A stretch of 63,394 nucleotides of DNA, the filler included, from Craspedostauros australis (taxonomy: Eukaryota), in assembly GCA_030167865.1 (NCBI GenBank). It is 16 parts of 16 records of this genome, joined end to end, with 100 filler letters (N's around TTAATTAATTAA, not from the genome) between each part and the next. Parts side by side here need not be neighbours in the genome. Positions count along the whole stretch, not along the records: positions 1 to 19,598 come from JALAGF010001615.1; 15 more parts are not named here. The stretch is one strand, 5' to 3'. The notes below the pieces were generated by a model. That model searched no databases. It was given only the letters and a program-made list of their open reading frames with translations, and was not told where the DNA came from. Position 1 is the stretch's first letter; every line of letters begins with the position of its first letter. The translations under genes and the position numbers were made by a program. Below are positions 1 to 63,394 of this stretch, one piece after another.

Positions 1-619
1 CACCAAGGATCATGTCTGAGAGGCTTGGGACGGTCTCGAACATGTCATTCTCATCTCTTCTCCATCCACATTCGCTCTTGTTGGGATGTTCTTCCAAGGC
101 GACGAAATGAACATGAATGATGAACAGAGAATGAAGAATGCATGGAGAATGCATGGAGAATGCATGAAGCAGCCTCCCTGACGGATACATCACCGGCATG
201 GGTGTGAAGGCCACCAAAACAGACAAGAGAGAGAGAGAGAGAGATGAAGGACCACATGCAAGGTTTCGCCCAAGATCTCGCTCAAGGTCTCGACATGTAC
301 ATGATCTGCAGGGTAAGCGCACGCAACACTTGGAAAGGTGATCATGATTGGATGGAGAGGATTGCACGGATGATAGAGTGAGCAGAGAGGGAACGGACTG
401 AAGACAATCGCAGATCTTGAATCCGAGTAGAGTGCATCAGACTAAAGTGTTACCATTACTGTATCTCCAGATTCGTGGTGAACATGGACAAGTACTCTCT
501 AACAACGACTTCGTGCTCTCAAAGCGGTTCAGTGCAGTGCGTATGGTTGCGCCATCCGCCGGAGACGATCGTTGATCCTAACAGGAACACCTTCACCCTG
601 CGATGCATTGGTGGATGTC

Positions 620-3600
620 CTACGCTTCCTGCGTGCAGGTGGATGCACCCTCATCAAACTCACCGTCGTCGTGGATGATATCTTGCGAAGCATTGGCGGT
701 TGTCTCCACGCGTGCACCAGTAGCTCCACCGACAACTTGATCTTCGTTCGTGATCTCCTGGACGTACGTACGCACCATATCCATACCCTTGACGGCCCAT
801 TCCTTTCGATTCTTGGTGGCGTAGCTCAAGCATTCCCCGCCAGCAACGCCGAACACCTGGTACTTGTCCATCTCTCTTGCCAGAGGGATTACGTACTCGT
901 CAAAGAAAGTAAGTTCGGCCTCATACCACCCAGTGGAAGGATCGACGGGATCTCTCCCCATCTCGTACGCCAAGTACATCTCTTCAAATAGGCGCCGGTT
1001 CCATTTCTGATACACGTGCCAGTCTGTTGTTATGGTCGTTGCCATTGTGGGACGTCGATGGGATGCAGCGAGCGATAGTCGTGCCGAAGGCAAAAAGCAA
1101 GTCGCAGAAGTGTAGCACGTGTCGTGGCGAGCAAAATGAGGCCGGAGTCATGCAGATGACGCGAGAGAATGGAGAAGAGCAAGATCGCCGGTGAGTTGCA
1201 TCGCGATTCATTCTGCACTGCTGGTATCATATTTGCTGCTCATTGCAAACCGGGCTCATACAAGCAGTGATCGATGCCACGACTTCACGCCGCACAATGT
1301 GCAAGTATGGCAGACAGCGTACTTACGTTGCATGGTGTGCAAAATGTTCGATGCTTGCATAATCTGTTCCATCATGAGATTGGCACGGAGCTCAGGGATC
1401 ATCACGTGCAATAACCCATCGACGGAATCCCCGCGTTTCTTGACAACGTTGCTGTCGCCAACGCCACCATTGACATCGTCGTTGCATCCGCCGTCGTTTG
1501 CACTGTCCAATGTGCGAGCATTCGGACGGCATTCAAAATTACCATGTTGGTCTTGGAACACTTCTTTCTTGCTCGGGCCAGCAGTGTCCCACTGGTGATC
1601 CCTGGCCTCCTTCAATTTGTCGTTGTAGATGTCAGTGGACATGATGCAGACCGTCACGATTTGTCGGAGTTTCGTCATATCTGCCGGTGTTGCGAAGAGA
1701 ACATTGCGGAGATCGTCGAAGGTGTCTTCGAGGAGCATCTCCCATGCTACATCCAGCGCATGCTTCTTCGCGATGTCTTTGTAGTCGTACTTGGATGCCA
1801 GGTGGTGATTCTCTTTCACCAGCACGGAATTTGGGACGCCTGGATGAGCAATGCCGTACACCAAAGTTGCGAATATCACGCCGAACTGAGTCAGCGGGTT
1901 CGTCAGGCACACTCTATCGTTCAAAGTCTCCGCAGGCTGGTCGAGGATCTTGGAAAGGAACTTCGACGCCCCCATGGAGACGCTGCACGATCGAACGAAG
2001 TTGTGGAATGGGTTCGTTGATTTGTGCGCGTATGCAATCTGCTCCACGTACAGTCGTAGCTGCTTCACGACGGCAGCATCAATCATATTGCCCGGGTGAT
2101 GCGTCGATTGTTGCTTTGCCAATTTCTTGGAGCGAGAAGGCGAGGCCCGTTTCGATTCAGATGACTGTCTCCGGTGCGTGGGCTGTGAGATCGTCGCACT
2201 AAATTGTGCGGATGTATCGAGAGGATTAATCCCGTTCTCCGTGTCTAAAGCAGGAGGGTTCATTGCGGCCGCGATACGGCGGAGGTACCGCTTGAGCAAA
2301 TCCGTTTGCCAGTCAATGAGCCTGCTAATGTCGACGTCGGCGCTGCTGGCGAAGATGCCACCACGTGCGCTATCATTCCGTTCGCTCAACGACTGACGCC
2401 GTGTGCTGAACTCGGATTTGCCAGAGGTGGCGGAAATGCGAGGAGGTAGCGACGGAGCTGTCACATTGAGGAACTCCACATGTTTTGGTGTGAGGTTCAA
2501 CCAATACTGCGGAGACATTGTTGTGGTCAAGCCAGGGCATGGGCATGGGATCGTGCATGTAAGATTTACGCAAAGCGCACGAATGCCAATCAGGCCAGCA
2601 CAACAAGTGCGATGGCATCACGGCGTGGAACAAGCAGAGTTGTTGGGTGCGCACAGAATACGTATGTGTGATGGTGTGAGGGTACGAGGATGGCACGAGC
2701 ATTCATGAAAAGACCATCGGGGCACTTGGAATCGAAGCCTGGCGCTGCATACTCGTGTACACATGGGCCAAATCATTGCGCAGTTCACGCGCGAGACATA
2801 TCAGTACGTACCGTTTGCACTTCGCCGAGACCCTTTGCTTGAACTTTGTCCTCTCGGCTATCAAGCCAGCTTCCCTTCTTGGCGGCAAAGATCAAATCTG
2901 CAGTCGATTGGGATATCTGGATGCGTCCACGTCGGCTCGTGCTCTCCATGCGCGATGCCGTGTTCATCGTATCTCCAAAGAGTTGGAATCGTGATTTCTC
3001 GCCCGACAGCACCCCGCCGATGACCGGGCCGCTGTGGATACCGATGCGCAAAGAGAGGGTGCTGGTGTCGGGTCCAAGCACTGTTTCCAGTTTCTTCGAA
3101 AGGGTGTACATGTTGAAGAGGATATCTTGAGCGAATTTGCCCATCCGGACGGCGTGGTCCGCCTGAGGGTCAGGAAGGCCAGTGCAGGCGACGTAGCAAT
3201 CGCCGATGGTCTCCACCTTGAAGACATGCCGTCGCTTGGCAATACGATCGAATCGTCTGTACAAAGTTTGCAGCAACGTGAACACCATGCCAGGCTCTCG
3301 TTGGGAACTCCAGGCGGTGAAACCGACGATGTCAGCAAAGAGCACCGAAGTATCGGGGAAGAAATCGGCGATTGGTTGATCGAGGAGAAAGCTCTGCCCG
3401 GCCATTTCCAATTCGGCGTCGTTTCCTTGCTTCAGCGTGACGATGTTGCGCAACTGATCGAGAGGCTTGAACAGCACCGAGTTGCGGCGGGGCATGGGCG
3501 CGGCTGGTCGATTCGAAAGCTGCAATGATGGATCGTCGATGGTTGGAGCGACGAACGATGACGCGGTTTGCGGATTCCTTGACGATGCGAATAATCGATC

Positions 3601-5797
3601 TTGCACGCTGCTCGGGAACAGCGACGAAACGATGGCATTGGATCGCAATGCAATCTTCATTATCCTTGTTTGACGTTTCTGCACAGTGCAATCATAGATT
3701 TGAAACAAGAGGATTGCAAAGAGGAAGACAGCGCCCACGACCATCGACGAATGCAATGGTTGAATCGTGATGTACTCGTCTTCCACGGTCTTGCTGGGGT
3801 AGACCCGCAACGTGAATGGGCATTCGGCGTAATCCATGGTCACTCCAATCGTAGAAAATGCGTCTGTAGTTGACGATGAGCTGCCCAATACATACGCTGT
3901 CTCCATGGACGCTCCGTACCTCTGGTCATGCAGGTCGCCCGGGCCAAGGGAAGCTGCTGTCGGCCCGTCCAAGTTCAAGGTGTGCGCCTTTCCATGTCCA
4001 TCTTCGATGACGCAAACGAAGCCGACGTCCTCAGGCGGCAGGATGCCGGACAGCAGTATTGACCAATCGACGAAGGCGATTAGAACGGCCACCACTTTTC
4101 GGTCGTCTTTCTGTGTGTGATGATCGTCAAAGATCGGATAGTACATCAGGCTGATCGCCTTGCTTTCGTCACGCCCATTTGATGTCGCTTGGGAACCAGC
4201 GCCGTCGATGATGGCATGGACGAGAGTGTTGCCAACGTCTTTCTGACCGGCTCCGTTGCCATCGATAATACTGGAAAGGCTGGCTGTCCCGGCTTCGACC
4301 GATCGCAGCAGGTCGTCAACGAATAACTCATCAGATGCCAAGTTGTAATTGATCAGGGGATGCGCCAGCGGGTGTGCCTGCCACAGGGGATAGTGTGGAG
4401 CTGGCTCAGTCTCCACAAGCCTCTCAACAGGAGTTGTTTCAGAGCCATCTTCGTTTGGTTGAGGATCTGCCGCTTTCCAAATCCAGTCATAAATGCCGTC
4501 TTGATACGAGGCAGGATCGAAATCATCCAAGGTGATACCCATTCTCCTTTGTGCGTCTGTGAGTTGCTGCCGCTCAGCCTCTCGCGTTTCGAGGCCCCAA
4601 TTGAGAGAATCAAGTATCCATCCGCGGTTGTCGACGGCGTATGACTCCCACTGCGTTCGTTGTGCAGCAAGCGGAACCGTGACGATTCCATGCGAGCCTG
4701 ATTGCCTCAGCGCGGAAGTCGCGTGAAGGTGAAAGTCAGGTAGTGTGACGTTCTGTTTGAAAATGAGGACAAGGGAAGGCAGCCGATGGGGAGAGAAGAC
4801 GATGAGTGCATCCACATCAGGCATGTACCATCAAGTGAAAGCATGAAATGGGCCAATGCCACCGACGGCATGAAGAGGGTTACACGCCCAAGCATTGGCA
4901 CGCACGGTTTTGCAGTGCGGTAGAATAGGAAACGCAAATACAAGCGCATGGAGTGGAACGGATGATGGCAGTTGCAAGTTAGAGATTGTGAGGTTGTGAC
5001 GTTGAAACGCGTTGGATCGTGACGAGCCGGAATGAAATCTGATGGCATGTATCGTGTACGACATTCCGCACCAAGAATTGTACCACCCAGGTGTGAAACT
5101 GATCGCAGCATCAGGGGCCCTGGCGAGAAATAAGTCAGTCACTGACGTTGACACGAATGCGCATGCCGCCACCTGTCATGGAACGTACCGGCCAGACGGA
5201 ACCCGTGGCTTTGGCATGAGACGTGAATTGAGACGACAACGAATCGATGGCACCGATTTGGTGTTCGAAATGTATTTGGAACGACTGGATGATCATGTTG
5301 GAGCGGTCATCGACGTTGGTCTCGAACTGATCTCGCTCGTCCTGTTCGATGCGATGATGCACCAGCCAGCCGAGGCAGATGGTGAGGCAGAGCAGAGCGA
5401 GCATGAAGATGAGCTTGAGCCATCGCAGGCGCTTGATGGATCTGGTGTCGATGAGCTGGTTGGTGACATCCACATCGGTCTCGCTGCCATGCTGACTGCT
5501 GTCGCCGGACAGCAAGCTCGCTCGCACGAACTGCGTTGAAGAATTCAAACCTCGAAGGACGTGGGACACATCCCACAACCGTCTGTGCGACTGGTCTTGA
5601 CCGAAGGCTGCAGTGGCTGCTGTGGCGTCGGAGTTTCCGCAGCCGTTTAAAGCGCGGCTGCTCCTCGTCTTCCTCATGGAGTGATCATCGTCGAGGTCCT
5701 TCAGGAAGGAGCAGCTGCTGCCGCTGGCTTCTTCATCGTCCATGGATTCGATCGAGTGTTCTGCCGTTGGCGGGGACTCCTCCTGTCGGAACTTCAT
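620..5797 (-). CDS. Membrane class III adenylate/guanylate cyclase with sensor region and C-terminal degenerate cyclic-nucleotide phosphodiesterase domain; 4 exons (5797-5189, 4752-2812, 2506-1327, 1023-620), ~1377 aa
   Basis: Four ORFs join through GT..AG introns (5188-4753, 2811-2507, 1326-1024) giving WP|NVTLPDF, QT|YWL and MQH|WHVYQKWN; spliced length 4134 nt is divisible by 3. Two hydrophobic TM segments; cyclase motifs VLFADIVGFT, KVETIGDCYVA, RIGIHSGPV, LFGDTMNTASRMES; PDE-like NPFHNF, HPGVPN, STDI, FFDEYVIPLA. Confidence 0.9.
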
Positions 5798-5952
5798 CCT
5801 TCGTCGGCTCTCTGGCGTTTGCTATTGTGGTATGTCGTGTGGTGTGTATGGTGTGGTGCGATGTACGTTCCCTCCAGTTCCGTTCCCTCTCTCGCTGTCG
5901 CTGTTTCTGTGCCCTGGTTCGTTGTGATGGCGATAGAACCAATGCGCTCTCT

Positions 5953-6003
5953 CACAGTGCTGTTGACAGTGCTGTTGACAGTGCTGTTGACAGTGCTGTT
6001 GAC
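5953..6003 (+). repeat. 12-bp tandem repeat (cagtgctgttga) x~4 upstream of the cyclase gene
   Basis: Directly visible near-perfect tandem copies. Confidence 0.9.
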
Positions 6004-7748
6004 GGTGAGGTCGTTACTGTTGTGTTGGTGCAGGTGATGCCGTTGACCTTGCTCTGACACTTGCGCTCGATCTGGTTGTGCTGTGTCGTGTTGTGTCACG
6101 GGAGCTGCGAATGAGCGTGGTTGCTCCTTCCCTTGGCTTCCTTGCCTGCCGATGCCCGTGCCTCCAACAGTGCCGCTCGGCCAGAGATTGTTCGCTTCCG
6201 TCTTCTGTTGCTTGTGCGCAGCAACTGCTTCTCATGGAATGATGCTTCGCGATTGACAATGTCTCGCTCTCTCTGCGCCCCATCCGTCGGTGATGGGAAG
6301 GCCTTCCCTCTTTCTCCACAAAGCGGCAAGTTCCCCTGAAGGAAGAAGCGCTGCACGGCCATGCTCGCACTCGTTGCCAGGCGAGCTGGTGCCTCCCGCC
6401 TTCGCTTGACAACATGGCGATGGCGCCACCAGCGAGCGTGGACGCCAACCCATCAACCACAACCCACCGACACATGTTCATCTTCGAGACTCGATGACCG
6501 CTCTTCGCGACAAGTGACAAAAGGACCCTCCCAGGTCATCTCTCATCACCACGGCTCGTGGCAAAGAGATGGCGAGATGAAGCGGGATGGATGAAAAGGC
6601 GCCTCCGGATCGATGTCCCTCGACATTTCTATGGAACGCAAGGTTCACCCAACCAAGAAGAAGAAGAGAGAGGCGGAAACGCACTTTTGGCGTCAATCAA
6701 AGAACCTCGAACCTTCGCCAGAACAAGTTACGGGACTGGATGATTCCTCGTGACTCAACACATTCACAAAACTTCCTTCACGGTCGCAGAACCTCAAGGA
6801 ACTTCGGCAACAACTGTGCTCACAAATCTCCACGCAACTCATCACGCGAAAATGCGCCTAACCGTGGAGTGTTGCAAAACACGCCGAACTGGAGCGCACA
6901 GTCGTACGCACCCGTAGGTATCGCATGAACATACCCGTGCAATCATGTTATAATGCATTGCCGGAGATTGATGTCGTGGCCACAGAAGGTGTTGTGCGAT
7001 GGCACAGGTAATGCAACGAATCCACTCGATCCGTGCAACAGTGCGTACGGGTAATGGGAGACGTGCAATAGTCGTAGCTCGCAAGGGAACAGGATGGGAT
7101 GGAATTGGGTAGCTCGTTCATGACAAACTCGCTTGCTCCACCCCTGGTGACGGAACAATTGCATGGGACCTGTTGGCCCTTGCCCACAAGACCTGCCAAG
7201 TCGTGAAGTTCGATGCGGAGACGGGTGGTTGCCATCGTGTCCGGTCGACTCCAAGCGACGACGACGACGACTACAGGTCGAATATGGAGAGTCGACACAG
7301 CCTATGCATCCCCACGTCTCTGGCCTCCACAACAATGATCTTGCCATGTTGTTGTATCGGCAATGCTGTCATCTCTCCACCCACATATGGCAGAGGGCTC
7401 TACTCGTACTATACTGGACAATGCTCTGAGTGCTGCTGTTGACAGTGTGCCTCGGTCATCGCTGCTTGTTGACTCAATCACTTGGCGAAGAGCGATGGGG
7501 AAGGCAAAGAAGGCCTGACTCTGATGGTGACGTCCACAAATGAAAAGGAAACGAAGGGAAACAGACCAAGCGTGCAGCCACACAATACAACCAGACACAT
7601 CAACAGCCAACAAGCAACGGACTCAAACCACAAAATTCAATTGTAATTATCTGATTACAACCACCATTACAATCGCACTGCTCAGCCTCTGGATCTATCC
7701 CTTGGCTTGTGGCCAGGTGGAGACTGACGGCTGCTCTGTTGCTACAAT

Positions 7749-8865
7749 AGTGGATGTGGAATGTTAAAAGATGGAGGAGCGAGATGCTATCCATCTCACG
7801 TTTGAAGATGAAATGAGGGAAGGGCCACACTGGTATGATATGGTGGTGTGCTGGAGTGGTGTCGACTGCGTCGTCAAGCAGTCCATCAATGGCACTGGTG
7901 GTGGCAATGGTAACAGCAGTGGTGATGGAAATGGCAGTGGTATTGGTATTGCACAGTCTTCAGCAGGCAACGAATGCAATTCGGTGGCTGTGTACTCCAG
8001 TATTCGCATCTGGTACGCCATCCAGGATATTGCCAAAGAGGACAGCACCAGTAGCAGCGGTGACCAAATGAACACAATGGAACAAGGTTGCATCCTGCAG
8101 CAACACTTTGGCAACAGCACCTACTGCCTCACTGGCAACTACAGTAACGATATCAAGCGTGACACCACCAGATGCTGCTTCATCATCTTCCGCAATGCCT
8201 TGTCCTTCTCCAAGCCTGCTGCCAGAATGGATGGCAAGAATGTCGCTTTGAAGGCGTCATCCAAGGCCGAGCGCATCCAGCAACAAATGCGACAGCAGAT
8301 CGACGATGCCAAGATCCCCACACGCACCACAAGGCCCATCATCGATCGACTCATCGACAAGGCCGATCATTTCTTCTAGTTGGGGATCTACTTCCACAAT
8401 CCCTTTGGGCGATGTACGAAGGCGACGATGGCCACCAACCGCACCCGCAGCCGCAATCGCAATCGCAATGGAAGCACCGGCGCAGATAAGGCCGCCGTCC
8501 TGACCGTCTGTGGTGATGCGGCGCACGCCATGCCACCATTTATTGGACAGGGCACCAATCAGGCCATCCAAGACGCCCACTGTCTGGCCAACGCCATTCA
8601 GCAGCATACCATTCAGTGCAATGGACAAGCCAATGGCAGGAACAGCCTCGAAGACATCCTACAGACAGAATACAAGGACAAGCGATGATCCACCATCGCG
8701 TCCACCACAACCATCACGGGCATCACGGCCAAGGCTGGTCTGCTGGGGTACATGGAGACCTCATCGGGGCCGTTGGCCAAGTTTCGGGATGTGGTCGTCT
8801 TCACCATGGACAAGACGGGCGTTGCGAAGAAGATCTTGTTGGATGCCGCAGTGCCGAGGATATGA
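7749..8865 (+). pseudogene. FAD-dependent monooxygenase (zeaxanthin epoxidase/salicylate hydroxylase-like) pseudogene, C-terminal half
   Basis: GDAAHAMPPFIGQGTNQAIQDA motif; in-frame stops at 8377-8379 and 8686-8688; N-terminal GxGxxG region absent. Confidence 0.85.
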
Positions 8866-9196
8866 GAATGTGTGGAGCGGTGCGGAATCGCGATGTGGTG
8901 CTGATAGGTTCTGTGGACGCTTTCGCTTGCTGTTAACAGACATTCCAGACTTCTCACCAACCACAGCGCGCAACCACAATCACCCAGCCATCTCCCTTGT
9001 CCCATCCTACTCATACCAGAACACATTCGCATGCACCAGATTATCAATATTGTCTTCGTGAGCTGTTCTAATTATTCGACGACCAGAGTTCTCGAAGGCC
9101 ATCCAGGATCTCATCAATCGTCGATGTGCCTTTCTTTTCCTCATCGCAAGCACAAACATCATCAACTTGGACGAGTTGATCTGCTCTCTTGTCATC

Positions 9197-10534
9197 TCAT
9201 GTCCACTTCAACATCTCACTGCCCTGCAACAGAATGTTGAAAGTCTCGCTCATGGGATCCATTGTACCCATTAGACCCTGTTCAAATAGTGTACCCAATA
9301 GACCCATTGCATCCGTTGGACCATGACATTTGCTTGTTCTCATCAGCATCTCTCCAAACAGGGCCAGTGGCCGTGACCATGTTGGAAGGGAACCCAGCAC
9401 TGCTCTCACCTTGTTGCGATGGTTTCGCCGCAAGATATGTTCAACAAGCGCATTGTACGAATGGACATGTTTGCCAGGCGGGCGTGGACAAATGTAGAGA
9501 TGGGTGAGCCGGGCATTCTGCTCCAAGGCTTGCTCAAGTGCTTCCATTTGTGTCAAGAGGGTCTCAGGCGGAACTTCAAACATGTCGGGATCCAAGAAGT
9601 CCCAGTATGCGAGATATGACAAGCCCTTGTTTCCCAGGAGCGATACCAAAGCGTCGAACCTTGCCATCTGCTCTTGTCGCGATGACCCAATCCCATTACA
9701 GGAAACGCTGAGCTCCTTCAGGTGTGATGTATCTGAAAGGAGTTTGATGATCTGGTCGATTTCTTGTCCGTCGTAGTCCTTACAGAACATGATGTTGAGC
9801 TTGTTGATGCGCTTGTTTGACTGGAATAGCTTTGCCAAGCTATCGCAAGTGATATGAGTGCATGAGAGGGATATTCCGGTGACGCTGCAATTGTTTGGAG
9901 ACAGCCATCTGCACAAATCAGCGCCCCCATTGGCGAGCTTACAGTTACTAAACTTAACCCACTTCGAGTTTTGGGAGATGTTGAACATGAGCTTATCGCA
10001 ATCAACAAGATCACATGAGTACAACTTCACACGATGTGTCACAAGAGGGATATCGTGGAGTTGCTTCATCTCCACGAAGTATTGAGTCAAGCGGATGCCG
10101 TCGGCCCATGGAGATTCGGGTGGGTGTTTGGCAGCCAATCGAAGTAAGAAGCGAATCACTTGCTTGACTTCTTCTCCAAACTGGCCAGAGCTACCGAATT
10201 CCAGATACAGGGATCGAATGCGCATCCGCCTGCAGCCACTGTACCACCAATTGCTCAGTAGAACATGAGGTGATAAAGCAAGGTGCTTGAGCTGCCGCTG
10301 CATCGATTTCAAGTCAGCAAAGGTGAATCCTGCTTCGATGGCCATGTCCCAGTATTCCATCCGCTTGGGTGTGACACTGTAGCAGTCGATCTGCTTTACT
10401 GGTGGGTAGTGCACATTGAACACGGTCTTTGGTGGCAGCTCTTTGCCCTGGAGTTGTTTCCAGAAAGTCTTGAAGTCTGGATCGTGATCGCGGTTGGTAT
10501 TGGTGGTGGCGACGGCATCCATGTTGAAATCCAT
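9197..10534 (-). CDS. RNI-like leucine-rich-repeat protein, paralog 1 (445 aa)
   Basis: Intact ORF; repeated xxLxLxx strands (IRSLYLEF, INKLNIMF, LKELSVS, LTHLYI) alternating with helices; ALEQN..L..L / ILRRN..R C-terminal cap typical of diatom RNI-like families. Confidence 0.7.
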   Translation of the reverse strand: MDFNMDAVATTNTNRDHDPDFKTFWKQLQGKELPPKTVFNVHYPPVKQIDCYSVTPKRMEYWDMAIEAGFTFADLKSMQRQLKHLALSPHVLLSNWWYSGCRRMRIRSLYLEFGSSGQFGEEVKQVIRFLLRLAAKHPPESPWADGIRLTQYFVEMKQLHDIPLVTHRVKLYSCDLVDCDKLMFNISQNSKWVKFSNCKLANGGADLCRWLSPNNCSVTGISLSCTHITCDSLAKLFQSNKRINKLNIMFCKDYDGQEIDQIIKLLSDTSHLKELSVSCNGIGSSRQEQMARFDALVSLLGNKGLSYLAYWDFLDPDMFEVPPETLLTQMEALEQALEQNARLTHLYICPRPPGKHVHSYNALVEHILRRNHRNKVRAVLGSLPTWSRPLALFGEMLMRTSKCHGPTDAMGLLGTLFEQGLMGTMDPMSETFNILLQGSEMLKWT

Positions 10535-11458
10535 CTTGCTACGTGTTGTCGATGCTGGTTATTGTGGGGGCTGTCGATAGTGTTGGTTGCACAGCAGGCG
10601 GAGCAGGCAGGGTATGTAGTCCCAAATCAGTTGCGCTCGGATGGCGATTGTGAGCTCATCCGCTCAAGGTTGCTGTCCTCCATTTCATGATCCTGTGCAT
10701 TGATCACGAAGGGATCTATCGTCAGTCAACACGCCTGCATGGACATACGCAGTTCCACCAAGGTGTGTGGCGTGGTGTGGTGTAGTACAGCCACATCATG
10801 ATCCGAAGCTGGCTAGCTCGCTCGCTTGCACGATACGACCTTGGATGGTGCCCAACTTGGCCATACTTTGCAGTTGTGCTTCATCATGTGATACCATAGG
10901 TCGTGTAATATGAGTAGGCACATCCCTTTGTGATGGTCTTGGGGGAGTCAACCATTATGCCATACGAATGCATGCTATGTGCTTCGGCAGTTGCATGTGA
11001 TGGAACGACTGCGGTGAGCAGATCCACGATGTGAGAAATCCACGATTCTCGTGTTTTGTTGCGAGGATGACGATGACGATGTTGATGACACCACTCGTGT
11101 TTCAATTCGCCACAAACGTATCCAGGACTCATCTCGCCTCACCCAATCATTGCGAACTCTGTGGCGATGACGATGATGATGGCCATGGTGGTGCTGCAGA
11201 CATCGCCGTCGAATGCTGATGCAGATCGTCACAACTGCAACGCTCACATGATGATCACGGTCACCATCAAGTGTCTATCCACAGAGTACGTATACCAACA
11301 CTCTCTCGTTTCTCTCTGTTTCTTGAGAGAGACTTCGAACAATGCCGGCTGGTTGACTTGGTTCCTCACTCATCAATCGCCCAACCACAGAGACGGCCGC
11401 AACCAGAGGAATCACTACATTGGCAACAATGACACCAACGACACCAACGACGTGATTG

Positions 11459-12590
11459 ATGCATCAATAGAGGGTGATTGGTGCCATCTACATCGCGTGC
11501 ATGGTGATGGCAACGAACTCACTGTCATCCCCGTCATCCCCGTCATCCTCACTCCAACGCAGAAGCGAAGCAGCAGAAGCAACAGGAATGGGAATGAGAA
11601 CCACCAATCAATACGGAAGAATGCCGTGATCGGCGGCGGCATCGCTGGTCTCTCCTTGGCGCATGCCTTCGAGAACAACAACGGCGACGATGCACACAAC
11701 ATTGATGTGATATGCTTCGATGTGACATGCTTCGATGCGAGACCAGAATTGGACGTCGTCGCAGGTGCGGGTGTGCGGTTCAACGGTGGAATGGCGGTGC
11801 TCAAGCAGATCTCTCTGTCCCTGCAGCGTGCGGTGGTCGATGCCGCGCTGCCGTTGACGACCGTGTGATCCAAGACCACCAACTGGGTCTCATCCAACGA
11901 GGAGTTCCAGCTGCTGCAGTTCAATCTCAGACAGATGATCATGGATGCGGGCGGCGACACGACGAAGGCGCCGATCCAGGAGGATGGCAAGGTCATGGCG
12001 TACCATACTCCATCATGCGAGAAACATTGCAGGAGGTGCTGCAGGAGGAGCTGAAGACGACGCCTGTGCATCTTGGCAAGGTGATGAATGTGGAATGTCA
12101 AAAGACGAAGGCGCGAGATGCCATCCATCTCACATTTCAGGACGGGATGAGGGAAGGGCCGTACGATATGGTGGAGGGCTGTGATGGCGTCAACAGCGTT
12201 GTGAAGCAGTACATCAACGGCGATGCGCGGTCGCCATCAGACAATCAACGCAATTCGCCAGATGTGTACTCTGGTATCCGCATCCGGTACGCCATCCAGG
12301 ATGTCGCCAAAGAGGACAGCAACAGTGGCATCAGCAGCGTCGACGGAACGAACACAATGGCACAAGATTCCATCTTGCAGCAACACTTTGGCAACGGCGC
12401 CTGCTGCCTCACTGACAACTACGGTAACGGTATCAATCGTGATACCACCCGATGCTGCTTCATCATCTTCCGCAACGCCTTGCCCTTCCCCAAGCCCACC
12501 GCCAGTGAGGATGATGAGAACGTCGCTTGGAAGGCACCATCCAAGGCCGAGCGCATCCAGCAACAGATGTGACAGCAGATCGATGATGCC
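11459..12590 (+). pseudogene. FAD-dependent monooxygenase pseudogene, N-terminal/middle part
   Basis: VIGGGIAGLSLAHA dinucleotide-binding motif and GCDGVNSVVK (DG motif); stop at 11866-11868, frameshift, stop at 12570-12572; C-terminal part deleted. Confidence 0.85.
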
Positions 12591-12837
12591 ACCAACCACA
12601 ACACGCAATCACAATCACCCAGCCATCTCCCTTGTTCCATCCTACTCATAGTAGTACAACAACACATTCACATGCACCAGAATATCAATACTGTCTTCAT
12701 TAGACGTTCTAAGTACTCCACGAGCAGAGTATTCCAAAGCTATGTCGGATCGCATCAATCATCGATGTGTCTTTCTTTTCCACATCGCAAGCAGAAGCAC
12801 CATCAACTTGGACGAGCCGATCCGCTCTCTTGTCATC

Positions 12838-14157
12838 TCATGTCCGCTTCAACATCTCACTGCCCTGCAACAGAAGATGAAAAGTCTCGCTCATGGGATC
12901 CATGGGACCCATTGCATGCATTGTACCACGACGTTTGTTTGTTCTCGTCAGCATCTCCCCAAACAGGGCCAGTGGCCGCGACCATGTTGGAAGGGAACAC
13001 AGAACTGCTCTCACCTTGTTGCGATGATTTCGCCGCAAGATACGTTCAACAAGCGCATTGTATGAATGGGCATGTTCGCCAGACGGGCGTGGATCAATGT
13101 GGAGATGGGTGAGTTGGGTAGTCTCCTCCAAGGCTTGCTCAAGTGCCTCCATTTGTGCCGAGGGGGTTTCAGGCCAAACTCCAAATATGGCAGCATTCCA
13201 GAACTCCAAGTATGTGAGAGATGACAAGCTCTTGTTTCCCAGGAGCGATATCAAAATGTCGAACCATGTATCTTGTTCTTGTCGCGATAACCCGTTCCAA
13301 ATACCAGAAACCGTGAGCTCCTTCAGGTGTGATGCATCTGAAAGGAGTTTGATGATCTGGTCGATTTCTTGTCGCGAGTAGGTTCGTTGTTGGTTGTAGT
13401 CCCCACAGAAACTGATGTTGAGCTTGTTGATGCGCTTGTTTGACTGGAATAGCTTTGCCAAGGTATCACAAGTGACACGAGTGCCTAAAAATGATACTTC
13501 GGTGACACTGCAATTGTTTGGAGATAGCCATCTGCACAAATCAGCGCCCCCATTGGCGAGCTTACAATTATTAAACACAACGGATTTGGAGTTTTGGGAG
13601 ATGTTGAACATGAGCTTGTCGCAATCAACAAGATCACATGAATACAAATGCACACGATGTGTCACAAGAGGGATATCGTGGAGCTGCTTCATCTTCGTGA
13701 AGCATTGAGTCAAGTAGATGCCTTTGTCGAATGGAGATTTGAGTGGGTGTTGGGCAGCCAATCGAAGTAAGAAGCGAATCGCTTGCTTGTCTTCTTCTCC
13801 GAATTGTTCAATAGTGCCGAATTTCAGATACAGGGATCGAATGCCCATCTGCCCGCATTCATTGCGAAACGAACCGCTCAGTAGAACATGAGGTGATAAA
13901 GCAACGTGTTTGTAGCACCGCTGCATCGATTCCAAGTCAGCAAAGGTGAATCCCACTTCGATGGCCATGTTCCAGTGTTCCATCCGCCTGGGTGTGACAC
14001 TGTAACAGTCGATCTGCTCTGCTCGTGGGTACCACGGAGTGAACACGGTCTTCGGGACCCACCATTTCTGATGAAGCCGTTTCCAGAAAGTCTTGAAGTC
14101 CGGATCATGGTCACTGTTGGCATTGATGTTGGCGTCACCATGCATGTTGAAAGCCAT
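12838..14157 (-). CDS. RNI-like leucine-rich-repeat protein, paralog 2 (439 aa)
   Basis: Intact ORF collinear with 9197-10534. Confidence 0.7.
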   Translation of the reverse strand: MAFNMHGDANINANSDHDPDFKTFWKRLHQKWWVPKTVFTPWYPRAEQIDCYSVTPRRMEHWNMAIEVGFTFADLESMQRCYKHVALSPHVLLSGSFRNECGQMGIRSLYLKFGTIEQFGEEDKQAIRFLLRLAAQHPLKSPFDKGIYLTQCFTKMKQLHDIPLVTHRVHLYSCDLVDCDKLMFNISQNSKSVVFNNCKLANGGADLCRWLSPNNCSVTEVSFLGTRVTCDTLAKLFQSNKRINKLNISFCGDYNQQRTYSRQEIDQIIKLLSDASHLKELTVSGIWNGLSRQEQDTWFDILISLLGNKSLSSLTYLEFWNAAIFGVWPETPSAQMEALEQALEETTQLTHLHIDPRPSGEHAHSYNALVERILRRNHRNKVRAVLCSLPTWSRPLALFGEMLTRTNKRRGTMHAMGPMDPMSETFHLLLQGSEMLKRT

Positions 14158-15217
14158 CCTGCTATGTGTTGTCGATGCTGGTTATGGTGGGGACTGTCGA
14201 TAGTGTTGGTTGCACAGCAGCAGAGCAGGCAGAGTCTGTGGTCCCAAATCAGTTGCGGTTGGATGGAGATTATGAGCTCATCTGCTCGAATTTGCTGTCT
14301 TCCATTTCATGATCCTGTGCATTCATCACGAAGGGATCTACCATCAGTCAACACGCCTTCATGGACTTGTGCAGTTCCACCAAGGTGTATGATGTGGCAT
14401 GGTGCGTTGTGGTATGGTTCGGTGTGGTACGACTGTGGATGTTCACATCATGATCCGAAGCTGGCTGGCTCGCTCGCTCACACGATACGACCTTCGATGG
14501 TGCCCAACTTGGCCATGCTGTGCAGTTGTGCCTCTTCATGTGATACCATTGTTTGTGTAATATGAGTAGGCACATCCCTCTGTGATGGTCTTGGGGGAGT
14601 CAACCATTATGCCATACGAATGCATACTATGTACTTCGGCAGTTGGATGTCATTGAACGACCGTAATGGGCGGATCCACAATGTGACGAATCCACCACGA
14701 TGACTTCTTCGGTGGACATCAGAGGCGTTTCCCGCGTTTTGTTGGGAGGATGATGACGATGATGACGATGGTGACACCACTCGTGTTTCAATCGACAACA
14801 AACGTATCCAGGACTCATCTCGCCTCCCACAATTATTGCGAACTCTGTGGCGAACGAATCAACCATCAGTCTTCCCATCAACACGGAGCGTGTGCGAGAG
14901 GATTCGTTCTGCGGCGATGACGATGGCCATGGTGGTGCTTCTGCAGACATCGCTGCAGAATACTGATGCAGATCGTCACAACCGCAACGCTCACATGATG
15001 ATCACCGTTGCCATCAAGCGTCTATCCACAGAGTACGCATACCAACACACACACTCTCTCTCTCTCGCTTCTCTCTGCTTCTTGAGAGTGACTTCGAACA
15101 ATGCCGGCTGGTTGATTTGGTTCCTCACTCAATGATCGCCCAACCACAGAGACAGCCACAACCAGAAGAATCACAGCAATGGCGGCAATGACAAAAATGA
15201 CACCAACGACGTGATTG

Positions 15218-16096
15218 ATGCATCAAAAGAGGATGATTGGTGTCATCTACATTGCGTGCATGGTGCATGGTGGTGGCAACGAACTCACTGCCATCCCCGT
15301 CGTCCCCGTTATCCTCACTCCAACGCAGAAGCGAAGCAGTAGCAGAAGCAGCAATGGGAGTGGGAGTGGGAACCACCAACCAATATGGAAGATTGCCGTG
15401 ATCGACGGTGGCATCGCCGGTCTCTTCTTGGCGCATGCTTTCGAGAACAACAGCAATACCGACACCAACGACCACAACGTCGCTTGGAAGGAATCATCCG
15501 AGGCCGAGCGTATCCAGCAACAGATGTGACAGCAGATCGATGGTGCCAAGATCCCTATGCACACCATCAGGCCCATCATCGATCGACTCATCGACAAGGC
15601 CGATAGTTCCTTCGAGTTGGGGATCTACTTCCACAATCCCTTTGCGCGGCAGTCCAAGGTGATGGTGGCCACCAACACAAATCGCAACCGCAACCGCAAT
15701 GGAAGCACCGGTGCAGACAAGGTCGCCATCCTGGCTGTCTGCGGTGATGCAGCGCATGCCATGCCACCGTTCCTTGGACAGGGCACCAATCAGGCCATCC
15801 AAGACGTCTACAGTCTGGCCAACGCCATTCGTCAATACACTATGCAGTACGATGGACAACTCAATGGTGGGATCAGCCTCGAAGACGTCCTGCAGACAGA
15901 ATACAATGACAAGCGATGATCCACCACCACGGACATCATGGACATCACGACCACCACAGCCAAGACCGGGCTGCTGGGATACCTGGAGGCCTCATTGGGA
16001 CCGTTGACCAAGTTCCGGAATGTGTCCTTCTTCACCATGGACAAAACAGTCGTTGCGAAGAAGATCTTTCTGGATGCAGCCATTCCGAGGGTATGA
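15218..16096 (+). pseudogene. FAD-dependent monooxygenase pseudogene with large internal deletion
   Basis: VIDGGIAG (GxGxxG mutated) joined almost directly to VAWK...; GDAAHAMPPFLGQGTNQAIQD; stops at 15527-15529 and 15917-15919. Confidence 0.85.
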
Positions 16097-16573
16097 GAAT
16101 GTGTGTCGCGGTGTGAAATCGCGATGTGGTGCAGATAGGTTCTATGGACGGCTTTCGCTTGTTGTTGATGGACCAGCCATACTCGAACAATCTAGACATT
16201 CCATGCTTCTCATCAACCACAACACACAATCGCAATCATAATCACAATCTCAAGCGAATTCCTCCCAATCAATCAATAAATCAATCAACCAACCATCTCC
16301 CTTTCTCTGTGCCACGAGCACGAGTACACATGCATCGAGGACGCCCATGCTCGACCAATGCATCATAGTTATTCGGAGTAAGGCTGCACAGTATCCTAAT
16401 GTATGCGTGACATTGAACGTACTCGTACTATCTCAATCATTGGTGCACTCCGCCTTGCTTTGCAAACTGTCGAGTGGAACCTTCGTTGCTTTGACGAGTG
16501 TGGCCAGTCCGTTATCACTTCCGATGCTCTGGCAGAAGCGCTTTGATCTATTCCAGGCAGCATCTCGTCTTTG

Positions 16574-17935
16574 CTAGTTCTTCTCGTGGGCAATGGAATC
16601 TTTCTCAAGTTGGACGAGCCGATCCGCTCTCTTGTCGTCCCATGCCCGCTTCAACATGTCACTGCCCTGCAACAGAAGATGGAAAGTCTCGTTCGTGGGA
16701 TTGTATGTACCCAATATGTTCCACCGTCTGCTTGTCCTAATCAGCATCTCCCCAAACAGGGCCAGTGGCCGCGACCATGTTGGAAGGGAGCACAGCACTG
16801 CTCTCACCTTGTTGCGATGATTTCGCCGCAAGATACGTTCAACAAGCGCATTGTATGAATGGACATGTTCATCAGGCAGGCGTGGTCGAATGTGGAGATA
16901 GGTGAGTTGGGTAGTCTGCTCCAAGGCTTGCTGAAGTGCTTCCGTTTGTGCTGAGAGGGTCTCAGGCGGAACCTCAAACATGTCGGGCTTCCAGAACTCC
17001 AAGTATGTGAGAGATGACAAGCTCTTGTTTCCCAGGAGTGATATCAATGCGTCGAACCATTTCATCTGCTCTGGCTCCGATGACCCAATCCAAATACCAG
17101 AAACCGTGAGCTCCTTCAGGTGCGATGCATCTGAAAGGAGGTGGATGATCCGGTCGATTTCTTGTGAGTGGATGTGTTGGGTGCTGTTGTCCCGACAGAT
17201 ACTGATTTGGAGCTTGTTGATGCGCTTGTTTGACTGGAATAGCTTTGACAAGGTATCACAAGTGACGCGGGTGCTATAAAAGGATACTTCAGTGATACTG
17301 CAATTGTTTGGAGACAGCCATCTCCACAAATCAGCGCCCCCATTGGCGAGCTTACAGTTACTAAACATAACCCACTTCGAGTTTTGGGAGATGTTGAACA
17401 TGAGCTTGTCGCAATCAACAAGATCACATGAATCCAAATGCACACTATGTGTCACAAGAGGGATATCGTGGAGCTGCTTCATCTCCACGAAGCATTGAGG
17501 CAAGCAGATGCCTTTGCTGCATGAAGACTTGGGTGAATGTTCGGTAGCCAATCGAACCACGAAGCGAATCGCTTGCTTGTCTTCTTCTCCCAATTGGCCA
17601 TCCCTGCCGAAGTTCAGATACAGGGATCCAATGCGCATCCGCCCGCAGCTCTGGAGCCACGAATCGCTCAGTAGAACATGAGGTGATAAAGCAATGTGGT
17701 TGTGCCGCCGCTTCATCGATTTCAAGTCAGAAAAGGTGAATCCTGCTTCGATGGCCATGTCCCAGTATTCCATCCGCTTGGGTGTGACACTGTAGCAGTC
17801 GATCTGCTTTGCTGTTGAGCACTGCGCGTTGAACACGGTCTTCGATGACAGCTCTTTGCCATGGAGCTGTTTCCAGAATGCCTCGAAGTGAGGGTCATGG
17901 TTGGTGTTGGCGACATCATCCATGTTGCAGTTCAT
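16574..17935 (-). CDS. RNI-like leucine-rich-repeat protein, paralog 3 (453 aa)
   Basis: Intact ORF collinear with paralogs 1 and 2; reads TGG where the others have the TGA stop, giving a longer C-terminus. Confidence 0.7.
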   Translation of the reverse strand: MNCNMDDVANTNHDPHFEAFWKQLHGKELSSKTVFNAQCSTAKQIDCYSVTPKRMEYWDMAIEAGFTFSDLKSMKRRHNHIALSPHVLLSDSWLQSCGRMRIGSLYLNFGRDGQLGEEDKQAIRFVVRLATEHSPKSSCSKGICLPQCFVEMKQLHDIPLVTHSVHLDSCDLVDCDKLMFNISQNSKWVMFSNCKLANGGADLWRWLSPNNCSITEVSFYSTRVTCDTLSKLFQSNKRINKLQISICRDNSTQHIHSQEIDRIIHLLSDASHLKELTVSGIWIGSSEPEQMKWFDALISLLGNKSLSSLTYLEFWKPDMFEVPPETLSAQTEALQQALEQTTQLTYLHIRPRLPDEHVHSYNALVERILRRNHRNKVRAVLCSLPTWSRPLALFGEMLIRTSRRWNILGTYNPTNETFHLLLQGSDMLKRAWDDKRADRLVQLEKDSIAHEKN

Positions 17936-18691
17936 CCGTTTCTTGTTGTCACTGTCGTCGCAGTTGTTACGGCTGATGCCGATTGTTGCTGATTATTGTT
18001 GATTGTGGCACAATCGTATGAGTAGAGCTGACAGAGCAGGCAGAGTATGTAGAGTAGGTGTGTGGTCCCAAATCAGTTGCGCTTGGATGGCGATTGTGAG
18101 CTCATCTGCTCAAGCTTGCTGTCCTCCATTCCATGATCCGGTGCATTCATCACGAAGGGATCTACCATCAGTCAACACACCTTCATGGACTTGCGCAGTT
18201 CCACCACTGTGTACGGTATGGTGTGGTGTGGTGTGATACGACCGTGGACAGCCACATCATGATCCGAAGCTGGCTCGCTCGCTCACACGATACGACCTTT
18301 GATCGTGCCCAACTTGGCCACGTTGTGCGGTTGCGCCTCTCCATGTGATACCGTAGGTCGTGTAACATGAGTACATCCCTCCGTGATGGTCTTGGGGGAG
18401 TCAACTACGATACTATTACATTATTCCGATCGATACAGTTCTTCGGCAGTTGGATGTCATCGAACGACTGTAATGGGCAGATCCACGATGTGACGAGTCC
18501 ACGATGCGAGGAATCCACCACGATGGCTTCTTCCGTGGACATCAGAGGCGTTTCTCGTGTTTTGTCGAGATGATGATGGCGATGATGACGATGGTGACAC
18601 CACTCGTGTTTCAATCGACAACAAACGTATCCAGGACTCATCTCGCCTCACTCGATCATTGCGAACTCTGTGGCGAATGAATCAACCATCA

Positions 18692-19598
18692 GGACCGTCC
18701 GGTACTTGGATTAGTCGTGGATAAATAAGACAATTTTCATTCGACTCAATAGACTACTTTAGCACCAGTTTCGTGGGTTCATGTTTCAATTCTGTGGACA
18801 CACATTTCCATATTGATTATAACGGTCAACTCAAACCTATAACGTTCAGAGAGCAGGACAGGCCAGCCAACACGGAACGCTTGAGTGTCTTCCTGTCACC
18901 GTTCTGAATCAAACCCCCCGTTCTGAATCAGACAGCTCATTCTGGATTCAGAATCAGAACTTCTGAAGTTCTGAATCCGTTCTGACTCGATTATGTTGTC
19001 TGAATGCTCTTGCGGACGAGGGCCGGGTGGTTTACAAGATTGTCACCATTTTAAACATGACACATAACGTATATTAACGCCTGTCAAACACAACAAGTTG
19101 GTAACACAACAACCATTTCTTTGTTGTTTGCTGTCGAGCGCTCACACGCACATCATCGATAGCTGCTCCATCGTCGCTGTCGCTGTCGCTGGTACTGTTG
19201 CTGTTGCTGCACACTTGCAAGTCTTCACACATCATACCACGAGTACACCCTCTTCGATTCACAATGGCTGATGTGATCACAGCTGATCAAATGCTCCACA
19301 TGGGGCTCATGGTGGTGAGCTCCTGCTATGGTGAATTCGACGGTAAGAGTATGATGGCCAAGACCAGCTGCTTCCGGTCGCATTTTGGTGTCGGGCCTGC
19401 AGCTGTCGCGGCTCTCTACTCTGACCTCCAATCGCTCAACATCGACCATGCGTTCGCGAGAATCTCTTTGCGCAGGTTGCTCATCGCTCTGTTCTGGATC
19501 AAGACATACAGCACGGAGACCTTGATGACCAGCAAGTTCCACCTCACCGAGAAGACGATTCGAAAGCACTGCCTCGCATACGTGCAATCGATTGCTGC
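18692..19598 (+). mobile_element. Left part of a putative PIF/Harbinger(ISL2EU)-like DNA transposon, truncated by contig end
   Basis: Homology to the triplicated unit stops abruptly after ...aaccatca; new sequence begins GGACCGTCC, is AT-rich, has a TTCTGAATC repeat cluster, then a transposase-like ORF. Confidence 0.55.
19264..19598 (+). CDS. N-terminal fragment of DDE (Harbinger/DDE_Tnp_4-associated) transposase-like protein
   Basis: FRSHFGVGP...LLIALFWIKTYSTE...EKTIRKH..YV..IA resembles the HTH-containing N-terminus of diatom Harbinger-type transposases; catalytic DDE region lost in the gap. Confidence 0.6.
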
Positions 19599-19698
19599 NN
19601 NNNNNNNNNNNNNNNNNNNNNNNNNNNNNNNNNNNNNNNNNNTTAATTAATTAANNNNNNNNNNNNNNNNNNNNNNNNNNNNNNNNNNNNNNNNNNNN
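19599..19698. other. Artificial contig spacer N44-TTAATTAATTAA-N44 (first of 15; linkers also at 32078, 34934, 36187, 42798, 44149, 45761, 47262, 48728, 50158, 52541, 53906, 55298, 58249, 60555)
   Basis: Identical 12-mer with stops in all six frames, centred in fixed-length N runs. Confidence 0.97.
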
Positions 19699-21449
19699 TC
19701 GAGAAAGGGGCGCAGCTCATGTCGCAACAGATCTTTGATGGATTCCATGGTGATGATGTTCTTTTGACTGGATTTGGTGGTGCCCGTCCTCATGATGCCG
19801 TCTCGTTCCCCTTCTCGTTCTTGTCCGGCCAAAGGATCATCGATGCCGTCGGCTGGGAGATCGTTGATACCATCGGTTGGGCACATTTTGTACTTGTGAA
19901 TTGATTTGCTCCGAGACCTGTGCGTAGATTTATGACGTAGAGTATGGTGTGATATCCGAAAAAGAGGAAGACACCTGGTTGCTTGCCAGATGTATTCGTA
20001 CTCGTATTGATGGCCTCCCCGCGTCGAAGCTGTTCTTACAGTACGCGTACGGCAGGTCGTACTTCAACTCAACCTACAACGAGTGCACTCTTGTCCTGTT
20101 TCAATCACAACCAACAGCGACGGCGATACGTTCACTCCTGCTGTCGATCTCAGATGGCTGCGAGCGGTTGAGAGTGACGGGGTGGGTAAATCGTTCGGTG
20201 CGACGTCTTTCGGTTGCGATGGACGATCGTACCACAGCATCGTCTTCAACCACCGTGGGTCGACATTGTCGTTCACCGTCTCCGTTGCCGCTCTCTCCAG
20301 CATCGCCCGTGGTGTCTGTCGTCATCGTGGTGGGAAAAGAGCGAACCGGATGGAAACCATTGTTTCGAGAATCCGCATTGGTGACTGACTTCAAACAAGA
20401 CCCACAACAACCCTAAAAAATGCATGCGGCTGTTGACAAATCACAAACAGTCAAGAAGCAATCAGAAATACTGACATTCACCTGACATGACGAGCAGACA
20501 TACATCCGAGGACATTCACGAACCAACTGGACCAGAGTACTACTGCGCTCAGCAATAATTTACACCACAGTAACGCTGGTTGTTAACCTCCAACACGGGA
20601 ATTGTCGTGTTTCGTAGCCCAGTCTAGAGCAAAATTGCAAAAAGTGCTGATGATGCTATATCGCAACACCATATCATTTATAAGTAAAGATAAGTGTACC
20701 ACGTGAACAAATCACTTGCGAAGTAGAGGAATATTGAACTTCGATTTAAATTAACTTTAAACTTAACATCATTTTTGTCGATGATGTGTGATTGTGTGCG
20801 GCACAAAACTCTGGATAGCGCCATGGTGCCATCACTTTGACATCCAAGATGATGCCATAACCGTCTCGTTTCGTCCACCTGCGCACCTCATTGTCTCCAT
20901 ACACTCCATATGTATCCGTCCCTGACAAGCATGCTCAGATCGACCCCCCTTCAATGCACCTTGTGAGCCCATTGCTGAAAACCAACATTTTCGAAAATGA
21001 AGAACAGTCCAGAAGCGGCCGCTTTGTCCCATCATATCTCCTGTTCACAACCATCTCTGTTCCCCCACACAGCACACCTCGATCCCTGATTCGTTGGGGA
21101 CATGTTGATGCATCCCAAATTGCCTCAAGATGGATCTCCACATTTATCAACATCTAGATCGAAACTAGGTAATATCTCCCATGACTGAAACGTGATTCGA
21201 CTTGATTTGAGAAGCATAGTCGGATGAGTCTTGATGATGCGAACAGTGCTCAGGTTCTGCAGTCATCCGAACTGACATAGGCACTGACATCATCGAGTGA
21301 CATCAGAGGATCAGTCATTGTGATCCGAGGAATCGAGATTATAATAATAATAACTCAAGGATTACATTAGGAATGTGCTCTGTAGGCTTTACCCTCGCCT
21401 CCGCCGGCCCCGTGGGACCGGGCTTCGAACGAGCTGTCGAATACCTCCG

Positions 21450-24400
21450 TCATGTCAGGCCGAGCCAACTACTCATAAGCCGCCTCTCATTCTGCATGGT
21501 GCGTGCCCGTCGCCGGGCCGCCACCTTGATTTGAACCTCCTGCACGTTGAGTATCCATTGTTGCATTTGCATCTCTGTGGCGTACTCCATCTGGTACCCC
21601 TCACGGAGGAGTACCGCTTCGGACTCCGTCATATCCTGGCTTACACCGCCGGTCATCCGTCTCACTTGCCTCCGTAAATCCGCAAGCGCCGGGTGTTGAT
21701 CAGCGTCGTGTACTTTCTCGTTGCGTGCCCTCCACACGCCCCACGGAACCTTCCAGACCCACCGTACCACCTCTTTCATCCATGCGAGGTCGTCAGGAAA
21801 CCTGCATTCGTGCTGCTCCATCCATTGAGCTTGCTGCTTTCGCCAGTCCTTGTGCATGAACCCCAACATCAGCGGGTACCAGCCGACACCTTTCTGGATG
21901 CCAGGCGCCTCTTGACACCGTCTCCACTTGACGAGACCGATGCGCATGTTGGCCACCAGCCTGGGCGCGGTTCCAATGTACACCATTCTGTCGATCAGTT
22001 CGTCTGCCGCAGTAGTCCACGCGGTCGCGTGTTCTTTACACCTCAGAACATGCCTTGTAGTTTCGGTTGCCCCACAGAACGCACACTGCTCGCTTTCCTG
22101 CTGGCCCATTTGCTTCATTTTTCGGCCCACGCCGACAAACCCGGACGACCACTTGGTAACGAATTTTGCCGCGTCGCGATTCTTCTTGGCACCTCGTGCA
22201 CCTTGGTACCCCTCCCAGTCCACACTTCGAGCAGTCTCCATGTTCCACTCAAATTTCTTGGCCCAATAGGCCAAGGTGGCTGCGGCTTGGAGGGTCTTGT
22301 ACACTTCTTGCTGCCCCACATGAGAATAATGCTCCCCATTGACGACGACAGTCCATCGGTTTGTCACCGACCGCCACCGTCTCACTCGTCGTCGGGAAGC
22401 AGTTATCGCCCAGAAGGCTTTGGCGCGCTTGTCCCATTCCACGTTCAGTTTCTCGAGCATGGAGAGACTCTTCCCCGTGCTGTCCTGGTGCCCTCGCACC
22501 CACTCCCATGTCAGGCTGGCCCGGATGCGCCCTCGCAAACGATGTATCTCCACAAGAATATCCCAGTCCCGTTGTCCGGGGCGTGCGAAGTCTTCTTGAG
22601 CTCGTCGAAGGGCCTGAGATCCGTCCAGGGCCAATGTGACAGAGCACGTCTCGTCCAGATCTGGAACCATATCCAACATCTCGAGTGAGGCCCATATGCC
22701 TGCCAGCTCGCTCCGATAGGAGCTATGGACTGAAGGTGGTCCTGGGACGAAGGTGTTGCATGCCACGTGTCGCTGCGTAGCCTCGTCGAACATAATTGAA
22801 CACGAAGTACCGCGTGCTGACTTGAACGACCCGTCACTCACCAGTAGGAGCGTATGGTTTCGCGCCGCTATCGACATGAGTTCCCAGGTAGCATCCCCGC
22901 CCAGGTCCTCCACCGGATCGTACGGTTGCTCGGACTGCTCAGGCTCTCGGTCGAGCCCAATGCGTCCATTCCAGGTAATCCCTCGCTCCGTAGTCGCCAC
23001 GACCACTCGATGTATGTTAGCGGGGAGCAACCCTACTGACCCCTGCGGCCGGTACGACACTGATCGTGTCCTGCCTCGCCGTAGCGGCACGAACACTCGT
23101 ATTGGGTTGGCATGCGAATCGTAGATCTTGTTCGACAGCGCCGACTTCCACCACCGCCATGTACCGTCGTTCCTGTGCCATTTCCCAAGGGGAGCTTGGA
23201 GCGACCGACCTCGGTAACACAGACTCCTGCACCACCTTTGCCATTCCCTCCACCACCCACTGGGAAGATTTTCCGGACTACGAGCCCATGAGCGCCCTCT
23301 AGACGGGGCATCCCTACCTTCCATGACACCGATTGCCAGTGACGTCCCGGCTGCCTCGACAATGTCCGACATTCGGGAAACCCCGAGTTTCATCCTGCAC
23401 ATGTTCAGGTGATATAGCATAGCACCTTTCACGCCGTCGCGGACCCATCGGGTCATAAGGAACTCGTCCCCGTCTCGTTGAAGCTCTGAAGCCTCCGTGG
23501 TCTCCACTATATTCACTCCCGTGTCATACAACTGCCTCCATAGGCCTTTCACCCAACAGGGAGTCACACAGTGGTGAAGCTCCTCGTACGAATGATCGAA
23601 CAAAGAGCCGCCAATACCCAGCTCTGTTTTGACGGCTTGTATCGAACACCGTAACATCCGACCCGTGGGGGTGTCCCCATGGACTTCGTCAAACACCAGC
23701 TGAATCTGTTGAATTAGTTGCCGGTGGACTGGGTTGGGCACCCCTAGCCCGCCAAGCGAGACAGGAGCATAAACCAGATCTCTCGGAAATGTTCTTGAAC
23801 ACCCCATCATCGGCAACGCTGCGAGCAGTGCTGGCGCCATGATCCTTCTCCACTGGGCTGCGGTAAGTTGGGTGATCCCCATCACGTACTCGACCGACTT
23901 GATAAAACGGAGAGTTAGGGCACACTTCGCGTCTTCTGGGGACAGCTGTGACCTTCGCATTTTTCCGGCGAAGTCCTCGGCTTTCGACCTGAGTGCCTTT
24001 ACCTGTTGCTCCTCGTTTCCGTCGAACGACAGGAACACCCCGAGCGTGAATAGAGGCTGGTCCAGGGGCCGTCGCGGTATTGCACTTCGTGCCCCATCCC
24101 CATCGACAATGACGATCTCTTCTTCCAGGTCGCCATCTGTCCACTGCCAGTGGCCGTCTTCAAACCGTGGGCTCAGAGACCACCACGCAGACTTGTTAGG
24201 GACGATGGCGCCTCCTGTGACACGCAGCAACCCGCTCCAGTCTTGGACCATGTTTGCGAACTGCTCCGCCGAAACCCTGGTATCCCTTCCGAGCATGACC
24301 AGGTCCGTATCATCGACAAACGCGGACCCGAGGACATCGAAGCTTCCGTTGCCATTTGGGAAAGCCACCGTCTGCTTGTGCCCCCTTTGCTCCATAGCCT

Positions 24401-26930
24401 TGAACATGACCGAGCTAATTACAGCCCAGATGGCCGGGCCTGCTCCGTTACCCTGTCCGATGCCGTGCATACTGCAGTCTTGCCCACTTCCGTACGACCG
24501 TTTCGATACTCCATACGCCGTGCTGATGCAATGTCGAGCGTCCCGGAGCGTACGGAACATGCACCTCGTCGCCGAAGGGTTCGCCCCTGCTGACATCATC
24601 ACCGTCGCCGCGAAATTGGGAACAATCCGGTCGTAACACGACTTCGCGTCATTTGAACAGAACCAGATGGGCACCTTCTTCTGTTTGCCAACGTCGATGC
24701 TCACTCGCTTGTTAAGCGCAGCGCTGATGGCCGACCGACCTTTTCTGCTACCGAACTGGAACTCTGAGAGCCACTGCCGCTTTTCTGCTGTGACCATCAT
24801 TTGCCTCCCCAGGCGCTTGTTGTTGAGGTTAAACTGAGCGTCCATCAGTTGGATGGTCCGCATTTTCTCAATGTTGAAGACTTGCGCTTTTTTCAGGATC
24901 TCCACATCGGTGATGCGTTGCCATTCCTGTGGAGAATGTCCGGTCTGATATGGTATCTCGCGTAGTGCCATGTCAACTTCCGCAAGAACTTCGTCTGCTG
25001 TCGCCGCCTTGTAGTGACCGAAGTGAGGGTTGCTGGGTTCTGAGTTTGTAAGCTCCGTCTGCTTCTTCCACGCTTTCACGTGTTCTTCTACCGTGAGCTC
25101 GTCAATGTCGCACTCCACGGGTTCAAGGACTTGCATAAGCTGCCGCCAGAGGGGGTGGCCGAAAGTGTTCGGGTGTCCGCCAGCTTGAAGCAGATCTTGT
25201 GCGGTTTGCGGACGCCAGATTTTGTCCATCGTCCTTCTTCCCTGTCCCGACATGCACGGTGTATCTTTTGCTTGTGAGAACCGTCGTTTGTTCTCCACTA
25301 TGCATGCATCCACAATGTCCCCTTGTTCGGTGCACTCATGAACCACTCCGTCTGCGTCTGTGTAGAGCACTTTGGTGGTCATAGCTTTCCCTTTGCCGAA
25401 GACAGTGCGGAGTCTCACCGCTTGCTCTCTTTGCCGCTCCCGATTCAGGAGAGTTTTGATAGCTGTCTCGTAGTCCTGTTCTTGGCTGTCGTGACGTTGC
25501 CGTGCCAGTGTGACGAGGTGTTCTTGCCGTGCCTTCCGGTGCTCTTTCTTGACATCGTAGTAGGCCTGGTACGCTTCGGACTGTGCCGCCGTCGCTTCTT
25601 CCAGGGACGTGGCCGCTGGACAACCTGACTGGGCTCGCAATCGTTTCCTTAGCGACGAGCTGGTCTTCACTCCTTTCCAGTGCTTGACTTCGATGCTCCA
25701 GTACTTCACTTGATTACGCGCCTGCTGCACTTCCGGGGACCATGATACTTCTCCCATGGCTAGCTTCCGGCTCTTTTTCTCCGCAAACTTCCGGATTTGA
25801 TACACCTGTGTAAGCAGTCCGTCGTACGCTCTTCGCTGCGCCGCGTTGATCTCCCATCCTTGTGCTTTCGCCCTTTTGAACAGGTTCATGGCCCGTTGGT
25901 GTATTCGATGTTTCCCGTACTCTCCGAGTATGGCGTCGTTGTATCTTTGGACCACTTTTGGATTGCTAAGGACCAGTCGCCTTGGCTGAGAGGACTTCAC
26001 TCGCTGCACTCCAGCTCCTAAGATCTGACTGAACCCGAGATCGATCCACACCGCCCTATGGTCGGACGGGATAGCATCTCCGAACGCCGTATACCCTGCC
26101 CGGATCACCTCCAGTCCCTCCGAAACGTAGATTGCGTCGATAGGGATGTTCGTTCTGTTCCTTTGCTGTGTGGATCTCCGTGCGTCGTCGCCGATTCGAT
26201 CAGAGATTGCGTTTTTCAAACCCACGGCTTTTAGTGCATGAGCGGTCTGTCCGTGATCTGTGTCTTCGTTCAAGTCGACACCGACCACGATCGCTTCCCC
26301 ATCCTCCTTCCATCGTCGCACAAGGTCTTGAAGATCTTTGACCCAAGCTTCGTGAGGGTCCTCTTGCCTTCCTTGGGTAGTGAGTACTCGCACCTGTTGG
26401 CTCCACACAGTGGTGTCGCCTTCCGTGGATTTGCACGGCCGGTATGCCGCCACCACTCTCACAGACTTGTTCCTCTTTCCCTCGATCTTGCACCAGGACC
26501 ATCTCCCCATGCCACTGTCGTCAACTCCATATTGAAACGCTCGCGCCGCCATTTGTTCTGTAAGGACGACTCCGGTTCCTCCATAGAGTCTTGGCTCTCT
26601 CCCGGGCTCGTGTACGTTGTACGAGAACACGTGCTTGGAACGCTTGACCTTGCCCCGTACGCGTTCTTCCCATTGATCTCTGGGACTGATGTGGTCCCAC
26701 CTCACGTTGGTCTCCGCAAGCGCAAGAACGTCGAGTCTGGACCTTCGGATGAAGTCCATGATTTCGTCATTCTTTTGCTGATACGCGTAAAGCGGGATCT
26801 GGGCTGCATTCTGGAACACCACTCTCACTTCTTCGTTGGTCTTCGACTCCATGACGTCGCCGCAAGCATCGTTTAGCCTACTTGCTTCCTCCTCTCCTTC
26901 TACCGGGTCGCCGGCTGCCGGTGCACTCAT
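21450..26930 (-). CDS. ORF2 polyprotein: APE endonuclease - reverse transcriptase - RNase H - C-terminal CCHC (zf-RVT-like), 1826 aa
   Basis: APE: VFQN, LAETN, AYRP, VDLNE, IDAIY, SDHRAV. RT: QFGSRKGRS, NDAKSCYDRI, GQGNGAGP, FVDD, TLGV. RNase H: VSDGS, RSELAG, LALDG, WVRGHQD, N..WD. CAFC..ETTRHVLRC. Confidence 0.95.
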   Translation of the reverse strand: MSAPAAGDPVEGEEEASRLNDACGDVMESKTNEEVRVVFQNAAQIPLYAYQQKNDEIMDFIRRSRLDVLALAETNVRWDHISPRDQWEERVRGKVKRSKHVFSYNVHEPGREPRLYGGTGVVLTEQMAARAFQYGVDDSGMGRWSWCKIEGKRNKSVRVVAAYRPCKSTEGDTTVWSQQVRVLTTQGRQEDPHEAWVKDLQDLVRRWKEDGEAIVVGVDLNEDTDHGQTAHALKAVGLKNAISDRIGDDARRSTQQRNRTNIPIDAIYVSEGLEVIRAGYTAFGDAIPSDHRAVWIDLGFSQILGAGVQRVKSSQPRRLVLSNPKVVQRYNDAILGEYGKHRIHQRAMNLFKRAKAQGWEINAAQRRAYDGLLTQVYQIRKFAEKKSRKLAMGEVSWSPEVQQARNQVKYWSIEVKHWKGVKTSSSLRKRLRAQSGCPAATSLEEATAAQSEAYQAYYDVKKEHRKARQEHLVTLARQRHDSQEQDYETAIKTLLNRERQREQAVRLRTVFGKGKAMTTKVLYTDADGVVHECTEQGDIVDACIVENKRRFSQAKDTPCMSGQGRRTMDKIWRPQTAQDLLQAGGHPNTFGHPLWRQLMQVLEPVECDIDELTVEEHVKAWKKQTELTNSEPSNPHFGHYKAATADEVLAEVDMALREIPYQTGHSPQEWQRITDVEILKKAQVFNIEKMRTIQLMDAQFNLNNKRLGRQMMVTAEKRQWLSEFQFGSRKGRSAISAALNKRVSIDVGKQKKVPIWFCSNDAKSCYDRIVPNFAATVMMSAGANPSATRCMFRTLRDARHCISTAYGVSKRSYGSGQDCSMHGIGQGNGAGPAIWAVISSVMFKAMEQRGHKQTVAFPNGNGSFDVLGSAFVDDTDLVMLGRDTRVSAEQFANMVQDWSGLLRVTGGAIVPNKSAWWSLSPRFEDGHWQWTDGDLEEEIVIVDGDGARSAIPRRPLDQPLFTLGVFLSFDGNEEQQVKALRSKAEDFAGKMRRSQLSPEDAKCALTLRFIKSVEYVMGITQLTAAQWRRIMAPALLAALPMMGCSRTFPRDLVYAPVSLGGLGVPNPVHRQLIQQIQLVFDEVHGDTPTGRMLRCSIQAVKTELGIGGSLFDHSYEELHHCVTPCWVKGLWRQLYDTGVNIVETTEASELQRDGDEFLMTRWVRDGVKGAMLYHLNMCRMKLGVSRMSDIVEAAGTSLAIGVMEGRDAPSRGRSWARSPENLPSGWWREWQRWCRSLCYRGRSLQAPLGKWHRNDGTWRWWKSALSNKIYDSHANPIRVFVPLRRGRTRSVSYRPQGSVGLLPANIHRVVVATTERGITWNGRIGLDREPEQSEQPYDPVEDLGGDATWELMSIAARNHTLLLVSDGSFKSARGTSCSIMFDEATQRHVACNTFVPGPPSVHSSYRSELAGIWASLEMLDMVPDLDETCSVTLALDGSQALRRAQEDFARPGQRDWDILVEIHRLRGRIRASLTWEWVRGHQDSTGKSLSMLEKLNVEWDKRAKAFWAITASRRRVRRWRSVTNRWTVVVNGEHYSHVGQQEVYKTLQAAATLAYWAKKFEWNMETARSVDWEGYQGARGAKKNRDAAKFVTKWSSGFVGVGRKMKQMGQQESEQCAFCGATETTRHVLRCKEHATAWTTAADELIDRMVYIGTAPRLVANMRIGLVKWRRCQEAPGIQKGVGWYPLMLGFMHKDWRKQQAQWMEQHECRFPDDLAWMKEVVRWVWKVPWGVWRARNEKVHDADQHPALADLRRQVRRMTGGVSQDMTESEAVLLREGYQMEYATEMQMQQWILNVQEVQIKVAARRRARTMQNERRLMSSWLGLT

Positions 26931-27449
26931 GCGGACTGTGTCTCCGCTCCTTTCGGACCGTCGTCTTCTCTGAGTACCTGGCCTTGCACTGATGTGCTGG
27001 GGTTTTGTCTGTGCAATACCCCGCCTGTTGTTACCGCGGTGTTTGCTCTTGTTGTTGTCACCGCTGTTATTGTTCTTTTCGTAGTTGTTGTTGCTGTTGT
27101 TGTTGTTCTTGTTCTGATTATTGTTATTGTTATTGTTGTGGTCTCTTGTAGTTACCGTCTTGATTGCTGATGATGTCGCTTGCTTCGCGATTCTCGCTCT
27201 TTCTCGTCGTTGCTTGACCTGCGTGTGTAACCGTCTCTTGTCGTACGGTGGTCGCTGTTTCGTTGACCCGGCGTTCCGGTGTAATTGCTAAGGCTGTGGC
27301 TGACGCAGTTCTTACCGCTGCGCGTTTCCCGAGGTCGTGTTCGTTCTTGTCCTCTTTTTTTTTTTTTTTTTTTTTTTGAACTCTTGTTGTCCTGCCCGAA
27401 TCCTACGGAGTGGCCGCTTACGCGGCTGGTCCTATGGCGTTCCTGGCGA

Positions 27450-29789
27450 TTACGCTTGCACTGTGGCCTCTTCGCCACCGTCGGATTTGTCGGAACTTGT
27501 GTCCATGTTGACGATCTTATCGTCGGCCGGTTCATCTTCTGTGACCGACCCGTTGCTGCTTGAGCTGTCCTCTTCGTCGTCATCTCCTTCATTCTCTGCG
27601 ATGGTTTCGGGTTGATCCACATCGAAGTCCGTCTTGGCCCGCGGGTCGGACGCGAAAGCACCCGGGTTGTTGGCCTTGTTGGAGGCTGCGTTGGTGATTG
27701 AGTACGCGACGTGGCTGGCCTGTTGTGCCGGTGAGGCTGTCGCGAGCGTGCCTACCGTGTAGTTGTCCCCATTCTGCGTCTTCGGGTTGGATGTTAATTC
27801 CACCTCGAACTGCAGCAGAGGAACCGGCTTCATATTGCCGTGCTCGTCCACGTACCCTTCCCATCCCATTTCTGCTGGGGTCATACCCATTGCCTCTTGT
27901 TCGTCCAGATTCAGGAATCGAGGACCTGCTTGCACCATCTGCCCCATTTCTTGCTCCTCTCTGCTGAGGACCAGGCCGGACTCCCAATCCACGTCGTAGT
28001 GCTCATTCTGCGCCCACGCGTGCGGAGTGAACCACCCTTGGCACCTGTAGTCCAATTTCTTGTAACAGAAAAATGGGAGCTTCGAAATGAGCTCGTGTGC
28101 CTCCACTCTCCTCTTTGGATGGAACACAAAGTGAGTCTGAGTCCAGTCACTCCTATCGGTGTCGACCGATACGAACAGTGAGTAGTCCGGGTCCTCGAAA
28201 GACCTGAGATTCATCACAACCTCGCGCAAGGTCAATCTCCAAATGGGAATCTCGACGTCCAACTGTAGGATTGAATGGACCCCTTGCACCTTCATCACCT
28301 TTTCGAACTCTCGTTGGTGAGCCGCCATTTTACTCAGATTTGCCAGCTCTGACGGAGGGTGTTCGAATCTGGAATCCAATGCATCGGGCATGAACCTCAT
28401 TTGTTTTCCCAACAGACGAATTGTGTCGGACCGGTTGTTGAAAAGGTCCTTCATGGCCACTCTGCACATGAGGGTCTTCGATTCTCCGCACATCACATGT
28501 GTGGCTCTGGGCCGGTTTCGAAAGTCGCTGGTGTCCTTGGGTCGGTTCTTCTTGCTGACCAGTTGGATCTCCTTCGTCCGGAGCTGGACGGCAAATTTCC
28601 CTTTCACAACCTCTGTTTCGTTGATGGCTTCGGTTAGGTCGTTGTTGTTGGTGGTACTGTGACTACCAAACAACCACCCTGCTGTCACGATGTTGTGCTC
28701 TTGGATGTCAGACTTGGAAAAGGATATCGCTGATGCTCGGAGTGTACCGTCGTCGTCGAATGCTTCGATGTCTGCTTTGTGGGCTACCCAGATCCTCGTG
28801 TAGGTGTTGAATCCTGTACGGGCGTACAGGCTCTCAACGAACTGCTTGATTGTCTCGCGGGATGTCCACGGAACGTCGGATGCCGTCCATGGTTTCATGT
28901 CTTTGCTTCTTCTCCATGCCACGATCTGGGCCTTCGAATCAGCGCTGAAAATGAAGGCTCTGACTTCGTTGAGGCTCGCGATGACCTGATTGATGAGCGG
29001 GTCATTGGATTCTCTCGCCATGGGCAGGCGGACGTCGAAGAAGGTTTTGTTGAAATCACTCAGCACATCGTTCACGCTGGGTAGATCTGCCTGTCTCGCC
29101 GACTTCCTTGGGAATGCCACTACCTTGCGTTTGGGTTTACGAGGCTTCTTCTTCTTCTTCGGGTTTGGTGAGGTTGTGGTCTCTTCTTCGTCCTCAAACT
29201 CGATTCCTTTGGACTGCATGAAGACGATTCGTGCAGCTACCCAAGCGGAGGTTTCGTGTGTGGCCTTGATCCTTCCGGCGTCCCACATGTTGGGGAAGAT
29301 GTTGGGGGTCGCAACCAGCCGAATCATGAGCTCCACCAGATTGATGTTTTGTTCAGGCTGAAGCTTGTTGTCGTAAGCGCGTTGAAATGCCTCCATCCAC
29401 TCCTCCAGTGATTTTTCGATGTCCCCTTCCTTTGTGTTCGCCTTGATGTGCGCAACCGTTTCGTCGAGTGCGCCCTCCGCCCCTGTGGCGGCAGTGAAGG
29501 GTTGCGCATCTCGCGTCAGCAAATTGCGTTCGCGAAGGATGTCACCCCAAGATTTCTCATGGTCGTGACTCCAGATCCAACGGCCGTTGCTCGTCGTGTT
29601 GTCGCTTTTTGACGCTTTTTTCCGTGCGCCTTCCCGGGCTTGTTTTCGCCCCCCTCCTCCTCGTCCTCCCTCGCCGTCATCACCATTGTGACGGCCTCCT
29701 CTCCCTTGACGTCCTGATGCCCTCTGCTGAGTGCGGGGTGGCCTTGGGTTAGCTCTGCCAGAGCCGTTTGCTGCGTCGGTGCGCGCCAT
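27450..29789 (-). CDS. ORF1 protein of the non-LTR element (779 aa from first ATG)
   Basis: Long intact ORF inside the TSD-bounded element, ~100 nt from its 5' end; RGG-rich N-terminus, basic NLS-like PKKKKKPRKPKRK, acidic C-terminal tail. Confidence 0.85.
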   Translation of the reverse strand: MARTDAANGSGRANPRPPRTQQRASGRQGRGGRHNGDDGEGGRGGGGRKQAREGARKKASKSDNTTSNGRWIWSHDHEKSWGDILRERNLLTRDAQPFTAATGAEGALDETVAHIKANTKEGDIEKSLEEWMEAFQRAYDNKLQPEQNINLVELMIRLVATPNIFPNMWDAGRIKATHETSAWVAARIVFMQSKGIEFEDEEETTTSPNPKKKKKPRKPKRKVVAFPRKSARQADLPSVNDVLSDFNKTFFDVRLPMARESNDPLINQVIASLNEVRAFIFSADSKAQIVAWRRSKDMKPWTASDVPWTSRETIKQFVESLYARTGFNTYTRIWVAHKADIEAFDDDGTLRASAISFSKSDIQEHNIVTAGWLFGSHSTTNNNDLTEAINETEVVKGKFAVQLRTKEIQLVSKKNRPKDTSDFRNRPRATHVMCGESKTLMCRVAMKDLFNNRSDTIRLLGKQMRFMPDALDSRFEHPPSELANLSKMAAHQREFEKVMKVQGVHSILQLDVEIPIWRLTLREVVMNLRSFEDPDYSLFVSVDTDRSDWTQTHFVFHPKRRVEAHELISKLPFFCYKKLDYRCQGWFTPHAWAQNEHYDVDWESGLVLSREEQEMGQMVQAGPRFLNLDEQEAMGMTPAEMGWEGYVDEHGNMKPVPLLQFEVELTSNPKTQNGDNYTVGTLATASPAQQASHVAYSITNAASNKANNPGAFASDPRAKTDFDVDQPETIAENEGDDDEEDSSSSNGSVTEDEPADDKIVNMDTSSDKSDGGEEATVQA

Positions 29790-30033
29790 TGTCAAGTTTT
29801 TTGTTCTGGTAGTAATTGTACGTGTTCTACGTAAGATTTTTAGTACTGGTCCTACATACGTCTTCTCGGTGGAAGGGTCACGCGGACTATGGAATCGAGA
29901 TTATATCTTAGTCATGGTATGCTGACTTGTCTAGTGACGCCAGGCGCATCAGTGAGCACGTGGCAACAACAGTTAGAATACAGATCGCCGTCGTCAGAGA
30001 TGATGCATGCATCTTGTCGACATCGACGGATCA

Positions 30034-30710
30034 TGTTGGCAAGTTCCGTTCGCGGATACCTTGCGATCATGCTAGACGGTGTTGTTGTTTGGTATTCTGT
30101 TTGCTATTTCATTACGTAGACACTCCAATCCTCTCGGTGTCTCTTCTGCTCTTGCCCGATGCTCTTGGCGCGTCTCTTCAGTTGGTACAACTATGAGTTG
30201 GTACACAAGATGCTCTCTTGCTGTTGCTCGTACTCTCTCTCTCTCTCTCTCTCAATGTTGCATGTTCACTCCACGCAACATTCCGTACTTGACGCGTACT
30301 CCGCATGCAGTACATACTCCGTCATACCATTCTCTATTGGCCCACTACTCCACGAGTAATCACCAATGCTCCCACACTGCTCTCCTCCTTGCATACTTAC
30401 AATCTCGATGTCCCTTGGTCATCGAATCTTCGCCTCTTTGATCTGATATTGAGACAGATGTCGACTTGGTGACACCTTGACATCTTGTCAACGTCAGCTG
30501 TTGGTTCCATGGTCCTTCTGATTCCACATTCCATCGATGATGCAATGGTCTGGCAGATGATATTGTCATTTGAGGTTTAGTTGGGAGGTACATCGAGTTT
30601 TGCTCGATACCATACGTTTCCATTGATGCATGGACGGACGATGTTCCTGATTCTCTCAGAAATGATTGTTCACAAATGTCCTTCTGAAATTCTGTTTTTT
30701 GTGTGTTCCA
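30034..30710 (+). repeat. Unclassified dispersed repeat (~680 bp, internal (CT)n), copy 1
   Basis: Collinear with 39245-39649 + 42353-42753 (shared tgttggcaagttccg, tttgctatttcatta, actatgagttggtac, gaggtttagttggga, ttctctcagaaat, gtgtgttcca). Confidence 0.85.
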
Positions 30711-31301
30711 TTTCTACTGTAATTCTGACGAATCACAGCATACTATCGACACGAATGTAGTTTTACCGTCCAAGCACGTATTAGAGAATAATGGGTGAAT
30801 GATGCACATATACACGTACATCTCGACAGACATAGCTTGCGGACCAGAGTAGAACAACAAACACACTCAGACAACGTCAAGTGCAGCATGGCCATGTTGC
30901 AGCGCCATCACTACACAAGCACACCGCATGTGTTTATCACGCTCTCGGACACACACACACACTCTCTCTCTCTAGAAAGATTAACAATCTATCCTCGCGA
31001 TACATACGAGTGTGATAGTTGGGGAGTAAGACACGTAGAGTAGAATACCTTGACTCGCCGCATCAATTAGCACTGGATTCAAACGCCAATGTTTCCGTAT
31101 GTACATAGTACAAGTGAAGGTGAAGGGCAAGCCGATCGAAGGCAATGTTACGAGTACCCTGACACCCATACTCGTACTATTGAAAGAGGTTAATCAACAA
31201 TCAACGTTCATATTGTGGCGATCTTGCTCTACTCTATCCGCATTTATTATTTGGTTGGTATTCTATTATGTATTTGTATTAGGTTTAGTACGATATAGAA
31301 T

Positions 31302-32033
31302 TTATGCCATCAGCAAATGAGTTCGTTCGTTGCATTCTCCATCGTCCTGTTTTGCCTCGGACGCATCGTCACCAACAGCGCCAACACTATCATCGGCATC
31401 AGCATCGCCTCCTTCCATGCCCTCCCTCTGCTGGATCTCCAAGCTGAACGCATCCCAATCCTTCCTCATGAATGCAGCGAACAGCGACACGAGGATGCCG
31501 AAGTATGGCACCACGATCCAGGTCCATGTCGCGCTGAGACCATGACCTTGGATGATCGTCTCGTAGTATGTGACCGGGAGACCAATCACCCACAGGAAGA
31601 AGAAATTGATCGCACCCAACGTCCATTGCAAACCCAGACCGTTGGCGATTCCGTTGGAGCAGAGGAACACCATCAGGAAGAAGCCGTAGCCGCACACCTT
31701 CACCCAGATCTCGTCCGCGCCATCGATGACTTCCTGTTCTGTTGTGAAGATGGAGAACAGCTCGAACCGGAAGATATAGACCAGCACTGACGTGATGAAG
31801 TAGCAGACGGTTGCAATCGTCATGGTGACAGCCACCAACAGCTTTGCCCGCTGTACGTTGATTGGAAGCAAGACGCCCATGCGGATGGACAAAGCCGTGC
31901 TGGTGCCAGATGGACCCATGGAGAGTGCCATGATGATCTGTGTCGGGATGGTATGGACGCTGAGTGGAATGACTCCCAACATGCCCACGATCAGACCCAG
32001 CGCCTCCCAGTACACCCATTCGGATTGTGCCAG
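31302..32033 (-). CDS. MATE family efflux transporter, C-terminal part (5' end in gap)
   Basis: SEWVYWE...G.LG..LSVHTIPTQ, ALSIRMG, GIANGLGLQW.LG..N....WVIGLP; multiple TM segments; frame open to the gap. Confidence 0.85.
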   Translation of the reverse strand: MAQSEWVYWEALGLIVGMLGVIPLSVHTIPTQIIMALSMGPSGTSTALSIRMGVLLPINVQRAKLLVAVTMTIATVCYFITSVLVYIFRFELFSIFTTEQEVIDGADEIWVKVCGYGFFLMVFLCSNGIANGLGLQWTLGAINFFFLWVIGLPVTYYETIIQGHGLSATWTWIVVPYFGILVSLFAAFMRKDWDAFSLEIQQREGMEGGDADADDSVGAVGDDASEAKQDDGECNERTHLLMA

Positions 32034-32493
32034 NNNNNNNNNNNNNNNNNNNNNNNNNNNNNNNNNNNNNNNNNNNNTTAATTAATTAANNNNNNNNNNN
32101 NNNNNNNNNNNNNNNNNNNNNNNNNNNNNNNNNGCATTCAAGATGTGTGAACGAACGATTTATCAACTTCATAAACAGTCCCAAGCATGATCAAACCATG
32201 TGGCTTTGACGCGACGGGACGCACACGCTAATATATCGAGCTTAGAGATATTCAGGGTGACTGAATCGTATCGTGTTTGGTGCGCGTCTGTCTGTCTGGT
32301 TGCGAAGTACGTTTCGAACAAAACGCAAATGGAAATTCGAAGTTTTNNNNNNNNNNNNNNNNNNNNNNNNNNNNNNNNNNNNNNNNNNNNNNNNNNNNNN
32401 NNNNNNNNNNNNNNNNNNNNNNNNNNNNNNNNNNNNNNNNNNNNNNNNNNNTTTATCTCGGACTAACTATGGGTTCTTCATGAGATACTATGA

Positions 32494-34889
32494 TTGAGGT
32501 TGGAGTTACGGCCGATACCACGAAGGCATGGTACTTTTCGAAGTGTTGACCCGAAACTTCGAAAAGAAGAGAATGCTCAACTCTGTTCGACGATGGCGAT
32601 GGTGATGGCAACCCCTCCAACAGCGCCGTATCCCTTCACATTGGTACCACCGACGCAAACACAAACACAAACAATCAGACAAGATGAGGAGGCATTGACA
32701 TCCAAGAGGATCTGTGGGAAGCCTCGCCAATTGCTCCGCACCTTGACCCACCCGTCGTACAACTATGAGTATGGAACCTCCCATGAGTATGATCTACTCT
32801 GGGAGTTGCCACAGCCAAGCGTCCAGCCTGATACTCTGTTCGAACCTTCGTCCAGCCCGTGCGGTCATGTGATCATGACCATCGAAGTTTCTGGAAGAGG
32901 ACGGTGTCAGACTGATAGCAGAGAAGCAAGCGGAGATCAAGCAACCGCAACAGGAGGCCGACACGAAATCGAAGGTGAGCAAGCCCACCAGCGTCGCCCA
33001 AGAGGCCAAAGAGGCCAAAGCAGCTGCACATTCAGGTGGTCGTGCGAGTGTCAGCACAGATACACCAATCAGCGCCAATAGAAGTGCAGCAAAAGATGCG
33101 AAAGCTTTGGCCGTGAAACGATCATGTGCGAAGAATCTGGACATGCTCGACATGCAAGCTCATGAGATGTCATTCAGCTCCCTTGATCCCAGCAAGTTCC
33201 ACAACAACGAATCGATACCAGCGCCAAACACCCCAGGTGGACTCAGCTTCGCCACAGCCACAGCACTTGGCGCAACCTGCGAACGGATCAACCAAGACAA
33301 GACGAAGCTTGCCCAGAGTTGGAGACGCAGGCCAAGGCCAAGAACGAATTCCAACGGAACAACCAGCAGCGACAAATCGAGGAACAAGAGTTTGGAATTC
33401 TCGAAGGACGGACACAACATGCCAGGCACAACATACACACCAGACACATCAGGCGCGAAGAGTACAGCCAGCACCCCGGATCTATCTCGAGTTGCGACAA
33501 CGGAGACGTCACGCAGTGAGAGCCTGGAGTCACGCTCCAATCTGCCAAGTCTCCACGACAGCGTCGACGTTGCGACAAGTGCTGCTGCAACGAATGGTGG
33601 GAGAAGCCCCGAGGCCCCTGTCACGCCTGGAGGTTGGAGCGCGGCATCTACACCAGCCCCCTTCAGCCGCACACATGAAGAGAGACAACAGTCTTCGTCG
33701 TTGAACAAGCGCAGGTCGACCTTGGACAGCATCCTCAAGATCAAATCATCATCATTACGTGAAGTGTCGTCGACCAATCCTGCCAAATCGAAGCAATGAC
33801 CATCTCTCGAATCCCGACCATCGCAATTGGCCGATCTTGCCTTGACCAAAGCAGCCGCAAAGGCACCATCATCGTCGCCATCATTAACACAGTCCAAATC
33901 CAAACTCAATCTGCAACAGTTCGAACGCAACCACGGAGGTGTCTCGGCCACAACCCCAAGCCCCATCCAGCCCTGGAGCCTTGAGTTTGGGAATCAAATG
34001 GCAATCGAGCAAGAAGGAACAGGTGACTCCTTCCCGCAACAGATCTGCATGCAGTTCGTTGCGCCCAAGTGAAGACTCAAAGCAACGACGTTCACGCGGA
34101 CGAAGCACGGGTGCTCTGCGTGATGAGAAGCGATCAAGGAAAGGATCTCCAAGGTGCTTGGCAATGGGCCCTGACGTCACCACTCCAGCAAAACAAGAGG
34201 TGTGTCATCACCATTGATATTACCATCGAAATCACTGTCGCCACGGCATCGGCGGAGAAGCGCACAGCACACCAGTGGCAAGCCGCACTCGACATCGTCA
34301 AGATCAAACAGTGTGGAGCGTTTGCCATCATTTCGTCATCGTCGTGACGGAGCAATTCACACTTCCTCCTCTGGAAGAAGCCGCCGCTCGCCATCGGCGC
34401 GGAGTCGTCGAAGTCCGTCCGATCGCGGCCGCAGAAGAACTGCGCAAGCATCGATGGGCTCATCGCCATCATCGTGGCGACAACGAACATCTGGCAGTTC
34501 GGATGATATGAACGCAGCCTCGAGTTCACGCGAAACCAACTCAAATGCGCACTCCACTGGTACTGGTTTGCAACAGTGCAACGGCTCACCTTCCCGAATG
34601 CATGTCCGAAGAAGTTCGCGAACACCAAATCAACGTGGCCGTAGCCAATCGACACCACGTGGCGAAGATCGGCGAAGATCAGCGAAGGAAGTCCTCCGAT
34701 GAATGATCACCATCGGCGCGACAACGAAGCAGATCAAGAGGACATCGAATTGACAGCGTCGAACGGCACAGCAATGAGCGAGATGACAATGGACGAGATG
34801 GCAAACAACAACATGGCAACAAACGTTCGTCATCACGCGGAGCCCTTCAATCAAATCGCCGTGGACGAAGCAGATCGTCAACTCGCGAT
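32494..34889 (+). pseudogene. Ser/Arg-rich low-complexity coding-like region broken by stops/frameshifts
   Basis: Successive S/R/T-rich ORFs (32975-33799, 33827-34072, 34202-34702 share a frame) separated by TGA stops; no recognisable domain; unrecognised introns not excluded. Confidence 0.35.
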
Positions 34890-34989
34890 NNNNNNNNNNN
34901 NNNNNNNNNNNNNNNNNNNNNNNNNNNNNNNNNTTAATTAATTAANNNNNNNNNNNNNNNNNNNNNNNNNNNNNNNNNNNNNNNNNNNN

Positions 34990-35957
34990 AGTGTTGGCAT
35001 GATGGTTGGAGATGAAGTGTTGCTAAATCCCACCTGGTCGTCTGTTTCGTTGTCTCCGACGGCACTGCCATTACCAGCATCTGTGCCCGCGCCTGTGGCA
35101 AGGATGACAGCTACGACAATTCCGATTGTGCTGAGTAAACAGATGGCAATTGCCACCATCTGCAATTGCCGGCGCTTGCGTTGAGCGACTGCAGCATTGC
35201 TGTCTGACTCGTCGTTGTTCTCGTGGAGGTTTTCACTTCGTCCGTCGGCGAGCATGGTGTTCTCCATATCCACGGCCTTCCCGTCGCTCGCCACCACGAT
35301 GGCAGTTTGAAGGTGAGTGTAATCGTACGACACCCTCGCACTCTGTTGTTGGATTCGAAGCTCTTGCGTGATTTCGTCCTTGAGACCTTCCCGAACCTGA
35401 TCAACGCAAGGCGCCAGCGTCGCCATGATCGGAGCCTTTTGATTTGGATCCGTTGCATCCTGTTGCAGGTCCAAGCCAGGGCTGCTATCGACGCGTCCGT
35501 TGCTGTCGCGATTGGTATTCTCAGAAGCATCGTACGCACCAGAAAGATCATCGGCGATCGTTGTTTGGTCACTGAAAAGGTCTCCCAGGCGGACTTCGCT
35601 GACAGAGCCGAATTGAATGTAAGAAGATTCTGAAGATGAGCTATCATGCGACTGGCGCCTTTTCTCAGCGGTACTTTGGATGGGTGAGTCACTTCCATGG
35701 GAAGCATCATCGTCGGAGGATATTTTGTGTTGATTTCGCTGAGGTCGATCAAGCTTGGCTTCGTGTCTCTGTTTTCTGTCGTCGGTTGTTTGTTGATGAG
35801 ACGCACGTTGCGTTTTCGAGGCGTCTTCCTTTTGGAGGTGAGATTGGATTTGGTTGAAGCGATCGGTTTGCGTGACCTGCTTCCGAGGACGGGTGCGGGA
35901 AGATCGCACCTTGCGGTCAATGCTTTGCATGTCACTGCTGCGTCGTCGTCGTTGCAA
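34990..35957 (-). CDS. N-terminal part of a type II membrane protein (disordered cytosolic region, TM helix, start of P/T/S stalk), likely LRR-receptor-like family; truncated by gap
   Basis: KRRQLQMVAIAICLLSTIGIVVAVILA TM segment followed by SSPTIMPT; same layout as the gene at 37402. Start codon uncertain. Confidence 0.55.
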
Positions 35958-37401
35958 CCGGGTGGTCGAATTTGCTTGGGAGAAGCTGGATCGGAGGCTT
36001 GCTGTTGAGTAGCGACGGCCGTTGATTGACAGCGGCCGTGCACTGTGGACGGAATGATTGCGATCGTGACTGCGACCTCGGTTGGGGGGCTGAGAAGGCT
36101 CTGGATCGATGTGAGTGTCAGCGCGATTGCCGACATGGAAACNNNNNNNNNNNNNNNNNNNNNNNNNNNNNNNNNNNNNNNNNNNNTTAATTAATTAANN
36201 NNNNNNNNNNNNNNNNNNNNNNNNNNNNNNNNNNNNNNNNNNCAAGGAAATAGAGGTGGAGAGGGGACAGGTGTGATGCCATCAGATGATGATGGGTGTT
36301 CGACAACAACGCAAACCTCTGTTGCTCGGTTTTGTGGGTTGCGACCAGTCACGCCACTGGCCACTNNNNNNNNNNNNNNNNNNNNNNNNNNNNNNNNNNN
36401 NNNNNNNNNNNNNNNNNNNNCAAACACGAGTCATTCTGGCCAGAAAAACAGCAAAAACTCTACAACTAGTGCTATCGGTTTGCCGAGTGAGTGAGGTGGA
36501 AGGTATAATCTCACACTTGGTTGATGAGACAGCTGAAGGTGAGCCTGGTCGTTGTCGGGGTGAGATACACAGCAAATCGAATACATCATACCACTTTCTT
36601 CGGAAATCGTTCTCTTCGTCACTGACATGGTGGTAGACCACATGTTGGGTCATCGACGCAACGCTCAGAAGGAGCCTTTGGAGGTCGCTGGTGGACACGA
36701 TTCGAGTGTACAGAAGAGAAGTGTGTACTCGCATGGTTGGCATTGCCCTCCGACCTCCCTCTTCCGCTACCCGTACTGGACCCATCGCCTTCTGAGGGTG
36801 CGACCTAGCATGCGATCACGGGAGCGGATGTGTCTGCCTTTGCTTCTGTTTTTCTGTCCGCATCGAAGACTCATGCCCCGATGTGTCGTCGGTAGTCCGC
36901 GCTCTGTCCATCACGCCTTCCGAGGGTGCGACCTTGCATGCGATCATAGGAGCGGATGAGTACCACCTTCTTGGCTATTCCGTTTGTGTGCGTGATAGTA
37001 AAGAACATCCGCGAAGCTAGAAGGCTGATTGCAGGCACGCGCGGCAGACATCATCGAAAAAATAATATGTGCGGAACAAGTACATCCGGGTGCTGCGAGC
37101 AAGATACTCAACAGATACGAACACGTGGCAACGTCCAACCAACAGCTTTTCATGTTGGACTTTGGCGGCGCTGGTGCGTCCAACCTTCCAGCAACGGGGA
37201 GAAGCACGAGCCATCACAAACGGCCATGTTGTGTGCAACAGAAAAACAAAGAGAGAGAGAGAGAGGACTTGGTTGTTGTTCCAAACAACACAACGAGAGC
37301 ATGTCAACAACAACAACGAAGCCCGAGACGAAACAACATCAAATGAACTCCCAATCCAGCCATTGATCACTCCGCCAAACAATTTGCATACTCCATCAAG
37401 C

Positions 37402-38985
37402 ATGAGTGCCGATGAAGAATTCCCAGAAGTGGAAGGCAATGTCTTCTCTACCCGTCTCCGCGTCGCGGACGGCGAAGATTCGCAAGAAACGCAACAACAG
37501 AACCGGCGATGGCGATGCTTCATCTTTTTGGCTGTCGTTTGTGGTCTCGGTATAGTGGCAGCTGTGGCAGCTGTGGTAGCTGACGTTGCCACAAGCAACA
37601 GAACAGGTGGTGGAACTGATGATACTGGTGCACCATCCAAAGCCAAAGTGACACCTTCGCCGACACCCATGTTGAGCCCTCAGCCGTCTGGGACCCCGAC
37701 GGCACCATTCCCGTCATCGATACCCTCGTCCACACCACGTTCGAATTCGACTTCAGATCCAACCTCAAGTCCGACGTCAAATCCAACAGCAACGCCGACT
37801 GGCACACCATCCAAGGCCGAAGTGATACCCTCACCAACGCCCATGTTGAGCCCTCAGCCATCTGGGACCCCAACATCGCCATTGCCGTCATCGATGCCCT
37901 CGTCCACACCAAGTTCGAATCCGACTTCAGATCCAACCTCAAGTCCGACATCAAATCCAACAGCAACGCCGACTGGCACACCATCCAAGGCTGAAGTGAC
38001 CCCTTCACCGACGCCCATGTTGAGCTCTCAACCGTCTTGGACCCCAACATCGCCATTGCCGTCATCGATGCCCTCGTCCACACAAAGTTCGAATCTGACT
38101 TCAGATCCAACTTACGCCTTTGATCAATCGAATGCTTTCTTCACCATTTGGGAGGTGCTCGCGCCTGTACTCCAAGAAGAGCCTACTTTCATCGATGCAG
38201 CCATACTCGCCAGCAAAACCAGTACCGCGCATCGAACGCTGGACTGGATGGCAAACAGCAACCACCAATACCTCACATCAATGATCGCGGAAGATGTACA
38301 AGCCAATACCATGAGCCTGCTGGAGTACTATGCAGTAGTGAGCATATACTTTTCACTCGATGGAGCCAATTGGATCGACAATATGGGCTTTCTATCAGAT
38401 GCTGACCTGTGCGACTGGCACTCTTCCTCCGGTGGTGTGACATGCGATAATGGCCATGTGGTACAAGTAGCTATGGGTGACGAAGGCATGCGGGGCACAC
38501 TCGATCCAGCCCTGTATCATCTCTCGCAACTTGAGAAATGGTCAATGAAAATGGATTACTTCTCTCGTGGACAGATCGATGGTATCACCTTCAGTCATAT
38601 TGGCATGTTGAGTATGCTATCAGAGCTAACTCTAGACTATATGGGACTGCGAGGTGCGTTTCCGTCAGAATTGTATCAACTGACACAATTGACACATCTG
38701 GACCTGGCTTTCAACGACTTCACTGGGCAGCTTCCATCTAAAATTGGCCAACTGACAGCGCTAACCTTTCTTCGTCTAAAATGGACCGACTTCACTGGAC
38801 AATTTCCATCCGAGAGTGGTCAGCTGACAGTGCTCACCCATCTTGATCTAGGATGGACCGACTTCACTGGACAGCTTCCGTCCGAGATTGGTCAACTGAC
38901 AGCCCTCACTTGTCTTGATCTAGCAGGGAGCAGATTCACTCGACCACTTCCAACTCAGCTTGGTCTCCTCACATCATTGAACTAA
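37402..38985 (+). CDS. Diatom-type membrane-anchored LRR receptor-like protein
   Basis: ATG at 37402 (MSADEEF); TM after RRWR; P/S/T stalk; cap EYYAVVSIYFSLDGANW...LCDW..GVTC; plant-specific-like LRRs (LT.LDL..N.FTGQLPSEIGQL). Confidence 0.85.
   Translation: MSADEEFPEVEGNVFSTRLRVADGEDSQETQQQNRRWRCFIFLAVVCGLGIVAAVAAVVADVATSNRTGGGTDDTGAPSKAKVTPSPTPMLSPQPSGTPTAPFPSSIPSSTPRSNSTSDPTSSPTSNPTATPTGTPSKAEVIPSPTPMLSPQPSGTPTSPLPSSMPSSTPSSNPTSDPTSSPTSNPTATPTGTPSKAEVTPSPTPMLSSQPSWTPTSPLPSSMPSSTQSSNLTSDPTYAFDQSNAFFTIWEVLAPVLQEEPTFIDAAILASKTSTAHRTLDWMANSNHQYLTSMIAEDVQANTMSLLEYYAVVSIYFSLDGANWIDNMGFLSDADLCDWHSSSGGVTCDNGHVVQVAMGDEGMRGTLDPALYHLSQLEKWSMKMDYFSRGQIDGITFSHIGMLSMLSELTLDYMGLRGAFPSELYQLTQLTHLDLAFNDFTGQLPSKIGQLTALTFLRLKWTDFTGQFPSESGQLTVLTHLDLGWTDFTGQLPSEIGQLTALTCLDLAGSRFTRPLPTQLGLLTSLN
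37627..38112 (+). repeat. 174-bp coding tandem repeat x~2.8 (58-aa P/S/T stalk unit)
   Basis: Units start at 37627, 37801, 37975. Confidence 0.9.
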
Positions 38986-39244
38986 CCAGGATTCCCAGAA
39001 TCTAATTCACTCCAAATGTCCCAACACAACTGGCCAAACTTATGGACTGTTTAGGGTAAATTGGAAATGATGTGCTGTTGAGATGTAGCATCAAGAGCAG
39101 TTACTAAAATTGGTGGCCTCCTTGTTTGCGACTAAACACTGATCTAGTTGATTTGAACACAACTCATCACCCACAAACCGTGACAGCTGGCATGGTTGTA
39201 TCCTACATTCTTTCGAAATATTCTGACAGGCTTGGGTGCTCAGG

Positions 39245-39649
39245 TGTTGGCAAGTTCCGCTCACGGTAACCTACGATCGCGGGTGACGATGTTGGTTGAT
39301 AGTCGTTCGTTTGCTATTTCATTATGTTGGCACTCCGATCCTCTCGGTGTCCGTTCTCTTGCCCGATTCTCTTGGTGCATTTGACTGTTTCTGTTGGCAA
39401 GTTCCGCTCACGGTAACCTACGATTGTGGAAGATGGTGTTGGTTGATAGTCGTCTGTTTGCTATTTCATTAGTTGGCTACTCCGATCCTCTTGGTGTACG
39501 CCCATTCTCTTGTCCGATGCTCTCGGTGCTTCAATCTGTTTCGTAGATTCAGTCTCCGACTATGAGTTGGTACGCGAGATGCTCTCTCGCTCCTCTCTGT
39601 ATTCTCTCTCTCTCTCTCTCTCAACATCGTGTGCTTGTGCTACACGATA
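39245..39649 (+). repeat. Unclassified dispersed repeat copy 2, left part, with internal 147-bp tandem duplication (39245/39392)
   Basis: Matches 30034 onward; interrupted by the retroelement at 39650. Confidence 0.85.
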
Positions 39650-42339
39650 ATAATAATAATAACGCACTGATTATCCCCTCTTCAGAGGGTTGCCTCGAAA
39701 GCTTTAACGTCGCCGGCGTACAGCAAGCCCATACGGGCCGACTGCGCACAAACGACCTACCTAGGTCTCTCACTCCTGGGCCTACCGCTGGTTGCCACTC
39801 CACCGGGCCATAGAACATACCGCACTGGGCATTCGGAATCCTCCGCTATGCACTTCACTCTCTTTTTGTCTTCACCACCAAGGGTTTCCTGCCCCCTGCT
39901 GCACTCTGTGCTACGGCCTGGCGCGTTTCGCCCTCCTGGCTGCTGTTGTTGTTGGGTTGGATCGTTTCCGTCGTCGTCGTGCGCTGGCTGCCCGCGCCGC
40001 CTGCACGTGCTTTACCCACATGATCTGGTTAGCCGCCGACTGCCGCCGTACCTCTATTTCTGAGGTGAGCGTTAGCAAGCGGGCGTCATCTCCTGTAAGG
40101 TGCCTCACACCTTTTCTCCACTCTTTCCGCACCGCTGTCGCTGCTTCTTGTGCGGCCTTCGCTGCCGCTATCCCTGCTTCGCTTTCATGCAGCACCTTAT
40201 TCCTGGCCTCCCACGCCTTTCACCTCACTTCCCACAGCCCAACCATGGCTCTCGCGATCCAATTTGCCGAAGTCCCTGGCTACTCGTGGAGTTCCATCGT
40301 CTGCTCCTGCATTGATCCCCATCGCTTGGACCAGCGCCCTCTTACCATCATATTCCATCCGATGCCATCTTGCTCTACTACTGCTTTGCTCAACTGTGGC
40401 CCTGTTTCCGTGCTCAACTTCCGACCATCGCACCACGCGTCTATCTGTCGGACCAGCTCGCGCACCATGAGTCCACTTCCCCGCCCTGCCAACATACTCA
40501 TTTCCCATTCCTTCATCGCCGCTCGGCGCACCGTTACTGCTGCCGGGTGTTGGCATTGCATAATGTGATCCGTCGTTTCCTCACATTGCTTGCATACCGG
40601 GCACTGACCGTCCGTCCAGAATTTCCACTTGTGCATGTTGCGGCCCACCGGTCCGAAGCTGCACGCATGCTTCGCTACCCATTTTCGTCGCGCCGGTCCA
40701 ATTCGTCCCATTGCCAGCCGCGCCGCTACGATGCCCACTTTCGACTCCTGTTCCTTGAGTATCCTACCCACACCTCGCTGCCATGCCGTGGTACGTTGCC
40801 CCTGCACGTAATTGCGGAGCTCGTCGGTTAGATTTGTGCATGCCTTCCGCCTTCCCAGCCATACTGACCACTCCTTCGAATCCCATTCACTGTCTTCGCA
40901 CCCCGCATCCGCTGACTGCGCAGCACCTGCGCGTTTGTCGACTTCATCGTTCCAATACGCAAATTCGTCGCGCACAACGCCCCTATTGCGTTCCAGCTGA
41001 TGACCATATACGTGCCAATATTCTAGCTTCACTGGCAATCGCCGTTGCAAGCTTCGTATCTCTCGCAGTATGTCGAAGTGCTGGACCGCAGTACCGACAT
41101 CCTGTGTATATTGTACTGCGTGGATGCCTGCCATTTTGTTGTCGCACGCCACCACAATTGTCTGTCCCGTGATGTCTCGTCGTTTCGGGCTTCGTCGAAT
41201 AATGCTCTCCACTTTCCTCAGGGCCTGGAGGATTCCGCCGATTTCTGCCCGATAGGCACTTTGCACCTGTGCTCGCCCTTGCACTGCTGCCGCCGCTGAT
41301 ACCCACCCTTTCCGTCTTCCTCGCTGGTTGAGAGAATACGCTGCCGTACTTCTGCCGTTTTTGAACGAACCGTCTGTACTCACAACTGCTTCTCCCTTGA
41401 TCACCGCTTCCAGCCATTGCTCTTCTGCTTGTTTCAGCTTAGCATTGGTCCTGTCGTTCGTCCGTTGGACTCGGCCTCCTATGCCTACCACCCGTAGCTC
41501 TTGTCGTTCTTCTCGCACGAACACTGCTCGCCCTCCTTCTGGTGGTTCTGTCGATTGCTTCTGTCGGCGTTTGTACCGTTCCATTCCTGGGACCATGCCC
41601 TCGTGCCCTTGCCATTCTACCCAGCTGGACTGGCTCTCTCGTGTCCACAACGTCAGCCCGTCCTCGGCTCGCACCGCGCTGGCGTGCTGAATATCCCAAT
41701 CGTCGCTGTGCGCCGCCGTCCTGGCTACCTTCGCCAAAGCCTGTTTCCATAACGCCCAGTCTTTTCCCGGCAACGGCCCCTGTCTTGGCCATCTGATGTG
41801 ACTTCTCCCTTTCCACTCCCCACTTTCATCGCTTGGGCTTCCTGCTACCACACGCCTGCTTCGTGCCTCGATCACATCTGCCACGCTTACTGCCTTCATC
41901 GCTACTCGGCATCTGTTCAGTCTGATTCTTTGCTCTTTGCTGTACTTTGCTTTAGTCAGCGCCACCATCAGCCACTCATCGTTCTCATGTAATAGCCCTG
42001 CTGTTTCCGTTTTCTCCTTCAGCCTGATATTGCATTCATACATCTCGCGCCAGACTGTTTTGATCCAACAGTCTGTGGCCAGAAATGCCCACTTGCTGAA
42101 GTTGATTTCGAACATCGACTCGCCCACTCCGACTTCGGTTTTCATCGCTTGAATGCTTCCTCTCAACAATCGTCCGGTCATAGTGTCACGACTTCCATGT
42201 TCCAGCACCATTTTCACATGCTCAGCTACCTGTGTTGTATGTAGCTCATGGATGTTGGCTCCCAACCACTCGTGTGACGCATACGCCATCGCCCTCGGGA
42301 ATCCTTTGTTGAAGCCAATTTTTGACATCATCGTTGCTC
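39650..42339 (-). mobile_element. 5'-truncated, decayed Ambal-like non-LTR retrotransposon (post-RT region, RNase H, CCHC)
   Basis: 13-bp TSD gtgctacacgata at 39637-39649 and 42340-42352; (TAA)5 at 39648-39662; STDGSFK, YRAEIGG, VACDN, HVYGHQ, CPVC..ETTDHIMQC; in-frame stop at 40280 and a second ~60 nt further on. Confidence 0.9.
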
Positions 42340-42352
42340 GTGCTACACGATA

Positions 42353-42753
42353 CTCCATGTTTGATGCGTACTCTGTATTCGACACTCCATTCATTCAGTA
42401 CTGGCTCCTACTCCATGAGTACTTACCATTTGAAGTTCACCTTCTGTATCCATGATGCTGATGCCCTTCGGTCATCGGATCTTCACCTCCTGCTCTGACT
42501 TGGAGACAGAGGTCGACGTGGTGACACGATGACATCCTGTCGACGTCAGTAGGCGTCCTTCTGCTCTCCAGATGTCACGTTCCATTGGTGATGCAGTAGT
42601 CTGTCAGATGATATCGTCATCTGAGGTTTAGTTGGGAAGTACCTCGAGATTCTCTTGGCACCATTGATGGATGGACGGACGATCTTCCAATTCTCTCAGA
42701 AATCGTTGATTGCAAATTTCCTCCAGAAATCTTGCTCCTTTTCGTGTGTTCCA
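42353..42753 (+). repeat. Unclassified dispersed repeat copy 2, right part
   Basis: Resumes collinearity with ~30280-30710 right after the TSD. Confidence 0.85.
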
Positions 42754-42853
42754 NNNNNNNNNNNNNNNNNNNNNNNNNNNNNNNNNNNNNNNNNNNNTTA
42801 ATTAATTAANNNNNNNNNNNNNNNNNNNNNNNNNNNNNNNNNNNNNNNNNNNN

Positions 42854-43174
42854 CGAGGGGAATCTCCTGTGGTGTCCTGTTTGACAATGCGTGTGGGTTG
42901 TGTAGCCCGAGTACCGTGGGTCGAGATCCGTCGTCTGAGTTCTGTGAGAGACAATGGGCGATGATGCCCGTTGTTGTGGCTTTGGTTCCGTGCGTCGGCG
43001 TTTTGGCGATGGCGGGTGTCAGAAACTTGGTTATCGGAACCCCANNNNNNNNNNNNNNNNNNNNNNGAAGATCCGCTTCAAGGTTCTGGATCTGTCTCCA
43101 AACGTGGGGTTCGGCGAAGTGTCCGTTCGATCTACTGGAATGCTGACGAGTCGGATGATTCGTAGTCTCTCTCA
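42854..43174. mobile_element. Possible LTR end interrupting the adjacent gene
   Basis: Ends ...gtctctctCA exactly where coding-like sequence begins; near-inverted tgtgagagac at 42943; no TSD found. Confidence 0.3.
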
Positions 43175-43759
43175 CTAAGGTGGTTACTAGTTTAGCTCTA
43201 TTACAGCCGAAAGCGACGGAAGTACTACCGCCGCTCGAATCAACACATACGAATCATGAGAGGATTCATCGAAACCAAGGGTGGAACCTCTCTCCATCGG
43301 TACATGATCATGCAAGCAGATGCCATGGCGGCTTCTGGAAAGGAATCAGAAGAGGCTGTAAAGGCAGCTTACGACAAGGCTATCTCGTTCTCTGCTCGCT
43401 CTGGTCATATCCATGAGACAGCGCTGGCAAATGAGCTTGCCGCCGAATATTTTCTGAATAATCAACCGCCGATCAAGGCTGCGCGCGAGTCAAAACCCGG
43501 TGATAGCAACCACAGCGCAAAGATTGAGATGGGGAAAGCAAGCAGCACGGGCGAAGACGATATAGAGTCTTACTGGCCACGACTGTATCTGGGAAATGCC
43601 ATCTCGCTGTACAACGAGTGGGGAGCAAAGGCAAAGGTGGAGCACTTACTAGCTGCAGAGAATGTAAAATGGGGTCACGATAGCACTGGTTGTAGAGTTT
43701 TGGCCCCTTGTTGCCACTGGTTTGCTTGCTTTTGGGAGCAACGGCGATTGTACATTTAG
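43175..43759 (+). pseudogene. C-terminal fragment of STAND/AAA-ATPase-associated TPR-like protein
   Basis: YDKAI..SARSG.IH..ALANELAA and AI.LY.EWGA.AKV match the ORF ending at 56590; frameshift near 43210 and no upstream part. Confidence 0.65.
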
Positions 43760-44204
43760 AGCTATTTCGTGTTGTTTCTCCATGATCCGTCTTCTACGTC
43801 ACAGGACGGATTCGACGTCATGCGAAACCACTCACAACACAAGATGNNNNNNNNNNNNNNNNNNNNNNNNNNNNNNNNNNNNNNNNNNNNNNNNNNNNNN
43901 NNNNNNNNNNNNNNNNNNNNNGCAACACACGCGGACCGTGCCACAACACAACGTGACGGCTCCGCGACACAACACACCGATCGTGTGGCGACGCGCACCA
44001 ACCGCGACACAAAAATTACAGTCCTCGTCACAAAAAAAAACTCAAACACAACACATCACACCACAATCCTCCATGCCATCAAGCAGACGATGTGCACACA
44101 ACCANNNNNNNNNNNNNNNNNNNNNNNNNNNNNNNNNNNNNNNNNNNNTTAATTAATTAANNNNNNNNNNNNNNNNNNNNNNNNNNNNNNNNNNNNNNNN
44201 NNNN

Positions 44205-45716
44205 AAGGTCCACAACGCCAAGCACTCTGGCACCAATTCTGGTGCACATTCGTGGAGCAAGGACAAAGACTATTCAAAGGATCCTCGTCCCCGTGTCCCT
44301 CATGATGAGTGGATGAAGATGGACAAGAGCCAACGCCAAGCATTCCTCCAAGCAAAGGGGAAGTGGGATCCCAACCGTGCCAAAGGCGGCCGCAATCGCT
44401 CTGTCAACAAGNNNNNNNNNNNNNNNNNNNNNNNNNNNNNNNNNNNNNNNNNNNNNNNNNNNNNNNNNNNNNNNNNNNNNNNNNNNNNNNNNNNNNNNNN
44501 NNNNNNNNNNNNNNNNNNNNNNNNNNNNNNNNNNNNNNNNNNNNNNNNNNNNNNNGTGCCTGTCCTGTCCTACAAGGGGCAAACCTGGCGTCTCGCCAAC
44601 CAAGCCGTGATTCGCTACGAATTTCACAAGGCATCCAAGGAACTGCACGGATCTCTTGTCGACAGTGGAGCCAATGGTGGTCTTGCTGGGGATGATGTCG
44701 TGGTGCTGTGCAAGACTGGACACACCGCTGATGTCAACGGCATCGGAGATTCAGCCATCGGCAACCTTGAGATTGGTTCTGTTGCTGGACTCGTCCAGAC
44801 CACCGACGGACCAATCATCGCCGTATTCCATCAATACGCGCTGTACGGGAAGCACAAGACAATTCATTCCGCCAATCAGCTCGCCTCCTTCGGNNTGGAT
44901 GTCAATGAACGTCCCCGTGATCTGCCTGGTGGCCGACAGACCATCGTGACCCCTGGNGGTCATGTGATTCCNTTGTCAATCCGCCAAGGCTTGTCGTACA
45001 TGGACATGCGTCCTCCGACTCGTGCCCAACTCGATCAGCTCCCTCACGTCGACTTCACAGCCGATGATGAATGGGATCCTTCCTCACTTGACCATGAGCT
45101 TGATGTCACCGACGTCGCTCCACAAGATCCAGAAACTCCATCGGATGATCGCAGCCATGCCATCGATGTCTTCGTCGTCGACCAACACCCATCTGCGGAC
45201 GACTCCATCGTCCCGACAGGCGGCATCCAACAACGCCCCTCGCCTATCAACTACGAGGCACTCCGTCCGCACTTCGGGTGGATCCCTGCTCGTCGTGTGC
45301 GAGACACTCTTCGCTGCACATCGCAATGGTACCGCACCGCAGAGAGGTTCTCAATGCGGAAGCACTTCAAGACCCGCTTTCCGGCAGCCAACGTCGATCG
45401 TTTGCATGAGGTGGTGGCCATGGACACCCTGTTCTCGGACACCCCTGCACATGACGATGGCGTGCCTGGACACGGCGGGTGCACCATGATTCAAGTCTAN
45501 NNNGCTCTCCAATCCAGATTCACCGCAGGCTTTCCCATGTCCTCGGAGAAGCAGGTCGCCAGCACGTTGTTGGATTTCATCCGACGTCACGGCGCGCCTG
45601 ACTTACTCATGTCGGACAACGCGAGGTCCGAAGTCGGTTCCAAGGTCCAGGAGATTCTTCGACAGTATGCTGTCAAGGACCATCAGAGCGAGCCGGAGCA
45701 TCAGCACCAGAATGGT
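44205..45716 (+). mobile_element. Ty1/copia (CoDi-like) LTR retrotransposon pol fragment: protease and integrase
   Basis: LVDSGANGG protease motif, WDPS, LRPHFGW, KTRFPAANV.RL.E.VA.DT.FSD, GAP..L.SDNA, SEP.HQHQN; protease-then-integrase order. Confidence 0.88.
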
Positions 45717-45816
45717 NNNNNNNNNNNNNNNNNNNNNNNNNNNNNNNNNNNNNNNNNNNNTTAATTAATTAANNNNNNNNNNNNNNNNNNNNNNNNNNNN
45801 NNNNNNNNNNNNNNNN

Positions 45817-47217
45817 ACTTCGCACAGCATACGCCACTCATCAAGGAGGCAAGGCGTACATCGACGACTTCCAAGACAGTAACACGAAGAGCAACGACAC
45901 CAGCTTCACAAGCACCGGTAACTTCAAGGGTGCTTGTCACAACTGTGGCGTGTATGGCCATAGATCCGCCGATTGCCCAGAACGCAAGAAATCGAACAAC
46001 AAGAAAAACAACAACANNNNNNNNNNNNNNNNNNNNNNNNNNNNNNNNNNNNNNNNNNNNNNNNNNNNNNNNNNNNNNNNNNNNNNNNNNNNNNNNNNNN
46101 NNNNNNNNNNNNNNNNNCGCGAGGCGGAGTGCCGAAAGAAGAAGTTCAACGAGAAGAAGAAGGCCGACGAACAGGCCAACACAGCAACACAAGGACACGA
46201 CAAGAGCAGACACGAGATGGTACTCTCTGCGAAAGACATGACGCTCTGCATGTTGGTGTCCAACGACTACATCGAAGACTCCTTCTTCGATAACTTCGAG
46301 TACGTTGGGAGTAACGACGAAGTGCAGGACGATGAGATCGTCCCGGAGTGGCTCAGCGAGGAGCCAATCATCCACGAGGTGGATCCAAGACGCGAAGTGA
46401 GCTACGAATGCTGCTTCAACGCGCACGACCTGATNNGTTCATACGGCGACGAAGCTGAGATGGACAACGAGGCCAACGATAGCGACATCGAAGAGGCCAT
46501 GAGCGATGACGACGACGACGCCGACGAGGCGGACCGCGGTGCGGCGCCTCCTCCTCCAGCGGCGGGGATCAACAGATCGGGCATCTTCGACGAGGATGAC
46601 AGCGACGAATCCGAGGACGGCAATCATCCAGATGACAACTTCAATCCAAACGAGCGTGTCATCTACCCAGGGAATATCGACTTCCCACCTATTGAGGATC
46701 CCAACAGCGTCGATTACCTCCTCCGTCACAGCACCATCCCGAATGCAACAGCAACAGCATTGATAATCCAAAAGCAGCTCATCTTTGACGCCGTAATGGA
46801 AGCGGGGATGCGAATGTTCCCAAGAACCACACGAGGAGCACTCATGCCAATATGGGTGAACATGATGGGATCCATCCTATCCGAGCACTTCGAATCAATC
46901 GAAGAGATCCTNGNCAATGCGATCATCATCAACCGCATANTGGAAGCGAACAACTCGGAAACGATCCCAGAGACGGATCTGCATTACATCCTTGGAGGAT
47001 GCATGCGCGTGCTCTTACGCGAGCGACCACGCGTCTACCCATACGATCCAGCCACAGGATCGCATCGGAACAGTACGATTCCATCGGATTATGCACAACT
47101 ACCCGATGACATGGACGATGAGGACCATCGCAATCCATACAACGAAGATGGAGTCCACGAAGACGACGATGACGGCAGCTTCAACGACGAGATAGCTGCG
47201 GCAGCTGTGGAGCAACT
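45817..47217 (+). mobile_element. Copia-like gag fragment with CCHC zinc knuckle(s) followed by a long acidic region
   Basis: FKGACHNCGVYGHRSADC (CX2CX4HX4C) and the tail of a probable second knuckle (REAECRKK); open frame across the contig. Confidence 0.65.
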
Positions 47218-47317
47218 NNNNNNNNNNNNNNNNNNNNNNNNNNNNNNNNNNNNNNNNNNNNTTAATTAATTAANNNNNNNNNNNNNNNNNNNNNNNNNNN
47301 NNNNNNNNNNNNNNNNN

Positions 47318-47689
47318 AACTCTGGATTTTGACAACTGATCCACAGTCCAGACGAAGCAGAAGCCTCAGTATGCATGCTGCCACTTCACAATCCTCAACA
47401 TTTCTTCGCACCTAACCGCCTCACCATCGCGAAATGTGAGCGTGTCGATGATGGACACGACTGGAAATCAACCTGAAGCACGACTGGCGATTGCTAACTC
47501 CATGTGCCCGTTGACGTCCGCATGCCAAACGTTTCTAGTTGTAGACTAATGCGAAAAATATAAACTTTTTAAATATAAGGACCAGGAGTCTATTAATCCA
47601 CTCATATACCCTCTACAACATAATAGGATGATTTTAGTCCTCAAATTAAAAATCGGCACGATTATACTATCGTATCCTGAATGGGGTCC
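47318..47689 (-). mobile_element. Terminal region of a putative DNA transposon (terminus GGACCCCATTCAGGATACGATAGT), copy 1
   Basis: Reverse-complement homolog of 60016-60386; similarity ends a few bases outside the GGACCC terminus. Confidence 0.6.
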
Positions 47690-48007
47690 TATGTTCTTGT
47701 GATTGTGCAGATGGAACACAAGATACAGACGGATGGAGCATGGAGCATGGCTGTGTGGATGGTGGTTGATGTGTCTGCGTTGTTTGGCATCACGGAAATT
47801 GCGCGAAATCGTGGAAATCGATGACCCATCCGACTTTTGTTCGTCATTGACATCATCATCCACGATTGAATCCTTGGGAACCGCGGTAAAGACCATATAA
47901 TGGTCGGATTTTGCTTTGCTCACGCTTGAGGCGTGTTGTACGGTTTTGGGATCTGTCGAGTCAAGCACTAATGGGATTACTAGTGCCTCAAAGAGCCGGA
48001 CCCAAAT

Positions 48008-48280
48008 GTTTGGCGATGTTTGGCGATGTTTGGCGATAATTGGCTACAGATTTTGGACCCGTTTTTCCCAAACTCAGACTTAAACTTATAGACACTCAAT
48101 CGAATATCTCTTTGCATCTACCTAAACTTAAGACTCAGGGCTATCCAGGCAAGCAATAGCATTATCTTGTTGTTACTACTATCTAGTCGATCTTTTTGTG
48201 TTTGTTGACGCCCTTGGTGTGGTTTTGCCTTCGGACGACGGACGGACCGGGTGTTGTTTGGCGATGTTTGGCTACAAGTA
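48008..48280 (+). repeat. 10-bp tandem (tgtttggcga)x3 plus a related copy at ~48255
   Basis: Directly visible; both clusters end in ttggctaca. Confidence 0.7.
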
Positions 48281-48783
48281 GAATTCTACAGGAGTCCGGT
48301 AGGATCTGGCCTCTTTTTTCGAGAAATTCGACTCGCCATCTTTGAAGTCTCCGGACTTAGCNNTCTTTGGCCCAATCTGCACAATAGATATCATTTCAGA
48401 ATCCTCTCTCCGAGTTGGTCACAACCATATGGTCTATATTGTGTTTGAGTGCGATGGCATGGTGGTATACTTGCGTTTAGTGCTCCCATGGAGGTCGGAA
48501 CGATATTTGACCACTCGGATCCACTCTCGGAAGCATGTCTGAAAATTAATTTCCGTTGTTCGCGTCATCATGACGTCATGAGGAGGACGTAGCAACACAC
48601 CTGCGACCATGGCAACAGCAACAGATGCAACAGCAACAACAGGTGCAGCACCAGCTTTTCTCTGCCCCAACCGACATCGCCCTNNNNNNNNNNNNNNNNN
48701 NNNNNNNNNNNNNNNNNNNNNNNNNNNTTAATTAATTAANNNNNNNNNNNNNNNNNNNNNNNNNNNNNNNNNNNNNNNNNNNN

Positions 48784-50113
48784 CAGCTACCGGCTTCAGC
48801 GGAGCCAGGTTTGGACTTCAATGGGAACTTGATCATCTGGTATCTGTAGCACTTGGTGCACTTGTCCGATCCATATTGCGACCGTTCCCATGTCTGTAGC
48901 TCCTTTGCCTGACAGCTGTAGTTGGGCCCACACGGCTGTGCTTGCCCCTCGTAGTCGCACCAAGTCTTCCAGGGCCAAGTCATAGTCCTGCACCACCTGC
49001 CTCATGTCAGCCTCCGGCCCCTCATCAGTGCAATGCATTGCTTGATTGCATTGGTACCAATGGTCCCACACCACCTTCCAGAGCTTGTGTATGATCCGTG
49101 CCACCCACTTTTCTGTGGACAACCTACAACCAATTTGCGCATGGTACTGCTCCTGTAGTTCTGTCCATGACACCTTGACCATGCCCTCAACCAGCCAATC
49201 CCATCCTCCCTCTTGTTGATCATCNATCAGCTTTGCCTCAATCAGGTTTGCNTGTATGTGTCCAACAGGTCCCAGCCCTCTTGACACTTGCTTGACATTG
49301 CTCAACAGTATTTTTGCAATGGCAGGATGAGTCGACATCTTCTGCATTGTGATCTTCAGCCGTTTCCGCTGCAATTTCCATAGCACCATTGATTCCAGCG
49401 AGCAGCAGACCAAGAGGTGGCCGTGAGTTCCGTCTCGCCATGCCTGGGGCAGCTATCATTCATCCTTGCCTTCCACTGAGCCATCTGTGTTCCTACAGCC
49501 GCCTCCTGCATCGTGAGCTTCATGGTGAGCACCCTCTGCGCGTCACTGAGCTCGCCTGCCGCCCTTCGTTGCGTGGTTTTGTCGGCGTCTCCACCGATCG
49601 CCTCCATGCCTTGCTAGTGCCAGACCCTTGCCATGTTCACCTCCACCACATCTCTGATGACACTGGCATACATGATACTTGACCTGCAAACGCCTTGTCT
49701 TGGAATGTACCATGTGCACATCCCTGTGTTCTGGTGGAAGCTCCACTCATCACCCTCTTTGAGCATTTGCCATTGCTGTCCTGCAAGCCACTATTGTACC
49801 TAGCATGGTTCTGCATGGCACTCCTGGAATTCAATGCAATCATCTTGTCCTTGCATGCTGCGACTTCAGCACTCCTGCAAGATGGACCATCATTTGGATT
49901 GTGGTCCTGGCTGTGTTTCCATATCGGATTCGAGGGTCCTCACCCATGACACACCATGGCCTACATTCGGTCAAGTGAATGAAGAACCACTTCTCATCTA
50001 CGTTGTTAGACTTGAGAATTGGCAGTATCGTAGGAAGAACACATCCTTCAGCAATTGATCAGATCAAGAAGGAGGCATCCACTGTAAACTCTGTTGGAAC
50101 TTGAATGCTATTA
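48784..50113 (-). mobile_element. Heavily decayed Ambal-like non-LTR fragment (RNase H to C-terminus)
   Basis: AVGTQMAQWK...CPR.GETE, GWDWLVEG...W...Q, KWVARIIHKLWKVVWDHW..N..MH align to the ORF2 C-terminus at 21450-22200; many stops/frameshifts. Confidence 0.75.
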
Positions 50114-50230
50114 NNNNNNNNNNNNNNNNNNNNNNNNNNNNNNNNNNNNNNNNNNNNTTAATTAATTAANNNNNNNNNNNNNNNNNNNNNNNNNNNNNNN
50201 NNNNNNNNNNNNNGCTTCGGTGCTACGATC

Positions 50231-52496
50231 TCAGCTCGGCTTGCTGCGCTTTGCCGGACGCACCAGCACCCCGTCCAACAACTCGACGATGCCATTGTGG
50301 CCCTTCTCCTTCGCGATTTCCCGCGCGGTTTGACCGCTTGTGTTCTTTACGCTGAGATCAAATTTCACAGCATGTCTGGGATCGATCAGTAACTCCATGC
50401 ATCTCCTTCCATTCTGCCTACTCGCCAAGTGCAAGGGTGTATCGCCGTCCTGATTTTGAATCGTAGCATCTGCTCCTTCGCCCGGTCCAGTCAACCGCTG
50501 CAGGATTCTGTCAAGGCCGTGCTCGCATGCATTGTGCAGTGGGGTGTTGCCAGCCTTGTTCTGGATGTTCGCCAATGGCTGAGCCATTGTGATCAAGCGT
50601 TCCATCGCATCTCCTCTTTGGATGACGCAAGCCTGATCCAGATTGTGATTGGACACGATCTCGGTTCGGATTAGGTCACAGAGTCTTGTGAGCTCCATCT
50701 TTGGGGTGTCGCAAAAATGCTTATTGTTTATGCGAGCACGATGGAATGGGGTATCGCCATCATTGTTTTGAATTTTGCAATTGAATCTGCCATTGTACTT
50801 GTAGCAGAGCAGCACAGAACAAAGGTCCCTGCACCCATTTTCGAATGCGAAATGGAGGGGCGTGTTGCCATCGTTGTTCATTGCGTTGACGTCCACCTTC
50901 ATGTTGTTGGAGCAGAGAATTGCATCTGTGACGCTAGCCGCATACTCCGCACACGCGCATGCAAGGTGGAGTGGTGTGTCGCCGTTGTTGTTTCGAATGT
51001 TGCCATCAATATCACCTGGGCTGGATTCGTCCAACGATTCGAGCCACTCTCCCCTGCTACTCTGTGCTGCGATATGAAGCGGGGTGTTGCCGTCGTTGTT
51101 TTGAAGAGTGAGATTGATGTTGCCAACTGCATTGTCAAAAATGCGGCTGCCGACTCCTTCACCATATTTCATGAGCGCAAGATGAAGCGGGGTGTTGCCG
51201 TCGTTGTTTTGAAGATTGAGGTTGATGTTGCCAACTTCATTGTCAAAAATGCGGTTTCTGACTCCTCCACCATATTTCATGAGCGCAAGATGAAGTGGGG
51301 TGTTGCCGTCGTTGTTTTGAAGATTGAGGTTGATGTTGCCAACTGCATTGTCAAAAATGCGGTTTCTGACTCCCACACCATATTTCATGAGCGCAAGATG
51401 AAGTGGGGTGTTGCCGTCATCATTCTGCAAGTTCATGATAGCCTTGGCTTCGTCTGACGCAACTAGGTACTCCAGGACATCATTGTCGCATTCGGTGCAC
51501 GCAACGTGGAGTGGTGTGTTGCCGTTCTCGTCTCTGGCATGGATACTGGCATTCACGCGCTTCGATTCAATTAAGCACCTCACGACATGCACGTTCATAT
51601 CTTTGCAAGCAGTGTGGAGTGGAGTATTGCCTTCCTCATCATAGCTCTCCAGATAGACTTGGACTTCCTGTGATTCGACGAGGTAGCGGACGAGAGGGAC
51701 GTCGGCATACGCACAAGCACAGTGGAGCGGTGTCTCGCCGGCCTTGTTATGGATTTGGAGTGCTTCGTTGACTTGCTCCAAACTGAGTACGACCAAGCCT
51801 TTCAACAGAGCAATCGATCCATTTTTGCACGCGTAATGGATGGGCGTGTTGCCTCTGCTGTCTGATGCACTGACGTCAATGGCGGTTGGGTCCGATTGGG
51901 CCAGATACAGAGCCACATCTTGATTCCGATTCTGACAGGCAAGATGAAGCAGCGTTTGGTTGAACTTGTTGGTTCTTTTGTGGTCCACCTCCGCTTTGCC
52001 TGATTTCACCATGGATTCGATAAACTCTCTTGACGCAATCTTGCAGGCCAGATGGAACGGCGAGTAGCCAATCTCATCCAAGATGTTGAGATTGAGATTG
52101 ATGTCCACGTTCAACTGATCCGCTCGGAACAGACGATTCCTCACCTCGCAATCTGTGTACCAGCACGCATGATGGAATGGCGTTCGACCGTAGTTGTCTT
52201 GGATGTTGACGTCAAGACTTGAATGGTAGAGTTTGATGACGTAGTCCACCGTGTCGGGACGAAAACGTTGGCATGCATGATGAAGAGGCGTCATGCCTTC
52301 ACTATCCTTGCTATTCACGTTGATGTTGACTAGCTTCGAGGTGGCGAGGTAGTCCAGGACGGAGGTTCCACCGCGGATGCATGCAAAGTGGAGGAGCGTC
52401 TGATTCTGGCACCCTGTTGCGTTGCAGACTGTGTTGCTTGGATCGGCTTGCGCCAGCAACTCCATCGCTCGCACATGGTTGCGCCAACAAGCGATG
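50231..52496 (-). CDS. Ankyrin-repeat protein (5' end in gap)
   Basis: About 18 G.TPLH.A repeats; frame appears open to the gap. Confidence 0.92.
51075..51438 (-). repeat. 108-bp near-identical coding tandem repeat x~3.3 within the ankyrin gene
   Basis: ggggtgttgccgtc recurs at 51081, 51189, 51297, 51405. Confidence 0.9.
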
Positions 52497-52596
52497 NNNN
52501 NNNNNNNNNNNNNNNNNNNNNNNNNNNNNNNNNNNNNNNNTTAATTAATTAANNNNNNNNNNNNNNNNNNNNNNNNNNNNNNNNNNNNNNNNNNNN

Positions 52597-54719
52597 GAAG
52601 GAAGGGGGATGGAAGCCGAGCTGATGCATGAGGAAGATTCGACAGCGCACACGCACACACGCACACCTACACAACGGAGAATGTATTCATTTGCAAAACC
52701 GACGTCAAGACGCGCGCGAACCGCGGATAGCGTCGCAGATGAAGCAGCAGCACTGATGAAAGGGCATCACGCACCAACGCTCAAGACGCAAGATACTTAC
52801 GAGTGTGAGCACCATACCTACTACATTCCAGTCAATCTTCGCGCCTCGTTATGCGGCGGTGCTGCGGCGCCTGTCGGTGGCGACCATCTCGTTCAGGATG
52901 CCTCGTGTCATGCCAATGTCCGACACGCGCCACTCCCATCCAGGTGCTCAAATCCCGCACCTCCAAGCCGAATTAACTCAAGCTGCTCTTTCCCATCACG
53001 TTTCTTCTCTCCCCTTCCCTTCCCTTCCCTTCGTCTGCGCAACTGATGCCTCCTGTGTGCGCAATCTTGACGTGATTGAATCGTCACGATGTTGTGTCGA
53101 TTGATGGATATCGTTAATCTTCATTGATTGCCATCTTTGTTGTTGCTCGCCACCACGTATTGCGTCATTTCACACACCAACAATTACGCTCACACAAACG
53201 ACCACATCACTGCAACACTCACAATCGTTGCCGTTCTTCGTGGGACGGAACTCGCCGCCAAACTTACACATGATGCTCGCATTGCCAATCTCAACCCATA
53301 CGTGATTCATACCAACCCATTCTTCTGGCACGTACGCATACATGCACACATACAAATGCGCCCGACGTGCAGAACCAAACAGTCTCACGACAGCAACGAG
53401 GACAACAGCAAAGATGCTCTACGTCAAGGCAGCCTTCGTGGCTTTTATCGCTGTCACCAACACGGCAACAGCCCATGCTGTCCTCCGCGGCAACAGAACT
53501 CCCGTGGATCCAACCAAGGAACTCCACACAGCAATGATGAAGACCCGCATCCTCAAGGANGNCGACGATGACGCAAACACCAACAAGGGCAACAAGGGCA
53601 ACAAGGGNAACCGAGTGCCACCCACTGAGAACCCGGCTGGTGCGGAAACAAAAGCGCCAACCGCATTGCCTACTGGGTCGCCAACTGCCTCGCCGGCCTC
53701 CCAGTCCACCCGCCTGCCAACATCCAAACCATCAGCTGCTTCAACCGTCTTCGATTCCACCATCGAGATCGTTTGCAAGCCGGATGGCACCACCCCCCTC
53801 ACACCACAAGAGGCAAGCGCCAAGACCATCATCTGTAACTCTGCCAAGCCATCCTGCCGCANNNNNNNNNNNNNNNNNNNNNNNNNNNNNNNNNNNNNNN
53901 NNNNNTTAATTAATTAANNNNNNNNNNNNNNNNNNNNNNNNNNNNNNNNNNNNNNNNNNNNTGTATGTGTGCATGTATGCGTACGTGCCAGAAGAATGGG
54001 TTGGTATGAATCACGTATGGGTTGAGATTGGCAATGCGAGCATCATGTGTAAGTTTGGCGGCGAGTTCCGTCCCACGAAGAACGGCAACGATTGTGAGTG
54101 TTGCAGTGATGTGGTCGTTTGTGTGAGCGTAATTGTTGGTGTGTGAAATGACGCAATACGTGGTGGCGAGCAACAACAAAGATGGCAATCAATGAAGATT
54201 AACGATATCCATCAATCGACACAACATCGTGACGATTCAATCACGTCAAGATTGCGCACACAGGAGGCATCAGTTGCGCAGACGAAGGGAAGGGAAGGGA
54301 AGGGGAGAGAAGAAACGTGATGGGAAAGAGCAGCTTGAGTTAATTCGGCTTGGAGGTGCGGGATTTGAGCACCTGGATGGGAGTGGCGCGTGTCGGACAT
54401 TGGCATGACACGAGGCATCCTGAACGAGATGGTCGCCACCGACAGGCGCCGCAGCACCGCCGCATAACGAGGCGCGAAGATTGACTGGAATGTAGTAGGT
54501 ATGGTGCTCACACTCGTAAGTATCTTGCGTCTTGAGCGTTGGTGCGTGATGCCCTTTCATCAGTGCTGCTGCTTCATCTGCGACGCTATCCGCGGTTCGC
54601 GCGCGTCTTGACGTCGGTTTTGCAAATGAATACATTCTCCGTTGTGTAGGTGTGCGTGTGTGCGTGTGCGCTGTCGAATCTTCCTCATGCATCAGCTCGG
54701 CTTCCATCCCCCTTCCTTC
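52597..54719. repeat. 758-bp apparently identical inverted duplication (52597-53354 vs 53962-54719), probably unmerged contig overlap
   Basis: Identical translated ORFs on opposite strands; each copy begins at a contig edge. Confidence 0.85.
53414..53861 (+). CDS. Secreted P/T/S-rich protein, N-terminal part (3' end in gap)
   Basis: Signal-peptide-like MLYVKAAFVAFIAVTNTATAHA, LRG and RIL motifs, KGN repeats, PT/PS stalk, Cys-containing region. Confidence 0.65.
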
Positions 54720-55353
54720 GTGATGTGCGCGTACCTTTTGAGCTGTTTCTCTTCGTTGCGGCCTCAGAGGGGGTTGTCGTCTCTTTCTTACGCCTGCTGG
54801 GTGTTAGTTGATTGCTGGTTGCTGGCGTTTCCAATCTGATGATTGATCTGTTTTATGAGACTTTGTGTCGATTTCGGAGGCAACGAGGTGATTCCTGTGA
54901 GTTTGTTTCGCGGTGTTCTTAGTACACCCTTCCTCTGGAGGAAGATTGGGGGTTCAGCGAGGGCCAATTCTTCCTCCGAAGGAAAACCGCCCTCCAAAGG
55001 AAGGTTTCCGCCCTCTCAGGAGACAGCCAACCGGAACCACCTCCTAACACAAACTGGAGACCACACTTGTTGAGAAATCCACTGACCGTGAATTCAGAGT
55101 CCTTGCTTCACACAAATTGTGCTTTGTTTCTCATTTTGCTTTGTTGTCGTCATCGTTTTCTTGTTCTTGGTGGCGAATCACGAGACCAAGATTTCCATCT
55201 TGTCACACAATTTCCTTTCTTCATTTTTGTATTCACACTTTGCATTCATTGTCNNNNNNNNNNNNNNNNNNNNNNNNNNNNNNNNNNNNNNNNNNNNTTA
55301 ATTAATTAANNNNNNNNNNNNNNNNNNNNNNNNNNNNNNNNNNNNNNNNNNNN

Positions 55354-56590
55354 GCTCGACAAGCTATCGACGGCGGCGTACCTGACAAAACCCAGCCTAC
55401 TTCCGTTGGTCCTCCTGAAGAGCGTGAGGCGGACGTTCAACAACGGCATCACTCTGTACTCCCCAGCCGCATTCGCAATCCTTGGGATGATCCTGGGTTG
55501 GACGCTGGGACGATCACAGGAGAGTCGAGTTTGCGCCAACCACGCAATCGACATGGTGCAGAAGATGGAAGATCGGTCGTCGGAGGCCAGAGTCATCCTC
55601 TTGTGCAACGCCTTCGTGCTGCAATTCACCCAGGCGTTCGAAACCTTGAGAAAATCGCTGTTGCGAGCTTACAGCATCGGAATGGCGACGGGGGATGTCG
55701 AATCGGCCCTGTGGTGCATGTTCGTCTTCATCGACATGTCTTGGTTCACCGGCAAGTCACTCCATACCCTCGACATGGATTGTTCCACCTACAGCAAAGT
55801 ATCGGCGGACTTCGGCCAGATGCGGCAGGCGGAATGTATCAAGCTGACTTGGCAAGCCATACTGAATCTGAGGGGATTCGCCAAGGATCCATCCATCATG
55901 GTCGGGGACGCGTGTGACGAGGTCACAGCAATGCCTCGGTACGAGCAACAAGGAGACGACTTTCTGAAAGCAACACTGCTGAGAATGAAGATCATGATGG
56001 CGACATACTTCGGAGATTTTGAGACCGCCGCTGATCTTGCCCTGATCACGTTTGATCTGCACCATGAGGCAATCCCAGCCAGCCTAGTATTTCTTCCATC
56101 GTCCTTCTTCTGTTCCTTCGCGTGCTACGTGGCCGTGTCGATGAACCGGAGGAGCAGGCGGGTCATTCGGCAATACAAACGCATGGCGACTCGGGCTCGA
56201 CGGATGATCCAGATGTGGAACAATCGGGGCAATCCGAACTGCGCGCACTACTTGGCCATCCTCGATGCAGAGAGATCTATCGGGAAATCTCCCGCCCCGC
56301 CGGGCCGCTTCGCTGGAAGATCCAACAACCAGCATCCAGCAGTCGCCAGCTACCAAAAGGCAATCCGGTTGACAGCGCGCCGTGGTTTCATCAACGATCG
56401 GGCATTTGCCAACGAAAGGCTTGCATACTACTTCCGCCAACACACGGACGATGAAGAGAGCGCGCGGTTTCATTTTGACGAGGCCATGCGCTTGTACAAA
56501 GAATGGGGCGCCGATGGGAAAGTGAAATCGATGGAAGGCAAGAGCAACCACCTGTGGCAGCCACCGTCTGAGATCGAAGTCACGATGTGA
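55354..56590 (+). CDS. C-terminal helical/TPR-like part of diatom STAND/AAA-ATPase family protein (5' end in gap)
   Basis: G....SP.AFA..G, AY..GM..GD.E.A, GNPNC.HYL..LDAE, YQKAI....R.GF..D.A.ANER, A..LY.EWGA..KV. Confidence 0.75.
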
Positions 56591-57013
56591 GGCGCGAACT
56601 GAAGACTTGATTACCTTCGTTCGACGAGCCACTAGTTCCCATGTTGCGAACGGACATTACGTCGGAGGACGCGTCATACGAGCTATTGGCAGGAATCCGA
56701 TGGCTGTAGCGGGATCCGTTCAATCCTATCTGAAGTGAGCATAATGGATGATATGGTAGAATGAATTGTATTGAGATACGAGCTATGGCAGAGCAGTCAA
56801 GTCATCTGTGACTATTTTTTGTTGGTTCGGTTGTCGTCGCTGTGTAGCGTGTGAAATCAACTCATGGTGTGAGTATCGTGGAGTGTGATGTGGTGTGTTG
56901 TGGTGTGGAGTTTTGGATGTCACCCGCACACGACCGTCTCTCATCCGTCCCCACAGTCCGCCACGGATCTGCATTCGTAGCACAGCTCAGCTCGAGCAGC
57001 GAGAGGTCCTTCT

Positions 57014-58204
57014 TCATTTGCCACCCCGGACCTTTTTGGTCTGCCGTATGATGCCCGACTCCAGCTTTTCCCGATGGCATTTGGCAAACTGGCGGAACTC
57101 CTCCAAACAGTCCAGATCAGCCTGGGCCACTTCTGTTGGTTGGCCGCGCTTGCACAGCGACATCTGCCGGGCCTTCTTGCTTCGTCCTTGATTGCATGGG
57201 AACCCGATCTCCATGTAGTTGCACTCGGTGGTGGCAATTTTGTAGAAATCTGGCCACAACCGAGGCGTCGTCTCCGTGAACAGGAACAGCGTGCCCTCTG
57301 GAACCACGTCGAAAAGTTCTCGGAAGAACACGAAGTTGGACTTGCGCAGGTTGATGGCGTTCTCGGACACGCAGTACTGGCATGTCCAGATGTTGGTCGT
57401 CTCAATCTTATCCAGCATGGCCCGGTTGTTGGGATGTGCGAGAGGCGTCGTGATATCGCATTTCCCACCCCACGACGCGGTCAGGTTGGTCTGTTGCAGC
57501 GCGATTTGGGTTGATTCGCTCATGGCGACCACCAGATCCTCCCAGCCCTCCTCGTAATCCATCACATTGGCATGCAAGGCGGACATTCCGCTGCCTGAGG
57601 ATGAGAAGGTCGCTACCAGCGCGGCGGCGACGAAATCGTACCCAGGTCCGCCACCCAACGACGTCAAAGTACACGCCGTCGGCTGTCCATCCGATCCATC
57701 CAGCAGCCGCTGCTGCTCCATGCCTTTGCTCCAGTGGTGCGGGACCGATGGATTTTGAGTTGTGTACATCAGCAGGTCCGAAAGTAATCGAGCACGGCAG
57801 AAGAAATCCAGGGCGTACCCGGACCTCGATCCGGCATCACCGAAGCACGGCATCGTGCCTTGATCGGCAGCCACGCCCAGATTGAACCAGAGCGAGCCAA
57901 ATGCTTCTTGATCGACGGGATGTGGCAAACGCTGCGACAGGTGATGCCGGATGGAATCGATGGAAAGCTGCGACCAATGACGCCACCCCTTGGTGGCCTT
58001 CAGAGAGCCGGGAGTGCGGCGGAGGTTGCGATTCGCCAATTGCATCAGTTCCTCGGCGCTGAGGATACTAGCAGAGCTAGTGCTTTCATCATCGTCGCTG
58101 CGATTGTCGGCCACGACAGTACCATCAGCGAAATTGGCATTCTTCCGCAGCTGTCGCTTGACATAGCTCGTCCTTGACAGAGACTTCGTGTCATGTCGTG
58201 CGTC
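57014..58204 (-). CDS. Uncharacterised class I SAM-dependent methyltransferase-like protein (5' end in gap)
   Basis: Motif I-like LTSLGGGPGYD, acidic VMDYE after strand 2, CDIT, QYCVSEN; frame open from the gap. Confidence 0.6.
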   Translation of the reverse strand, partial: DARHDTKSLSRTSYVKRQLRKNANFADGTVVADNRSDDDESTSSASILSAEELMQLANRNLRRTPGSLKATKGWRHWSQLSIDSIRHHLSQRLPHPVDQEAFGSLWFNLGVAADQGTMPCFGDAGSRSGYALDFFCRARLLSDLLMYTTQNPSVPHHWSKGMEQQRLLDGSDGQPTACTLTSLGGGPGYDFVAAALVATFSSSGSGMSALHANVMDYEEGWEDLVVAMSESTQIALQQTNLTASWGGKCDITTPLAHPNNRAMLDKIETTNIWTCQYCVSENAINLRKSNFVFFRELFDVVPEGTLFLFTETTPRLWPDFYKIATTECNYMEIGFPCNQGRSKKARQMSLCKRGQPTEVAQADLDCLEEFRQFAKCHREKLESGIIRQTKKVRGGK

Positions 58205-60015
58205 NNNNNNNNNNNNNNNNNNNNNNNNNNNNNNNNNNNNNNNNNNNNTTAATTAATTAANNNNNNNNNNNNNNNNNNNNNNNNNNNNNNNNNNNNNNNN
58301 NNNNGAATGTGTGTGAGTTGGGCACATGAGTTGTCCTGTTCAAGGTGGGGAAAGACAGCCATGGATACAGTTCTGGCTGCCTCTGTTACCATCCTGGTTT
58401 GGATCATTGTCTTGCTGGCTTCTGTATTCTGGACATTCACTCTTTGTTGGTTGCTTATGGTTGGCTCCTGAATTTGGTTTTTGGTGTTGATGGGTAGGCT
58501 GTCTCTATGCTTGATGGGTAGGTTTGTGGGTATGGTGGGTATTGTCCTGATGGGATTGCTGTTGGAGTCACGATGGAGCTGCGATGAATTTGTCTCTGCT
58601 GAGAGGGAAGGGAATGGCGTTTTGTCCAGCCCCTGGACGCCCGGGTGACCACTGGTAACCCCCGAGTGTAAGTGCTGCTAGTTGGATACATGCAGAGGCC
58701 ATTCAGATAGTGGTGGGAGAGCAGAGTAGTTTAGGACATCAGCATTTCCTTCAGTTGGTTCTTTCTCAGGTTTACTCACACTTGGGAGTTCGGAGTGCCC
58801 TCCTGAGCATGTTTGGGCGTGTGGGTGAATGTGTTGATGTTTGTGCTTGCGAGTGTGTGATGTTGGATGTGGTGATGTGTACGGTCTGCGTTGTTTGTTG
58901 GCATGAATGATCACAACATGACATAGTCGGAGGGGTCGACAATCGCTTGGACATGCACAAACTACACAGGAACAAGAATCCACGAAAAAATCATACTCGT
59001 TCCCATTCAGCAGCGCAGGTGAATGTGTGTGCTACATTAGTTCGAAAACATAACAGTTGGCAAACAATCCAGGTCTATTATACACAGAAAATCAAAATCA
59101 CACAGAGTAGAATAGTAGGGCGCGAGTCGAGCATGCAGCACACGCGATGTTGTGACGAATGTAGAAGAGTATGATACGAGATCACTCAACAAACACGTGC
59201 GGTGCAAAAAGGAAGAGAAAGCGAGAATCGAACCAGAGCAAAAGAATCCCGCCATTGCGTTTTCACAGTGCCCACAATGCATTGTTGCAGTTGAGCATAC
59301 AAACTTCAAATACAGTCGATTGGGTTTGCACCCACAACCAGTGTCACAAACACACACTTCGAAATGGATTGGCAAACGCTACGCTTCTGAAACCAAAACA
59401 CACGCGAAAATCAGCTCTGATCTGAACCAGGTGGAATGAAGATGTCAATTCGAACGTCTGTCCAACCACACGCAACTTTGGCGATGTCAAACACCACGGA
59501 ACATGTGACATCACACCGTACTTAACGAAAACAAGAACGACGTCATCGCAGGTTCGACTCCCATTAACGTCCGTAACGTTCAAATGAGCACACATTGTTG
59601 TTCTCTACCAAGCTTCCCACCAAGCAAAACACAAAGAAAGCGAAAATCAGATAGAAATGGGTTCCACGTGTCGTGACACGAGCCCCCCATGAATCAACGT
59701 CTGTCCGGTTGCACCGTATTTTGACTCTAAAACAGTAGATTGCCACCCTCATAACTTTATAACTAAGGCCTGTACTCACCATCTATCACCTGCATCATGT
59801 TGCCAACATGATAAAGTATACAAATGTAGGTTTTGGCTTTTATGAGGGGCCGTACAAGCTTGGGCCAAATTGCATTCTGGATGGACCGCACCGCTTTTCG
59901 CTCACACGGGTCATAGATAGATAGAATCCACCTTCTTTTGAGCCTTGGTCGCACACAAACACGCAAGCTTCGTTCTGAACACGGCCACGTCGAAAACGGC
60001 ATCTTCCCGAACATA

Positions 60016-60510
60016 GGACCCCATTCAGGATACGATAGTATACAAATGCGGATTTTTAATATTTTTGCCTAAATCATCCTATAATGTTGTAGATATTATA
60101 TGGGTTAAGTTACAAGCTTCTGGGCCTTGTAGTTAAAAAGTTTATATTTTTCGCATTAGTCTATGACTAAACACGTGAGGCATGCGAACGTAGACGGGCA
60201 ACTTGGATTCGAAATTCTCAGTCGTGTTTCGACCAATATCCAGTCGTGTCCTTCATCGACACACTCACATTTCGCGTGGGTGAGGCGGGTTGTTGCGAAA
60301 CAATGCCGAGGATTGGGCAGTGGCAGTAGGCATGCTGAAGTTGCTGCTTTATCTGGGCTGTGGATCAGTTGTCGAGATCCAGAGTTGTGGGTTGGTGTGT
60401 AATCCAAAGCCTGACCCCCACCAAGGCTGTCACACTGCCTTGTTCTCGGTTCTGCCACCGTTCATGGCCCAACAGGTTGAGCTTCGTCCACGTCCCATTC
60501 AGCACACATT
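60016..60510 (+). mobile_element. Terminal region of putative DNA transposon (GGACCCC...), copy 2
   Basis: Homologous to 47318-47689 in reverse orientation; preceded by ATA. Confidence 0.6.
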
Positions 60511-61039
60511 NNNNNNNNNNNNNNNNNNNNNNNNNNNNNNNNNNNNNNNNNNNNTTAATTAATTAANNNNNNNNNNNNNNNNNNNNNNNNNNNNNNNNNN
60601 NNNNNNNNNNTCTCATGATCGATGTCACCTTTGGTGATGTTCCAAACCTGCGGATGTTCTGATCCTTTCTGATGTTCCAAACCTGCGGATGTTCTTGTCC
60701 GCAGGAGAGGCATGTGCTGNNNNNNNNNNNNNNNNNNNNNNNNNNNNNNNNNNNNNNNNNNNNNNNNNNNNNNNNNNNNNNNNNNNNNNNNNNNNNNNNN
60801 NNNNNNNNNNNNNNNNNNNNNNNNNNNNNNNNNNNNNNNNNNNNNNNNNNNNNNNNNNNNNNNNNNNNNNNNNNNNNNNNNNNNNNNNNNNNNGTCCGTA
60901 TGCTTAGTCATAGTCATAATGACATGGTATACAAAGGTGTGACAAATAGTCTCTGAACATGTGATGAATAATATTCAAAGGTGTGACGAACAATGTTGGG
61001 AGGTGCGGCAATCATGGGTATTCCAACAAAGTCGTACCC

Positions 61040-62116
61040 TCAATTCCTAACACACTCTGCGTTTTTGGTGCGGTACCCTACCCATCTTTGATTACGTTCT
61101 AACACCTTCTGTTCCTCCGACAGTCCATGTGCATGCTTGCCCAAGATAGCAGTGCATAGTGCATGTGATGCGGACATGGCCAAAGCAGATCTCACTGTGT
61201 GGGATGATGTAGTTTCTCCGAGAAAGCATAGGGTGTACAAATGAGATGCCAACATTGTTGGAGGAACCTCCACATTGCCGCGTACGTATGCAACCACCTG
61301 TTCCATCTGACGAGTTGGCACCTCTTCTTCTGGAAGCAGGACAGTCCAAAGTGCAGACGATACGACACTCCACATCTGTTTGATGTTGCTCCAGATAGTC
61401 CAATCGTGCCTGCCTGTGAGAACGAATCCTGTTATTGGCATTTGCTGGAGGATTTTAGGATCTAGGTTAGATCGAAGCGCTACCATGATACGAACGATGG
61501 CATCACGCCTCCAGTTTCCCGCCTCTTCCAGATCGTACCCAAACTGGCCTCCTCTCCTGTTCCTGCTGGCGCGTGTTCGTTGCTCCTTGCCGTTGTCGTC
61601 GTAGGTGCTGTTGCTATCACCAGAGGCATCTGCATAGCCCCCGACAACAACAGCATTGCAGCGACGAGGGAGCCTCGCTGGTGGGGTAGGCGCGACAGGT
61701 GGTACAACGTCAGGCGCAGCAGGGGGTGGCGCGTTCACGATAACGCTCACCAACGTACCATCGCCGACACCTCGTCCCTTCGAACGCACCTCGACGTTGG
61801 AGTCGTCGAAGACACCTCCGTTGTTGTTGAGGATGTGTACGAACACGTGCAGCTCGCGAGCGTGCGCATGTGTACTGTTCGGGACGAGGCCGCCATCCGC
61901 TGCATGCATCGGCTTCACATCGATCACTTGCGTGATGATGGTCGGCTTCCCCAATGCAGCGGACGGCTTGTAAGGCAACAGCTGTTCAGGAGTAGGCAGC
62001 AGGAACCCCTTGGAGTCGAATGGAGGAGCAGATACAGGGTAAGCAGAACACGGCTTCTTACAAGGAGAGGGGTTGCCATCCTTGGAGAGGGCCTTGGCAG
62101 CAGCAGAGGGAAACAT
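61040..62116 (-). CDS. Hypothetical protein (358 aa), possibly transposon-borne
   Basis: ATG-initiated open frame with Pro-rich linker and a globular-looking C-terminal half; no recognised domain. Confidence 0.4.
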   Translation of the reverse strand: MFPSAAAKALSKDGNPSPCKKPCSAYPVSAPPFDSKGFLLPTPEQLLPYKPSAALGKPTIITQVIDVKPMHAADGGLVPNSTHAHARELHVFVHILNNNGGVFDDSNVEVRSKGRGVGDGTLVSVIVNAPPPAAPDVVPPVAPTPPARLPRRCNAVVVGGYADASGDSNSTYDDNGKEQRTRASRNRRGGQFGYDLEEAGNWRRDAIVRIMVALRSNLDPKILQQMPITGFVLTGRHDWTIWSNIKQMWSVVSSALWTVLLPEEEVPTRQMEQVVAYVRGNVEVPPTMLASHLYTLCFLGETTSSHTVRSALAMSASHALCTAILGKHAHGLSEEQKVLERNQRWVGYRTKNAECVRN

Positions 62117-62223
62117 GGTGGAATTGTTGGTGGAGAGTAGTGTTGTTTGCTAGATGGATGTGATGAACTGCACAGGTTGAGATGAAGTGAGGAAGGAGAG
62201 CACAGGATGAAGGCCGATCATTC

Positions 62224-62258
62224 AGCAACAACAACAACAACAACAACAACAACTACGT

Positions 62259-62291
<33 letters not shown>
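62224..62291 (+). repeat. Compound microsatellite (CAA)n(CTA)n
   Basis: Directly visible. Confidence 0.95.
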
Positions 62292-62609
62292 CAACGAGAA
62301 CTAGCATGGAGCGAAAGGGCGAGTGTGCAGGCCATTGGCGAGGAAGGTTGTGAATGGAGCCAAAGTGTGGCGCGATTTTGCGAAATGATGGAGATGATGT
62401 GTTTTGTGTCATGTGTTTTGTGACGAGCAGAATGTGGAATCAGGTGCCACATGCTAACGTGTAATTAACGCGTACCAAACGACCAACACCTTCGGAAGCC
62501 AATCCGTGACTGATCACCTCACGATAAATACATGAGAACAGCATAGAACCTTATGCCAACAACAACGGGTTTTGTGCTGTTGGACCCACGTGACTGCTAT
62601 GCAGACATA

Positions 62610-62935
62610 GATCACTCCATAAAACTTAAAATAAGGACCTAACAAAAAATGTAACGGTTAATTATGTATAAGGAGATTATAAGGACTACGAATATGTGCT
62701 TGGTTTGGATATCGCAGATGAAAAGTTAGAATGTCCATTTCAAAGTGTTGGTCGACTCACTGATCGGGCTCATAGGACCCACTTGAGTGACGGGACCTGC
62801 AGTCGGTCCTGAGGGGGTGGGAAGATACGGGGCTTTCGACCAAACCACCCACATATTCATAAACTAAAACAAAATATAAGAATCATAGTGGACGCGGATT
62901 TTGGTTTAATGTCTTATTTTAATTTTTATGGACAC
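62610..62935. mobile_element. Two related imperfect inverted ends abutting across ATA (62772-62774)
   Basis: Reading outward: GAGCCC...ccaaaccaagcacatattcgta...cttattttaagttttatgga versus GGACCC...ccaaaccacccacatattcata...cttattttaatttttatgga at matching offsets. Confidence 0.6.
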
Positions 62936-63049
62936 CTCGATTTTGCCCTCATCTAGACACGACTAGCGCACTACGGCCAGATTCGGTGTCTTGGTGCCTT
63001 GATTCGTGTCGCCAAAAGACAAGTGATCGATGTCAATTGCAGGACTAAT

Positions 63050-63394
63050 TTATTTTTTTAGTCCCTCCATTGCCGCTCTGACACGTTCCAACAATTGTGT
63101 CCTCACATTTTGTTCCACCAAGTCAGGAGATTCCGTATTTTCCTTCATCGTGTGTGTCTCGCACGCAATTCGCTCCGAGGCTTCGTTTTCTTCTTGTCGC
63201 AGCACGATTTCCTCCTCTTCTGATCTTATTTGTTGTGCAGGCACGATTCCTGCATCAGCATTGTTTGCGTTCGTTGGGAGTGGGGGGATTTTTGTGTTCG
63301 ATGTGTTCGATGCGTTCGTTGCGTTTCGTTTGATCGTACTTTCCGGGGTACGGATGTTCGCGGGCTTCGGTTTCGTGCGCTGATATGAAGCGGA
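63050..63394 (-). CDS. C-terminal end of a hypothetical protein running off the window
   Basis: E-rich coiled-coil-like open frame ending ...AAMEGLKK*. Confidence 0.35.
   Translation of the reverse strand, partial: SASYQRTKPKPANIRTPESTIKRNATNASNTSNTKIPPLPTNANNADAGIVPAQQIRSEEEEIVLRQEENEASERIACETHTMKENTESPDLVEQNVRTQLLERVRAAMEGLKK

Follow-up and report, generated by a model that had tools for sequence, protein, structure and literature searches.

A tandem array of three predicted leucine-rich repeat proteins combining invariant blocks with variable strand positions

Three minus-strand genes in the 63,394-nucleotide stretch of Craspedostauros australis DNA analysed here (the window) encode paralogs, termed A, B and C, whose reading frames have been kept intact by selection and whose amino-acid changes fall non-randomly on the outward-facing positions of predicted leucine-rich repeat (LRR) strands. 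A, B and C are probably functional, or until recently functional, members of an LRR protein family that is soluble, lineage-restricted and of the ribonuclease inhibitor (RI)/NLR type, in which a constant scaffold carries a variable concave face. The scaffold would comprise the helices and loops of repeats 2–5 together with the C-terminal helices, invariant despite synonymous divergence. The variable part would comprise the concave β-sheet face (positions 3, 5 and 7) and the loop that follows, which appears to change at or above the neutral rate. Each paralog may bind a different protein ligand on its concave face, and a partner common to all may dock on the constant surfaces, in which case every copy would act as an adaptor or sensor of distinct specificity. 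The host is probably a pennate-type diatom; the diatom origin assumed in the earlier note is consistent with the named homologues of the adjacent monooxygenase and with the Atlas neighbours.

The tandem units and their reading frames

The array consists of three ~3.7-kb tandem units, each with one minus-strand LRR ORF and one fragment of a FAD monooxygenase gene (Table 1), and the three ORFs lie where the earlier note had placed them. The LRR genes are intronless with continuous ORFs, their proteins share 72–73% identity, and the three copies lie at equal distances from one another (82, 87 and 83 shared sites for the three pairs). Coding p-distance (0.146–0.150) equals that of the flanks (0.12–0.17). 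By tblastn across the whole window, A, B and C are the only LRR copies, and no further LRR fragments of the family were found there. The last ~10 codons of C lie outside the repeat homology of its unit.

Table 1 Features of the tandem array, in window coordinates
Feature	Coordinates	Strand	Remarks
FAD monooxygenase pseudogene copy 0	7777..8862	+	Matches only residues ~180–492 of ~490-aa homologues; in-frame stops
Tandem unit 1	8955..11167	.	LRR gene and flanks; repeat homology
Readable frame past TGA of paralog A	9068..9196	-	~42 codons then stop; homologous to post-stop stretch of B and partly to tail of C
LRR paralog A	9197..10534	-	445 aa; predicted LRR domain ~residues 106–351 (~9476–10219); ends at TGA where C has TGG
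FAD monooxygenase pseudogene copy 1	11590..12524	+	Residues ~19–139 in frame 1, ~145–307 in frame 3 (frame shift); C-terminal third absent
Tandem unit 2	12590..14853	.	Repeat homology
LRR paralog B	12838..14157	-	439 aa; terminates at same TGA as A
FAD monooxygenase pseudogene copy 2	15374..16093	+	N-terminal ~70 residues fused to ~329–492; internal deletion of ~250 residues
LRR paralog C	16574..17935	-	453 aa; Trp codon retained plus short charged tail
Tandem unit 3	16605..18692	.	Repeat homology, beginning at 16605; array end near 18692

The co-duplicated neighbour is a FAD-dependent monooxygenase (Pfam FAD_binding_3 and NAD_binding_8). Comparison with full-length homologues (443–495 aa) shows that it is dead in every unit, as had been proposed, and that the breakage differs in each of the three; copy 0, for example, lacks the first ~180 residues and its frame-1 ORFs terminate at 8379 and 8688. 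A single burst of tandem duplication may have copied a head-to-head pair of FAD monooxygenase and LRR gene, after which the monooxygenase copies would have decayed and the LRR copies would have been kept open by selection.

The LRR ORFs are maintained by selection. Neutral simulation at the observed divergence (10000 runs per starting sequence) gives a probability of no stop of only 0.017–0.021 per lineage. The coding indels are all multiples of three (36, 18, 9, 15, 12 and 3) and those of the 5′ flank mostly are not (1, 5, 11, 17, 13, 4, 16, 31, 47 and so on). Three lineages free of internal stops, with indels that are all in frame, therefore show that the copies were under selection for most of their divergence. 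The relative P0001 begins with the same start codon and first residues as the paralogs. The claim that all three ORFs stay open thus stands as regards openness but not full length, as A and B are cut by a shared premature TGA. This codon is TGG (Trp) in C and also in P0001 and P0002, the only relatives that span it. Past the TGA the frame of A and B can be read for ~42 further codons, and the stop removes a variable tail.

Predicted fold, domains and localisation

Structure prediction supports an LRR solenoid of ribonuclease-inhibitor/NLR type, in agreement with the RNI-like fold first proposed. The AF2 models of A (mean pLDDT 57.7, rising to 70–90 across residues 160–310) and C (mean pLDDT 70.0, pTM 0.69), which are predicted rather than solved structures, each contain nine strand/helix repeats. 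Strands in the C model start at residues 105, 143, 164, 188, 216, 241, 275, 308 and 346, an irregular spacing of 21–38 residues with a mean of ~30 compared with the ~28–29 expected for RI-type repeats. Foldseek returned 19 matches at E≤0.001, of which all those examined were LRR proteins, and the 50 best matches of the VIA wide structural search were all LRR proteins (Z 14.2 to 9.2). Among the VIA matches listed are axonemal LRR proteins, CARMIL, NLRX1, NLRP9/14, RNase inhibitor, NOD2, RanGAP and Skp2, and the structural neighbours also include FBXL17, TIR1/COI1 and KDM2A/B. Skp2 aligns at Z 11.8 across model residues 8–375, which does not settle the N-terminal part. The best structural matches, namely ribonuclease inhibitor, NLRP/NLRC/NOD2, RanGAP, CARMIL and axonemal LRRs (Z 12–14, 185–280 aligned residues), share the alternating strand/helix repeats. 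However, their identity to A/B/C is only 13–17%, and A/B/C differ from ribonuclease inhibitor-type proteins in their irregular spacing and in having their own N-terminal ~100 residues and C-terminal helices.

At the level of sequence families, no Pfam LRR profile scores above its cutoff. The best is LRR_6, in copy A only (E=0.046; 14.2 bits, cutoff 23.4), and B and C match only LRR_R13L1-DRL21 (E 0.05–0.07). NB-ARC, NACHT and AAA have no Pfam match at E≤10 in A, B or C, nor does an F-box or other ligase-docking motif at that threshold, and no signalling domain is recognised by Pfam. Only ~105 residues precede the LRRs, and no longer, fused relative is present among 1.84 billion representative proteins searched with no length limit. 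The N-terminal region has no Pfam family and its residues 1–100 no Atlas neighbour; the N-terminal ~100 residues and the C-terminal helices belong to no recognised family. A simple hydropathy scan, rather than a dedicated predictor, detects neither signal peptide nor membrane span (maximum 19-residue Kyte-Doolittle mean 0.93–0.95), and the N-terminal 30 residues have a hydrophilic mean Kyte-Doolittle value of ~-1.0. These results bear out the suggestion that the proteins are NB-less and probably cytosolic. They also set A/B/C apart from transmembrane LRR receptors such as plant RLK/RLP and diatom MRP2/MRM2, in which extracellular LRRs are combined with a signal peptide and a membrane span, features absent from A/B/C by the hydropathy scan.

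Placement of variation and tests of selection

The invariant residues of the three proteins are clustered, with 119 in runs of at least eight compared with a shuffle mean of 36, and 0 of 20000 shuffles reached 119. All five invariant blocks singled out in the earlier note are present and sit in runs of 19, 11, 12, 14 and 16 invariant residues. Synonymous differences persist inside such blocks (pS 0.106 in invariant runs of at least eight versus 0.165 gene-wide), so they have been conserved by selection, and gene conversion is ruled out as their source.

The six quoted sets of strand variants are likewise all present as written, in repeats R1, R3, R4, R5, R6 and R9. With the repeat register set from the hydrophobic pattern, and with that list of variants already known, strand x positions are variable at 26/45 compared with 58/205 in the rest of the domain (Fisher p=0.0004). 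Variability is 12/45 at core positions, 27/127 (21%) in helices and 40% in other loops. By motif position 1–11 the variable counts, each out of nine repeats, are 2, 2, 5, 1, 7, 1, 8, 4, 2, 6 and 6, such that variation reaches 20/27 at positions 3, 5 and 7, which face outward, against 2/18 at the inward positions 4 and 6. At the DNA level, where tests rest on the three sequences A, B and C only, random draws of 45 codons attain the x-set pN in just 4 of 20000 cases, and none of 20000 attains the pN of 0.303 at positions 3, 5 and 7. The variable sites are therefore non-randomly placed at strand x positions, as had been claimed, above all at positions 3, 5 and 7 and in the following loop. The independent metagenomic protein P0001 matches any of A/B/C at only 16/44 x positions versus 114/194 elsewhere in the domain (p=0.011), and P0002 shows a non-significant trend (17/25 versus 119/144, p=0.10).

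Whole-gene dN/dS is ~1 (NG86 0.85–0.88; YN00/ML 1.10–1.32), which together with the equal divergence of coding and flanking DNA indicates that much of each protein evolves as if unconstrained. At the strand positions, omega above 1 depends on the method and is not established. Partition ML with shared branch lengths, and hence a gene-wide dS, gives an omega of 2.39 for the x codons versus 0.85 for the rest; the likelihood ratio against an omega of 1 at the x codons is 12.6 (p=0.0004), and 0 of 382 parametric bootstrap replicates reach it. When the strand codons take their own synonymous rate, omega for the x codons is 1.70 (p=0.21), and positions 3, 5 and 7 with local dS give 2.69 (p=0.07). 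Separate fits in IQ-TREE yield 1.435 for x codons versus 0.978 for the rest, and NG86 yields 1.13 for x codons. Comparison of M1a with M2a in our own M0/M1a/M2a implementation gives a significant 2dlnL of 45.1, but most of the top sites fall outside the strands. The 18 sites with posterior >0.8 comprise seven N-terminal, four C-terminal, two strand x, two strand core, two helix and one loop, and the signal comes mainly from codons with multiple hits, located in the disordered ends and beside indels. The paralogs also show some mosaic signal (p=0.006 for the longest run of sites shared by A and C), and such mosaicism can inflate site-selection tests. We therefore do not count M1a/M2a as support, given that multiple hits in regions of poor alignment or disorder account for its top sites and that the paralogs are to some extent mosaic. 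The concentration of changes on the exposed strand face described in the earlier note is thus upheld, and the diversifying selection it proposed may be the cause, although omega exceeds 1 significantly only with the gene-wide synonymous yardstick.

Relaxed constraint alone could also shape such a pattern, if redundant copies were drifting towards pseudogenes after a recent triplication with only the folding residues (hydrophobic core, helices and caps) held and the surface strand residues neutral. We consider this fairly unlikely. The whole-gene dN/dS near 1, the matching coding and flank divergence and the loss of significance with a local synonymous rate all favour it, as do the tail already lost from A and B, the decay of the neighbouring monooxygenase in the same period and, according to parts of PMC7335047, the weaker constraint on tandem than on dispersed duplicates in Seminavis robusta. 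However, three lineages are free of stops, each at a chance of ~0.02 if neutral, and carry in-frame indels only. The x positions change faster than either helices or other loops, and the same positions differ in P0001. With shared dS they also exceed the neutral rate, and pure relaxation cannot give omega above 1. We infer that a functional LRR family with a constant scaffold may have undergone diversifying rather than merely relaxed selection on its concave face.

Known systems, relatives and candidate roles

The A/B/C cluster belongs to an already known class of locus, the fast-evolving tandem LRR clusters; the LRR family itself is undescribed. In the literature searched, no soluble LRR family of diatoms in which the concave face changes fastest is described at residue level. 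The diatom literature, in the portions that bear on LRRs, reports genome-wide tandem LRR expansions (PMC7335047) and transmembrane LRR mating candidates (PMC6261938). The Seminavis robusta survey describes tandem LRR expansions in pennate diatoms across the genome, and contains no residue-level mapping in its relevant passages (PMC7335047); the present locus supplies a concrete example. Plant NLR LRR clusters are alike in their tandem paralogs, conserved LxxLxLxx framework, hypervariable outward strand residues and birth-and-death, a pattern of plant resistance genes summarised in passages of PMC3341825. Unlike plant NLRs, A/B/C have no NB-ARC/NACHT, carry RI-type helix-bearing rather than plant-specific LRRs, number three copies only and do not firmly show omega above 1. 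The Ectocarpus LRR-ROCO and NB-ARC-TPR candidate receptors are also fast-evolving stramenopile LRR families, with positive selection placed on solvent-exposed LRR residues in the same source (PMC3341825, in part). They differ in diversifying, as far as that account goes, by shuffling one-repeat exons and in carrying a Roc-COR GTPase, whereas A/B/C are continuous ORFs with no GTPase domain. The lamprey VLR system, with an incomplete germline gene and flanking LRR cassettes, differs from the three complete ORFs seen here, with no extra LRR fragments in the window. Mammalian PRAME proteins, which are soluble, NB-less and tandemly amplified, resemble A/B/C in evolutionary mode, by analogy only, and positive selection is reported for the family in parts of PMC1262708 and PMC3037382.

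A pathogen or virus sensor role appears doubtful. A/B/C would then be cytosolic NB-less receptors whose concave faces keep pace with evolving microbial or viral proteins and which signal via a constant partner. The combination of constant scaffold and variable concave face is as described for plant resistance-gene LRRs and the Ectocarpus LRR-ROCO candidates in sections of PMC3341825, but a similar pattern occurs in non-immune LRR families such as PRAME, according to part of PMC1262708. NLR LRR domains are among the closest structural neighbours, and tandem amplification with birth-and-death of the neighbour gene is also in keeping with a sensor; the proteins have no Pfam signalling domain. The only close protein relatives among the 1.84 billion representatives are P0001–P0004, with three distant LRR proteins besides, and three copies in the window plus four relatives argue against a large repertoire. 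The label of recognition/immune locus therefore holds by analogy only. Stand-alone cytosolic LRR sensors, each with a concave face matched to its own viral, bacterial or oomycete protein and an invariant convex and C-terminal surface recruiting a shared executor, seem improbable. If real, they would give diatoms their first concrete locus for pathogen recognition, and one without a nucleotide-binding domain.

Rapid change is also common in sexual-reproduction proteins. A variable non-immune substrate adaptor or self-recognition protein, either a cullin-type ubiquitin ligase receptor (FBXL-/PRAME-like) or a sexual-reproduction protein, is nonetheless a poor prospect: Skp2, FBXL17, TIR1/COI1, KDM2A/B and NLRP14 are structural neighbours, an Atlas cluster among the neighbours bears the name LRR/PRAME C-terminal (score 0.89, no more than a lead) and diatom sex-regulated genes include fast-evolving ones, LRR receptor-like genes among them (PMC5485032 and PMC7335047, in part), but the ligase-docking motifs and an Atlas counterpart of the N-terminal 100 residues are missing from the searches above, and the diatom mating-type LRR proteins described in parts of PMC6261938 are transmembrane, whereas A/B/C have no membrane span.

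Intracellular recognition of viruses, bacteria, parasites or mates by diatoms is little understood, and the locus, with three genes that are all intronless and clearly divided into constant and variable parts, represents a small tractable case. If the variable face of this putative LRR family is positively selected and binds foreign proteins, diatom innate recognition would be opened to experiment; if not, A/B/C would be ordinary young tandem duplicates with loose surface constraint.

Word-indexed searches returned two matches with a single protein and two with a profile, and phmmer extended to P0005 (E=8.7e-11), a protein of 1580 aa whose 12 LRR_6 stretches tie A/B/C indirectly to the RI-type LRRs. 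A profile search of PDB sequences gave one chance-level match (E=1.1), and no related DNA loci were recovered in two metagenome scans and one viral scan. The sequencing run X1, labelled 'RNA?' as a guess and not implying transcription, shares 0.16 of sampled words. Against positions 7000–19500 it contributes 600 short contigs at 90–100% identity (153, 227 and 220 in three identity bands), several of which join different tandem units, and this shows that further variants of the unit, from the same organism or a close one, are present in X1.

Tandem array and gene integrity

The tandem array consists of three units, each with one long ORF encoding an LRR protein, and the resulting paralogs A, B and C share 72–73% pairwise protein identity and are the only three copies of the family found in the window by tblastn. 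Pairwise-shared sites (82, 87 and 83) place them equidistant from one another with only slight mosaicism, and the comparison fits a single burst of amplification. At the 5′ end of the genes pS is raised (0.41–0.51 in alignment codons 1–45, A at 9197–10534, against 0.05–0.27 in the remaining gene), which could reflect alignment uncertainty or a different 5′ history.

Coordinates of the tandem array, the LRR paralogs and other ORFs of the window
Feature	Position	Strand	Length
Phosphodiesterase-domain ORF	1256–2518	minus	
Cyclase-domain ORF	2785–4824	minus	
Three-unit tandem array	7751–18692		
LRR paralog A	9197–10534	minus	445 aa
LRR paralog B	12838–14157	minus	439 aa
LRR paralog C	16574–17935	minus	453 aa
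Endonuclease/exonuclease/phosphatase-domain ORF	21450–26930	minus	1826 aa
Second LRR protein	37402–38985	plus	
Ankyrin-repeat protein	50231–52465	minus	744 aa

Divergence in the LRR ORFs (p-distance 0.146–0.150) equals that in their flanks (0.12–0.17), and whole-gene dN/dS is about 1 (0.85–0.88 by NG86, 1.10–1.32 by YN00/ML). Taken alone these values would suggest pseudogenes, but three other results argue against this. All three lineages are stop-free, while for a lineage with the observed ~98 substitutions only 1.7–2.1% of 10000 neutral simulations yield no stop. Indels within the LRR ORFs are all multiples of three (36, 18, 9, 15, 12 and 3); most of those in the 5′ flank are not. Finally, the long invariant blocks retain synonymous differences (pS 0.106 against 0.165 gene-wide), which rules out gene conversion as their origin and indicates that purifying selection holds them. 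The earlier note had described all three as open, which stands as regards internal stops but needs qualifying for A and B, both cut short by a common TGA at a codon that encodes Trp in C and in the metagenomic relatives P0001 and P0002. Downstream of this TGA the frame is still readable for about 42 codons, and the tail lost from A and B is weakly conserved among relatives.

A fragment of an FAD-dependent monooxygenase (Pfam FAD_binding_3, NAD_binding_8) lies head-to-head with each LRR ORF. Placed against full-length homologues of 443–495 aa, this co-duplicated neighbour is indeed dead in every unit, with different damage in each: copy 0 contains in-frame stops and is missing ~180 residues from its start, copy 1 carries a frame shift and is missing its last third, and copy 2 has lost an internal segment. 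The closest named homologues come from the pennate diatoms Cylindrotheca, Nitzschia, Seminavis, Amphora and Pseudo-nitzschia. In sequencing run X1, a 1668-base contig links a stretch like 11585–12040 (the 5′ part of copy 1) to one like 7496–7747 with ~7% differences, and the X1 organism may possess a monooxygenase gene that is more complete.

Fold and location of the variable sites

Pfam LRR matches to A, B and C are all sub-threshold. The LRR solenoid fold proposed in the earlier note is supported by two AlphaFold2 models and two structural searches, all of which point to LRR proteins. The model of A, built from three sequences, has a mean pLDDT of 57.7 with values of 70–90 across residues 160–310, that of C, from seven sequences, a mean pLDDT of 70.0 and a pTM of 0.69, and both contain nine strand/helix repeats. 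Foldseek against the PDB retrieves the LRR proteins NLRC4, NLRP3, FBXL17, Skp2, TIR1, tropomodulin and RNase inhibitor, and the independent VIA structural search returns LRR proteins in 50 of the 50 rows listed (Z 14.2 to 9.2). By phmmer the family also matches a 1580-aa protein with 12 LRR_6 stretches (E=8.7e-11). As claimed, A, B and C have no nucleotide-binding domain by Pfam; they also show neither a hydrophobic leader nor a membrane span. The family is very narrow: a search of 1.84 billion representative proteins yielded four close relatives, each of them metagenomic. The Atlas clusters nearest to the LRR protein are mostly Bacillariophyta, which together with the monooxygenase homologues makes it likely that the sequence comes from a diatom. 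No locus of the family was found in viral contigs.

The register LxxLxLxxN was assigned to the nine repeats by hydrophobic pattern, and its positions 3–7 coincide with the strand extent in both models. Every invariant block and strand variant quoted in the earlier note is present in the alignment. Invariant residues cluster much more than chance predicts, with 119 in runs of at least eight against a shuffle mean of 36, a number reached in 0 of 20000 shuffles. The earlier note's contention that variable sites are non-randomly distributed also holds: 26 of 45 strand x positions (motif positions 2, 3, 5, 7 and 8) are variable, against 58 of 205 in the rest of the LRR domain (Fisher p=0.0004). The corresponding counts are 12 of 45 for the strand core, 27 of 127 for helices and 31 of 78 for other loops. 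Along the strand, positions 3, 5 and 7 vary in 5/9, 7/9 and 8/9 repeats and positions 4 and 6 in 1/9 each, an alternation expected of a concave face. Among 20000 random sets of 45 codons, only 4 had a pN as high as the x set. Positions 3, 5 and 7 have a pN of 0.303, which was matched by none of 20000, and positions 4 and 6 have a pN of 0.034. Register shifts of +2 to +5 give high pN as well, so the loop following each strand is also variable. The independent relative P0001 has a residue in common with at least one of the three paralogs at 16 of 44 x positions, compared with 114 of 194 positions in the remainder of the domain (p=0.011), and P0002 follows the same trend in a weaker, non-significant form. 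In the models the invariant blocks are located on helices and loops of repeats 2–5 and on the C-terminal helices.

Possible positive selection on the concave face and its interpretation

Different yardsticks give different verdicts on positive selection at the x positions. A fit in which the whole domain shares its branch lengths puts omega at 2.39 for x and 0.85 elsewhere (LRT against omega_x=1 of 12.6, p=0.0004); in calibration the null 95% point was 3.65 and 0 of 382 replicates reached the observed value. The omega above 1 expected under the diversifying selection proposed in the earlier note is significant in this fit, but not when x codons receive a separate synonymous rate (omega_x 1.70, p=0.21; positions 3, 5 and 7, omega 2.69, p=0.07), a rate 1.46-fold higher that rests on only ~27 synonymous sites. 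IQ-TREE with separately fitted partitions gives 1.435 for x codons and 0.978 for the remaining codons, and NG86 on x codons gives 1.13. The site-class comparison of M1a with M2a is significant (2dlnL 45.1) but is not counted as support because most of its top 18 sites are multi-hit codons near indels or in the terminal parts of the protein, with only 2 of 18 at strand x. The concave face can safely be said to change at 2–3 times the rate seen in other parts of the domain, and no more slowly than neutral DNA; with three sequences, a rate above neutral is no more than suggested.

We favour, as a reasonably probable interpretation, that A, B and C are soluble adaptors or sensors, in which a constant surface would serve for docking and the concave face would give each paralog its own binding specificity. 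Plain relaxation of constraint in young redundant duplicates is rather unlikely. Tandem duplicates in Seminavis robusta, which in the accessible text of PMC7335047 are mainly LRR-containing proteins, cyclases and others, are under lower constraint according to the same paper. Two further readings would be special cases of the binding-face interpretation. An immune sensor, as the earlier note proposed, has a somewhat smaller chance; positive selection at solvent-exposed LRR residues is described for Ectocarpus LRR-ROCO genes in the available part of PMC3341825. A non-immune variable adaptor, for example a substrate receptor of a ubiquitin ligase or a protein acting in reproduction, is the least probable, with the PRAME family as a non-immune analogue in the portions consulted of PMC1262708 and PMC3037382. 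The mating-linked diatom LRR proteins in the accessible sections of PMC6261938 are transmembrane, unlike A, B and C. According to the part of PMC5485032 at hand, Ka/Ks exceeds 1 for two LRR receptor-like kinases among the sex-regulated genes of Pseudo-nitzschia. From comparison with these Seminavis, Ectocarpus, mating and PRAME genes, the family is therefore new and undescribed, though of a known kind; supplements of the cited papers may list related families.

Other genes in the window

Of two adjoining ORFs on the same strand within 1256–4824, one encodes a guanylate/adenylate cyclase domain (E=4e-45) and the other a cyclic-nucleotide phosphodiesterase domain (E=7e-13), and the two may be exons of one fusion gene. 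Cyclase/phosphodiesterase fusion genes are tied to diatom sexual signalling. A GC/PDE homologue is mentioned in the text available from PMC5485032. Between 19599 and 60893 there are 51 N runs totalling 2016 bases, many of them pairs of 44 N with 12 bases between, every 1–3 kb. They resemble copies of a single short repeat that have been masked, and ORFs across them are unreadable. The 1826-aa ORF has its endonuclease/exonuclease/phosphatase domain at the N-terminus and may be a non-LTR retrotransposon ORF2; it has no reverse-transcriptase match at E<=0.001. Repeat-protein genes are abundant along the window and include, besides the LRR array, an ankyrin-repeat protein and a second LRR protein of the Pfam LRR_14/LRR_1 class, unrelated to A, B and C.
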